64,000 nucleotides of DNA from Nageia nagi. Its lineage: Eukaryota > Plantae > Pinophyta. The translations under genes were made by a program, and so were the position numbers. Shown piece after piece: positions 1 through 64,000 of this stretch (within the stretch, counting starts at the first letter, position 1; each line of letters begins with the position of its first letter). A model generated the notes under the pieces. That model was not told the DNA's origin and made no database searches. It saw only the letters and a program-made list of their open reading frames with translations. The stretch covers positions 4,464,001 to 4,528,000 of the forward strand of contig JBITNC010000002.1 of NCBI GenBank assembly GCA_050084985.1, written 5' to 3'.

Positions 1-590
1 AACTAAAATTCTTGAAAACCAACTTTTTAAATTATAACTCTTTTTAAGTGATCCTCAAAAAAGTTCTTCCACGTGAATGATGAAACTTGCCTCTGATCCT
101 TGAGTCTTTCACATGTTCCATTAAATGTGGAAACCAAACCATAGATGATGTTTACGTTCCCCGTTCTTGGAGGCAAGGAAGTTGCCCGCATTAATGGTAT
201 TGTGACCCAGCTTTCCAACGCTAGAACATGAAGGCATGCTTATAAATTCTGACAGCACTATTTGTTTCAACAAAAAAACAGTACCTTGTCCTTGTTCCAA
301 CAAACTGTCACGTATTTCACATTGTAGATTAATTGTATCACGATGCTTCCCATCCCCGTGATCTTCAATTAATGAAGCCTGTATTGTACACTTTAATATC
401 AATGTCCAAACTGACTCCAATTATAGAGGAGGACTTACACAACACTCATCCGAAGTTGATTTCCAACAACCACCAAGAAAGCTGTAATACCAACCTTTTT
501 GTTGGAGTATAAGGACCTGTTCCATCATTTTCTACTTCCAGCTATTGGATTTTGTCGTTGAAAGCTGTATCTCAACTACTAGAGATAAGG

Positions 591-1876
591 ATGGCCGTTG
601 GAAAAATCCCTGCCTTCATAGTACTAGTCTTCTGTGTTGTAACGGCCCACGTTAAAATGTCACTAGCAGTGGAATTTACTGTGGGAGACAAAGTTGGATG
701 GATTGTTGGGCCTGTTAACTATACTTCATGGGCAAACTCCAAGCGGTTCCATGTAGGGGACTCCTTAGGTATTGTACTTTGAGATCATATTAGCTTTATA
801 GGCTGTTTAGGCCAAAATGTTATTTAGGGCCCATTTGTACATTTCTTTCTATTGGAAAATATCTTCAAGGCTTGAGGATTTTGTTGTTAGGAGACTGTAT
901 ATTTGGTTAGCTGTAATAACGTTGATAGGTGAAGAATCATAAAGAATCATACTTGTTTAATAATGTTGATAGGTGAAGAATCATGCTTTTGTTTGCATGT
1001 TAGAAAAGGGATTTCTATGGTCACAATTAGGTTCTTCCATTTTCTAGTTTCAACTGATTTATGGCACATGTGATTTAACTGGTTTAATGATTCACACACC
1101 CATTGGTTCTTCAGGTGCATATGCCTACTAATATCATAAATGTCCAAATGAAAAGAAATGTGTTAAGATAATATGTCTTCTCTTCATCTACATAATTTAT
1201 AGTAGATCAATTTGCATGTGGATTGCTATGAATTCTGAGTGGGTTGTTGTGAAGCTCTGTGAGTTGATTTGAATCAAGAAGTTTGTTGAGAATATTGAAT
1301 TTGGAATTGATTTATATATTGATTTGAATTGATTGGTAGTGGTGTTTTTATTGTTGTGTTGTTTGGCAATTTTTTTGGTAGAAATATGAAAAGCAATTAC
1401 ACAATGTATGAAAGTAACAAGGCCAATTATGATACTAGCAGGATATATCATAGCTTGAATTGATAGTGGTGGTGTTCTTTTGTTTGGCAGTTTTTTCATA
1501 TAACAAGCAACTCCATAATGTTGTTGAGGTGACAAAGACCAACTATGATACCTGCACATCCACAGCACCGTTGGCCTCTTATACCGATGGCAACACCACA
1601 GTGGTTCTAAAAAAGGCTGGCACCCATTACTACATCTGTGGCTTTCCTGGCCATTGTGTGGCAGGGCAGAAAGTAGAGGTCACAACTTTGCCAACTTCAA
1701 GGCTTTCGCCTTCTCCATCTACTGCACCAAAATTTCCCAAAACAGTAACTTCTAAGGGCCCATCACTTTCTCCTATCAAAGGATTTCAAGCCACCATCTC
1801 CTCATCTGTCATCCATCATGATGTTTCTACAGCAACAACTTTTTTGGCTGCAATCTTGTCACTTCTAGTATTTTGA
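591..1876 (+). CDS. Phytocyanin (plastocyanin-like blue copper protein), stellacyanin/mavicyanin type, probably GPI-anchored; exons 591-768 and 1491-1876, 187 aa
   Basis: ATG at 591, signal-peptide-like N-terminus, then FTVGDKVGW..NYTSWANSKRFHVGDSL. A phase-1 GT(769)..AG(1490) intron joins this to VFSY..HNV...YYICGFPGHCVAGQKV, giving His/Cys/His ligands and an axial Gln. Ser/Pro/Thr-rich linker and hydrophobic C-terminal tail; TGA at 1874-1876. Confidence 0.95.
1310..1440 (+). pseudogene. Degenerate tandem copy of the phytocyanin intron end and exon-2 start, inside the intron
   Basis: tgtttggcaAtttttt...aagcaattacacaatgta.tgaaagtaacaaggccaattatgatac aligns with 1481-1551 (tgtttggcaGtttttt...aagcaactccataatgttgttgaggtgacaaagaccaactatgatac). 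The acceptor AG reads AA. Confidence 0.8.
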
Positions 1877-2062
1877 CATGGTTTATTTAAATGTACGAAA
1901 TGGTGGAGATTCAGTCCGAACCAATCTCAGCCATTCATGTATACGTCTTACTCTTTACCACATTGTTGTCTATCATATAAAGACACAAATAACTGTACAT
2001 GATACAGTTATCTTTTTTCAGAGAAACCAGTTCTCTACCCCTTTTTCCTTGTTTAATCTTAG

Positions 2063-2586
2063 CTCATAGAGAACCAGTGCAGTTTTATAATATAGATGAA
2101 GATCAGGATAAATACAAATTAAATATATGTTGGCCCATCTTAATGGAATGCTTACGTATCTTTTGATTTTGATGAGATTGGCAATTGGCATGTCGTTATC
2201 TTTTCCTTTCTTGTTTGTCCATATGACTTTCTTTCCAGATTGCTGCAGTCTACATTGTTGTGGGGTAGTTAAGCTTTCTATTACAGGGATAGATTGCTAC
2301 AGTCGGGCCTGCTATTTTCTGCACATTCATGTTGGCATGTGGCAATGGGATTGTGCATGTGACTCAGCTCAGGAGGAGAGTAATATCAGAGTATGCTTTT
2401 AGGGTGCAGTACTTTCAATTCATAACTAAATGCTATATCAACATTTATTTCTTTGTGGCCCAGTTGTAACGTGGTTGTCTTCATAGCTGGATTTCCGTGA
2501 AGCTGGCATTCTGTCCACTGCAGATAATATGTCTCAGAAAATTTGTTATACATTTCTTTGCAGGTGCTTGTGGTTACTTGAAGTGG
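2063..2586 (+). pseudogene. Orphan exon-like series of an unidentified gene (2063-2155, 2239-2390, 2564-2586)
   Basis: Canonical AG/GT borders with 83-nt and 173-nt introns. The spliced frame HREPVQFYNIDEDQDKYKLNICWPILMECL-HCCSLHC...ESNIR-VLVVT* is open here and in the duplicate at ~10570-11090. Family not recognised. Confidence 0.45.
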
Positions 2587-3001
2587 GTAATTCCTCTCAT
2601 TTTTTTATATAAATATATTTTTTTAAATCATTTTTGGAGGGAGTTAAGCTTTTGTAGATTGTTTAAGAAATATGATAGAAAGGATATCATAGTTAATAAG
2701 TAAATAAAAATCGAAGTATTTGTATTTGTGTATGTTAATATAAATTCAAATATTAGTTAATGTTAAATAAGTTGTATTATTTGAGATTGGATTTTTAAAC
2801 TTGTAGAATTGGTAATTAGAGGGTTGTTATATATTTGATATTGTGGGAGGTTTAAACTTCTTCCTTCTAGTTGAATGAATATGATTTCATATATTGTTGG
2901 TTGTTAATAGGTGCAAATTAAATGTAAAATAAGTTCCTTGACAGTTTAAGCTAAAAGAAATAATTGTTTTCACATTAAAAAATTCATTTTTGTTATGATT
3001 A

Positions 3002-3037
3002 AGATAGATAGATAGATAGATATATATAGAGAGAGAG
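3002..3037. repeat. Compound microsatellite (GATA)n(TA)n(GA)n
   Basis: agatagatagatagatagatatatatagagagagag. The equivalent site in the duplicate (~11500-11533) has (TA)n/(GT)n instead. Confidence 0.85.
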
Positions 3038-3784
3038 AATGCCATTTTATATATAATGAAAATAAGTTTGAAAATCATATAAATATATTAATGATATATA
3101 TTTATCTTTGATAAATTTTGATAGATTCTACAAAGCATTGAGTTTAAAAGATATCATTTATTCATTTAATGTTGCTTCATGAAATGAATATCAATTTTCT
3201 TCAATGGAAATCCTTATAGCATTTTTAAGAAAAGCTATAAGAATCATATTTCTTATAATTTTAGAATTTGAAGATAATAATACACTTGATTTTATTGATC
3301 CATTAAAATATTTCAAACATTATTAGTTATCATACTTGTTAGGATATATCAAAAACCTATTTAATCAAACATAACACTTCAATTAAACTATTTGATATGA
3401 GAATAACATTTTCTTATGTAAATGAAAAATCAATCTCATGTAAAAGAATGCCCATCATTATTATGCATTTTGAAAATATATTTTACTTAAAGGATAAAAT
3501 AAGAACCATAATTAAAATACAAGATAAGAATTAAAAATAGGGTGCAATTATTGAATTTATTTGAAATGGATTCTAGATTTGTAGATTGATAATTTTTTAT
3601 TCCAAAAGAGTATTTGTGTATAGACTTTTTATCACACATTTTTAAAAGATAATATTATAAAGATAAATTTTAATAAGTTAACATATATTATATAAAACTT
3701 ATTGTATTCCTACAATAAAAGTTATATATACATTAATTAAGAAAAGTAAAATAACAAATAATATTAATTTAGATTACTGAGATA

Positions 3785-3961
3785 GGCTTAAAGGCTTGAC
3801 ATAGTGATCAAAGCTATTCCCTAGGGAAGCCAAGGTCCATGTTTTGTAGAACTAGATGGATATGTCATCCCAACATCATTGACTACATTAAGATTTTACC
3901 CAATGCAAGTGGGGCTTATAAGGGGTTACCTACTTCCCTCAGTATAATAATAAAAATAAAA
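3785..3961 (+). mobile_element. Putative tRNA-derived SINE
   Basis: A-box-like tgacatagtga near the 5' end and an A-rich tail aataataaaaataaa. Flanking direct repeats tagattactgagata (3770-3784) and tagactactggagata (3962-3977). Confidence 0.65.
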
Positions 3962-4089
3962 TAGACTACTGGAGATAAAAATAAAATGTAAATTACAATA
4001 CTATATTTCACAATTCATAATTCTATCTACAAAATGAAAATGATAAAAAATTATTCCAATGCCAAATTAGAAATAAATAATTCTAATAT

Positions 4090-7000
4090 TATTAAGAACC
4101 CACAAGATCTGAAATGGGATTTAAGGAAAATAATTGAGAAATACGAGTAGCAACATATCTAAATGATGACAACAAAATGGCAATACAAATCAGAATAGTA
4201 GGAAGATCACAATAGAGAAACTTTACTAAAAGCAAAATGAATTGTGGGCTACTTCAAGGGGGCTACCTTCTTACAACCCAAAATAATATATATTTTCAAG
4301 ATAATGTCTATTCCCCTCCAACATATATTTATAGTTTTACCACCCTAACCCTAAGTGATCATTCAATACAAAATAGTGTTTCGCCTTACAAATCGTATTG
4401 ACCCCACCCTACAATTTAATATATGTCGATAATCTAATTAATTAACTAATATAATATAAGTAAATTCTGGTTCTTTTTATTTTGAGAGATATTTATAAGT
4501 ATGGTTGAAGCTACAGGAAAATCATGTATTCTTCTTGGAATTCCCTCTCGATCTATTATTAATCAACTTATTATTTCATGCAGTGTTGAACCACTTGTAT
4601 ATTCTCCCAAAGGATGCAAACTCTTCAAATATTTTGGAAGAGGCCAATTTTGTATGTCTTCAATATTTAGGGGATCCACCTTGATATCCTCTTCAGAAAT
4701 AATATGCTTGGGATACTCAAGCTCCTTACATCCAAAGGAACATTTGGAACGTTTGATATATAATTGGTGATCTTAAGAGGATTTTCAAGGTATGGTCTAA
4801 CTGGGACACGTGATCTAGCTCCCAAGTATTATTGTAGATCAAAATATCATCAAAGAAAAATAAAATAAATTTTCAAAGGTAAGGGTGAAATATCTAGTTC
4901 ATCAGACTCTAGAAGGTGGAAGGATCATTAGTAAGACCAAATGACATTACTAAACATGAATAGTGGGCTTCATATGTCCAAAAGGTATTTTTGGAATATC
5001 TTCTTCATGGAGCCTTATCTGATGGTACCTAGATCGAAGATCCAATTTTGATAAATATATAGCACCATGTAATTTATCCAACAATTCATCAATGATAGAA
5101 ATGGGAAACTTATCCTTTATTATGATTTTGTTCAAGACCAGAAATATGATGCACATGCACCATGACCCATCTTTCTTGTTAAGCAATAATACAAAAAAAG
5201 AGTAAGGACTTACACTAGGGAAATTATACCAGATTGTAACATATCTTGGACTAGTTTCTCAATTTCATCCTTTTGCAAACATAGGTAGAGGTAACATTGA
5301 ATGTTGGGTAGTTAACTCCCTGGAATCAGTTGGAAAGCATGACCATGGGGATGATGCAAGGGTAACCCATGCAATTTCTCAAAAATACCTATATGATGTA
5401 CCAATAATTTTTGTAGTTCTTGTAATTCTACAAGTCCTTTTCCTATCAGCTGAATGGAGAATTATTCCCTTGCCTCCTTTCTTAAGTAGTTTCTCTAAGC
5501 CAAGTGAACTAATAATTTTTGATGGCTTTAATCTTGTTCCCTTAAGAGTATATTTGTATCCCTTAACTGTAAATTACATTGAAAGCTCATAAAAATACTA
5601 GAGGATGGATCCTAATGTCATCAGCCACTACACACTGAGGACCAAATCATAGCCCCCTAATGGTAAGACATACATATCACTTTACATTTGGTAGTCACCT
5701 ATATTAAGCTTAAGATTATGACATTGTCCCTTGTAAGAAATTTTCCTCCATTCCCAATCATCATTTCATAATTGCTTTATGGGTGTATATAATAGTTTAT
5801 ATTTTTTTCCACTCCAAGATCAATAAAATTATGTGTACTCCTTAAATCAATCAAAACTATCAATGTTTTTCCCTTAAATTTTCCATGATATTTCATAGTT
5901 TGTGGTGATAAAAAACCTTATAGGGTATTGCAAGAAATTTAAGAATAACCTCAACAATTTACTCTGATTCCTCCACTATGTCTTCCATTATATCTTTAAA
6001 TATGTGCTTTGTTAGTTTGATGAGGGCATTAGCATCCAAGACATATAATTTTTTAGCAATGTATCAATGGCCTGACCTAAATTTCTCATCACAATTATAA
6101 CAAAGGTTCTTTTTCTTATGCTCCTCTATCTCTGCCAGAGTAAATCACTTGATTGGCAAGGAAGGATTTGGTTTTGGTCCACCTTGAGAATTATGTAATT
6201 TTCAAAATAGTTGCTTGGATTGTTTGCATTGGGCATTGAACTTATACTCCACTAATTTGGTGAGCATGATAGCTATTTTGATATTACCAAGATTGAACAT
6301 TTTGACTTCCACTTGAATTTCTTTCTTCATCCCACTAATGAAACAACGATGGAATAATTCTTCATCTAGTCCTTCAGTATGATTTGCAAGATTTTCAATT
6401 TGAGTTTGATATCCTCTTACTATGGTTATTTGGTGAAGTTTAGTGAGGACCCCTATAAAGTATTTAAAATCACTTGGGCCAAATCAAACAAGGAGGTTCT
6501 TTATGAAATCCCCCTAAGAAAGAAGGAATGCCATTTACCTTTTCAAATCACTGGTACCATTAGATAACTTCATGCACCAAATGAAATGAGGTGAGGTTGA
6601 CCTTTTTTACCTTAAGAATCTGATTCAAAGAGAAATATTATTCTACCTGATATATTTAGCTAATGGGTTCATCTCCATCAAATCATGGAAAATCCAGCTT
6701 GGTCATTTATGGAAGGAAAAAGGCTTGTTGTGGTCCTTGAGGTATGTTAAAGGCTTTCCTGATATATGTTTGAGATCCACTCAACCCACTTGAACCTGAT
6801 GATGTGTTTGCAGTTGATGGTTGTTAAAGAAGTTGCATGAGGTTTTTATTAAAGGAATTATAACTAGAAGTTATAGCTTCCATTGAATTTTTGAGTTCAT
6901 AAAGGGTAATTGGGAGGTGAATATCACCAATCAGTTTTTTCATCCAATCCATTCTCTTAGATAATTTGTCTAGATCCAAGAATCTTTTCCTGTAAGCCAT

Positions 7001-7876
7001 ATTACTATTTATGGAAAAACTATTTTCATGCAATCCATTCTCTTAGATAATTTGTCTCATAATTTGTTTTACTCATTTTGGTAGTTACTAGTTGTGGTAT
7101 GAAAATCTAGGGTTCCAAAGGGGAAAAAATGTGTTTTTTAGAAATGAAAATTGGGTGCACTTTGAACGTTGATAACAATGAAAGAATGAATGACTAAATT
7201 GGATCGATAGAGAAATTTTATGATTCAAAAAATGATTGCGAGCTATGGTTGCGAAAAAAATACAAATTTTAGGGAAATTTTAGCATATATTTTGCTATAA
7301 ATGGGTGATTTCTAGGTTTCTAACTCGATATAAACTCAGAGTTCTAAAAAATGTTTATAGAGTTTTGACTAGAAATGGAAAATTTCAAAGTCTTCAACTT
7401 GATTTGATCTCAATATTTGAGAATATTTTGACAACATTTTGATTAGGACTAGATAAATCTAATTCTTCATCCTACCCATAAGTGTTAAAATCATAGCTTT
7501 GATACCGGATGTTAGGAACTCATAAGATTTAAATGGGATTTGAGGTAAATAATAGAGAAATAGGACTATTAATAGATGTAAATGATAACATAATGACAAT
7601 AGGAATCAAAATAGTAGCAAGATCACAATAGAGAAACTTTACTGAAAGCTAAACGAATCACAAGATGCTTTGAAGGGGACACCTCCTTACAAATCAAAAT
7701 AATTTATTTTTCAAGATAATGTCTACTCCTCTCTTACATTTATTTATAGTCTTATTACCCTAATGGTAATTCGCCTTACAAACCATGTGGGTCTACCTTA
7801 CAATTTAATATATATCGATAATATAATTAATTAACTAAAATAATATAAGTAAATTTTAAGATATGGGATCTTAAAA
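4090..7876 (-). mobile_element. Ty3/Gypsy (chromovirus-type) LTR retrotransposon, internally deleted: keeps gag, protease and RT, lacks RNase H and most of the integrase
   Basis: LTRs at 4090-~4467 and 7510-7876, with a 5-bp TSD AATAT (4085-4089 / 7877-7881). tRNA-Met PBS remnant gctttgatacc at ~7496-7506. RT motifs KKDGSWCMC, KDKFPISIIDELLDKLHGA..LDLRSRYHQIR (4950-5186) and FFDDIL. Confidence 0.9.
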
Positions 7877-7899
7877 AATATAATCCTAACTAGATTTAT

Positions 7900-9620
7900 A
7901 GTATATTCACAAAGGATATGTTTTAACAACAAAGTATTGGTTGGTGAATGTTCTTTATGCAAGATTATAGAAAAATTTGCAAAACTAACATAATCTTAAA
8001 AAATATTAGTTATCAAGTTTTTTGTGATCTAGTTGACAAGATTATATATTGCCTTATAAAGGTTGAATTTAGGGCCTCTATAAGTTCCATGAAGATTATT
8101 GTAGTGTTGGGATAAAAATCCATTAATAGAAAGCCATATCCATTGTTTAATTAGTTGTGAATGAGTGCAAAGAGTATTTCACCTTACTTGAATATTTAGT
8201 AATGATAGCCTTGAGGTTATTTTATCTTATGTAGGGTAGAAGAGTTTTAAATCATCATGGTTATTTTATCAATAAATAAGATGAAAATTACCTTTTATAA
8301 GAAATGATTTGAAATCATCTTAGTTTATATGACATAATGAAATATCATAAAATTTGAACTTAAAATTTTATTATATTCCATTTAAATAAATGTATTTTAA
8401 ATATCTAATTAATGTATTAATTAAATATGAAAATCAACTTTAGATATCTATATATTTTTCCCCTTTAGAGATGTAATGGAGAGACATGGGATCATATTCC
8501 CAAATTGCTAAGAAAAAAAGGATATGATAATTGTTGTTGAATTTCTTTAAATATGATGAATGTATTATCTTTACCTCTTAATAAGATGAGGGATAAATGT
8601 GAGCTTAATGTTTTTGTTTTCTTCATTTTCTTACCTTTTCTTCTTGGGATCACTTATAAGAACAAGGGTTTCAAGGAAAATAATACCTATTATAAACAAG
8701 GATATTGTAAAGGGAAAAATGTTTGAGAGGGTTTAGGTTTACATCCTAGAAGATATGGGGATCAATAACAATCCTTTATAAGGATTAAGCAACCCCTTTT
8801 GTTAGTATATAGTTGAAAAGGTAATATCAACATAAATATGAGTAATAATAATGTGACCATTATGAGAAATTAAGAACCTTTAAGATTTTTCAAATTTAAA
8901 ATAAATAAATTATGTGGATCATCATGTCAAGGTCATAAAGGGTCTTTCATTGCCCCAAAGACCAAAAGAGAATGTACCCTCATAGTATAAGATCATGAAT
9001 GATATTCTTAACCCAAGATCAAAAGGGAACATTAACACATCATCATGGTAATAACATAAAAGGATTTTCCTTTCCTTAAAGACCATAAAGGAATGCATCA
9101 AACACATGTCATAATGGCTAGCTTATGAAGGATCTTCTAGTTATCCAAAGATTAAAAAAGGAAATATGATTGTAATCATAAGTATATATGATATCCTAGT
9201 GGAAGTTTAATTTTAATGGCACATGATCTAAAGGGAACCCATGCATCTCAAGAGTAGGAGGCATAATTAGAAATGAGGTAGAAGTGATTCTTACTCTTAT
9301 GGAACCTGTGGTTATCCAAACAAGTCATTATGTTGAAACCAAATCTCTTTTCAAGGGTCTATCTATTTTAGAAGAACTAAATATTGATAAAATTATAATT
9401 GAAGGGGGATATTTGAATTTGATAAATATTTTGAAGGGTTCTCCTTAATAGAGATGGAATATACAGGATATGATAGAAGTGGCTCAACCTATATTGATGA
9501 TATGGATATTAGTTAAATTCATTATGTTTTCAGAGGAGGTAATAAAGTAGTGGATCTTCTAGCTATTAAAGCTATAACATTGACTTAAATGAATCTATGG
9601 AGGAAAATACTTATGTAGGA
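7900..9620 (+). mobile_element. Highly decayed L1-type LINE ORF2 including the C-terminal RNase H
   Basis: At ~9200-9570 the reading WKFNFNG..SKGNP..VGGIIRN...IIIEG...HYVFRGGNKVVDLLA matches the plant L1 RNase H (RVT_3) pattern. Upstream RT remnants are weak. Confidence 0.65.
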
Positions 9621-10267
9621 TTGGATGGGGGTGGTGATGGGTGAATCAATCATCATGACACATGGACTATAGGTGGTGGAAACTAGGCAAGAGTGGGATC
9701 CTCTTGATGATATGAAGGCAATACATGATACTTTCCTTAGGGGAGAGGGATGAGCCACAAGGGAGCATTGAGATGATATAGATACTCACATATGAGTCAC
9801 ATGATCTAAATAACATGGGCAGTCCAACTTTATTTTTAGAAGTGGAGTATCTACTTCATGGCATACTTTCTTTTATTATAATGAGTGGAAAGGATTATTA
9901 TGCATGTAGTTTGAGACATTAGATGGAGATCCCATATTGGATGGATTCGACTAATGTGATGTAAAAAGACATACATGCTAGTTAATAAATTTATATATGA
10001 GGGGTGGCATCTACTTTATGCAAATTCACCTATGTTATTGAGCTTGTCGAATCTACTAGAAAAAATGATTAATGTATCCTACTATATTAAACCTACAACT
10101 CTTGAGGTCAATGAAAAGACGAGAAAATTCTAATAAAGGTAGATTGGATGCACTTCGTAAAGTAATTTCAAAAGATGGATGAAAACCTTTCTTTGCATTT
10201 GGCTTGATCATAGAAGGAGCGTAAAGTAGAAGTTGATATTCTTTCTTTCATAATTGATCTAGAGATC

Positions 10268-10361
10268 ATTTCAAGCCACCATCTCCTCATCTGTCATCCA
10301 TCATGATGTTTCTACAGCAACAACCTTTTTGGCTGCAATCTTGTCACTTCTAGTATTTTGA
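10268..10361 (+). pseudogene. Duplicated 3' end of the phytocyanin CDS (GPI-tail region only)
   Basis: Near-identical to 1783-1876 (FQATISSSVIHHDVSTATTFLAAILSLLVF*). No upstream exon or copper-binding domain is present. Confidence 0.9.
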
Positions 10362-12195
10362 CATGATTGGTTTAAATGTACGAAGAAATAGTGGAGATTC
10401 AATCCAAACCAATCTCAGCCATTCATGTAATCTCAGCCATTCATGTATACGTCTTACTCTTTACCACATTATTGTCTTATCATATAAAGACACACATAAC
10501 TACACATGATACAGTATCTTTTTTCAGAGAAACCAGTTCTCTATCCCTTTTTCTCTTGTTTAATCTTAGCACATAGAGAACCAGTGCAGTTTCCCAATAT
10601 TGCTGAAGATCAGGATAAATACAAATTGAAGATATGTTGGCCCATCTTAATGGAATGCTTACGTATCTTTTGATTTTGATGAGATTGACAAATTGGCATG
10701 TCGTTATCTTTTCTTTTCGTGTTTGTCCATATGACTTTCTTTCTAGATTGCTGCAGTCTACATTGTTGTGGGGTAGCTAAGCTTTCTATTACAGGGATAG
10801 ATTGCTACAGTCGGGCCTGCTATTTGCTGCACATTCATGTTGGCATGTGGCAATGGGATTGTGCATGTGACTCAGCTCACCAGGAGAGTAATATCAGAGT
10901 ATGCTTTTAGGGTGCAGTACTTTCAATTCATAACTAAATGCTATATCAACATTTATTTCTTTGTGGCCCAGTTGTAACGTGGTTGTCTTCATAGCTGGAT
11001 TTCCGTGAAGCTGGCATTCTGTCCACTGCAGATAATATGTCTCAGAAAATTTGTTATACATTGCAGGTGCTTGTGGTTACTTGAAATGGGTAATTTTCTT
11101 TCATTTTTTTTTCTTAAACCATCTCCTAAGGGAGTTAAGCTTTTCTAGATTGTTTTAGAAATATGATAGAAAGGATATCACATGTATTCATAAGTAAATA
11201 AAAATCGAAGTATTTGTATTTGTGTATGTTAATATAAATTCAAGCATTAGTTTATGTTAAATAAGTTACATTATTTTAGATTGAATTTCTAAAATTTGTA
11301 GAGTTGGTAATTAGAGGGTTGCTATATATTTGATGTTGTGGGAGGTTTAAACTTCCTTCTTTTAGTAGAATGAACATGATTTCATATCTTATTGATTGTT
11401 AATAGGTACAAATCAAATGTAAAATAAGTTCTTTGATAGATTAAACTAAAGAAATCATTGATTTCACATTAAAAAAAATTAATTTTTGTCATGATTAAGA
11501 TTTAATAAGTATATATATAAAGAGTGTGTGTGTCATTTTATATATAATAAAAATAAGTTTGACAATTTTATTTTGAATTTTGTTAAAAATAATCATTAAA
11601 ATATATAAATAATATATATTTATCTTTGGATAAATTTTGATAGGTCCTACAAAGTATTGAGTTTAAAAGATGTTAAAAGATATCATTTGTTCATTTAATG
11701 TTGCTACATGAAATGAATATCAATTTTCCTCAATGGAAATTCTCATAGTATTCTAAGGAAAAGCTATAATAATCATATTTCTTATAATTTTAGAATTTGA
11801 AGATAATAATACACTTGATGTTATTGAGCCATTAAAATATTTCAAACATTATTAGTTATCATACATTTTAAGATATATCAAAAACCTATTTAACCAAACA
11901 TAACACTCCAATTAAACTATTTAATATGAGAATAACATTTTCTTATGTGCATGAAAATTCGATCTCATGTAAAAGAATACACATCTTTATTATGCATTTT
12001 AAAAACATAATTTATTAAAGGATAAAATAAGAACCATAATTAAAATACAAGATAACAATTAAAAAATACGATGCAATTATTGACTTTATTTGAAATGGAT
12101 ATAAAACTTATATTGTATTCATACAATAAAATTTAAATATACATTAATTAAGAAAAGTAAAATAATAAATAATATTCATTTAGATTATTGAGATA

Positions 12196-12353
12196 GGCTT
12201 AAAGGCTTGACATAGTGATCAAAGCTATTCTCTAGGGGAGGCAAGGTCCATGTTTTGTAGAACAAGATAGATATGTCATATCAAAATCATTGCCTATATT
12301 AAAAATTTATCAATGGGTTACCTAATTCCATCAGTATAATAATAAAAATAAAA
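12196..12353 (+). mobile_element. Second copy of the putative SINE, carried by the segmental duplication
   Basis: Same sequence and flank as 3785-3961, with an internal deletion. Confidence 0.6.
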
Positions 12354-13609
12354 TAAACTACTCAATATAAAAATAAAATGTAAATTACAATACTATATTT
12401 CACAATTCATAATTCTATCTACAAAATGAGAATGATAAAAATGTTTCAATGGAAAATTAGAAATAAATAATTCTAATATTATTAAGAACCCATAATATCT
12501 AAAATGGGATTTAAGGAAATAAACATAGAAATACGACTAGCAACAGATCTAAATGATGACAACATAATGATAATACAAATCATAATAGTAGGAAGATTGC
12601 AATAGAGAAACTTTACTAAAAGGAAAATGAATTGCAGGCCACTTCAAGGGGCATAACTCCTCAGAACCCAAAATAATATATTTTTTCAAGATAATGTCTA
12701 TTCCCCTCCAACATATATTTATAGTCTTACTAAACCTAACCCTAATCAATCATTTAATACAAAATGGTGATTCGCCTAACAAACCATGTTGGTCCCACCT
12801 TACAATTTAATATATGTTAATAATATAATTAATTAACTAATATAATATATAGTAAATATTAGGATATGGGATCCTAACATGCCATCTCCCTTAAAAGAGA
12901 ACTTCATCCTCAAAGCTAAAAATTTGAGAAACTATTACTGAATTTGAAGTATCTCCCAAGTTACATCCTCAAGGGTCAATCCGCACCACTAGATAAGAAC
13001 TTCAATAATGGTGTGATTGCGAAGTTGATGCATGCAATGGTCTAGAATGACCTTAGGTTCAAAAATGATGGAGTCATCATCATTGAATTTGAGTAGTTCA
13101 ATTTGAATTGTAACCTAGGAGCCTAATAACTTCTTAAGATAGGAGACATGAAGGATCAGGTGAACCTTATAAGATGTAGGTAATACCAATTTTTATGTTG
13201 CAGGTCCAATATGTTGGAGGATTTTGTAAAACCCATAAAACCATCGCATGAACTTCTAGGGTCCTTTTATCTTGAGAGATATTTATCAATATGGTTGAAT
13301 CTGCAAGAAAACCATGTCTCCTTTTCGAAATTCCCTCTCAACTTATTGTTAATTAACTTATTATTTCATGCAATGTTGAGCCACTTGTAGATTCTCTTGA
13401 AGGATGTTGTTGATGTCTACCTGATTGGTTGCTTGGTGGTATCTATTGCTTGGACATTAGTGCTACCAAGAACATATGAGGCCATAGTGGGTGGGTATTG
13501 GCCATACAAGGCTTCATAGGGGATCATCTTGATAGAAGTATGATATAAAGTATTATACCACCATTTTGCTAAGGGAAGCCATTTAACCCAATAGATAGGT
13601 TGAGCTAAA

Positions 13610-14680
13610 GAAAAATAATAAAAATAAAAATATATATATTAATGTCCACAGATGGCCAAAAGCGATCAATGGGAATGATAGATACAATCATGAGAGATGA
13701 GTCAATGGAGCCCATAGTAGGCCCAGTGAGCTAATAAGAAAAGAAACATAAGTACAACCATAAAAAAAGGCAAAATGGTCAAGAAGTATCATCTTTGATC
13801 TACCTAAGGGGTGGGGTTGGGGGTGCACTCTCCACTAAAGAAAGAGCATTCATGCCCGAGGAGGTTTCGCTTGACGCTTTGCTACTAGGAGGGAAGAATG
13901 AGGTAATATGGTGGTACCTCAATGGTGCTTGTGTGGTGAGAAGGTGCCTCCTAGTATGCCATAAAGGAAGAGGGGGATCATCTCTCTAGCATTTACAGAT
14001 CCCATCTAGTATGGAAGCTCGAAAGTAGGAGGTGATACGATGATTCATTAGCAACTATTGGGTGCTTGCATGGATATGTTATTGTAGGAGGAGGAATTCC
14101 CACACAAAGAGAGCAAAACATCTTTGGTTGGGGTACTGAAAGAAAGTAGATAGAGATCTATGAGAGTCTCGAAAGATGCAATGGTATCGACCACGAATCT
14201 CATAGTAAACTGAGCATTGAAAGATGAAATGGTCCTTTGATTCGATCTAAAGGGACAAGAGGAAGCAAATCTATGATTTGATTCAACTCTCAACTGGTGA
14301 GAGCAGACACAAAACTATCCTAAGGATGTTTGTAGTCCAAGGGGAAGGTAGAGGCTGCAGTAGCTTGGCAGGAGGATCATTCCATCATCAATCTGAAGAT
14401 ACTATTGGGCATAGTGTGCTAGCTTAGGCAAAAGCTACTAAGGAGGGACACCCAAGTCATTTGAATGAAATTCCTATAGATGGCCTCTTGAATATCTGAA
14501 AGAGAGTTTTTAGAAGAACTCTAACCATTCCCCATAGGGGTGAGGAGCGCACCCAAGGTGAAATTGAACCTCTAAAATAGCTTTATAACCTCTGCAAACC
14601 AACATCTATGATATCCCTATGCCACTAAATCCATTGATGAGGCTAAGGCTTGCAATGGGAGTCGCTTCATGCCGTCAACA
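13610..14680 (-). mobile_element. 5'-truncated RTE-like LINE 3' end inserted into the Gypsy integrase
   Basis: Interrupts the integrase between LDMYL (~14690) and SLAQPIYW (~13605). Minus-strand SHQLRVES...DHFIFQCSVYYEIRGRYHCIFRDS is a LINE C-terminal Cys/His motif. T/A-rich simple tail at the 3' end; no clear TSD. Confidence 0.65.
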
Positions 14681-15715
14681 GATCTAGATACATATCTAAG
14701 AATGTATTAACAATCTCTATTTGGGGATGATAGGTTGAGCTCATATTGAGTTAAGTACCTTAGACCTTGAATAATTCTTGCCATAATGTGCTGGTAAAGG
14801 TTAGATCATGGTCACTAACAAGAGTAGTAGGAATCCATGGAGTTTTAAAATGTTATCAAGAAAATGTTACACTACATTTACAGCCTTGTAGGGGTGAGTT
14901 AATGGGCAAAAGTATGCATACTTGGACATCCTATCTATTACCACCATGATAACTGATTTTCCATAAGATTTTGGGAGGCATTCAACAAAAATCCATTGAA
15001 ATATCAATACAAGTTCACTTTGGTATAGGTAGAGGCTGAAGAAGGCTTGGGGAACCAACTATCTCACATTTTTAGCATTAAGAAACATCATATTCAAAAA
15101 TAAATTTCTTGATATCTTATTTCATTCCTAGCCAATAAAAGGAGTGTATCATGCACTTGTAAGCTTTCAGAAACCAATAGTGCCTAATATTTGGAGTAGA
15201 AAGCACTTCTTGAAGTATCATCCCACTGTATGAAGAGTTTATAAGTAGTGCAATATGATCCTTATATATAAGAATCCCATCATGCTAAGAGAAATGGGAT
15301 TTGTTGGTAGGACCAATTTGAAGATTTTGAATTACTATTTAAGTGAAGTTGTCCTTAAGCCATTCTTATTTAATCTAGTCGAGCCATTGATGGGAATGGA
15401 GATGAGATGGCATGAAGTGTTGAAAGCTCCTCAAATATCCAAGAAAGGGTATTTATGACTACATTTTAGTACCCTTTCGATACACGATGTCATAGTCATA
15501 TCCCAAAAGTTTTGGTATCCACTTTTGTTGTTCAGAAGTTGAGATGCATTTCTCTAAGAAATATTTCAAACTATGATGATTGGTACAAAAGAGAAAGTAT
15601 CGACTAATGAGATATGGTCGAGCTAATGCTAAAAAATATGAATAATGGCGAGCATTTTTTTTTCATAGGTGGACTTAGCCAAATTTTTACTTGAGAAGGT
15701 CTTTCTTGTGAAAGC

Positions 15716-16014
15716 TGTTGGAAACCTAATCCTTAGAGATTAAGTTTGAATGTAAATAATTAGATTTAGGTGTTATAAGTGTGTAGGTGTGAGAAAGTAT
15801 TTTATATTATGTATTTTTTTTATTTGTGTATTGGAGGAATTCCAAAGGTCATCGTAAGATGAATTTATAAAGTCTTTAGGCAGTTAAAGAGTCTCTTAAG
15901 GAAGGTGAAGTGATAAGCCACTTTTTCCTTTATTTATATATGTTGTATTGATGTAATACATGAATTTTGGAGTTAATAGAATTTAGATTTGCAAACCTAA
16001 GAGTGGACCTTACA
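15716..16014. mobile_element. Solo LTR (299 bp) inserted in the Gypsy RNase H
   Basis: TG...CA ends (tgttgg...cttaca) and TSD aaagc/aaaga. Removing it restores GCPL-(S/A)F-TRK in the host RNase H frame. Confidence 0.8.
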
Positions 16015-17654
16015 AAAGACAAGGGGCATCCTTGCTACATCAACACAACTCCAATTCCTACTCCAAAGGCATTACTTTCAATTATGAAAACTTTGGAGAA
16101 TTCGAGCATGGCCAAGATTTGGGTAGAGCATATGGAAACCTTCAATTGATCAAAAGCTTCTTTAGCCACAAGAGACCAATATATATTTTTTTTAGCAAGA
16201 CAGTGAGTGGGCTTGCAATCTTTCCATAATATTTCACAAATTTATGATAGTAACAGTTTAACATGTTCATGTTGTTCAAACCAATTTATATATCGAAAAT
16301 CAAGTATTTCAGAAGCAAGGCCACTTTGTATTTTGAAAATATAGCATTAATCTCATGTTTCACATCGATTTTACTTGCAATTATTTTATAAATACATTAC
16401 ATGTTCTACTCACAATGTTTCAAAAAGGCCATGGAACTCCCATGATCATGATTTTATCAAAATTTACAGGTAATAAACTCTTCTATGATCATGATTTCAA
16501 ATCCAAAGCTTTGGGGCATAATCGATCTCATTTGCTTTAGGGCATTAAATAAACCGTTATTCACAATGGTAATGGTTCAAAATCAACATATTATATTGAT
16601 TTCATCTTTGCTCCTATTTTGATTATTCTTTTAAAAGATGTAATCTATGTACGTATTATCTTTTTGTTTCTACAGATCTTCTTCATCCAAATTGGAGAGT
16701 AGAACCAAAGGTGTCATCAATCCTACAACCAAAAGATGCAATTTTGGCTTGACTTCCCCACTGTGAAATAATTGGGGTAATCAAGGCCAAAATGGGATAG
16801 GAAGATTTCATACTCAAGCATATAAATATTTCAAGGAAGTGCTCTTTACTATTGAAATGTTTTTATACTTCTCTATGCTTCTTTGGATTATGTAATTTCA
16901 AGATATTTTTTCATTACATATCTAAAGAGAGGAAAAATGTAGACACCTAAAAATGATATATTATTAATTAATAAATCGTATTTAGACATCACAAAAGAAT
17001 AAATAGTAATATTACAAGAATTAAGGCTAGTGTGTTGTTACAATGCTATAGCATGTGCTAAGTTCAATGCAATATCATTAATCATGATTTATTCTGGAAA
17101 TGGCTTGATATTACAAAGATTATATTTTATTGTTATAGATTAGCTTTCACTCATTTCTATGACCTTGCAAGTTATAAATAAAGAAGTTAGAGGTTGACAC
17201 TCCTTATCAAATATCTTTGATAAGTGCTTGTCTATACATTGGCTACACTACACAATACAACGATGTCTCTTAAAGCCACATATTTTAGAATTTGTTATTC
17301 TATGAGTTTATGTTACTTGTTATCTCCATTGTCTACCTTAATATTACAAAACCCATGACATGCATAGAGTGTGAGGTCTGTAACGATAGCATCCATGTCA
17401 TTACTCCTTATGTTCTAGAGTGATAGTCTAAAGGATGTTAAGTATTGATCCGATTCATTGAATATCCATATGGCTTCATCCTAGATTCAATGCAATCCTC
17501 TACGTATTGCACCACATCTTAAGGATTACTTATTTCTCATATCAAGCACACACTTTCTTACTATTAATTTGATAATCTTGATAAATGATTTTCACCATAT
17601 ATTAGTAGATTTATAATTATTGTGTTTCTTTATTATAAACTACAATTACCAGTC

Positions 17655-18050
17655 CACATTTTGGTACTTACCAATTTGTAGCAACCTTTTGAGATTAAGA
17701 CAAATCCTAATGAGTATATCATAGGAGCAATTTTGATGCAAGGAAGGAGACATGTTCATTAGCATTTCAAGAAGTTTAGTGGAGCAATTTTGAACTATCC
17801 TACATATGATAAGGAGTTGTTTGCACTAGTCCAAATGATGAAGAAATGGAAGCATTATTTGATGGGAAACGATACAATAATCCATATTAATCATTGGTCA
17901 TTATAGTTTTTGCAATCTCAATTGAAGTTGCAACAAACAAGGCACTATAGGTGGATGGATTTTTTCTGCAATAGTTCCATCTACTTATAAAATATAAGAA
18001 AGGTAGCACAAATAAAATAGTTGACATACTTTCTAGATTGCCATTGGTCC
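17655..18050 (+). mobile_element. Ty3/Gypsy RNase H fragment from a different family
   Basis: QPFEIKTN..IGAILMQG...NYPTYDKELFALVQ..KKWKHYLMG...LQQTRHYRWM...IKYKKGSTNKIVDILSR, with stops. Confidence 0.8.
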
Positions 18051-19461
18051 TCATTCTACAAATTTTTGGTTATCAGTGGTCCTCTAGTAAAAAAAAAATT
18101 CTATTCTAACAATAATGAAATTTTATCTTTTTATTCAGGATGCTTTTCAGAAAGCATGTAGGATGTAGATTTTGGAGAGGTTTATCAAAGACTAAAATAG
18201 TCAACTACTCTATGTTTTTATTATATGGATGAATATCACTTAAAAGCATTCTCCCTCAAATTTGGTGACTTGGCACTTGAAGAAAGAGACCACCAAAGGT
18301 CCTTTCTTGTCAACCTCTAGACTGTCAATGGTCCTAGTATGACTACAATTATGTAGGAATTTGAACCAATTGGAGTCCTTTTGGGAGTTGGAATGTTTTT
18401 TGCAATTCAAGGGGTGTCATTTTTATTCATTTATCTTCCTGAATGCTTCAAGTTTAGGTTGTTGACCATTATTGAAGGTTTGAGAAACTATTGCAAATTC
18501 AAGGAGTGTTGCAGTTTAAAGGAGTGGTGTTGTCGTTCTTGACAATGTTATTCCATATTCTCTATACTTGTAATGCTTCATTTGGGCCCAATAAGGAAAG
18601 AAGACTATTAAACTAGATGTACTTCCATATTAGGAGGAACCAATATAAATTTTCATGTCAATTTGTATGATTGTTTAATTCCTTTACTGTTAGATATTTT
18701 CTTGCAATAGTTAACAATTGCATATTAAATTTTAAGTATTGATTCTACCTAGAAAGGACCACCAACAACCCATTTTCTTAAGTAAAAATTTATAATTTGT
18801 ATTTGATGAAATTTAAAATAGCATATCTTATGGAATTTTATAGGTCAACCATTAATCACAGTACCTTAGCTAATTGTATCTAATTTGTTCAACTAATATT
18901 AGAGCAGGTGAATAACTTTAATTAATCTCCTAGAAAATTTAGAGAGGCTTTATAAGGATAAATTCTAAGGTGTTGCATATATTTGGGAGTCTTATTGATG
19001 TTATTTTATAATTTATTTCTAAACTATGTTATACTAGAAAGCATGTAGAGTTAATCTAAAACAGCATTTCAATAGTTTCAAGTACATGCATAACCTAAGA
19101 CTAAAATCCATTTAGAATTTTCTGAAACAATAAAGATTTACATAGTAATATACAATAGATAAGCTTGTTTAAACTCTCCAGGCCTTTAAAAGCTTACAAT
19201 TGATCATTGTCCAAATTTAGCAACTATTGGAAGTCTAGAGTCCTAATTTTGCTTTTGCTTTAGAGAATCTTCCATTTTAATTTAGGACTCCATGAATTCT
19301 TGTAGAAAATTTGACTTTTTTACCTTTTCAAAGCTTCAATGATTCTTATTAAAACTTAACTATTTAAAATATTTTCCTTGATCTACTCCATTGATATTTG
19401 ACTTTATCTAATGGCTCTAGGCTTTAAGTCGAAACTTTAAAAAAAAACTTTTATGGTATAT

Positions 19462-22400
19462 TGAAGATTTTGAAAATAAGAGAACAAATAATGTGTATAG
19501 CCAGAACATAGTGAGGCTAACCATAGGCGAAATAAATAGCAAGATAAATTTGAAGACCAAAATATATGTACTACAAAGAACTAAAATTTTTACAAGGCTC
19601 TTTTGAAGCTAACAAGAAAACATACACGGTTCTTTACTCTTCTCTTCCATCATATTACTTTTTATGCATAGGCTTTTTATCCTTATACTAAGATAAAATA
19701 TTATATGCCTAATACTTGGTCAAAACTACCATTAAATGCAACATGGCTCCATGCATGCATTTTTTCATCCTTTTTGCAAGGAGTAGAGGAAGCCCATGCC
19801 CTTGTATGCACAATGTTTAAAACACATTAAATGGTTACAAAAGGTAGATCAACCATGTTTGTACAAAAATGTTAATGTCAGTGTTCAAAAACTAGTGTCA
19901 GTGGTTGAGCATTTAATTTCGAGGTAGAAATACATTAGACGAACATTTTTGAAGTGTTAATACAAGTTCCGATGCAAGAGGGACATCATAGCACAATAAG
20001 ACCTGGGATCCAGGGTCTAAAATAGTTAGGTTGCTAACCCAAAATAGCAGGTGTTAATGATACCTGCAATTCAGAAGATAAAATGATGCCTGAATATAGA
20101 TCTCGAATTTCGGTAGTGCCCAGAGATAAATAGAACCTGGAGCTGATCAATAAGTCCCGAAGCTCGAGGTTAATAGAGCCAAAAGAACAATGCAGAGCAG
20201 ATCAATGGGAGTGAGAGATAGATCCTAGAATGAGAAGATGGTTCCCAAAGTGAGAGAGAGCCTAGTGGAAACAACAAGTGCAATCGAGAGAACACAAACT
20301 ACTAAGTCCCAATCTTCAAGAGGTAATTCCTTCAATCACCATATCTTGGAGCACAAGGTTTGTTACTACCCAAAGAAAAGACTATCATCTGGGAGTTTTG
20401 AGGATCATTAGTGTTTGGAGAGAAGATAGGAGTCAATAACAACCAGACAAGATATTAATATTTTCAATTGCCCCCTTAATCTCCATGTCAAAATGAGAAC
20501 ATTTTCTCTGTCAGCCAAAAAACACAAATACAAAAAAAACAAAGTTAAATACATATGAAATATATACAGAGTCCAACTAGTAGCCTGTGCTAGTCAAGGT
20601 TCATCAACATTTGCCTCCAGAATGTCTAAGGTTTGGACTCCAAGTTGGCTTCGAAGGTAGCAGAAATGATCCTTGGGAAATGGCTTTGTAAAGATGTCTG
20701 CAATTCAAGCATCAGAAGGATAGTGATGAAACTGGATAAATCCATCTTCGACCAAATCTCTCATAAAGTGATAGCGCATATCAATATGCTTTGTTCTATT
20801 GTGAAACACAGGGTTCTTGGTCATGGCAATCATGCTAAGATTATCATAATGCACTAAAATGGGGAGCTCAATATCCATTCCCAAATCTTCAAAGAGATAG
20901 GCAAGCTAAATGGCTTGTGTATAAGTGGTGGAGGCAGCAATTTACTTAACTTCTACTGATGAAAGTGCAATCATGGATTGCTTTTTACTGCTCCATGAGA
21001 CCAAAGATTCTCCAAAGAAGAATCCATACCCTGACATGCTCTTCCAATCATCAAAACAACTAGCCCAATTAGCATCTGTATAGGCTTGTAACATTGCCTA
21101 GTTTGATGATTTATACCAAAGCTCATATTAACATGTGCCACTCACATAACATAGGATCCACTTGGCTACAATCCAATGCATTTGATGTGGTGAGTGCATG
21201 AATCGGGCTACTTTGCTGACAAACATGATTTCCAATCTGATAGTAATGAGATACATAAGGCTACAAATCAAGTATCAGTACATAGTGGCATCAACATGTG
21301 GAGAGGAGTCTTCCTTCAATAGCTTGGCTCTGACAATTATTAGTGTATCAACAGGGCTACAATTTTGCATCTTGAAGCGGGCCAGCAAATCTTTCACATA
21401 TTTGGACTGAATGATCAAAATACCACTGGATGATTGCTTGACTTATAGGCCAAGGAAATAATTCCTCTCCAAAATCACTCATCTCAAATTCACTGATCAT
21501 AGCATTCTTGAATTGGTCTATCATAGCATCAGAGGTACTAGCAAAAATGATATCATCAACATACAAGCACATAATAAAGAAGTTGCTACCTTCAACTTTT
21601 GTGTATAGTGAGCTTTCCACTAAGCATTTTTGATAACTATTTTTTCGAAGATAACTATCAATCTAAGCGTACCATGCTCGAGATGTTTATTTAAGACCAT
21701 AGAAAGCCTTTTTGAGTTTATACACCTTGTCTGCTTGATCATGAATAATAAATCCATCAAGATGCTTAACATAAACAACCTCCTTTAAATATACATTAAA
21801 TAAAGTGAATTTGAAATCCATCTGATAGACTGTCAATTCAAAATGAGAGGAAAGTGCAAGCAGAGATCTCAGTCTCTGGTCGAGCCACCAACGCAAAAGT
21901 CTCATCATAATCTAGCTCTTCCTTCTGAACATATCCTTTAGCAACTAGACGAGCTTTGTGTTATGCAATACTCCCATCAATATTATGCTTCAATTTATAA
22001 ATCTACTTGACACCAATTACCTTTTTATCTTTGGGAGAAGGTACAAACTCTTAAGTGTCATTCTTCTGAATTTGCTCAATCTCATCTTCCATGGCTTTCT
22101 TCCAATCTTCATTAACAACAGCTTCAGTATATGAAGAAGGCTCAACAAATGAAGCCATTAATGCATAAGAGATATTTTCTTCTTGATTTCTAGCTCTAGT
22201 TTGTGATTGGATCATTCTTTTGTTGAGCTCCTTATCCAACATCAATGATGGAGGATGATAGCGATCACTTGTCCACTTATTTTTTATTGGTGGAGTATGA
22301 GCAGTAGGAGACTAGCTTGGCTATTCTCAGTGTGGTGAGCTAATGGCTGGTGAAGATGGTGATGAAGGTTGAGGAGGAGGAGGTGCAGTAGTGTGAGGAG

Positions 22401-25400
22401 ATTCACAATCTTCATCAAGTTGAAATCTAGTAGTGGTGTCTTCAATATCATTTTTTTGATTAGTTATTCCTCCTCCTTCAAAAATTACATCTTTGTTGAT
22501 GTGTATCTTACCAGTTAGTGGATCATAACATCTATAGGCCTTAGATGCTTCAGAGTATCCCACTAAAATGCATTTGATGGATTTCTCATCAAGCTTCTTT
22601 CTATTTTCTTTTGGCACATGCACACAACAAGTTGAGCCAAATATTTGGGGATAAGAAATGCTTAGTTGTACACCAAACCAAGCTTCATAAGGAGTGGTGT
22701 CCTTCAAAACTTGAGTGGGACACCTATTCAGAATATAAATAGCAATATGCACTACTTCACCCCAAAAACTAGTGGGAAGGCCTTTTTCTTTTATCATGCA
22801 TCTAGCCATCTCAACAACTATTCGATTTTTTTATTCAACCACTCCATTCTATTGTGGAGTGTAGGTAGTTGTATATCGCCTAACAATGCCATGCTAATGG
22901 CAAAAATTCTTAAATACATTCTAAATGAATTCTCCTCCTCTATCAGTTTTGAACTTCTTGATAAAATAGCCAAATTGTTTTTCAACAAGAGATTTAAATT
23001 TGACAAAACTCTCAAAAGAATCTTACTTGTTTTGCAGTAAATAAAGCCAGCTCATCTTAAAAAAGTCATCAGTAAAGATAAGCATATATCTTGACTTACC
23101 ACCTTGGTTGGAAGTTTGCATTGGTCTACATAGGTCTGCATGTACTAGCTAAAGAGGGTACTTAGCCCTGTTTTGGTGCTTTGAAAACTTCACTCTATGT
23201 TGCTTACTTGCCATGCAACTTTCACAGATCTCACTTGGTGTATGGGAGATGGCAGAAAGGCCTCTCACCAATTTATGCAAACCATTTAATGAGTGAAAAT
23301 TTAAATGACCAAATCTCTTATGCCATAACCAGGCATAATCAATGGATGCTTTTAAACAACTTGTTGCAAATGTCATCTTGAGCACATACATCCTATTTTC
23401 AATCATATGGATGGTGGCTATAAGCTGGTTAGTGGTCTCTTTTACTATGGTACACCCTTTCCTTCTGAAGGTGGTTATATAACCCCTTATACTAAGCTGA
23501 CCAATACTTAACAGATTATGCTTAACGCTAAGAACAAAAAGAATGCTTTGCATATAAAATATCTTACCAAATTTAGAATTAAAGGCAACAGTCCCTCTAC
23601 CGTGGATGTTGGCACTTTTGTTGTCACTAAACCTGACCTGGCCTATGACAGAGGTGTTAACATTAAAAAACAAGGCTTTGCTTCTAGTCATGTGGTTAGA
23701 GCATCCACTATCTAGGTACCATACATCTTCTTTTTCAACTTGAAAACTACTATAGGTGAGGAATGTGCTACTCTCGACTTGGTCCTCAACATACTAAGCT
23801 TTGAGCTTGGGATTCTTCTTCCAGCAATATGATTCTATGTGACCATCTTTGTTATAGAAGTCACAATGTATGGGAGTGTCACCTTGTGATCTTCCTCCAA
23901 AATGACCTCTTCCACAGCCTCTTCTACCTCTGCCTTGGCCACCACTACCACTTCTTCCATGAAATGATCCACCTCTTCCATGAGAGGATGAAGAAGAAGA
24001 ACTAAGATTTGATGAAGAGGGCTCTTGGCCCTTCATATTCAATTGTCCTTGGAAAGCATTGTCCAAAGACTCAACTCTATCACTAATTTTATATTCATAG
24101 CTATTTAGGCTACCCTACAACTTTGCAAGTATGAGTTGGGATAGGTCCTTTGCTTCTTCAATGGTAATGGTAATTGGATCAAATCTTTCGGGGAAGCTTC
24201 GGAGCATCTTTTCTACAATTCTAGTGTCTCCCATCTCTTCATCATGTGAATGGAGGGCATTTACAAGATGTTGGATCTTGGAAAAGAAAAAACTTATATT
24301 CTCTTCCTCTCTCATATGGAGCGATTTGAACTCCTTCCTTAACAGTTGGAGCTTTACCACATAAACCTTGACTGATCTTTTATATGCGATCTCCCATGCT
24401 TCCTTAGAAGTCTTACACTCTGCAATTTTGGGGAAGATGGACACATCTATCCCAGATTGGATAGCAAACAATGCATTGGCATCCTTCTTACGGTTCTCCA
24501 ACACTTCTTTCTTCTCATCTACAATCATGGCTGCAAAGGTGACTTTATTTGAGTTGTTAAAACCTTGGGAAACAAATGTCCGCAGGTCTTGAGAGATAAG
24601 AAATGTCTACATTCGAATGCACCAGTACTCGTAATGGTCTCTACTGAAAATGGGAATCTGCAATTGGAGTGAATTTCCTAGCTTGGAATCCATTTAACCT
24701 AATAAATCTCCCGCTCTGATACCAATTGAAGATTTTGAAAAGAACAGAACAAATAATGTGTATAGCCAGAACACAATGAGGCTAGCCATAAGCGGAATAA
24801 ACAGCAAGATAAATTTGGAGACCAAAATATATGTATTGCAAAAAGTAAAATTTTTACAAGGCTCTCTTGGAGCTAACATGAAAACATACAAAGTTCTTTA
24901 CTTTTGCTCCTCCATCATCGTACTTTTTACGCATAGGCTTTTTATCTTTATACTAAGATAAAATATTATATGTCTGCTACTTAATCAAAACTACTATTAA
25001 ATGTAGCATGGCTCCATGCACACATTTTGTTATCCTTTTGTAAGGAATAGAGGAAGCCCATGCCCTTGTATGCATGATGTTTCAAACACATTAAATGGTT
25101 GCAGAAATTAAATCAACCATTTTTGTACAAAAATGTTAATGCTGGTGTTCAGAAACTAGTATTGAGCATTTAATTCCGAGGTAGAAATCCCGTAGATGGA
25201 CGTTTTCAGAATATTAATTCAAATTTGAAAGATTTCAGGGGTCTAAAACGGTGAGGCTGCTCACCCAAAATAGCAGGTATTAACAATACCCGTAGTCCAG
25301 AAGACAAAACAGCACCCGAATATAGATCTCAGATTTCAGTAGTGCCCGGAGATAAATAGAAACATGAGTTTATCAATAAGTCCTGGAGCCCGGTGTCAAC

Positions 25401-25692
25401 AGAACCAGGAGAACAACGCAAAGAAGATCAGTGGGAGTGAGAGATAGATCTCGTAATGAGAAGATGGTTCCCGGAGTGAGATAGAACCCCGTGGAAACAG
25501 CAAGCGCAACCCGGAGAACACAAACTACTAAGTCCCGGTCTCCGGGAGGTAATTCCTTCAGTCGCCATATCCCGGAGCGTGGGGTTTGTTACTGCCCGGA
25601 GAAAAGACTATCATCCGGGAGTTTTGAGGATCGTTAGTGCCCGGAGAGAAGACAGAAGCCAATAACACCCGGACAGGAGATTAATATTTTCA
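19462..25692 (-). mobile_element. Full-length but inactivated Ty1/Copia LTR retrotransposon
   Basis: LTRs 19462-20466 and 24727-25692 (TG..CA). PBS gctctgatacca (tRNA-Met complement) at ~24713-24724; PPT attgccccctt at 20467. Domain order gag-protease-integrase-RT-RNase H. TSD imperfect (gtatat / gtatt). Confidence 0.95.
20600..24693 (-). pseudogene. Copia gag-pol with stops and frameshifts
   Basis: MDSKLG..PIFSRDHYEYWCIRM; zinc knuckle CDFYNKDGHIESYC; WYLDSGCSNHMT; WLWHKRFGH; FWGEVVHIAIYILNRCPT; YQMDFK; CLYVDDIIF; IADIFTKP. Confidence 0.9.
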
Positions 25693-25839
25693 GTATTTAG
25701 AAACCTCTAAATCTTCAAAATGTTATAAAGTTAAACACTGCATTTGTTTATTAAGAATGTAATTTGCAATATCATCTCTCTTCCTCATTGTACATAAAGG
25801 CAATAAAAGTTAAACACAACATTGTTTCAAAATCTTTAT

Positions 25840-26420
25840 TCTTCAACAATCTTGAGAAGGTCATTGTCCAACTCCAATGTCTCGGTATTCTTGGAAGAAC
25901 TCAAAAGGAAAACCACCAGGTCCTGTGGACTTTCCTCTTTTCATTACTAAAACTAAAAGCAGCATTTCTTAGCCTCTTGGATCATTCCTTTGTAACTAGA
26001 GAAGGTGCGTGATTCAGGACATAATTCTGATCTGGTGTATTAACATCAGACAAAGCTGCCAAAACGTCAGCTGCAAGCTGATACACTGTAAATGTAAAGC
26101 AATACATTTTCTTTCCTTATCAGTATCAGAGTTTAGCTTTTCTTCCTGTCGAGTTTTGTTATTAAAAGATAGTATTTTTCTCTCCTGTTTCCACATTAAT
26201 CTTATTGAAAAGACAGAATTTCTATCTCCTATTTCCACATTAATTCTTTCTTTTAATTCAAGGCGTAGTTTCCTTCGGAAAGAGGCTTCTTCAGCTGCCA
26301 GCTCCATTGTACGAGCAAAACTTCTGATTTCTATTTGAATGTCCTGGAGCCTACTGTTAATGTGTTTTATCCTCTTTGAAACATTGCTAAACTAAGAACA
26401 CCATTCTACATTAATCTGCT
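25840..26420 (-). mobile_element. L1 LINE ORF2 fragment (linker between endonuclease and RT)
   Basis: FSNVSKRIK..LQDIQ...LMWKQ/GDRN, LNHAPSLVT, KSTGPGGFPFEFFQEYRDI..DLLKIVEE, resembling the L1 KxPGPDGFxxEFFQ motif. Confidence 0.7.
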
Positions 26421-27187
26421 TAAGCCTGGTCTGAAATCCATACATTTCAGTCCATGATTAGGAGCAAAACACTATCACAATTTTTTGATTTATTTTCTGA
26501 GGTTTTCTTCCTTTGAACACATCTTGAGACTTGAAACAATTCATGATCAATCTAACAAAGACAAGATACAGTACTACGCATGTGCGCAGTCCCCTTATAA
26601 AGTATTTAATTTTGAACTATCATTTGAATTTTGTCAACTAATGTTTCGACTTCGTGTAATGAACTCATGCCATACAGACAATTGAAGAATCATCTAAAGT
26701 CGCGCTTATTATTCAAAAAGTTAAAAGAAAAATAATAATTAACAAACTAACTATACTTGTTAATTTGGAAGCTAATGAAAAAAATAGTTTTTTTTATATA
26801 TTTTCATACATTCGTTCAATTTTACCTTGTTATGATGGATATTATTGTTCATAAAGTAAACAAATTTGAAGAATCAAACAGAAAGGACTTATTGATAATC
26901 AGTAGGAGCTCTGCTTTTATTTTCAATATTATTGATCGTATTTTCTTCAATAACCAATTGGAAATAACAAAGGAACAGCCATTGACAGAAAAAGAAAGGA
27001 AACAACTTTGTAATTAATGAAATTCCTTGGAGAATATTTTGTTTATTCTTTCTATCTTCATGCTGACAGAGTTACCCTAAAAGCTTCAGGGGGTGATGAT
27101 GTGACTATGCATTTATATGTAGGCATAGACTAAAATCTATAAATTATTATATGCAACACAAATCCTCTTATTACTCAAATTGAGCTT

Positions 27188-30100
27188 TCATAGTGCATTA
27201 GGGGGAAACCTCTTGATGAACTCAAGTGTAGCTATGACAGAATTCTTGGCTGCAAGGGGTCCAAATTTATATATTTGGTTCTCACCTTTTGTGACCGCAA
27301 TCGACATCCTCTGAACAATGACTTCACTTTGTTACAAGCAGCTGCAAGCACCACATACCAATTACTAAAAAATTTCCCAATGATATGCTTCCACTCTTAT
27401 TTAAGACCATTAAACCCTAAGATCTGCATGAGCTCAAGCATAGTCTCATAATTGACAAACAATTGAGCAAAAGTCACTACTCACTCAAAAAACAATTAAA
27501 TACTAATTATACCCTAAGGCAGAATTGAATCAAATTACAATGACTACAGCCACTTCTTCATCCACAGATTGAAATTGAAATATGTTTGGAAAAAAACTTC
27601 ATGATACTGCTGCACTCTCTTCATCCACAGATGAGACATGAAAATGTTGGACAAAAACTTCCTGTATGCACCATTATCAACAAAAATATTTGCACTTGAG
27701 GCCCTATGCCCAAAAACAACATTAGCCGGCCTTGGAAGGCAAGCAGTTTTGTTCAAGCAAGACACCAACTTCAATCCCTGCATATCAGGAATGTGTTCCA
27801 TAATCAGGCACAAATACATCACACATATATTCATAATAACAATCTAGTACATTGCATCTCACAACAGAATAACCAAACAAAAATTCAGTACATAAAATCT
27901 CAAGTCAATACAGTTCAACAATGCTTTCATACATTGGATTCTAATTTATTGCAATCACACAATAGCTTAGAGAAATTTACTGTATAATTGTTGTATATCA
28001 ATAAAATAGTTAAATTTTGAGAGATAATTCAGAGAAACTTAATATTATACCACCACCATTTATTTATATCACACCAAATATTAATATTGGTAAGGATGTA
28101 TGTAGAGTGATAGACACAATCATATACAGGTCATTGACGGACAAACAAATAGATAATCATAAAATACATATACCAGTGAAGAAATTGCAAACCGACCTGT
28201 AACAGCCACAAAATATCAGAAAAACACAATATAATTAAGAAAAACATTATGAACCAAACAAGCACTACCCAAACCTACAAAACTTAAAAAATGTATATAA
28301 TTTAAAGAAAATTTGCACTTTATATTTATTCTTTCAAAGTTTATACTTCAGGTTCAACCAATTGACAAACTTTTGTGAAGCAGACCGAACTTCAGCAAGA
28401 TATTGTAAATTCTAGATACGTATTTCAAAGCCATTAAGATAATATTTCAATTAGAGGCTGAGGATAAGTGCTGCTAACCTGAAGTTCATTTGCAATTTTA
28501 AACCAGTCTGAGCTTGTTTCAGCCCATAGTAGGTCTCCAGATATATCAGGTTTTCCTGATTCACTGTAAAATTCCTCCGGTTCATATGAGATCTTTCCTA
28601 AGAGATTAGTTCTCTTTCCTTGAGGAACATTGTAGTCTCCCACATTCAAACTTCCTAAGTTATCTGCATCTTCCTTACCATTGATTTTCTGCCATATAAA
28701 TCAGAGGAGGTCCCAAATTTGTTAGAAGACACAATACTAGTATCAAACTTACTTGAATTAGAAGACTAAACATGCTTCTGTCTTGTCCAATATACAATGG
28801 CATTAGGCTTAACTACAGTGGCATTTGCAATCATGGACTAATTTATTTGTAAAGATCATAAAATAGTCGCCATAGTTGAAATCACTGTTAGCACAATAAA
28901 ATAAAGGCAATGATCTGGTAATCAGAAATATATGAGAGAGGTCTGTTGCAACCGAAGAAATAAATTATAGAATTCTCTAGCTTACCAGCCACTCCCACAT
29001 TCCTGTGTGACCCACATACTTTGGAACTGTGACATCTCCTATTGAAAGGGAGTTATTTGCATTGCCAGCAATGCCAAAATGCACAACACCAACAATGTTA
29101 AATAGATCTGCCAGTGTCTGGGTCGTAACCCCTGCATTCAACTGTTGACCAAACATTTTTTACAAATAAGTTCTTAACAAAAAATTGTAAAACTTAGAAG
29201 CTTGAATACTTATAGAGTCTAGTATCTCTCTTTTTTCTCAAATTTGTTAATTTCCAGTCAGTGCCATAAAGCCACTATAAATATTCCTAAGACAAAAATT
29301 ATAATACATAACAGAAACTTATCATTGCAGTTTTTCTGCATTTTCAAAAACAGAAAACACTGTCTTTAAGCAATCATTACACATTATGGTCTTCATAAAC
29401 CTATTTTCCACCTTAGATAAGTAAATCCAAGCCCATAGAACTACTTAACCTTGACCAAATTTTTAAATTTTCAAGAAATAGTTTATGAATATAACAATGG
29501 CTATAAGATATAGAGATCTACAGAGCTTGAACAGTATTCCTACGCAGTTGAAATTCCACAAGCATTGTAAAGCGATATTAGTCATACTAAGCATAATAGA
29601 ATTTTCACATACCGTAAAAGAGTTATCAGATTCTAGTTTAGTTTTCTCATTGTTGATTTGTGTTAAAAGGCTTAAGGCTTAAATGCTAGTCCATGAATCT
29701 GAAGACACCAAGGCATTGGTTTAGATGTGAAGAAATTCATCTAAGGATATAAGAAGGCAATCCAGGCTTTAGAAACAGTGAAAGTTCAATATTGTTGCCT
29801 TTAGCTACTTACAAGAATAAGGAACTTCTCCTGCCTAGCTGGATGTTTTATCTTCTTATTCAGGGAAGATAACTGAAAATAAAAGATTCATACTAAAGAC
29901 TCATGATGAACCAACAGACAGGCTTACTTATCAAGAGAAAGGATCATGAAAAATTCATCGTTTGAAGGGGATTCTACATTCTGAAAATAAAGGACTGAGA
30001 AAGTCTATAGAAGATAGTAACAAGAGATAGAAAATAAAAAGCAAAAACATCATATACCTTATAACAAGTGGAACAAAACTGAAATGGTCATAGCCAAGAA

Positions 30101-31438
30101 AAAACATTGAATAACCTAAACTATATATGTATTTTATCCATAATAAAGGGCTTGATAGAAATAGTACCATTCCCACTCCACATCTTACATATACAACCTT
30201 TTTGCCATAGATAGTTCCAATCCTGTATCTCCTACCTGCAAAAATGTTCAATAAAAACCCAAACATCATTCTTACTTACCTGTTAATAAAAAAGCATACA
30301 ACAGTGCCATCTTCGCTCGCACATATTGGCAATCAGAAACAACTTCATACAACCTTATATCCCCAAAATGAATTAAAACCCAAAGAAACTTGAACAATAA
30401 CTTGTCAAATACCAACATAACCCTAACAGCACCAATTTTATATATGTATTTACATTTACACGTTCCTCTCATTGAGAAGGATAGACTTTAACGGGTACAA
30501 CAGACAAGCAGGTTTTAAGAGCTTGGTCTCTCTGTGACATGAAGGCTTGAGCAGCAAAGTAATCATCATCATAGATTTGAAAAAAATTACTAGAAAACTA
30601 AAGACTAACATAAACCACAATTTAAATTTATTGATGCATGGAATTATAGCCGAGTTTTGTTCTAAAAAAAACTTAGAACTACATTATATATAAAGAGAGA
30701 AGAGTGGAAGAACAAATGGATGTGAAAACTTTTATGAAAAGAGCTAAGTTCAAATATATCTCAACTCCAATAAGAGAACCCTAGACATGAAATCTAATTC
30801 GAATGAATAAATCCCATTTATGAACTTCCATGAAAAAATTGTAACAACATGGCAGATGAGATCTTGATAGATGGGCTGAGTTATATGTGTGTTAAGGCTC
30901 CACCAAGGTTCCAGGTTCAAACTACATACGCATCAATAAAGCGAAGTGGCTATAGGCAGTTTCAAGTTTTGAGGACTCAACTAGCATATGGGATTTATGG
31001 GTATGGATCCCAGTCAAAAAGCCCACAGAGTAGGTATCTTTCTGAAATTGTGAAAACGTGAAAGACAACACCTTGTTTATGCAAAATATATCAAATCGAT
31101 TGCAGCTACCTCAAAAGCTATATTAGTAATCTCATCATCCTCTTAAAGCAATTGACTCAAAAAAATGTCTATCACATTATTTTGATCACATGACTGTGGA
31201 TAAGGTGATTACCTGATAAATCTATGGATGGATACTTTGGATGAGGCTTGAGGACATTAGCTTGCATGAAGGCAGTTTCTTCTGGTCGATAAACAGTAAC
31301 CACAGCAATCCTGGGTCCTTCCTTATTGATCTCATAAACCATTCTCATGCCTTTCCCCTTTGAACGAAGGCATGAAACTTCACAAGTCCATGATAACACT
31401 ACTACCAAGACCACTATTATTGCACATCTTCCTTCCAT
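27188..31438 (-). CDS. Bark-storage-protein-A-like / MTA-SAH nucleosidase (PNP_UDP_1) family secreted protein; exons 31213-31438, 30168-30235, 28986-29141, 28479-28688, ~27539-27777, 27188-27341
   Basis: Signal peptide, then GPRIAVVTVY..EE; GRRYRIGTIYGKKVVYVRCGVGM; LNAGVTTQ..VVHFGIAGNAN.SLSIGDVTVPKYVGHTGMWEW; SANIFVDNGAYR..SVDEESAA; LAAKNSV..LEFI; TGA at 27188-27190. GT-AG introns with compatible phases through exon 5. Exons 5-6 carry indels (see findings). Confidence 0.88.
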
Positions 31439-31487
31439 CCTTAAATTGAAAGAAAAGAGAAGGAATAATTTGCTGTATTCTCTGTAT

Positions 31488-31498
31488 TGTATATAAAC
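31488..31498 (-). promoter_or_regulatory. Candidate TATA box of the BSP-like gene
   Basis: TTTATATACA on the minus strand, about 55 bp upstream of the ATG. Confidence 0.4.
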
Positions 31499-32047
31499 AG
31501 AGAGAAGTAGGCAGTCGAGAGATCTCAGGGCTAAAAATAAGAGTTTCTAAACAAGGTTTGACTAAAGAATGTTATACCGGGCATTACTTGTCAAATTATA
31601 TACGTCAAAATCTCATGATTGGATAAGGAATATTTGAGGCACGAGTCAAACAACATTTGCTCCACATCAATTATATGAGCAGCCCAGCTTGATGCTCGAT
31701 CGGAGAAGTAAAGAATTGAAAGCGAGTTGAATAATGATAAGTATCTTAAATATATATTTATTAAACTTCGAGAGAGATTAATTTTGAGCTATTTATCTTA
31801 AATAGTTTTATACATTATATAAATATTATTAAATAAAAATAAAAAAATATAAATGAAGTGTAATATATATAAAATATTATTTATAAAAAATATACAATAA
31901 ATATTACATAAGAATAATTAAATACGAAAAAAGTGAATTAATTTTCACCATTTATTTATATAAGTTATAATTTTGAATTTCAACTATTTGATTATTGTTA
32001 AACGGACACACAAGTGATAAATGAGTTTTCTACCTCTTTTTTGTTTG

Positions 32048-32556
32048 TCATTGTAGAAAATCGAGAAACATATCTCGATGTTAATAATGATAAAAGGTTC
32101 TTCGAGGTTGATAATACGTAAATAGCATTCTGAATTTGGTGAACAAAAGCATTGATCCCTCCCCCTATCACTTGACCATTCCCATCTAATAATTCCATCA
32201 ATGGATTGGGTAAAATCATCAAAATGGTGTGAAAGGGCATAGTTGGCTTTTTTTTTAACCAGTGGGTATATTCGCAAAGTTTTTATGTATAAACACATTC
32301 ATTGTAGAATATCGAGAAACATATCTCGATGTTAATAATGATAAAGGGTTCTTCGAGGTTGATAATACGTAAATAGCATTCTGAATTTGGTGAACAAAAG
32401 TATTGATCCCTCCCCCTATCACTTTTGACCATTCCCATCTAATAATTCCATCAATGGATTGGGTAAAATCATCAAAATGGTGTGAAAGGGCATAGTTGGC
32501 TTTTTTTTTTAATTAGTGGGTATATTTGCAAAGTTTTTATGTATAAACACATTCAT
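32048..32556. repeat. Near-perfect tandem duplication, period ~251 bp
   Basis: tcattgtaga..aaacacat repeats at 32048 and 32299 with few substitutions and homopolymer differences. Confidence 0.95.
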
Positions 32557-33999
32557 GATGTTTAGTTTTTTCCAACGAACATGCAAATATGCAAAAACAC
32601 GTTCTCTATGCGAATATATAAAAAAGGAGGAATAAAAATCCCAAAATAAGGGTTTTTCAAAATCATATTTTGGAGATTCAAACCTGGGTTGTTGGATTCA
32701 AATTCCAATATCCTAACCAATACATAAGTGTTCCATGCATCACTATCCATTCCAATTTTTAGATTTAACTTCAATTGTGATACATTAACTTCCCAAATCT
32801 ACTTGAAATATAAGGAAAACAGATCCACTGGAAAAAGTGTATCAAGTTATCAGGAGTTGTTAGGTTGTAGGGGGTGATTAGTCCCCTAGTTAGACAATGC
32901 CATTCCAAAAAAATGCATGTATGATATGAATACAATATGCATGAATTATCTAGGTTTATCCTACAACATAATGCAATTTGAAATACAATCTATATGTATC
33001 TTACATATCCCATATTCGCATCACAACTCAACTAAGTACCTTATATCTCAATACTTCTCATGCAAAAGTCATAGACTTTGACCAAAATTATTGATGTGTG
33101 TAGGTTGATTTCTTAAACAATATTGTTAACATAACAATTATTATATAATTATTTCATTTTGAAAATTATATATCAAAGGATCAACAAAGACTTCATATAT
33201 ATTCCAATATCAAATATTAATTAAGCACAAGTTTTAGATTGATAAATATATGTTAGCTATTTTATATTAATTGGGTCGAATCCTTATGATAAGATTGATG
33301 GTTTCAAGATTGATTATGGAGTTTAAGGATTAATATTAGTGATTGTAAGTTTATAGATAAATGGTAATATGAATGTAGTGATCATCATCAAATAATATAT
33401 TTTCTTATATTTATTTGGCACATATTTTTAGAATAAGATATTACCCTCTCAAAGTGTTTAATGTTGCCAATTTCATTATCGAGTTATTCATTTATGCAAC
33501 ATTACTAATATGTAGAGCATGCATATTGTTAATCTTCTATTATTGTATCCATACGAATTGTAGACTTATATGCTCATAAGAGCATAAGATATGAAATTAC
33601 TTTATATGCTAACTTATTTCATGATAAATGTTATTAAAGAGACAATAATGGTTGCTTTAGGATTGCAATTTCTAATGAATTAGAGAAAAGTATATATTTA
33701 TCTCATTTTGATCACCTAATCAAGATTATCATAATGGTATATATATACAATAATGCCTTAAGTAAGACCAAAATAAGATTCAAAAGTTGAAAATATTACC
33801 AATTGACAAATTTGACACCCATATGGTCTCAAGAGTGTGGGAAAATAATGGAAAAGGTAGATTGATCAAAATACAAATCTTAATGAGAGAATTATGCATA
33901 AACTATAATAAAAGGAAAAAAATTAAAAATCATTTCAATACCATAATACTTCATAAAACTAACAAGATATAGAAAACTAACAAACACTAATAAGTGTAA

Positions 34000-36900
34000 G
34001 AAAGTAACAAACTTTGATAAATCAAAGTACAAGGAACCATTCTACTTCTAAATTTGCTTTGGTAATTGGTAAAAAAAAGGGCTTTTTATATACACACCCA
34101 AACTTGTTTACAAGTATAAATATTTCATAGTTCTATTGATTACTATAAAAGTATACATTCCAATAGCAATTTCACATACTTCCAATAAAAAAATTTATTT
34201 GACCTTATAATTCTACTTTGATCATGATGCCTTAGTAGCCTTCCTCTTCTTTGTTTCAGTGAGAATTAGTTTTAGTGGCTTGATGTTATATATCATTGGT
34301 TCCTCTTATTTTCCTTCCTCTGGTAGCCTTTCCCTCTTTTTTGACATATCTTTATTAATAGATTAATTTGGTATCCCTACAAAAGGATATAAGTCTTCTT
34401 CCACTCTACTTTTGTTACCCCATGTTGCCTTCACCAATTCCCATAATTTTTTCATCTCTTCCCTCTTTTTCCAAACCTCTAGATTTACATAGATTCATTC
34501 ATACATTGGGTAGGTATTGGAGGAAAAGCCTCCACCTCTTGCAATTATTCCTATCCATCTTGGTTTTCAACCAATTCCTTGGAGAAGATACTAACATTTT
34601 CATCTAGCACAACCTTAATTTTAAAAGCTAGTTTTTCTTTTGAGTTCTGTTCTTTCCATATCTCCTAACACATGTGTAGAAGTAAGAACTCCCACCATGT
34701 GCTCTAAGAGCCTTTAACGAAAGGTGGAAGCCATATTTTATTAATTATTGCATCGATTCAAACACAAACTAATCCTTACCTTCCATGATCAAATTCCATA
34801 CCTTCATTGAGTACTTGCATTTGATAAATAAATGGGTGACCGATTCTTCATCTTTTATACATAGTAAACAAACATTTGGGAGGATCATTCCTCATTTTTT
34901 TAGATTATCTATAGTGAGTGTATATCATGTTCAAATAGGTTAACCAAAAGAATATTGCAATTTTGGAAAGTAATCCATTTCTTCATATTTTCTTTTTATT
35001 ATCTCTATTTTCAATGAAGCTATCATAACTTATCTTCATTGTGTATAAGTTGCTCTTATGCTTTTTACATAATGGTTTATATTTTACAATATCTTAGCTT
35101 AATGGGGTTTCAGATAAGATTTTGTTGAGATAGTCAGCTTGGGGTGAAAGATCACCTTCAGGAATAAAAATAAATTTTCAATATCGTTCTCTTTCCCCCC
35201 TTTCGATGTAGTGATGGATCATTTCACCAATATTATTGGAAGCCCAGTTCACAAATAGTTGTAGCCCTTATTTCCTTCTTGGAGTTTGATTTACATACCA
35301 TTTGTCATCCCAAAAGAAAATTTAGGTTCCATCCCCTATGTAATGTCCCCTTTTAGTAGATGTTGCCCTTAGGATTGATTTTGTAATTAGGAGCATTTAT
35401 TTATTTATTGCATGTATCTTAGGCAATAATGTAACTTAGGATAGAATATATATGGATCCCATGGACCAATTGTGAGCCCCTAGTGGGACATCTACCTCTT
35501 AAGAGTATATTAGAGCATTAAGCATCATATTGTGGATTCCAAGGCACAACACATGATTAGAGGCTAGGCACATGGTTTGGAGTGAACCTGAGGTACAATA
35601 TAGGAACCCAAGCATGATATCACCTTGAGGAGTGTGTGAGCACCCAACAATGGAGGATTCCTACTTATATGGCTAGCATAGTGTTGAGGGAACATAATTG
35701 AGTTATTTTGATATCTTTTATCTTTGAAGTGGTAGAACCATCTCTTGGGTCTCTAGTTGGATGTAAACCTAGCTTAGAGAAGGAGCTCTTGGGATGTAGC
35801 CCACACTAGATCTTGGCTAAGGCTAAAAGTCCTTATTCAGACTTACTTTGTAGATTATATACAAGAGTTGAAGGTTCTTGTAGTGAGGCATTAGCATTTG
35901 AGAAGAGTATGGCCTAGATCTAGTCCATCAAGCTAGACGTCAACCCTCTTAGGCCTATTTAGTCGTATCTTACTCCATCATTGTTTAATGTTGAGACATT
36001 GATAATATTTATTCTATTTGGCTTATGTGTAGCATATTTTATGGTGTGAATGTTTGATCTTATTTATTTTCATATTTATTACCTAATTATCTAATGATTT
36101 TGGAATGAATAATAGTTTATCATATTACAATGGTTTCAAAGCTATCATCTAGCTATCTTATGGGAGGATAGTTGAATGTAGTTAGTTGAGAAGGTTTACC
36201 AAAGGAAAAAAGGAAAGAATTCATCCATGGTCACTCAAACTAGATCTAAGGATGATGTAAGAAAGCAAATTATAGAATAAACCCAAAAAAGTTAGATGAA
36301 TGCACTAGAGCATGCACTTGGAGATGAGGAAAATGCATATGAGAAAGAGAGAAAAATTTTGCCCAAGGATCCAACCAAAAATAAGTTTTATGACCTATTA
36401 GCCATGATGAAAACTATTTCAAATTAAATGCAATTACAGAATGAGTGTGCAGCCATAAGAGAGGCATAGTAGAGGGACTTCAAACTTGGATGAAGCCCTA
36501 GAATGCTCCATACTCATAAATTTGCCTTTATTTGTGAAAGGGATCTACGAGGGGATGCTCCCTTGAATAGATATCATGAGAGAGATCATGGAGAAGAGGA
36601 AACTTTTCTACATAGATCCAAAAGGTTAGAGCATGATCAAGAAGGTTAAGGATTTGAATGAAGAGAGCTTGTATTTTAGAGATCTCAATAGACTAGAATA
36701 ATGGATGAAGTAGAGCCTTCCTTATTTAGGACAAGATCCACTAGGTTCAAAGAGCTAGTATGGGAGAAATTCATGGAGAGATACTCATAGAGAATGGATG
36801 CCTCACCTCACCCTCTACTACTAACTACTAAGCCTATGTTCTTGTTAAGGTAATAAAGCAATACAAGATTGATTTCACCATGGGAGCTCAATCAATTGTA

Positions 36901-39900
36901 CCAAGAATATGCCTTGAACACATAAGAGTACTTCAAAAATGATGTGATACTTTCTTTATAGTTGGAGTTTTTAGGTAAGATAACTAGTGGTAGTTAAGCA
37001 CATGGTGGATCTAAAGCTGATATGAAGGATCTATAATAGCAACTAAGTAGGATGCAAATGCATTGTTATATGGAAGTGGCAAGATGAATGCTAGGGTATG
37101 GTTGCAAAAACTACATACTTATTTCACACTCATTCCTATGATAGAGGATGATGTCATATAGTTTTCTACCTTGCACTTACATGACATAGCATATGAGTGA
37201 TGGCAGCATGTCATGACCACATAGGATCATGGAGCAATCACCTCCTTTGATATCTTCAATAGGAGGATGAAGGATCGATTTGATAGAAAGGATGAAGATG
37301 ATTACTTCAAGGACCTAACTACAATAAGGTAAAGCATTTATGGAGGATTATGTAGAAGAATTCCAAAGGATTGTAGTATTTATTCCCATTATTTAAAATA
37401 AGAGGATCACTTTCCTCTTCGTAGAGGGTTTGGTAGAATCATTAAGGGGTTTAGTCAAAGCCTTATGCCCTATGCAGCTATATTATGCCATCAAAAGGGA
37501 ATTGAACCTAGAGCCTAACATGATGAGAGCTAGGGTCGCATTACCACCAAATATGGGGATGTTTGGAAGGGAGATGTTAGAGATGGAGCCTCCAAGTGGC
37601 CAAATGAGTCAAACATCAAGATATAACAAGGTAAGCTTGAAGCCCAGGAATGAGCTAAGGTAGAAAAAATTGTACTTTATCTATAAGCATCCTTAGGAGT
37701 GTGATCATAGATGTTTGGGCAAGGGAGAAGTTCATTACATTGAAGTAATCTTGGAGGATGATGATTCAAACTTGAAGTTCAACTTGGGAGGTTTGAATTT
37801 GTAGTTAGAACACCTTACTCTAGACAGAAAGAGCATAGTTAAAGGAATGATTACATCACTTTCAAAAGTACCCAAGTACTTCACACTTAAGGTGAGGGGT
37901 TAGCCGTCAGATAAGAAGTGATGGTATTTATAGACCTAGGAGCCACACAAAACTTTATCAATGAGGAGTTTGTGAAGAATAAGTACCTAAAGAAAAATTA
38001 TATTGAGTGTTTTTTGTTATGAATGTCAATGAGAAGCTTTCATTGGTGGATCAAATTATGGAGAAGTTTGGTATGAGGATACAATATTATATGGTAAGAG
38101 AGGACTTCTACGTCTATCCACTAGATCACATTCCCCATTTAATTTTGGGAGTACAATGCCTATATAATTTGGGTGACATCCACTCAAATTATCAAAAGTT
38201 AATGATGAAATTTGAGGTGGAAGGAAAGGATAATACACTAAAAGGTATCAAGGATTACTTTCTCCAAGCATCATCCAACCATTTGATGAAAGTGTATGGA
38301 GTTATATGACTTAAGCAGGAGGACATCCCACCAATCAAGGAAGGGTACATATGGAGGGGGTCATATGATGATGAGAAGTATTTGGAAGAATAATGTCAAG
38401 CCATAAAAGGCATAAAAGAGGATAGATTAATGAGATTGGAGTAGGCAATCTTTACCTTGATGCACTTCATCCATCCCTTGGCTCACTTTGATGTTGGATG
38501 GGAAAGGAGTTGGAGCAGTGAAAGGATTGAATCATCCTCAACATCAACATGGGGGAGGTTATGGAACACATGCTTTGATGCCACACTCATTGAGAATTTG
38601 GGGATTATTATTAGGTCCCATTCAACACTTATCTCTTTGGAAGACAACATAGACCATAGATCGACTACGTGGAGGTCTTCCACGAGAGGGGATCATTGTT
38701 AGGAAATGATAAATACCACATGAGTGCATACCAAGGGGTGTTTTTAATATCAAATCAAACTATCAATATATTGATAAGTATTTTATAAGGGGAAGGGAAT
38801 TTAAAATGTATACAAAATATTCTACTTTGGCGAATTGACTGTATAATTAATTAGTGGACCCCCTTTACTATATATGCTTTTGCATTTTAACTTGAGGGCT
38901 TTTTAAAATTTTATATAGATTTTATTTAATTTTTAGGTTAAAGATCCCATGCCATATTTTTTTTAATATATAATATATTCCCTTGCATTAGGTATATATT
39001 AGGATTTTAAATTTTAAAATCCTACCTACCATTATAAGTATTAATTATGGGTTCACATGTAAACCCTATTTTTCATTTTAATTGGTGGTGATTTCTTACT
39101 TATACTCGTTCTTGGATTCTTTCAAAACACTTCCTGTAGTCCAATTAATGAGCCCTTAATGGGTGAAAATAGTTTTGGCATGAAGTGTTGGAGTTTTCTA
39201 TAATTTTTCATTTTGTTAATGGAAAGTTCTTTCTCCATATTTGTTGTGAATTATTTTACTGTTTTCCTTATTTACTCTTTCAAGCTACAAGTGATCTCAA
39301 TATAACTTTTAAAATGGGTTGTTCTTTATTATATAGGGTTTTACCATGAGAGGTTTAATAAATTAAAAGAGAAGGTGGTAAATTTTAAAAATAGAGGGTT
39401 TTTAAATAATCCTATGAATGCACATGTTTTGAAGCCTTTAATGATCTAATCCTTTGCAAAAAAAGCATTAATGATCTTCTTCAAGGTTATATATTGTAGA
39501 GTTGGAACATCAAGTACATGGTAGAAATGTTAGATTTGTGGAACATCAAGTACATGGTAGTGTTGCAAAGCATTCATATTTATGACTTATAGTTCTTTGA
39601 ATTATAATAGGTTGGTTGTCATATTTTGGAAATGTTTTGGCCAAGTCATGATAGCTCCTTACCATTATTCATGGGTTGTTCAAGGGAGGAGCATGGTATG
39701 GGAAACCAGGAATGATGATAAGGGTGATTTGATTGCATCTCAATTTGGAGATTATAACATGAGTGAATACCCAACCTTGTATACTTTTCTACCAAACATT
39801 GGCATATATTGGATGTTTTCTTATCATAAGAAGAGAAGTCCTTACTCTATTTACATTTTTATTTTATGATCTTTTAGGCATCAGAGCTACGTAGGGAATA

Positions 39901-42320
39901 CATGAGTTAGTAGATTTCATATATGCTTATATAGAATCTAAATATGAGTTAGTAAATTTAAGTGTCATATTATGGATCCTAAGAGTAGATTAGAGCATTT
40001 AAGTGTCATATTATGGATCCCAAGGTACAACACATGATTAGAGGCTAGGTGCATGATTTGGAGTGATCCCAAGGCATAATTCAGATGTCTAAGAATGATT
40101 TCACCTTGAGGGACATGTGAAAACCCAACCTTGGAGGATTACTACTCATATGGATAATCCAAGGTTGAGGGGACATCATTAAGCTATTTTGACATCTTTT
40201 TTATATTTAGAGTGGTAGCACCATATTTTGGGCCTCTAGTTGGATACAAATCCAACTTGGAGAAGGAGCTAGTGGGATGTAACCCTCACTAGATCCTGGA
40301 TAAGGATGAAAATCCTTAGTTAGACTAGCTTTGTAGCTTAGATTTAATGGTTAAAGGACCTAATTATGATACATCAGTATTTGAGGAGAGGGTACCATAA
40401 ATATGGTCCAATATGCTAGACATCAACCCTCTTAGGTCTTTTTGGTTATATCTTGCTCCATTGTTCAATGCTTAGATGTTGGCATTATTTCTCCTATTTG
40501 GCTTATGTGTAGCATATTTTATGGTGTGAATGCTTAATCTTTTTCATTTTCACAATTATTTCCTAATTTTCTAATCTTTTGAAATGAAGAATAGTTTATC
40601 ATACTGGAACCTATCTTTCAATAAATGTGATCCCATAAAAATTCTATGATAAATCTCAAGTTATTTCAAAAGTAGGAGCCTCTTGGTAGATTATCAACCT
40701 TTAGAAAATTCTATGAGTCATGGAGGCATTTAGTTTAGAAGATTTTAATCCATTCTACTTGATCCTCCATAGATAATCTCCAATAAAGCTTACCTAATAG
40801 CACTTGGTTGAAATATTTATGGTTTCTTAAACCCAACCCACCTTGGCATTTGGGGAAACTTACTTTCTTCCAGGATACTAATATTATTCTTCTTTTGTTC
40901 TCAACCCTATACCATAAAAACTAAATACATATCTAATCAATTTGCTTGGCTATCAAGATTGGAATTTTGAAAATAGATGAAAAATAAACGAGCATTTCTT
41001 GGAGGATAGTCTTAACCAGTAAGCATTTTTTTCATGGAACTCAATACTACACCCTTATATCATTCCAATTTTATTTGAATCCTATCCACTAGGGGATTCC
41101 ATATATAAATTTTTGAATTAGGGGCTTCCATATATTAATTTTTGATTTTCTAAAGAGTAGTATCCCTAAATAACTGCTTGGTAGTTTACCAATGGGACAT
41201 TGGAATATGTGTGTAATAGATTTTTGTCTCTTGGAGTGGGTTTTGATAAAGAATATCTTAATTTTATCAAATTTTATTTTTCGTTGTGAGGCTTCTTCAT
41301 ATTCCTCTAGGATCTTGAGAAATTTCTTAGATTATTTTAGTCACCCTTCCAATTAGGATAGTATCATCAACAAATGGATTGTCTGTAATAGTCTCACAAA
41401 TTTGGTATCACCTTCAAGTATTTTATTCTCCTTTGGATCTTTCTTTCAAAGATATTATGCCCAAGAGCTTATACCATTATTAAGAAGAGATATGGGAAGA
41501 TAAGGTCCCCTTATCTCAAGTTCCTACTAGATTTTAAAAAACTTATGGGCTTTCCATTGATAATGACATAAAAGAAGGGGGTAGAGATGCATTCGAATAT
41601 CCATTATCTCCATACATATACAAAACCAAACTTGGCCATGATTTCATCCATGAAATCCTAATTAGCCTAATCATAAGTCTCCATCATATACGATTTGAGA
41701 AGAAAGATATTATTGTCCCTAACATCCGTTGAATGAATCACTTTATGTAACTTGATGATGTCATTAATGATTTTTCTACCTTTGATAAATCCCCCTTATT
41801 CTTTTGATATAATGTGGGTGTAATATTTTTACTCTATTAGCCATTATTTTAGTCAATTTTTTGTATATCTCATTGCATAAGCTAATCAACCTGAATAATT
41901 TGAATTCTTTATCTCTATGAGTTTTGGGGATTAATACTAGGAAGGTAGTGTTAAATATTTAAGGATACTTTTGGTTTCCTAGAATTAAATTAGAGCTTGT
42001 AAATATATTCACCAATAATTCCTTAGAAGGGGATCATGAGTCTTCTATTATGTTCCTCATTGACTAGCTTGGGTGTACACTATAGGATTTATTCTCTATT
42101 CTTGTTGTTTGGTTCAATTTCTATGGATAATAAGTTCTAAAATAAATTGACATCAAATTCCTTAATATCCATGATGTCCTAGGTAATTTCTCCATTCTCC
42201 CTTTTTTATTTCAGAAATTTTATTATTGACTTTGTGTTTGAATGTATTTAGTCTAAATAAATAAGTGTTTTGATCACCCTCCTTAAGCCATTAACATGAT
42301 AATTTTGGTTCCAATGTACC
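34000..42320 (-). mobile_element. L1 LINE ORF2 (RT and zf-RVT), decayed, split by a Gypsy insertion at 35339-40608
   Basis: WLKEGDQNT (~42275), FRLISLCNEIYK, IKGRKI, LRQGDLIFPYLF (~41500), KI|GDGT.IFFWDDKW across the insertion, and LTIDNLKK*GMILPNVCLLC.KDEESVTHLFIKC (~34820-34920). Left end approximate. Confidence 0.85.
35339..40608 (+). mobile_element. Non-autonomous Ty3/Gypsy element (gag and protease, no RT seen), nested in the L1
   Basis: 5' LTR 35339-36129 (tgtaatgtcccc...attaca), then PBS-like tggtttcaaagc. 3' LTR homology at ~39979-40608; TSD cccta/accta. Gag FSTLHLHDIAYE*W..FDRKDEDDYFKDL and protease IDLGATQNFI. Confidence 0.8.
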
Positions 42321-42324
42321 TCCT

Positions 42325-43755
42325 TAAGCCATTCATGATGAGATGTATCATGATAAGAGGCTCCAGAGTCTAGTACCCAATAATTACTATTATTATTTAA
42401 TGATAAAATTATGGTATCCTCTAAAATTTCACCTGTAATATTTGCTTCATGATTAGTACCTTAACTCTTTTCATCCCTTTTTTCAACATTCTTCCTTTTC
42501 TAACACCACTTTTTTATGTGCCCTTTCTTAGTACAATACCATCACTCTATATTGCTCTTCCCTTTTGACTTTGATCTTCCTCTATATCTTCCTGTGCTTA
42601 GACTTCTTCCCCTCTTGTTCTATCTTCCTTTGTTCTCCACTGTTAATGTAGTTGATGAATTTGATTCACCTGAATATTTTATTCACATATCCTCACTTAG
42701 AATTACTCCAACAACATCATCAAATACCAATTTATTAGAACCAGATACAATATTACTACCATAACTAGATTATTCCAACTATTTGGTAAAGAGCATAAAA
42801 TAAGCAGAGCTCTAACCTTATCATCAAATTCAATTTCAATAGAGCATAATTAGTTTGTTACTCATTAAAATTATTAAGATGATCCTACACGAACTCACCT
42901 TCATTCATTTTCATATTGAATAACTTTTTCATCAAGAAAATTTTATTGTATGTAGAAGGTTTTTCACACAACCTAGTAAGGGCATCCATTACATCTTTTG
43001 TTGTTTTCTCCTTTGAGGTGTTGAAATCCACTTGGCTTCCCAACCATAATTGTATTATCCCTAAGGCCTTTTTTTCTAGCATCTCACATGCCTCAGCTAT
43101 CATACCAGATGGTTGCTTTGCTTTTCCACCTAAAGGAAGATATAGATCTTTTAGTAATAAATAATCTTCAATTTGCATTTTCCACAATGCAAATTTCTAC
43201 CCATTAAACTTGTCTACCTGAAACTTTGAATCCTCTTCCATTGCTCCCACTTGAAACTAATCCTTCTTGTTTCTAAGAACCCAACAAAAAAATGCTCTGA
43301 TACCAATTGTTGGGTTAACAAATTAATAATAGTAAATAATCCTGAAAAAAATTATAGAAATAATTCCAAAGCATTTAAGAAAAAAATAACACACAAATAA
43401 ATATACACAACATATATCAAGGTTCACCCAGAGTGGGCTACGTCCCTATAGAATTATCCATTCCTCTTTTTATTATCCTCCAAAGAGATCCACCTGTAGC
43501 AAAATAGTTGTAAACTTCCTCTATGGAATACAATAGAACCACACACACAAGTCTCTCATCAATTCTTATAACCCAAAATTTGCTAATCTCAAAATGCATG
43601 AAATAATAAATCCTAATCAAGATCCACTATTTGTGCCCTTATTTAGTTCTAACTGCAGTCTCTTACAATCTAAATAAACCATCATCCATCTAATCTTTAG
43701 TTCCCAAATTAGACAAATTAGATCTAATAGTTAACTCAGGCTCCAAAACTTATCA
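42325..43755 (-). mobile_element. Truncated Tnt1-like Ty1/Copia (5' LTR, PBS, gag, protease start)
   Basis: PBS gctctgatacca 43294-43305 next to an LTR starting TG at 43308. Gag KFNG*KFALWKMQIEDYL..KALGIIQLWL..NKIFLMKKLFNMKM and WVLDSGASYH at ~42350-42380. Outer LTR end uncertain. Confidence 0.85.
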
Positions 43756-43899
43756 AGTGGTAGCAGAGCGAAAGTATATTATTGAAGGTTTAAAGTTTTA
43801 GAATTTATAGGGTTAAAGAAAGGGATCAAGGAGCATAAACCTAGGTAATGGGAAAAAGGATGGTAATGCAAGCTTAGTTTAAGATCTATCAATCATAGC

Positions 43900-45060
43900 A
43901 AGCCGAAGTAAGGTCGAGAGGGTAGGAGAGTGTAACAAAATTTGAGTGATTAGTTTGTAGGTCGTAAGGAAAGATAATGGAAAAAATCATGAAGGTGGTA
44001 GAAGGCTCACACCATCAAATTATTGGATTATCCATTCATTATCCTAAAATTATAATAATAGAGGATTTACAAATTCTTAATTATAAAAATTAAACCTAAT
44101 TAGATGGAATACACTTTAATTAATGGAACTTGGGCCAAGGAACCCTTGTAAGATGATGAATTTCTAAGTGGTAAAGAGAAGAAAGTTCCAAAAAAAATGC
44201 AAGAAACCATGGATAATCATATAAAGAACTTCACACAAAGTTGAATTTAATGTATCTCTCATATGAATACAATATAGAGGAGTAACAATAAGAAAATTCA
44301 AGTAATACATATGATCAAAACTATAGAAATTAATTATGAGTAAAAGGAGTACTATAAATATCACATGGATTATTTTTTAAAATAGGGAATCATGATAGAG
44401 AAAAAATAGGTGAAATAATATCTAAAATAGCATAACAAAAATTGAAATAAAATGTATAACCATCAAAGGTATGCTTATTATTATTTTTAGTTAAGTATAA
44501 TATTTATATAGATGTATTTAAATATTTTAATTTTCTCTCTTGGCTAGATATACCTACATTGAAGATTTATCAAGTATCTTCTTCCAAATAAAATCTTAGG
44601 AAATACATGGTTGAAATGGAATGCATACTAAGATTGCATAATATACCAGTGCAAGGTAAATTTTATTTGACAAACATCCAACTAAATCGTAATTCATCAA
44701 ATTGGATAATTTATGAGTTGAAACATAAAGATAAGAAACATAATTCATTAAAATTGAATAAAAAAAAATAGAATAAAGGATACAATTGAGGTTCATGCAA
44801 ATAAGTAGAAGGATTTAGTGAAATAATACTTCAATAAATTCATGAGCACCTTAACTTTACTAGGAATGTACCTTTAGTAGTTGAATTTACAAGATTTAGA
44901 AGTAGGATGAAGGAGGAGATTAAGAGAGGATTTAGATTGCATGATCCTTATTCAATCAAGGAGGTTAAAATATTGGATAAAATAATCAAGGGTAAGATCA
45001 ATATATCATAATAATGAAAAATAAATTCAACATAGGGCACAATAGTGACAACAATGCCTT
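43900..45060 (+). mobile_element. Possible very decayed LINE endonuclease/linker fragment
   Basis: Weak residual motifs (EEVKILD/YW..KSR-like and DNN near 44960-45060); A-rich coding-strand bias. Confidence 0.3.
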
Positions 45061-48000
45061 CATCAATAGGCCTAAGATATATAGATGTAACCCAAAATTA
45101 GCCTACAACTCACACATGTCAAGAACCAATGATGGATTTAGACTAAAATGATTCTTAACTATAGGTGCATAGAAGGGAGAGTTGCATAACATCATCAATT
45201 TTATTATTAGATATTCCCTAATCATGATATAAATGCCTTCATCAAGCCCTAATAATGATCTTGGAATCATTAAATACTTCCTTGGACTCATTATAAACTT
45301 CCTTACTCTCAACCTCTCCTTAGTTGTAACATCCTCAACTCTCATGATCTTATCAAATTTCTAGTGATCTCTTCTTTCTCTTAATCTCTCACAATTTGTT
45401 GGTGCATCCTTTGCCTCTTCTCAAACCCAATATATTTGATATTATTAAGTGTGACATTTTAGAACTTAAATATTTATAATATACTTAAAGGTATCAAGGA
45501 TATGGGATTCGAGAACTAAAAGAGATTCAACTATTATTTTATAAATTTTTCAATAGCTTGTGTTGTAATATTATTAATTAACATCTATTAAACAATAATT
45601 TCTTTATTTTACTTTATTTATGATGTACCTTGATGGAGTATTATATATAATATTTGACCTTTAATGTATTATATTCTAACCTTCATTAGGATGAATATTG
45701 TGCATTCGACTTAGTCAAAAAAGAGTTATTACAAGAGGAACAAGGATAAGTAGAATTTTTTAAGTTTTTCATGATATTTTTTTTTCTATATATGGGATAG
45801 TTTTCATTTTTGTAATATGATGGTTTCAAGAATGAGGAAAGGATATGTTTACATATTTTATTACTAATTTTTGTCTCTTGAATGTGCTTTTTTATGGACA
45901 ACATTATTGGGTTCATGTTGTGTATTTATTCAAATATGCAAGTTGGTTGGTATTGTATTTATGATGTGCATCATGGATAGTTGTTTGATATTCCTAAAAT
46001 CAAATTTAGTTACACTTGTGTATGTTCATGATACAAGTTTGTTAGGTATCAACTGAAACTTTTGGAAGTTGCATAGATTTTAGAGATCTTAATAAGGCTT
46101 GTGCTAAAGATAAATTTCCTTTGACTCATATTGGTATGATTGTGGATTCTACTATTGGTAATGAAATTATCTTTTATGGATGTATTTTTAGGTTACAATC
46201 ATATCAAATTCAATAATGAAGATCAGCCTAAGACAACTTTACAACTCCTTGGGGTACATTTTGGTAGGTGATCTTGCCTTGTTGTCTCAAAAATATGGGA
46301 GCAACATATCAAAGAGTTATGGTAACTATGTTTCATTATTTAATTTATAAATCTATTGAAGTTCATGTTGATGATATTTTGCATAAATCTCATAAAAGAG
46401 ACAATCATTTAGAGGATATAAGAGTAATTTTTAAAAGAATGGGAAAATATAATCTTAAGCTCAATCCAAAGAAATATATTTTTGGATTTTCAAGTGTCAA
46501 ATTATTAGGCTATATTGTTTCAATAAGAGACATTGAAACGGATCATAAAAAGTTAAAGTTATTATGGATATGCCTCCTTAAAATAATATCAAACAACTTA
46601 GGATTTTGCAAGGAAATTTGTAGTCAATCAAGAGGTTTATTTCTCAATTGGTAGATAGGAAAACTCCTTTTTCTCATTTGCTCAAGAAGAGTATCAAGTT
46701 TACTTATAAGGAGGATTTTCAAAAGGCTTTGAAGATATTAAAAATGTATTTGCTTAATCCTCCTATGTTAACTCTTATTTATCATTCCAAGCCTTTTATA
46801 TTTGTATGTTTTAGCCACAAATCATGCCTTGGGGGTAGTTTTGGTTCAGAAAAATGAGGAAGCTAAAGAAAGGGTTGTGATTTATTTTTCTAAAACTTTG
46901 CAAGAGTATGATACAAGATATACTCTTATAGAAAAGTTATGTTATGCTATAATCCATGCAACTAAAAAAATTAAGGCTTTATATTATAATTAACATAACT
47001 TTTATAGTTGCTCAAGTTAATCCATTGAGGTATTTTCTCTCTAAGCCTTAATTTCATGGAAGACCAAAAAAATGGATTACAAAAATTGCAAGAATTTGAT
47101 CTTATTTACATGCATCAAAAAGTAATAAAGGTTCAATTCATTGCTGATATGTTAGTTGATGTACCTGGTGAAGATTCCACTCCATGTAAAGAATAGTTTC
47201 AAGATGAAATAATCGCTTGGGAAGAAGAAGTAGATAAATGGATGATTTATTTTGATGGTTCCAAGTGTATCAAATGAGTTGGAGTAAGTATTGTATCGAT
47301 GTACAAGGAAAATTTTAAGACCCCTCATCCAAAATGGACCTATGAATTCTAGGATAATGTAGATGAAACCTATTTCGAATTGAAAGTGAATTTCCAAAAA
47401 TAATGTAAATTGTTAGGCAAATTTTGAACAATTTTGAAAAATAGATGTAAAAAGTTGGAAAAAGTTTTTAGTTTTAAAAATCATAGTAAATTTTTGAAAT
47501 CATAAATCATTTATTATATATATACATTGAATGACTAAAATTTTTATACAAAGTAGTCTTTCCACCATGGATGATGTCTCTTGGTAGCGCTCAAACTTTT
47601 TGAGATTTAGGTGCAAGGGAAAAGTGGAAATCTAATAACTTTATCAAATATAAAGCTTAGTAGACTCCAATATTACAAATATGATTGAAAACTACAACAT
47701 CTCCTTCACTCAAAAAATATGATCTTCAATCTCCAGCTTGAATGGAATTAGAATTCCTTATAACTACAATGAATTTTTATTGTAGTTGTTTCCACCATGG
47801 AAGATGTCTCCTCTAGGTTGTTGTAATCATGGGGCATAGGGGAATACATCCTTCACACCTATACAAAAGTCAAGAACGAACCAACATTAGGAAATATTCG
47901 AGAATAGAGTTTCAAAATAAAATTTTATCATATTATCCTACAAATTAATTAAGTAAAAAGAATTATATACATAATATTTAATATGATGAAAAAGATTGAC

Positions 48001-48414
48001 TTAAAATGAAACCATAAAATTATTACCAACTTGTTGCCAACCATATCTAATTGAAATTATAAGAAACCTCCATACATTTTTTCTATGAATAATTTCTTCC
48101 TATTCTGGATAGTGTTTCAAAATAATCTTTATCATTATTTGAAACTCTATCCTTAACCAAGTTGAAAATATTCATCTACTATTCTTAGGGATCATTCTTC
48201 ACTAAGCACTACCTAAAAATGAATGAGAGATTGTGTTAAAATGAATTACAAGTCTATGTTTTATAGAAGGGTTTCAATCAGGACTTATCATTCAAACTGA
48301 CAAAAATACCATAATCTAACATATGATAAGACATTTCATGCATGGAAGAGACATATCACATGTGAAAGAGATATATCACACATGCAAATATACAAAGTAT
48401 AGTTATAATGAATT

Positions 48415-48720
48415 TGAATTAGTTGTAACTGGTCCAAATGCATTTTGAATGCAATTTGATTGGTTGCATTCCAAATACATTTGGATTGGCTACAATTGGT
48501 CTAGATGCATTTTGATTGTACTTTGTACATTTACACATTACATTCTACATCCATATAGAATGGGTGCATTCTGAATGCATCCATACCAATTGTATCTAGA
48601 ATTGGTGCATTCTAAATGCATCTAGCCCAATTGCATTTAGAATGCATTTGGCTCGGTTGCATTTAGAATGCATCTAGACTAGCTGGAACCTGAATGCAAC
48701 CAAACTAGTTTTGCCAAGAA
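48415..48720. repeat. Degenerate TGCA-rich, partly palindromic repeat array upstream of the accessory gene
   Basis: Recurring tgcattctgaatgca, tgcatttagaatgcatctag and ccaattgca/ggttgca units. Confidence 0.8.
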
Positions 48721-48917
48721 TTAAATGCTACATATAATGCATGAATACATTGATGACATGTATCCAAATATGTAGTGTAATTAATTACCCCTCTATATAT
48801 ATGCTAGATACTATTCAATTCAACTCATATTAACAGAGAGCATTCTACAAAGAGGAAAGGAACCATAGAAAGAGGGTTAGAAACTTAATAGGAAATATAA
48901 TATTGAATAATTAGGAA

Positions 48918-51625
48918 ATGGAAAATACCTACAATGGATCTAGAGGTAGGAGAAAGGGTATTGACTTCAAGTCTCACCCAACCAATGATTTGATTCTTCT
49001 ATTGGAACAAATGGATGATTTAGGTATGTAATGGGTGCACAACTCATCTTTCCACGGGTTGATCTATATGCTTGAAATTCCTATAGAGAATACACCATTG
49101 GATAATATTGTTAAGAATTATGATGTTAACAACAATTCAATGACTATGGTATAAAAGAAGAAGAATTTTACTTTCTCCTTCAACCCTGAAGACATAGCTT
49201 GCTTAACTGGATTACCATTTTAAGGAGAAGAGCTTGTCCATTTCCATATACTCATCAACAATTAAGATAAATGCTAGCTTGAGAAGCATTATAATGTGAA
49301 TACAAATTTCTTACAAGGTATGATTTTATTTTTTGGAATACTAATTTTTTTATAGTTTAATTTCATTCAACTAATTCATTTTAAATATTCATAATTTTGT
49401 TGTTTAATCTTTAGTGATTTTTCAAAAGATGAAAATGGGCCTTCTGATGTCTTCTATAAAGGATGAATTTATCAAGACTTACATGGATTTTTTTATTTAT
49501 ATATTGGTTCTTTAGGGAAAAATAGTTGATATGCCTTTTTGGGTTGTATCTTATCTTATACGTTCCTTTAATGGGACTCGATTTGATTGGTCATCCTATA
49601 TTTCATCTAAGATAAAGAATGAGTTGATTAGAGTAAAAATAGGTTTGAAAAAGGTACATATGACTAATTTCATTCTTTCCTTGTACTATGAGGTATTATT
49701 TCATTTGAATCAAACACCAGCACGTACATCACACCATCAAATGATTATGAAGATAAGTCTATCTCCTATATAGCTACAGGTTTGTTGCATCCAATTTTAG
49801 TATAAAATTTATAAACCTTAATGTTTTATATATTTTAATACTATTAATTAAATGCATTTTATTTAAAAAAAAATTTGATCTTGTGAAGGATAGAAGGGAA
49901 GTTGATGTGAGAGGAAAATGGCCAAAGAAAGTTCAAGGAGAATCTGACACAACATCTTAAGCTCCTAGTTCTCGAATTGAATCTCAGAAGCATCATACAA
50001 CTAGTAGATAGATGCATGTCATTGATTCTAAGATAGATGAAGAGGATGCTGAAGAGAAATATTTCATTCCTCCTCAAAAATAGCCATAATATATGCCTAC
50101 ATAGGAGAAGGAAGGTAAAAATTAAAATTGTATTTAGTTGAACCAAAATTATCTTAGATAATGATTAAAATTCCTTGATACAAATTCGATTACTAAAATA
50201 ATAGTTCATGATATACCCCCATTGGTAGTCATTCATGGACCAAATGTTCAAGACAATCCAAGTACACCATCATATCAAACACCTAGTATGAAATTTTTAT
50301 TGATTTAGTTATTTTTATTTCTCATCTTTTAAACATGTTTGGTGGATTTAAATAAACTATAACTTTTTTTGTAGTAATCCATATACAGAAAATACCATAG
50401 TGGAAGGGTAAATCTTTATTACCACCACCACCATAATAAAGAATGAGAGGAAGTATCCCTCCACTTGGGCAAGCACAAGGAAAAAGTCATCAAGATATTT
50501 TTACTATTGAAAGCCATGTTACTTTTCCCCATATGTGTTATGGCCTCGAGGTGCTAGATGATAGTTTATGAAATATAAAGATTGATTATTTGGATGATTC
50601 TAGTTTGGATAATATATTTGCATAATATCATGGCACACATTTTGTTACTAGTGCACCAATAGTTGAGGTGCAAGATGCAATTGGATAGGAGAAGCTTGTG
50701 TCCAAAGAGCCTGAACCCACTACAAAATTTGATAGATAAGAAACCCTCTCGACATCTCATGAAAAGATGACCAAAGAATTAAGACATTATACTTTACATT
50801 TAAAAAATTCAATTGATGTGGGAGAGGCTATCTTGAAAAATATCAATCAATTTCTCATTCTAGATTTGAAAAAATTAAGTGTTTGGGAGAAATGAAAATT
50901 AACATTGATCTAAGAGATAAATGCCCGATGTCACAATCATGATCATAGGGACAATTTGTATAAGGTTGTTGTACAAAACTCAATTATCATTGATTCTTTG
51001 ATGAAAGATGCAAAGGAAGGGATTTTTAAGGTTCAAAAGAGAACATCTAATGATGTTCTGAAGATGGCTTTGGATAGGCTAGAAAACATCAATACTAAAG
51101 CCCAAGTTTATCTTGACAAATGGACATATCACCAAAAATTATTGAATACATCAAATGCAAAAAAATAGAGATATGATGTAAGTTTTAACATTTAAAATTA
51201 AAATTATATTTTCATGGTATTTTTCATAATTTTTTGAAATTATACTAATAGTTTCAATTTTGAATGCAAATAAGATATGAAAACTTAAAGAACATAGCGA
51301 AAGTGATGCAATAATATTTCAAAAATGCAAAGGCCTTCCTACTTGAATTGGTGGAGCAAAGAAAAAATGTTGATCAAATTCAATAGGAAAATTGAATTTT
51401 AAAATTGATCATCCAAGAACACAACATGGATTACAAGATTCTACTGAAGAAGAAAGCTAAGTACTTCATCTATGTAATTCAATACTATTGATCCAACAAA
51501 GGAAAAGAATAATCTTCTTTCAAAAATAGATTTAGTTGTTATTGATCTATAAAAGGGAAATTATTTGAGAGAGAAACTCAAGAGTATGTAGAAGCATTAG
51601 TCTTCGTTCAACAACCATTGGCTTG
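48918..51625 (+). pseudogene. Spliced accessory gene of the transposon: plant-mobile-domain (PMD)/DUF1985-like N-terminus and coiled-coil-like C-terminus
   Basis: TATA-like tatatata at ~48794 and ATG at 48918. FHGLIYMLEIP..LDNIVKNYD....FSFNPEDIACLTGLPF*GE (motif at ~49188-49229) and RFDWSSYISSKIKNEL. GT donors at 49318, 49780, ~50116 and ~51178, with AT-rich introns. Several stops. Confidence 0.6.
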
Positions 51626-51971
51626 AAGTGGGAGATCTTTTTAGTTTTAATTAAATATTATCAATTTGGAAATGTGGGAGGCTTACCATTTTATATGAAA
51701 GAATTTTATATAAATTATTATATCATTTTGGATTATGTATTTAAATATTAGATTATGGTAATTGGTAAATGGTTTTGATGTTATTATCCTTTTAAAATCA
51801 TGGTTTTACAATCTAATTAGAATATTGAAAACCTATTTACTTGATTGCAAATTTGTAATAGTTTTCTTTGGTATTAGTTTTCTTTAGTAGCTAATAAATT
51901 TGATTTTAAATTTGTAATTTTCTTAACTTATTGTATGATGTTTGATGATATATTTTTTCTAACAAGAAAAA

Positions 51972-52230
51972 AGAGTTGTAGCCAGTTTGAATGCAAGATA
52001 TTGCAACTGGTTCAAATGCATATAAATGCATCGGACCTAGCTGTAATTACTTGCACCTAACCTAGATGTAATTAAATGTAATTGGGATAGTTGCAACAAC
52101 ATGTCATCGAGTCGGTTACATTTTCATGTAGCTGGATTGGTTGCATGTTGTCAAAATTGGTCTGGTTACAACTACATGCATCTGAACTAGCTACATCAAC
52201 TTGCAATCAACCCAGCTACAACTACATGCT
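51972..52230. repeat. Second TGCA-rich array, between the 3' ends of the two transposon genes
   Basis: ttgcaactggttcaaatgcatataaatgcatcggacctagctgta, ggttgcatg, ccagctacaactacatgc; same motif family as 48415-48720. Confidence 0.7.
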
Positions 52231-52499
52231 AATCATATCACATACAATTTACAAATGCTCACTTACAAAAAATAAAAGTAAAATAAAAATATCATATACA
52301 GTTTACTACATGCTAATCATATAATATATATTTTGGAACTTAAAGTAAAAAAAAAAATCATTTATATAATCAAATAATAGTTCAAATTACACATTACACA
52401 TAGAAAATTTGAGATTCAAAAATGTTAATTAATATCACAAAACCTTTCAACTATTATGAAATTAAAACACATTATATAAATAATGGATTTAATTAACAA

Positions 52500-54685
52500 A
52501 AGTAAAATAAATACACATTTGCACTTTCTTCATCTTCATATTCATCTTCTTCTTGCATATGAAATAATCGCTTTTAAACAATTTGCTAGTAAAACTCATC
52601 TTTGTAAATTGCTTTTAAACAATTTTTGATACTTTTGCAATTTTATTCTTACATAAAAAATGAAATGATCAAATAATTATGATGTTATAGGCATTTATTC
52701 TAAACCTTCAGCATAAATATCATCTATATTGTAATAACAATGCATCAAAATCAATTTATCATGAACACATATACAAAGGTTACCCATGACATCAAATTTT
52801 AAGAAACTTTTTGGATGTTTCAAATCAATGATAGATTTCCATGCCTCAAATCTATCATCCATAAAGTTATCCCTACTAAGATACAAGTTGTCTACAATAA
52901 GACAAGTATATTTTCTTACCCTTACAAAATCAACAATATAAATGTGTCTTGTTTGAGCTATTTTTATCACATTGTTCATTTCCTTCAACATTGGTAGAAT
53001 TCCACATAAAGTGAGTAACATTTCAATATCTGTTAGCATGTACAATATATCTTTTGATTTGCCAAATTCTATTTGATTTTACCATATATACCCACTTAAT
53101 GAGATATATTCTCTGCATACTCTTAGTGCGGGTAGATACATAGACATCCATCTAGTATCAATATTGTTAATCATTTTTTTACCATCTATTATACCCTCAA
53201 CAAATTGTACAATCCTCTTTGAACTATGTACAAAATAAGAATGAATATCATGAACCAATTCCTCCACCTTAACAACATTTTTAAAATTATTAACTATTTT
53301 GTATGAAAGATTCATTCTATGTGCCATCTAATGAATTGCTATCATGTATGGAGTATAGGTTGTTTAAATTTTAACATAAAGTCCATTTTTATTTCCTTGC
53401 ATTAAAAATACACCATCAAGCCCAACACATATCAACTTCATAGTTATGTCATAATTTTCCATCTTTGCTATGTCCTTTAGACAACTAACAACAAGATTGC
53501 ATAAATTTTCAGCATTGCAACTTTGTGACATTTTTTGGACTGCTAGCAAGTGAGGTTGTCTCATGTGTTCAAATTCTTGGAAGGCATAAACATGTAAATA
53601 AACCCAAGATGTATGATCAACAACAATAACTTCATCTAAGGATAATGAAATAAATTTTGTATCTCTTACCTTTTCTTGCAAATCTTGCATCTCAATAGTC
53701 GTAATACTATTTGCAATATCCCATGCACTACTCTCAAACTAATGATATTATGGTAATTTGAAATTTTGTATACTAAAAAAATACAAAAAATTCTTTGTAA
53801 AATGAAATATCTGAAATAGGCCTACCATTTTTTAAAATTTGAAATACAACTAAAAATTGTACAATCTTAGCAATTAGATTTTCCTAATTCACTTTGTCTA
53901 TATATTGATTTATTGTTCCAACTCTTTCAAAAATCTTCTTTTTTATATTCATCTCATTTTCATACATCTTCTAATTTTTTTGATTAAGGCATTTTATCTT
54001 ATCTTTTTTCAATACAACCCTTTTTTGCTTACCATCTACATCTTAATACTCATATTTTTTCTCATAATGTTTTTGAATTGTATCTTTTTTTAGTTGCATT
54101 TTGTGTTCTTTTTTTTGTGGCCCAAATGCAACATACGCACCTACATTTAGTAAGTTTTTTCAAACTATTTTTAGGAATTAAAAGTTGTATTCAAGGATAT
54201 GTTCCTACCCATTCATCCTAAAATGTTCTACCTGTAACCCATTTGCTTTTTATCTTTCTATTGGATGACTTTTTGTTACTTATGTGTTCTTGAGATCCTT
54301 TCTTATTATCATCACTCTTGTTAGCAGGTTCTTGCTCATTGGGAGTAATATTGGGTTGAAATTCATCCAACAGTTCATCATCATATATATCTTCTTCAAG
54401 GGGAGTCACATTTGATGTATTTTTTGTAACAAAATATTTCTACTTTTAATGGATAGAAAACTATATTAATTAAATAGTACAATTTACAATCAACTTAAAA
54501 TACACATTTAAAATGAATGTACCTTCTACAATAGGAGTTAGCTGCTGCACCTTTTTTGGTTGTTTAAAATATAAAAAATTGCTTTTAGATTTTGTGGAAG
54601 TACCTCCTATAACACCTCTGTTACCACTAAGCTTTACATCACTCTTAAGAGAGGATGGGATTTTATCTAAACCAAGTGTAGACAT
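52500..54685 (-). pseudogene. ZNF862/C17orf113-like hAT transposase (decayed, at least one intron)
   Basis: KFISLSLDEVIVVDHTSWVYLHVY, LICVGLDGVFLMQGNKNGL, IH*MAHRMNL (CxxH position), YFVHSSKR, IDTRWMSMY, LCGILPMLKEMNNVIKIAQ. Putative exon 1 at 54523-54685. No C-terminal hATC dimerisation domain recognised. Confidence 0.8.
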
Positions 54686-54772
54686 TTCTTCCTATATGAA
54701 TGCAAGTTGCAAAAAAATGCTTATGAAATGAAGACAAGTTATGCACAAATACAAGTTTTGACTTGGTTTCAT

Positions 54773-54980
54773 AGGAAAAGCTTCTAAATTGATTGCAAAG
54801 GAAATGCTTTCAACCTAAATGTAGAGAAAATACTCCTAACTTGGTTGTAGAGAAAATGATTTCAACCTAGATGTAGTGAAAATGTTCCTTACCCTACTGT
54901 AGAGGAAATGCTTCTAACCTGATTACAAAGGAAATGCTTCTAACTTAGCTACAAAGGAAATGCTTCAAACCTAGTTGCAA
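54773..54980. repeat. Tandem array of 8 x 26 bp just upstream of the transposase ATG
   Basis: Units such as aggaaatgcttctaacctgattacaa, agaaaatactcctaacttggttgtag and aggaaatgcttcaaacctagttgcaa, in exact 26-bp register. Confidence 0.9.
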
Positions 54981-57969
54981 CTTCTTATATGTAGGTTCCA
55001 ACCCAAATTCAAGTTTATGTTAAATATAACTTTCGATCCAATTGTAGAAATATGGTTCTGATGTCACAATATGATGGCATGGGATCATCTGGATAAGGGA
55101 TTTTGATATTTATATATATGCTAACCTATAAGTGACTATTTAGGTGATATTATTTATTGTTTTTATAATTTCAATTCGAATGAGCTAAATTAAGTTTAGG
55201 AAAAAGGGCTAATATATTTGAAATCATGTTGAAAGATTGGCTACATGGTTTAAGAATATAAATTTTTTTTATAAAATTTTGGATCTAAGGCAAGACCCAC
55301 CATGAGCTATACTAGCCAAATCAAAAAGTGAAAATCTAGAATTATAATCTTGATTTGCCAATTTTCTCCTTTAAATTTTCCATATCGATGTCTCCTCAAG
55401 GTGGAATTATTCCTTTGGCATATAAGTTTAGTTTTGAATGCACAAATAATATAGTTGAGTATGAGGATTTAATTTAGGGTTTTAAGATTTATATTAACTT
55501 AAATATTAAAAATCTTCAAGTTTATGGTAATTCTATGTTAATTATAACTCAGATAAATGAATTTTACAATGCAAAAGATGAAAAGTTTTGACCTTATAAT
55601 GAGTGAGTCATGAAAATAGTATCAAGATGTTTTATAAAAGTGGTGTTTGATAATATTCCAAGTAATAATGGTATATTTTTTGATGTTATGGATAATGAAG
55701 CTTATTTAACTCCAATTATAATTCAAGATGTAGGAACATTGATAATGATTAATAACCTTAAGAGTACCTCTATGGTAGATGAGAAATTCTTTTTTGAATT
55801 CTTTGAAAAAGAGCAAGTTATGTGTGCTTTTCTTTATTTTTGATGATCTAAAACTTCCTCATAAATGGCACAATCCATGAAGAGTAAAAATAAGGATATA
55901 AGAAGAAAATTTTTGAAAGGATAGTAGCAAGGTATGTAATTATTGGTGATGTTAATTATAAAAGATCTTTTGAAGGTGTTATGCTTAGATTTTTAAGAGA
56001 AGAATAAACTAAGAAAGTAATGGAACAAGTTCATGATGATCAAAGTGGAGTTCATTTCAATAGTAAGGCTATTTTTCCTAAGCTTTTGAAATTAGGATAA
56101 TATTGACCATCATGTAAAGGAAGTGTGCTCTTCATGTTAAGAAATATGAGAAATATCAAAAGCATGCTAATATTAGATTAGCTCCATCTCAAGAGTTGAC
56201 TATAATGATTTCACCTTGGCCATTTTATATTTAGGACTTAGATTTAGTTGGAGTAATTAATCCTAAGTCTAAAAAGGTTCATAAGTTTATTTTGGTTGTA
56301 ATTGAAAATTTCACAAAATGGGCAAAGGTTGGTCCATTAAGATCCTCAAATTGTGAAGTTTTTGATTGATAATATCATTGCTAGGTTTAGAGTTCCATTT
56401 CATATTATTATGGATAATGGAAAGACTCTTATAAGTAAGCATGTAAGGTAATTTTGTAAAGGATTCAAGATTAAGAAAAAGTTTTCTTCAACATATTATC
56501 CACAAGGTAATGGTTAGGTAGAAGCTATAAATAAGACTATCATTAACATCATTTGCAAAATAGTAAAGAAGCATCAAAGAGATTTACATGAGAAATTGGT
56601 GTATACATTATGGGTATATAGAACTAGTATTAGATTAGCAACTAGTTGTAATCCACTTTCATTGGTATATGGATATGAGGTTTTCCTTCTATTAGAATTA
56701 CAAATTCCATATTTAAGGTTGTCTTTGGTGGGAATAGTAGATATGGAAGAGAAAAGAAAAGCAAGATTGATACAATTAAAGGGATTGGATGAGAACAAAT
56801 TGATGCATGGGAGCATCTCAAAATGTATTAGAAAAGGACCAGGACAACATATGCTAAGAAGATCAAGCAAAGGGAGATTCAAATTGGTTATTAAATCCTT
56901 AAAAATAATCATCATAAGGAAAAGGCTGAAAAGGGGGATAAAGATAAATTTGAGTAATTGGATTGGTCCTTACATCATTGGTGCTAGGTATTCAAATGTA
57001 TCATATAAATTAAGAAATGTAGATGGGAAAGAAGATAAGTTTTCAACTGCTTTTATTCATTTGAAGCCCTTTTATGCATGAAATAGGTCATTCATGCGTA
57101 GTTTATTTTTCAAGTGTATTTAGTATATTCTTTAAACGTATAAGATGTATTATTTAGTTTAGATTATTTTATGTTATGTCAATGTTAGCACTACTTTGTA
57201 TGAATTTTTTTAAGGATAACTTAGAATTCACGTTGGTATATTTGTATGATTTATATTATTTGGAAGAATTGTTAATTATTTGATTAAGAGATGTCCTTTT
57301 TTATTATAAAAAATTAAATAATAATTGATTGAAAAATACTAGATAGTTACATTCCTAGTTGAGAGTAGTAATTCATTCACTTAATGCTATAGAAAAATTA
57401 GAAGTCTTAGGCATAAAAGAAATAATTTGTTAGTATGATTCAATTATCCCAAGTATGTTCATAAAATTTTAAGTTTATTGAGTTAAGAGTAACTTTGTGT
57501 TGATGCTTCTTCTAGAGTTAATGCTAGACATAGCATTTACGCTAGGGGTCCTAGGCTTCCAAAGGTAAGTATAGGTATTATTTTTTGATATCTCCCAATT
57601 TTCTTTAAATGCATTAATAAAAATATTTTTTTATTTTATAATTATAATAGTTTTAGTACTATTTTATTTATAATACTCAACATTGGTGCTTCTATAATTG
57701 TTAGCATTGGGGCATTTGATATTTTTGGGTTTGGATTTCAAGACCTAGGGTATGCCCTCAAGCATTTGGAAAAAGAAAAATTTCTAAATCTCAATCCTTT
57801 ATGGTTATGAAGTTATATTTAATTATGATTATATGTTTATGAATATTATTATGATTGTATTTAATATACCCTTGATTTGTAAGAGAAATAAATCAATCAT
57901 CTATTGGGATATTTACATCAATATCTTATGCTCTTTATAATCTCATGTTATTTATGATCTCATTATTTC

Positions 57970-58625
57970 TCCTAGCATTGATGCTATACATAGAGTCCAC
58001 ATTGGGGCATGATTTGTACATCCTTGTTAGGTAGATAATATAAATAACCATCACTATTAATATTTCCTTATTGGATAGATGATATAAATAATCATTATTA
58101 ATAGGTCCTTATTAGGTGTATGAAGTAAAAAATCATCACTCTTTCTACTTCTACTAGCATTGATGCTAAGCATAGCACCCATGTTGGAGTATTGTTAATA
58201 GGTATTTTTTGAATGGATGATATAAATAACCATCACATTTATGATACATCCATGAATGGGGCATTATTTGCTTCTGTGATGATGTGCATCCATGAATGGG
58301 GCATCCTTTTACTTACATGATGATGTGACTATCATATGTTATGATCACTGTTTTTGGTTGGGTATAAACTAACCATCACTAAATTCTCTCTTTGATTATA
58401 TGTTTGCATATATGAATAGGGAATTAGGTCCTACAATGATGATATTCTTTTTGCTTCCATGATGATGTATGCATATTATATTAATTGCATCCTTGATCTT
58501 GATAGATATATCTTTTGAGATGGAATGTTATTGCATAAGTCCATGAATGGGATGCTTAGTTATTTTATGAATATGTTTATTTATGAATAGGGAATTGAGT
58601 ATTACCATGAGGATATTATACACAT
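57970..58625. repeat. Degenerate repeats in the 3' non-coding region of the Tat element
   Basis: Repeated ctagcattgatgcta, ataaataaccatcac, catccatgaatggggcat and tatgaatagggaatt. Confidence 0.7.
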
Positions 58626-58799
58626 ATATTATGTTGATTATTTCTCTGACTATTACTACTATATTTTTAGGAGATAATCACATGTATATTTCAAAAGATA
58701 TTATTTTCTATCTCTCCATTTATAGGTTATTCTTCATATTTGATCATTCTCATTGGTTATTGATCAATTGAATAGTTCATTAGGTTTCTTTTCTACAAC

Positions 58800-61700
58800 T
58801 AAGAATTAATGAATAAATGGAAAAGAAGAATAGAAAGCAAAGACAAATATTCATATATAAGAATAAAGGGTCAAGCCTTTTATTAACAGTAATGAGATCA
58901 GTTACAATGATTTATTGATTACATAGATGGCTCTCACACACTCTCTCACATGCCCTTACTCTCTATCCTCACTTCTTCTCTCATCAATCCCATTTTATGG
59001 TTTAAGGAGTCACATACTTTTGGTCAGAGTAGCTAACACTTAATGTTTTATCAATAATTACTAGTTAGAGTCGATCAATTTATATAATGAAATCATCTCC
59101 TACTAATAGCCTCCCTAAATTAATAATCTAATTGATACTTGATTTGGGGTATAATATCTTATACCATCAATAAGGAATCATTGATGTAATAAATTGTAAA
59201 GCATTTGATCTTGGGTTTCCCTCCCTATCTTTACGAGTAAACTATTAGTTCTTATTTTACAATAAGTTCACCTTCGTCCAGTAGTCAATGGTACTGAATC
59301 ATTATCGATCATAAAGTAGTAGTTGTAATTGTAGATGACCTTGGTTTTTGGTAATCAATCACTTATACATTCAAAATCATGTGGTGGCACTAGAAAATTG
59401 ATTGATATGACCCCAAAATAATATCAAAACCAATAATGGATTACGCAATCTAGTATGAATCAAGGAGTAGGACTAGGATAAAATTGTAACACTTTTACCA
59501 TCAGTTGTGGTTTTGATTCTTCTTCCAAAAACAACTATCATGTATTTTATTTTATAAATAACTTTTTCCCATATATATGCAACTCTTAGGCATATGAATT
59601 TATCTTTTTGAACAACTCAATTATAATGGTGATCAAAATGTCGATGGGAAGTTGAACCACCTTATGTAGGTCCAAGTTGGCCATGATGTAGATAAGATTA
59701 CTCTTCTTTTTTGGTGGATTATTTTATGCTTTTATAATTCTAGTAAGTTTATTTAAAAAAAAAATTGATTATAAAAGATCTCATATCTCTTACTAAATTT
59801 AAGTTCGCCAAAAATGGAATAATTTTGGATTATTGTTACTAGAGTGGTAAGGCCTTGTAAAGCATTTAGTGTAATGAAACACCACTCTCACATGAGGTAC
59901 CCTTACCAAAACCCATCCCAACACTCCATACATAGGAGGGTGTCAAACCTAAAAATCTTCATGATGCTATTAGAAAGGTATTTTAGTAGCATAGCTCAAC
60001 CATACTCGATGGGTTTCATAAGGCCAATAGGAAAATACAAATTGCAATTTAGTAAATTCCCATTCATCCTCCAAAAAATTTTGATGAGCATCCATAATTA
60101 TTGTTAAATCCTCTTCTTCAATACTAATCTTCCATCTATCTACTTTCTATTGGTAGGTCATTTATAGTATAAGGATTCTAATGGGGTAGGGTACTATTAG
60201 GAATTGGTGTTAATCTAACTCAAAATAAGAAAATAGTTCAAAAGGACTATATTTAGCATCATAGGCTTCACAATAAAACTGGTACTCCATTGATATCTCT
60301 TTTGAGGAGTGGTGTCTTCCCTAGTTAAAAATATTTGCCTAAAGAAGTCACCAAGCACTTCTATTGTCCATTATCAATTCTTTTTATAGCATCTTTATTT
60401 ATGTTTCTTATAATTATCAATTTTTTGGTCATGTTTTCAATCATTTTAACTAGTTCTTAACTTCTTTCTTTTTAATAATTTTATTAACACCTTAATGATT
60501 TTTGCATGATAAAAAGGGAGAGGGTATTCATTATATTTCTTCAAAATTTATCTTTTATTTTTCATGGAATTATCAATACTTTAAAAAATGTTTCATATTA
60601 CAGCTTTCAACCATGTTACAACATAATTATCTCCTACAATATCACTGATAGAAGAGTTTGGGGGAGGTTGTCAAAGTTGTTGTATAGGGCTAAGAATTAT
60701 AGGCAACAGTTTGATGGGGATGAACTCAGGTTGAACCAAGTATCATTCTCTTTAAAGGATCCACACTTTTTTATTGTGGTTGATTTTTTGATGAAGTGCA
60801 TCCAGCTAAGATCTAATTTGTATTACTTGGATGGTTTCAATCAGCTCCTTAAAGAGCAAATCCTCAATTTGTGTTATCTATTTAGCATGGACCTAACTTA
60901 TTTGTTGTAGATCTCCAAGTATTTTTCCCACTATTACTTCTTGTTCTTATTTCTTTTCCTCTAAGGTAAACACATCCTATTAATTATGTTTATCTTTTGA
61001 AGTTTGTTAGCTAGTATGGGAAAATGTTGTTGTATTTCCTTCACCCGTGTAAGAAACTTGATCATTTGTTCTCATGAATATTTGTGCTAGGAAAAAGAAA
61101 AAAAGGGAATATATGTAATGCTTGACTCATTTATGAATAGTGATGGTATTTTGTTAGATGGCATGGAAATTTGGTTCTTGGTATTGCAATGCTACAAATT
61201 CTCATGGGTTCCTTCATAAGTCTTCCTCAATGACATCTAAAAATATTTTCCCTAATATTGATGAGTCTATTAATCCTAGGATCCATAAGTTCGATAACTC
61301 ATATTTCCATCTATGTTGCAATTTTAAATACCAATTATTGGGAAATATTTTGTATTATGAATGCCTAAAATTTGATAATGTTGGCAATATTCCTAGTAAA
61401 ATTTTCAGAGTGTTGGGCACTCATTTTCTAGATGTCCTTCTTTGGTGCATAGTAGACATCAAATTTCTCTCCACTATGATGGTATTGTAGAGTTTCCTTG
61501 GGTCAATAATTTGCCTATTTATTCTATTAGTTTCATTAAATGACTAAATATACCATCATTAACATTATTTACTCTCCATGGTTGGGATTCTATCTCAATT
61601 GCTACCTATAGGGCATCGATGTAAGTTCAATATATTTTCTCCATGGCTCTTCTGAACTTTGATTGTAACCCAAAGATTAACCATTATACTTTCTATTTTT

Positions 61701-64000
61701 TTTTCATCAATTCTTGAAGTCTCTTTTGAGTTACTTTAAATCTTTTATTGTATTTTTATATTATTTCTCTAGGTTTCATGATTAAATCTTGCATTTTACT
61801 TCCAGCCTTCAAGAAATGGTATTTATCTTCAAAGGTTGCTTTATTTTGTTCCATATTTTTGTTATTTTCCATTCAAAATTATCTATAAATTTCATATACC
61901 ATTTTAATACTTTTTCACATAGTGTGGCTACAAATTCGCGAATAAATGTTCCATTATCTGTAACACATCATCTTATCCAATCATTCTCTAGTTTGAATAA
62001 ATGCTCCTTTTCTTTGTGGGTATCTTTTTTGAATATGGGTAATTTAGTAGAGAAATTCATTTATTGTTGGTTATGTTATTGAGGCTAAAGGTTTTGTTAT
62101 TTGGGACTATTAAGTGGAGGCTTCGATAGTATCAATTGATGGTTTCTATTGGATTTCCTAGGTTGGTCTCTTTGTATTTGTATATCAAAATAGTTTTCAC
62201 CTATAACTTCGAATATATCCTTAAATAAAGGTTCTATTATTTCCTATATAATGGGATTCAAGGAATATTATTATGTTCAAGGCCACTTAAAGGGAGCAAA
62301 AAAAATTCTTAAAATATCTAAGTTATCTAATGGCATGAGGGGTAGGGAGAAGCTATGGGGTAATAAGTATTTAGTTTGTCCTCTCTTTCAATTTGCTATG
62401 TTAGTAAGGATCATATTGTTGTCTATTCTGGGGGTAAAGGGTACTATCACTTATTCCATATTTTTTAGGGTTACCTCATCTACTTGTTATTAGATGATTT
62501 CTATTATTTCTTCTATTATAGGGTAAGGTAAAGTTGGACAATATATCTCTATCTTGTCTTCCTATAGTATTCTTTAATATTGAGTGGTAAGGGACATAAG
62601 TGAGAATAGTGTTTATAAATCAATGGTGAGTTCTCCTATTACTCTCCTAATCCATCAACAAATAGCATCAATTAATTGGGACAAGGTTTCTCTTCTTTGA
62701 TCTTCATGGTACTAAGGTATAGGTTCGACAACATCAAGTTTTTGATTTTCAATCTCTATTTCTACAAGTTCCTCTATTCTATCTTTTGTTACTAGGTCTT
62801 CAATATCCCTATTTGTGATCTCATATGGTTGGTCAATGAGAGGTTGAAATATATTTTCTAGTATACTATCAAATTAATTTGAATGTAATGCTCCTTTTGG
62901 AGTCTTGGGTGAACTTACAAACAACCCAAATGAGTTGTCTTCATACTCATTTATATTTTTTTCTACAACTATGAATCCTTCTACAATATTGTCTCCCTCA
63001 TTGCGCACCACTATAATCAGTGGTGGTATTTCATCAATCGGTGTCCTGGTTCTCCACCAATTTAGATTCTATCCTACCCTTGATCATTCCTCCTTCGGTA
63101 TTCCACCCACTTTCCACATGGTCATGTATCGATTGGTGAACTTCCATTGTATCCTCATCTAAGTTTATTCCTAATAATAAACTTAGTTTTATATTCATAT
63201 CTATCTCCATCAATATCTTCTTCCATTCTCTATCCTTTTTTCATTTCTCTTGTAATTTATTGTCATAAAATCTTTTTAGTATGGATGAACTTACATTTGA
63301 ACTAGTTTCCTCTTCTTTCTTCATTGTCGTGTGATGCTCTCATTTTTTTTGAATATTACCAATTTCTCCTATTCCCTTCATATAATTTTCCCTTTCCAAC
63401 CATCACATATTTTCCCTAATGTACCCTTTACTTGCCCCATACTTATTCAATTAATCATCTTTCTTGCCATATTCCTCCCTACCCTCGGGTGTCTCCCCCT
63501 AGAAGTAGGAGAGAGCATTTGAGGTATCCCATTGCACAATCAAATATCATTTGCAAAATATTTTCTAAAAATATTTTCATAGGTCCCCTAAAAATTATTT
63601 TAAAAATATTTTTGTAGATCCCCTAAAAATTCCTTCTCTACCTACTTTCCATGACACCTAGTCTTATAATGTGAATTTGGTAGTGTAGGTGTATAAGTTA
63701 TTATGTACTCACTCATCAAATTTTTGCATCCAATACTATGTTCTTTGTTTTAGTTGTAGTAAGTTTTCCTTATACTACTTAATTTTTAGAATAAGAAAGT
63801 GTGTCTTAAATTCTCTCTATTTGGTTATTTATTTCAAAAATATATCTAAAAACTAGTAGAAAAAAGTCTTATACCTTTTATATTTGTAAAACAAATCAAT
63901 CAATTGGGCTTTATCATATCCTAGCCATTGAATAATCCACTTCCTAAAGTTTTCAATACCTTGAGAACCACTTTTGTAATGATTTTCATAAGAAAAGAAA
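58800..64000 (-). mobile_element. Decayed Ty3/Gypsy-type element (LTR-like end ~58800-59155; gag with zinc knuckles ~61100-62000)
   Basis: Minus-strand IREFVATLCEKVLKWY (retrotransposon gag, ~61900-61945) and CLLCTKEGHLENECP (~61415-61460). LTR-end-like ggggtataata at ~59146-59156. No RT recognised. Confidence 0.55.

What the first reader, a model, noticed from the sequence alone, without database searches (positions are those of the whole stretch)
47302..55382. Two-gene hAT-like transposon carrying a PMD-like accessory gene and shared internal motif arrays: candidate VANC-like anti-silencing system
Seen in the sequence: one TSD-bounded 8.1-kb insertion (tatcgatg both sides, restoring the host RNase H frame on removal). 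It holds a ZNF862-like hAT transposase on the minus strand, a convergent intron-containing gene with PMD-like motifs (EDIACLTGLP.GE, FDWSSYI), and three motif arrays, one in each large non-coding interval. Established knowledge: hAT elements normally encode only a transposase. PMD domains (MAIN/MAIL family) are described with Mutator-like and Ty3/Gypsy elements and act in silencing control. Arabidopsis VANDAL MULEs encode VANC proteins that bind short motifs in internal tandem repeats to remove methylation. Inference: this could be an independent hAT lineage whose accessory protein binds its own arrays, for anti-silencing or transposition. This copy is dead.
Basis: partly seen in the sequence, partly recalled or inferred. 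Interest (0 to 1): 0.9.

Follow-up and report, generated by a model that had tools for sequence, protein, structure and literature searches.

The report
Dead two-gene hAT transposon copy
This is a decayed copy of an abundant plant cut-and-paste (hAT) transposon that carries a second gene, probably of the PMD/DUF1985 type, and three related 26-bp repeat arrays; hAT elements are not known to have this layout, but the second gene's identity rests on weak evidence.

Summary
The structure is real. An 8,081-bp block (47302-55382) lies between two copies of TATCGATG. Removing it restores the reading frame of a Ty3/gypsy RNase H.

The minus-strand gene is a broken hAT transposase. It is 49-52% identical to a Taxus protein. 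A family profile hits Hermes, and a modelled relative matches Hermes by Foldseek at E 2.4e-9. The C-terminal third, including the hAT dimerisation domain, was not detected in this copy.

Three arrays (48383-48712, 51974-52223, 54742-54977) share a 26-nt period and one core motif.

The plus-strand gene is far more broken. No stop-free piece hit Pfam, the PDB or the protein databases. The ESM Atlas gave only weak leads (DUF1985 0.82, PMD 0.77). By eye it shows about nine collinear blocks matching published PMD-C motifs, with the right spacing.

Contigs from four DNA runs cover both gene regions in large numbers. I found no internal TIR/TSD. The scan's first readers noted the same two-gene layout at five other places in this genome; those notes are unchecked.

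Verdict: a two-gene hAT family is likely, PMD identity is probable but unproven, and the VANC-like anti-silencing role is untested. It is a new variant of a known kind. This copy is dead.

The parts
47294..47301 (.). Left target-site duplication, TATCGATG
   Evidence: Identical to 55383-55390. The following T is also shared, so 8 or 9 bp.
55383..55390 (.). Right target-site duplication, TATCGATG
   Evidence: Removing 47302-55389 restores the host RNase H frame.
47302..55382 (.). The whole inserted element, 8,081 bp
   Evidence: There is no other copy in the window.
47302..47319 (+). Left terminal inverted repeat, imperfect
   Evidence: It shares GGAAAATTT..AAG with the reverse complement of the right end. 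The left end has about 4 extra bases.
55366..55382 (-). Right terminal inverted repeat, imperfect
48383..48712 (.). Array A1: 26-nt period, units in both orientations, upstream of the plus-strand gene
   Evidence: 6 core matches. Contig depth is low here in all four runs.
48918..51168 (+). Putative accessory gene, PMD/DUF1985-like and heavily broken. The limits are approximate and the intron positions are not verified.
   Evidence: Translations. By-eye collinear blocks against PMD-C motifs. Atlas leads. No Pfam, PDB or homologue hits.
49032..49250 (+). N-terminal PMD-like blocks: SSFHGL..LDNIVKNY, then FNPEDIACLTGLPF*GEELV
   Evidence: compared by eye with LISALVERW and TLEDIALLLGLGIDGKPVIG of PMD-C.
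49408..49770 (+). Central PMD-like blocks: SSIKDEF, FFIYILV, VVSYL..FDWSS, LFHLN. There is one in-frame stop at 49513.
   Evidence: The distance from W to HLN is 38 residues here and 37 in MAIL2.
50165..50568 (+). C-terminal PMD-like blocks: LD..KIIVH.IP and ESHVTFPHMCYGL
   Evidence: compared by eye with LD..DVVWLPY and ERHLPDRCRKQF. These are the weakest blocks.
51974..52223 (.). Array A2: the same unit family, with an internal inverted symmetry. It lies between the two genes or inside the 3' part of the transposase gene.
   Evidence: 3 core matches. This stretch has the lowest contig depth.
52698..54691 (-). hAT transposase gene, broken. Homology was detected from 54156 to 52761.
   Evidence: 192 hits, best 5.9e-31; local tblastn 1e-67 to Taxus protein P0002; the SLDE, LDG, AHRMNL and TRW motifs are kept; the family matches Hermes and Dimer_Tnp_hAT.
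51444..51657 (-). Possible remnant of the hAT C-terminal dimerisation region. Weak, seen by eye only.
   Evidence: FP..(19 residues)..ER.L spacing seen. Contig depth peaks at 51300-51500. Not supported by Pfam or by the family HMM.
54742..54977 (+). Array A3: about 9 units of 26 nt, all in plus orientation, just upstream of the transposase start
   Evidence: 4 core matches.

Best explanation
This is a dead, mutated copy of a high-copy hAT transposon family inserted into the RNase H region of a Ty3/gypsy element.

The family's unit appears to hold two convergent genes. One is a Hermes-type hAT transposase, which would cut and paste the element and make the 8-bp duplication. The other is a protein of the PMD/DUF1985 kind. 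Three arrays of one 26-bp unit (core AATGCWTCTRRMC) lie upstream of each gene and between them.

The most likely working model is as follows. The PMD-like protein is a sequence-specific DNA- or chromatin-associated factor made by the element. It recognises the dense arrays on copies of its own family and keeps their two promoters free of repressive chromatin (DNA methylation or H3K27me3). VANC does this on VANDAL repeats, and MAIL1/MAIN/MAIL2 do it at their promoter motifs.

Shown here: the insertion, the hAT transposase, the arrays, and the high copy number of both halves.

Inferred: the PMD identity, that the two genes form one unit in active copies, and the whole binding and anti-silencing step.

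My odds: two-gene unit about 0.65, PMD/DUF1985 kinship about 0.6, array-binding anti-silencing role about 0.3.
For: - TSD and host-frame restoration.
- hAT identity. The model of relative P0015 (pLDDT 84) matches Hermes at E 2.4e-9.
- Arrays share period and core and are confined to the element.
- Arrays with the same unit lie on both sides of the second gene, and no TIR plus 8-10-bp TSD pair encloses it. The only exact candidate lies inside the arrays themselves.
- 837 to 5,493 contigs per run from four DNA runs lie on 48300-54299 at 80% identity or more. They cover the second gene, the spacers and the transposase. The arrays are poorly covered, as expected for fast-changing repeats.
- About nine collinear blocks match PMD-C motifs, with matching spacing.
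- Atlas leads: DUF1985 0.82 and 0.81, PMD 0.77.
- Literature: PMD-C is structurally like the VANC DUF1985 domain, and TE-encoded PMD-C proteins are proposed as anti-silencers. VANC binds dense same-orientation motifs in variable tandem repeats in non-coding parts of its own element (PMC5735166).
- First-reader notes report the same layout at five other sites in this genome (unchecked).
Against: - No statistical support for PMD. Pfam found nothing on any stop-free piece, even at E 10. No database homologue was found for two pieces. The second Atlas query gave unrelated families. The PDB gave nothing.
- The block comparison was made by eye after the motifs had been seen.
- The plus-strand gene is more broken than the transposase.
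- The transposase lacks a detectable C-terminal third, so an internal rearrangement cannot be excluded.
- No contig was shown to bridge array A2, so linkage of the two genes in other copies was not shown directly here.
- Contig depth is not copy number.
- No RNA evidence.
- Nothing was tested about binding or chromatin.
Confidence: 0.45

Rival explanations
1. The element is a true two-gene hAT, but the arrays are transposase-binding or structural internal repeats, like the subterminal repeats of Ac and other hATs. The second protein would then help transposition or its regulation in another way, as MURB, TNPA or PIF ORF1 do. It would not be an array-binding anti-silencer.
For: - hAT and CACTA elements commonly carry repeated transposase-binding motifs near their ends (established knowledge).
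- A3 lies 400-640 bp from the right end, and A1 and A2 contain units in both orientations.
- Accessory proteins that bind the transposase are known in MULE, CACTA and PIF (PMC12973397).
Against: - A1 lies 1.1 kb from the left end and A2 is central. Neither is subterminal.
- The arrays sit just upstream of each gene, like VANC targets.
- PMD-C proteins associate with specific promoter motifs.
Confidence: 0.2
2. The second gene is a passenger. It would be either a host or other-transposon PMD gene fragment captured by one hAT sub-lineage (transduplication), or a remnant of another element joined to a truncated hAT by nesting or rearrangement. It then spread as dead cargo with no function for the element.
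For: - The plus-strand gene has many more stops per kb than the transposase.
- The transposase C-terminus is missing exactly where the second region begins.
- Gene capture by DNA transposons is common, and PMD genes were captured twice by MULEs (PMC5418596).
- A first-reader note reports Pack-type hATs in this genome.
Against: - Homologous arrays flank the region on both sides.
- There is no internal TIR/TSD.
- The spacers 51200-51900 and 52300-52700 are as abundant as the genes.
- The listed private substitutions are about equally dense in both halves: 24 in 2.7 kb against 16 in 1.6 kb. This is a biased sample of 40 out of 2,240.
- Several independent notes describe the same architecture in diverged elements (unchecked).
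Confidence: 0.2
3. There is no PMD-like gene. The plus-strand 'gene' is non-coding or unrelated internal sequence of the family, and the PMD-like strings are chance matches picked by eye in AT-rich DNA.
For: - No hit in Pfam, PDB or two homologue searches.
- Atlas scores are below the level at which a third of shuffled proteins also score.
- Long stop-free stretches also occur in clearly non-coding frames.
Against: - About nine blocks lie in the right order with near-exact spacing over 1.4 kb.
- Pfam also failed on short pieces of the host RNase H, which is real. Silence on short broken pieces therefore means little.
- DUF1985 and PMD, two related plant transposon domains, both appear among the Atlas leads.
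Confidence: 0.12

Closest known systems
hAT superfamily transposons (Ac, Tam3, Hermes; the DUF4371-type lineage)
   Same: 8-bp target duplication, short imperfect TIRs, and a transposase homologous to a family whose profile and model match Hermes. The SLDE, LDG, AHR.NL and TRW motifs are kept.
   Different: Described hAT elements encode only a transposase. This one has a second, convergent coding region and large internal arrays. The copy lacks a detectable hAT dimerisation domain. The nearest full-length relatives are green-algal proteins at about 30-36% identity.
VANDAL (MULE) elements with VANC (DUF1985) anti-silencing proteins
   Same: A DNA transposon with an extra gene of a fold family reported to be related to PMD. 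Dense arrays of a short motif lie in non-coding regions upstream of and between its genes, and the arrays appear to vary between copies.
   Different: The transposase is hAT, not MuDR-type. The arrays have 26-bp units with some inverted units. There is no VANB-like gene. Binding and hypomethylation were not tested.
PMD-C proteins: MAIN, MAIL1, MAIL2, and PMD fused to MULE transposases
   Same: Collinear blocks resemble the PMD-C motifs. PMD-C proteins act at specific DNA motifs and oppose Polycomb silencing.
   Different: Known transposon-borne PMDs are in Ty3/gypsy elements or fused to MULE transposases in angiosperms. Here it would be a separate gene in a hAT. The best named transposase relative comes from a gymnosperm (Taxus). 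Membership is not established statistically.
Two-gene DNA transposons: MuDR (MURA/MURB), En/Spm (TNPD/TNPA), PIF/Harbinger
   Same: A transposase plus an accessory gene. The convergent arrangement recalls MuDR.
   Different: A different superfamily, and an accessory protein of a different kind.

Membership tests
hAT superfamily | 8-bp target-site duplication | tested here: met
   TATCGATG on both sides, with the host frame restored on removal. A ninth shared base makes 9 bp possible.
hAT superfamily | Transposase with the Hermes-type RNase H-like catalytic core and inserted helical domain | tested here: met
   The window pieces align to the family at E down to 1e-67, with the SLDE, LDG, AHR.NL and TRW motifs kept. 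The model of relative P0015 matches Hermes at Foldseek E 2.4e-9, probability 1.00, TM 0.60-0.66.
hAT superfamily | C-terminal hAT dimerisation domain (PF05699) | tested here: inconclusive
   Present in relatives: 3 of 19 hit Pfam, and the family profile hits Hermes at 6e-4. Not detected in this copy. Only weak candidates were seen by eye.
hAT superfamily | Short terminal inverted repeats | tested here: inconclusive
   GGAAAATTT plus AAG is shared at both ends, but with an indel at the tip.
PMD (PF10536) | Match to the Pfam profile at the gathering score | tested here: not met
   No hit for any stop-free piece, even at E 10. The pieces are 22-85 aa and broken. Pfam also missed short pieces of the real host RNase H, so the test is insensitive. 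The joined model could not be searched.
PMD (PF10536) | Conserved PMD-C blocks in order: LISALVERW, TLEDIA.LLGL..DG, WLKD.F, YLLYLVG, YLPLF.DF...WG, YHLN, LD...W.PY, H.PDRC..QF | tested here: inconclusive
   All were found in order and with similar spacing on the plus strand from 49032 to 50568. This was a by-eye comparison with the sequences in Nicolau et al. 2020, S9 Table. No score could be computed.
PMD / DUF1985 fold | Predicted fold like MAIL1 PMD-C or VANC DUF1985 | not testable with these tools
Atlas feature scores were 0.82 and 0.81 (DUF1985) and 0.77 (PMD), which are leads only.
VANC-type anti-silencing system | The protein binds arrayed motifs of its own element and removes repressive marks | not testable with these tools
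   Only the DNA side was seen: dense arrays upstream of and between the genes, poorly conserved between copies.
VANDAL / MULE | MuDR-type transposase | tested here: not met
   The transposase is hAT.

The most novel reading that the evidence does not exclude
A hAT lineage, abundant in this plant genome and possibly a gymnosperm's, independently acquired a stand-alone PMD/DUF1985-type gene together with co-evolving 26-bp arrays at both of its promoters. It would thus have arrived at a VANC-like, family-specific anti-silencing module in a transposon superfamily thought to encode only a transposase.
Probability: 0.25. Interest if true: 0.8.

Novelty: new variant of a known kind. Interest (0 to 1): 0.6.

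Why it matters
hAT elements are taken to be single-gene transposons. In the papers I read, PMD domains on mobile DNA are reported with Ty3/gypsy elements and MULEs, and sequence-specific anti-silencing is known only from VANDAL MULEs.

A high-copy hAT family with its own PMD-like gene and matching arrays would be a second, independent case of a transposon carrying a family-specific chromatin countermeasure. It would also offer a natural system to test the current proposal that transposon-encoded PMD proteins counteract silencing.

This particular copy is dead, so the value lies in the family, not in this locus.

Tried and rejected
1. Pfam on 30-odd stop-free pieces of both strands gave nothing relevant. 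The control on host RNase H pieces was also blank.
2. The search for homologous proteins was blank for 49516-49770 and 50914-51165. It gave one 70-aa fragment for the transposase piece.
3. The second ESM Atlas query (49032-49151) returned pentaxin and lectin clusters, which I treat as noise.
4. The PDB sequence search with the 85-aa piece found nothing.
Other copies, such as the Taxus locus, could not be fetched, and linkage of the two genes could not be checked directly.
6. I searched for the missing transposase C-terminus by tblastn and with a family HMM. The HMM was run on six-frame translations with X at stops, and on sliding windows across the whole window. The top score was 12 bits, on the plus strand at 48271-48351, and is not significant. 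The candidates at 47503-47631(-) and 51444-51657(-) were seen by eye only.
7. The idea that 47803-47838 is a captured piece of host RNase H was rejected. The match has E 0.46.
8. A 230-bp tandem duplication in 47500-48400 was rejected. Only a 40-nt motif is repeated.
9. A nested element around the second gene was rejected as far as TIR plus 8-10-bp TSD pairs can show. There were 13 loose candidates against 3-7 in shuffles, and the only exact one is array self-similarity.
10. tblastx of the second gene against the rest of the window found nothing.
11. Literature searches found no hAT with a PMD or second gene. This does not prove that none has been described.

Full report
**The insertion.** The window is AT-rich plant nuclear DNA at about 31% GC. 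It also holds a phytocyanin-like ORF and copia and Ty3/gypsy remnants. TATCGATG occurs at 47294-47301 and again at 55383-55390. The next base, T, is also shared, so the duplication is 8 or possibly 9 bp. Joining the flanks with one copy of the repeat gives an uninterrupted RNase H-like frame across the junction. RVT_1 (46268-46651) and RT_RNaseH (46802-46990) lie just upstream in the same orientation. So 47302-55382 is one inserted block in a Ty3/gypsy pol gene. The ends share GGAAAATTT..AAG in inverted orientation with an indel at the tip, which makes a weak TIR. No second copy lies in the window.

**The transposase.**
- Six-frame translation shows long stop-free pieces on the minus strand.
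- The 124-aa piece 53367-53738 found 192 proteins at E 1e-3 or better among 1.8 billion representatives. The best is a Taxus chinensis hypothetical protein at 52% identity. The full-length relatives are green-algal, and UniRef names one of them a DUF4371 protein.
- Local tblastn places the homology at 54156 to 52761, equal to residues 41-500 of the 741-aa relative P0015.
- The window pieces keep the SLDE, LDG, AHRMNL and TRW motifs.
- Pfam finds Dimer_Tnp_hAT in 3 of 19 family members. A family profile hits Hermes at E 6e-4.
- An AlphaFold model of P0015 (pLDDT 84) matches Hermes by Foldseek at E 2.4e-9 with TM 0.60-0.66.
- The gene is therefore a hAT transposase, broken by at least five stops or frameshifts.
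- Its C-terminal 240 or so residues, including the family motif GSVEDERTFS, were not found anywhere in the element. For the local HMM scans I read frames through stops with X.
- Weak candidates seen by eye exist at 51444-51657(-), 47503-47631(-) and 48271-48351(+). None has statistical support, and Pfam is blank on them.

**The arrays.** TRF and the repeat finder report arrays at 48383-48712, 51974-52223 and 54742-54977, all with a 26-nt period. Laid out in rows of 26, the units of A1 and A3 stay in phase. Representative units from the three arrays share AATGCaTCTaaCCTAGcTaCA in the plus orientation. A1 and A2 also hold inverted units. The pattern AATGCWTCTRRMCYW, with up to 2 mismatches, gives 23 matches in 64 kb against 9.2 expected. 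No shuffle out of 100 reached 23. Fifteen matches lie in the element and 13 lie in the arrays. A3 sits just upstream of the transposase start. A1 sits upstream of the plus-strand coding region. A2 lies between the two genes, or within the 3' part of the transposase gene.

**The second gene: tool results.**
The joined, spliced model was not searched.
- Pfam gave nothing for any piece, even at E 10. Pfam was equally blank on 26-37-aa pieces of the genuine host RNase H, so this silence carries little weight.
- Two homologue searches were blank, and so was a PDB search.
- For residues 1-48 of the 85-aa piece, the ESM Atlas listed DUF1985 clusters at 0.82 and 0.81 and a PMD cluster at 0.77. All are below the 0.9 level, so they are leads only. 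A second piece gave unrelated families.

**The second gene: comparison by eye.** I read the PMD-C motif sequences published by Nicolau et al. 2020 (PMC7156037, S9 Table) and compared them by eye with the translations. The following pairs occur in the same order:

| Window | PMD-C |
|---|---|
| LDNIVKNY | LISALVERW |
| FNPEDIACLTGLPF*GEELV | TLEDIALLLGLGIDGKPVIG |
| SSIKDEF | SWLKDNF |
| FFIYILV | YLLYLVG |
| VVSYL..F..GTRFDWSS | VPVMYLPLFEDF..GTFAWGAA |
| LFHLN | YYHLN |
| LD....KIIVH.IP | LD....DVVWLPY |
| ESHVTFPHMCYGL | ERHLPDRCRKQFDL |

LFHLN lies 38 residues after the W, against 37 for YYHLN in MAIL2. This is suggestive. It was done after the motifs had been seen, and no score could be computed because the published sequences could not be entered into a tool. 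I put PMD/DUF1985 kinship at about 0.6.

**One element or two?**
- Indirect evidence comes from four DNA runs. At 80% identity or more, 837-5,493 contigs per run lie on 48300-54299. They cover the second gene, the spacers at 51200-51900 and 52300-52700, and the transposase. Summed depth over the second gene is about a third to a half of that over the transposase.
- The arrays are thinly covered in all four runs.
- One run has a contig identical to the window. No piece was shown to bridge A2, and depth from contigs is not copy number.
- A scan for TIR plus 8-10-bp TSD pairs enclosing the second gene found only array self-similarity.
- The same array unit lies on both sides of the second gene.
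- The scan's first readers noted the same two-gene hAT layout at five other places in this genome (s1-847865, s1-845830, s1-844670, s1-844078, s1-846862). So the scan has found this before on other DNA. Those notes are unchecked, and I could not check them.
- Overall I put a genuine two-gene family at about 0.65.

**Mechanism and comparison with known systems.**
- VANC proteins (DUF1985) of VANDAL MULEs bind short motifs arrayed at high density in one orientation. These motifs lie in non-coding parts of their own family, often in fast-changing tandem repeats, and VANC binding causes loss of methylation (PMC5735166).
- MAIL1/MAIN and MAIL2 (PMD-C) associate with specific promoter motifs and block H3K27me3. 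Their predicted fold resembles the VANC DUF1985 domain, and the authors propose that transposon-encoded PMD-C proteins are Polycomb anti-silencers (bioRxiv 10.1101/2024.09.27.615353).
- In the papers I read, PMD domains on mobile DNA are reported with Ty3/gypsy elements and MULEs (PMC5418596; PMC12973397). I found no report of a hAT with a PMD or a second gene.
- Three rivals remain. The arrays may be transposase-binding sites. The second gene may be dead cargo. The PMD resemblance may be chance.

**Verdict.** This is a real, dead copy of an abundant hAT family with an unusual extra coding region and arrays. It is probably a new variant of a known kind. The decisive work is on intact copies elsewhere in the genome. 

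Noticed in passing
window 1460-1876 (+): An ORF with a plastocyanin-like (Cu_bind_like) domain at E 5.8e-20. It is probably an exon of a host phytocyanin gene.
   Followed up: no
window 22327-24528 (-) and 42888-43187 (-): Copia-type retrotransposon pieces: SH3_retrovirus, Pol_BBD, gag_pre-integrs and Retrotran_gag_2.
   Followed up: no
window 47539-47580 and 47771-47810: A roughly 40-nt motif ending in TTTCCACCATGGAWGATGTCTC is repeated 230 bp apart in the left kilobase of the element. Alignment score 45, against a shuffle maximum of 32. Its role is unknown. On the minus strand it reads ETSSMVE.
   Followed up: partly
window 54115: In all four DNA runs, many contigs stop matching the window just to the right of 54115 and share another sequence there (table 7). 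This copy differs from most of the family near the transposase N-terminus.
   Followed up: no
window 48300-54299: Differences between this copy and the family contigs are dominated by transitions: C>T and G>A, then A>G and T>C (table 1). This is as expected for an old, methylated repeat.
   Followed up: no
protein cluster of P0080: A cluster of Haematococcus hAT fragments also holds a record filed under a bacterium (Bosea sp., WP_444604897.1, contig of 1,500 bp). This is probably algal contamination of a bacterial assembly.
   Followed up: no
relatives of the transposase: Apart from one Taxus protein, all named relatives are green-algal (Chlamydomonas, Nannochloris, Haematococcus). No angiosperm protein was among the twenty clusters I looked up. 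The lineage may be absent from or rare in angiosperms.
   Followed up: partly
window 47302-48299: The left kilobase of the element was outside the 6-kb stretch laid with reads. Whether it belongs to the family consensus is not known.
   Followed up: no
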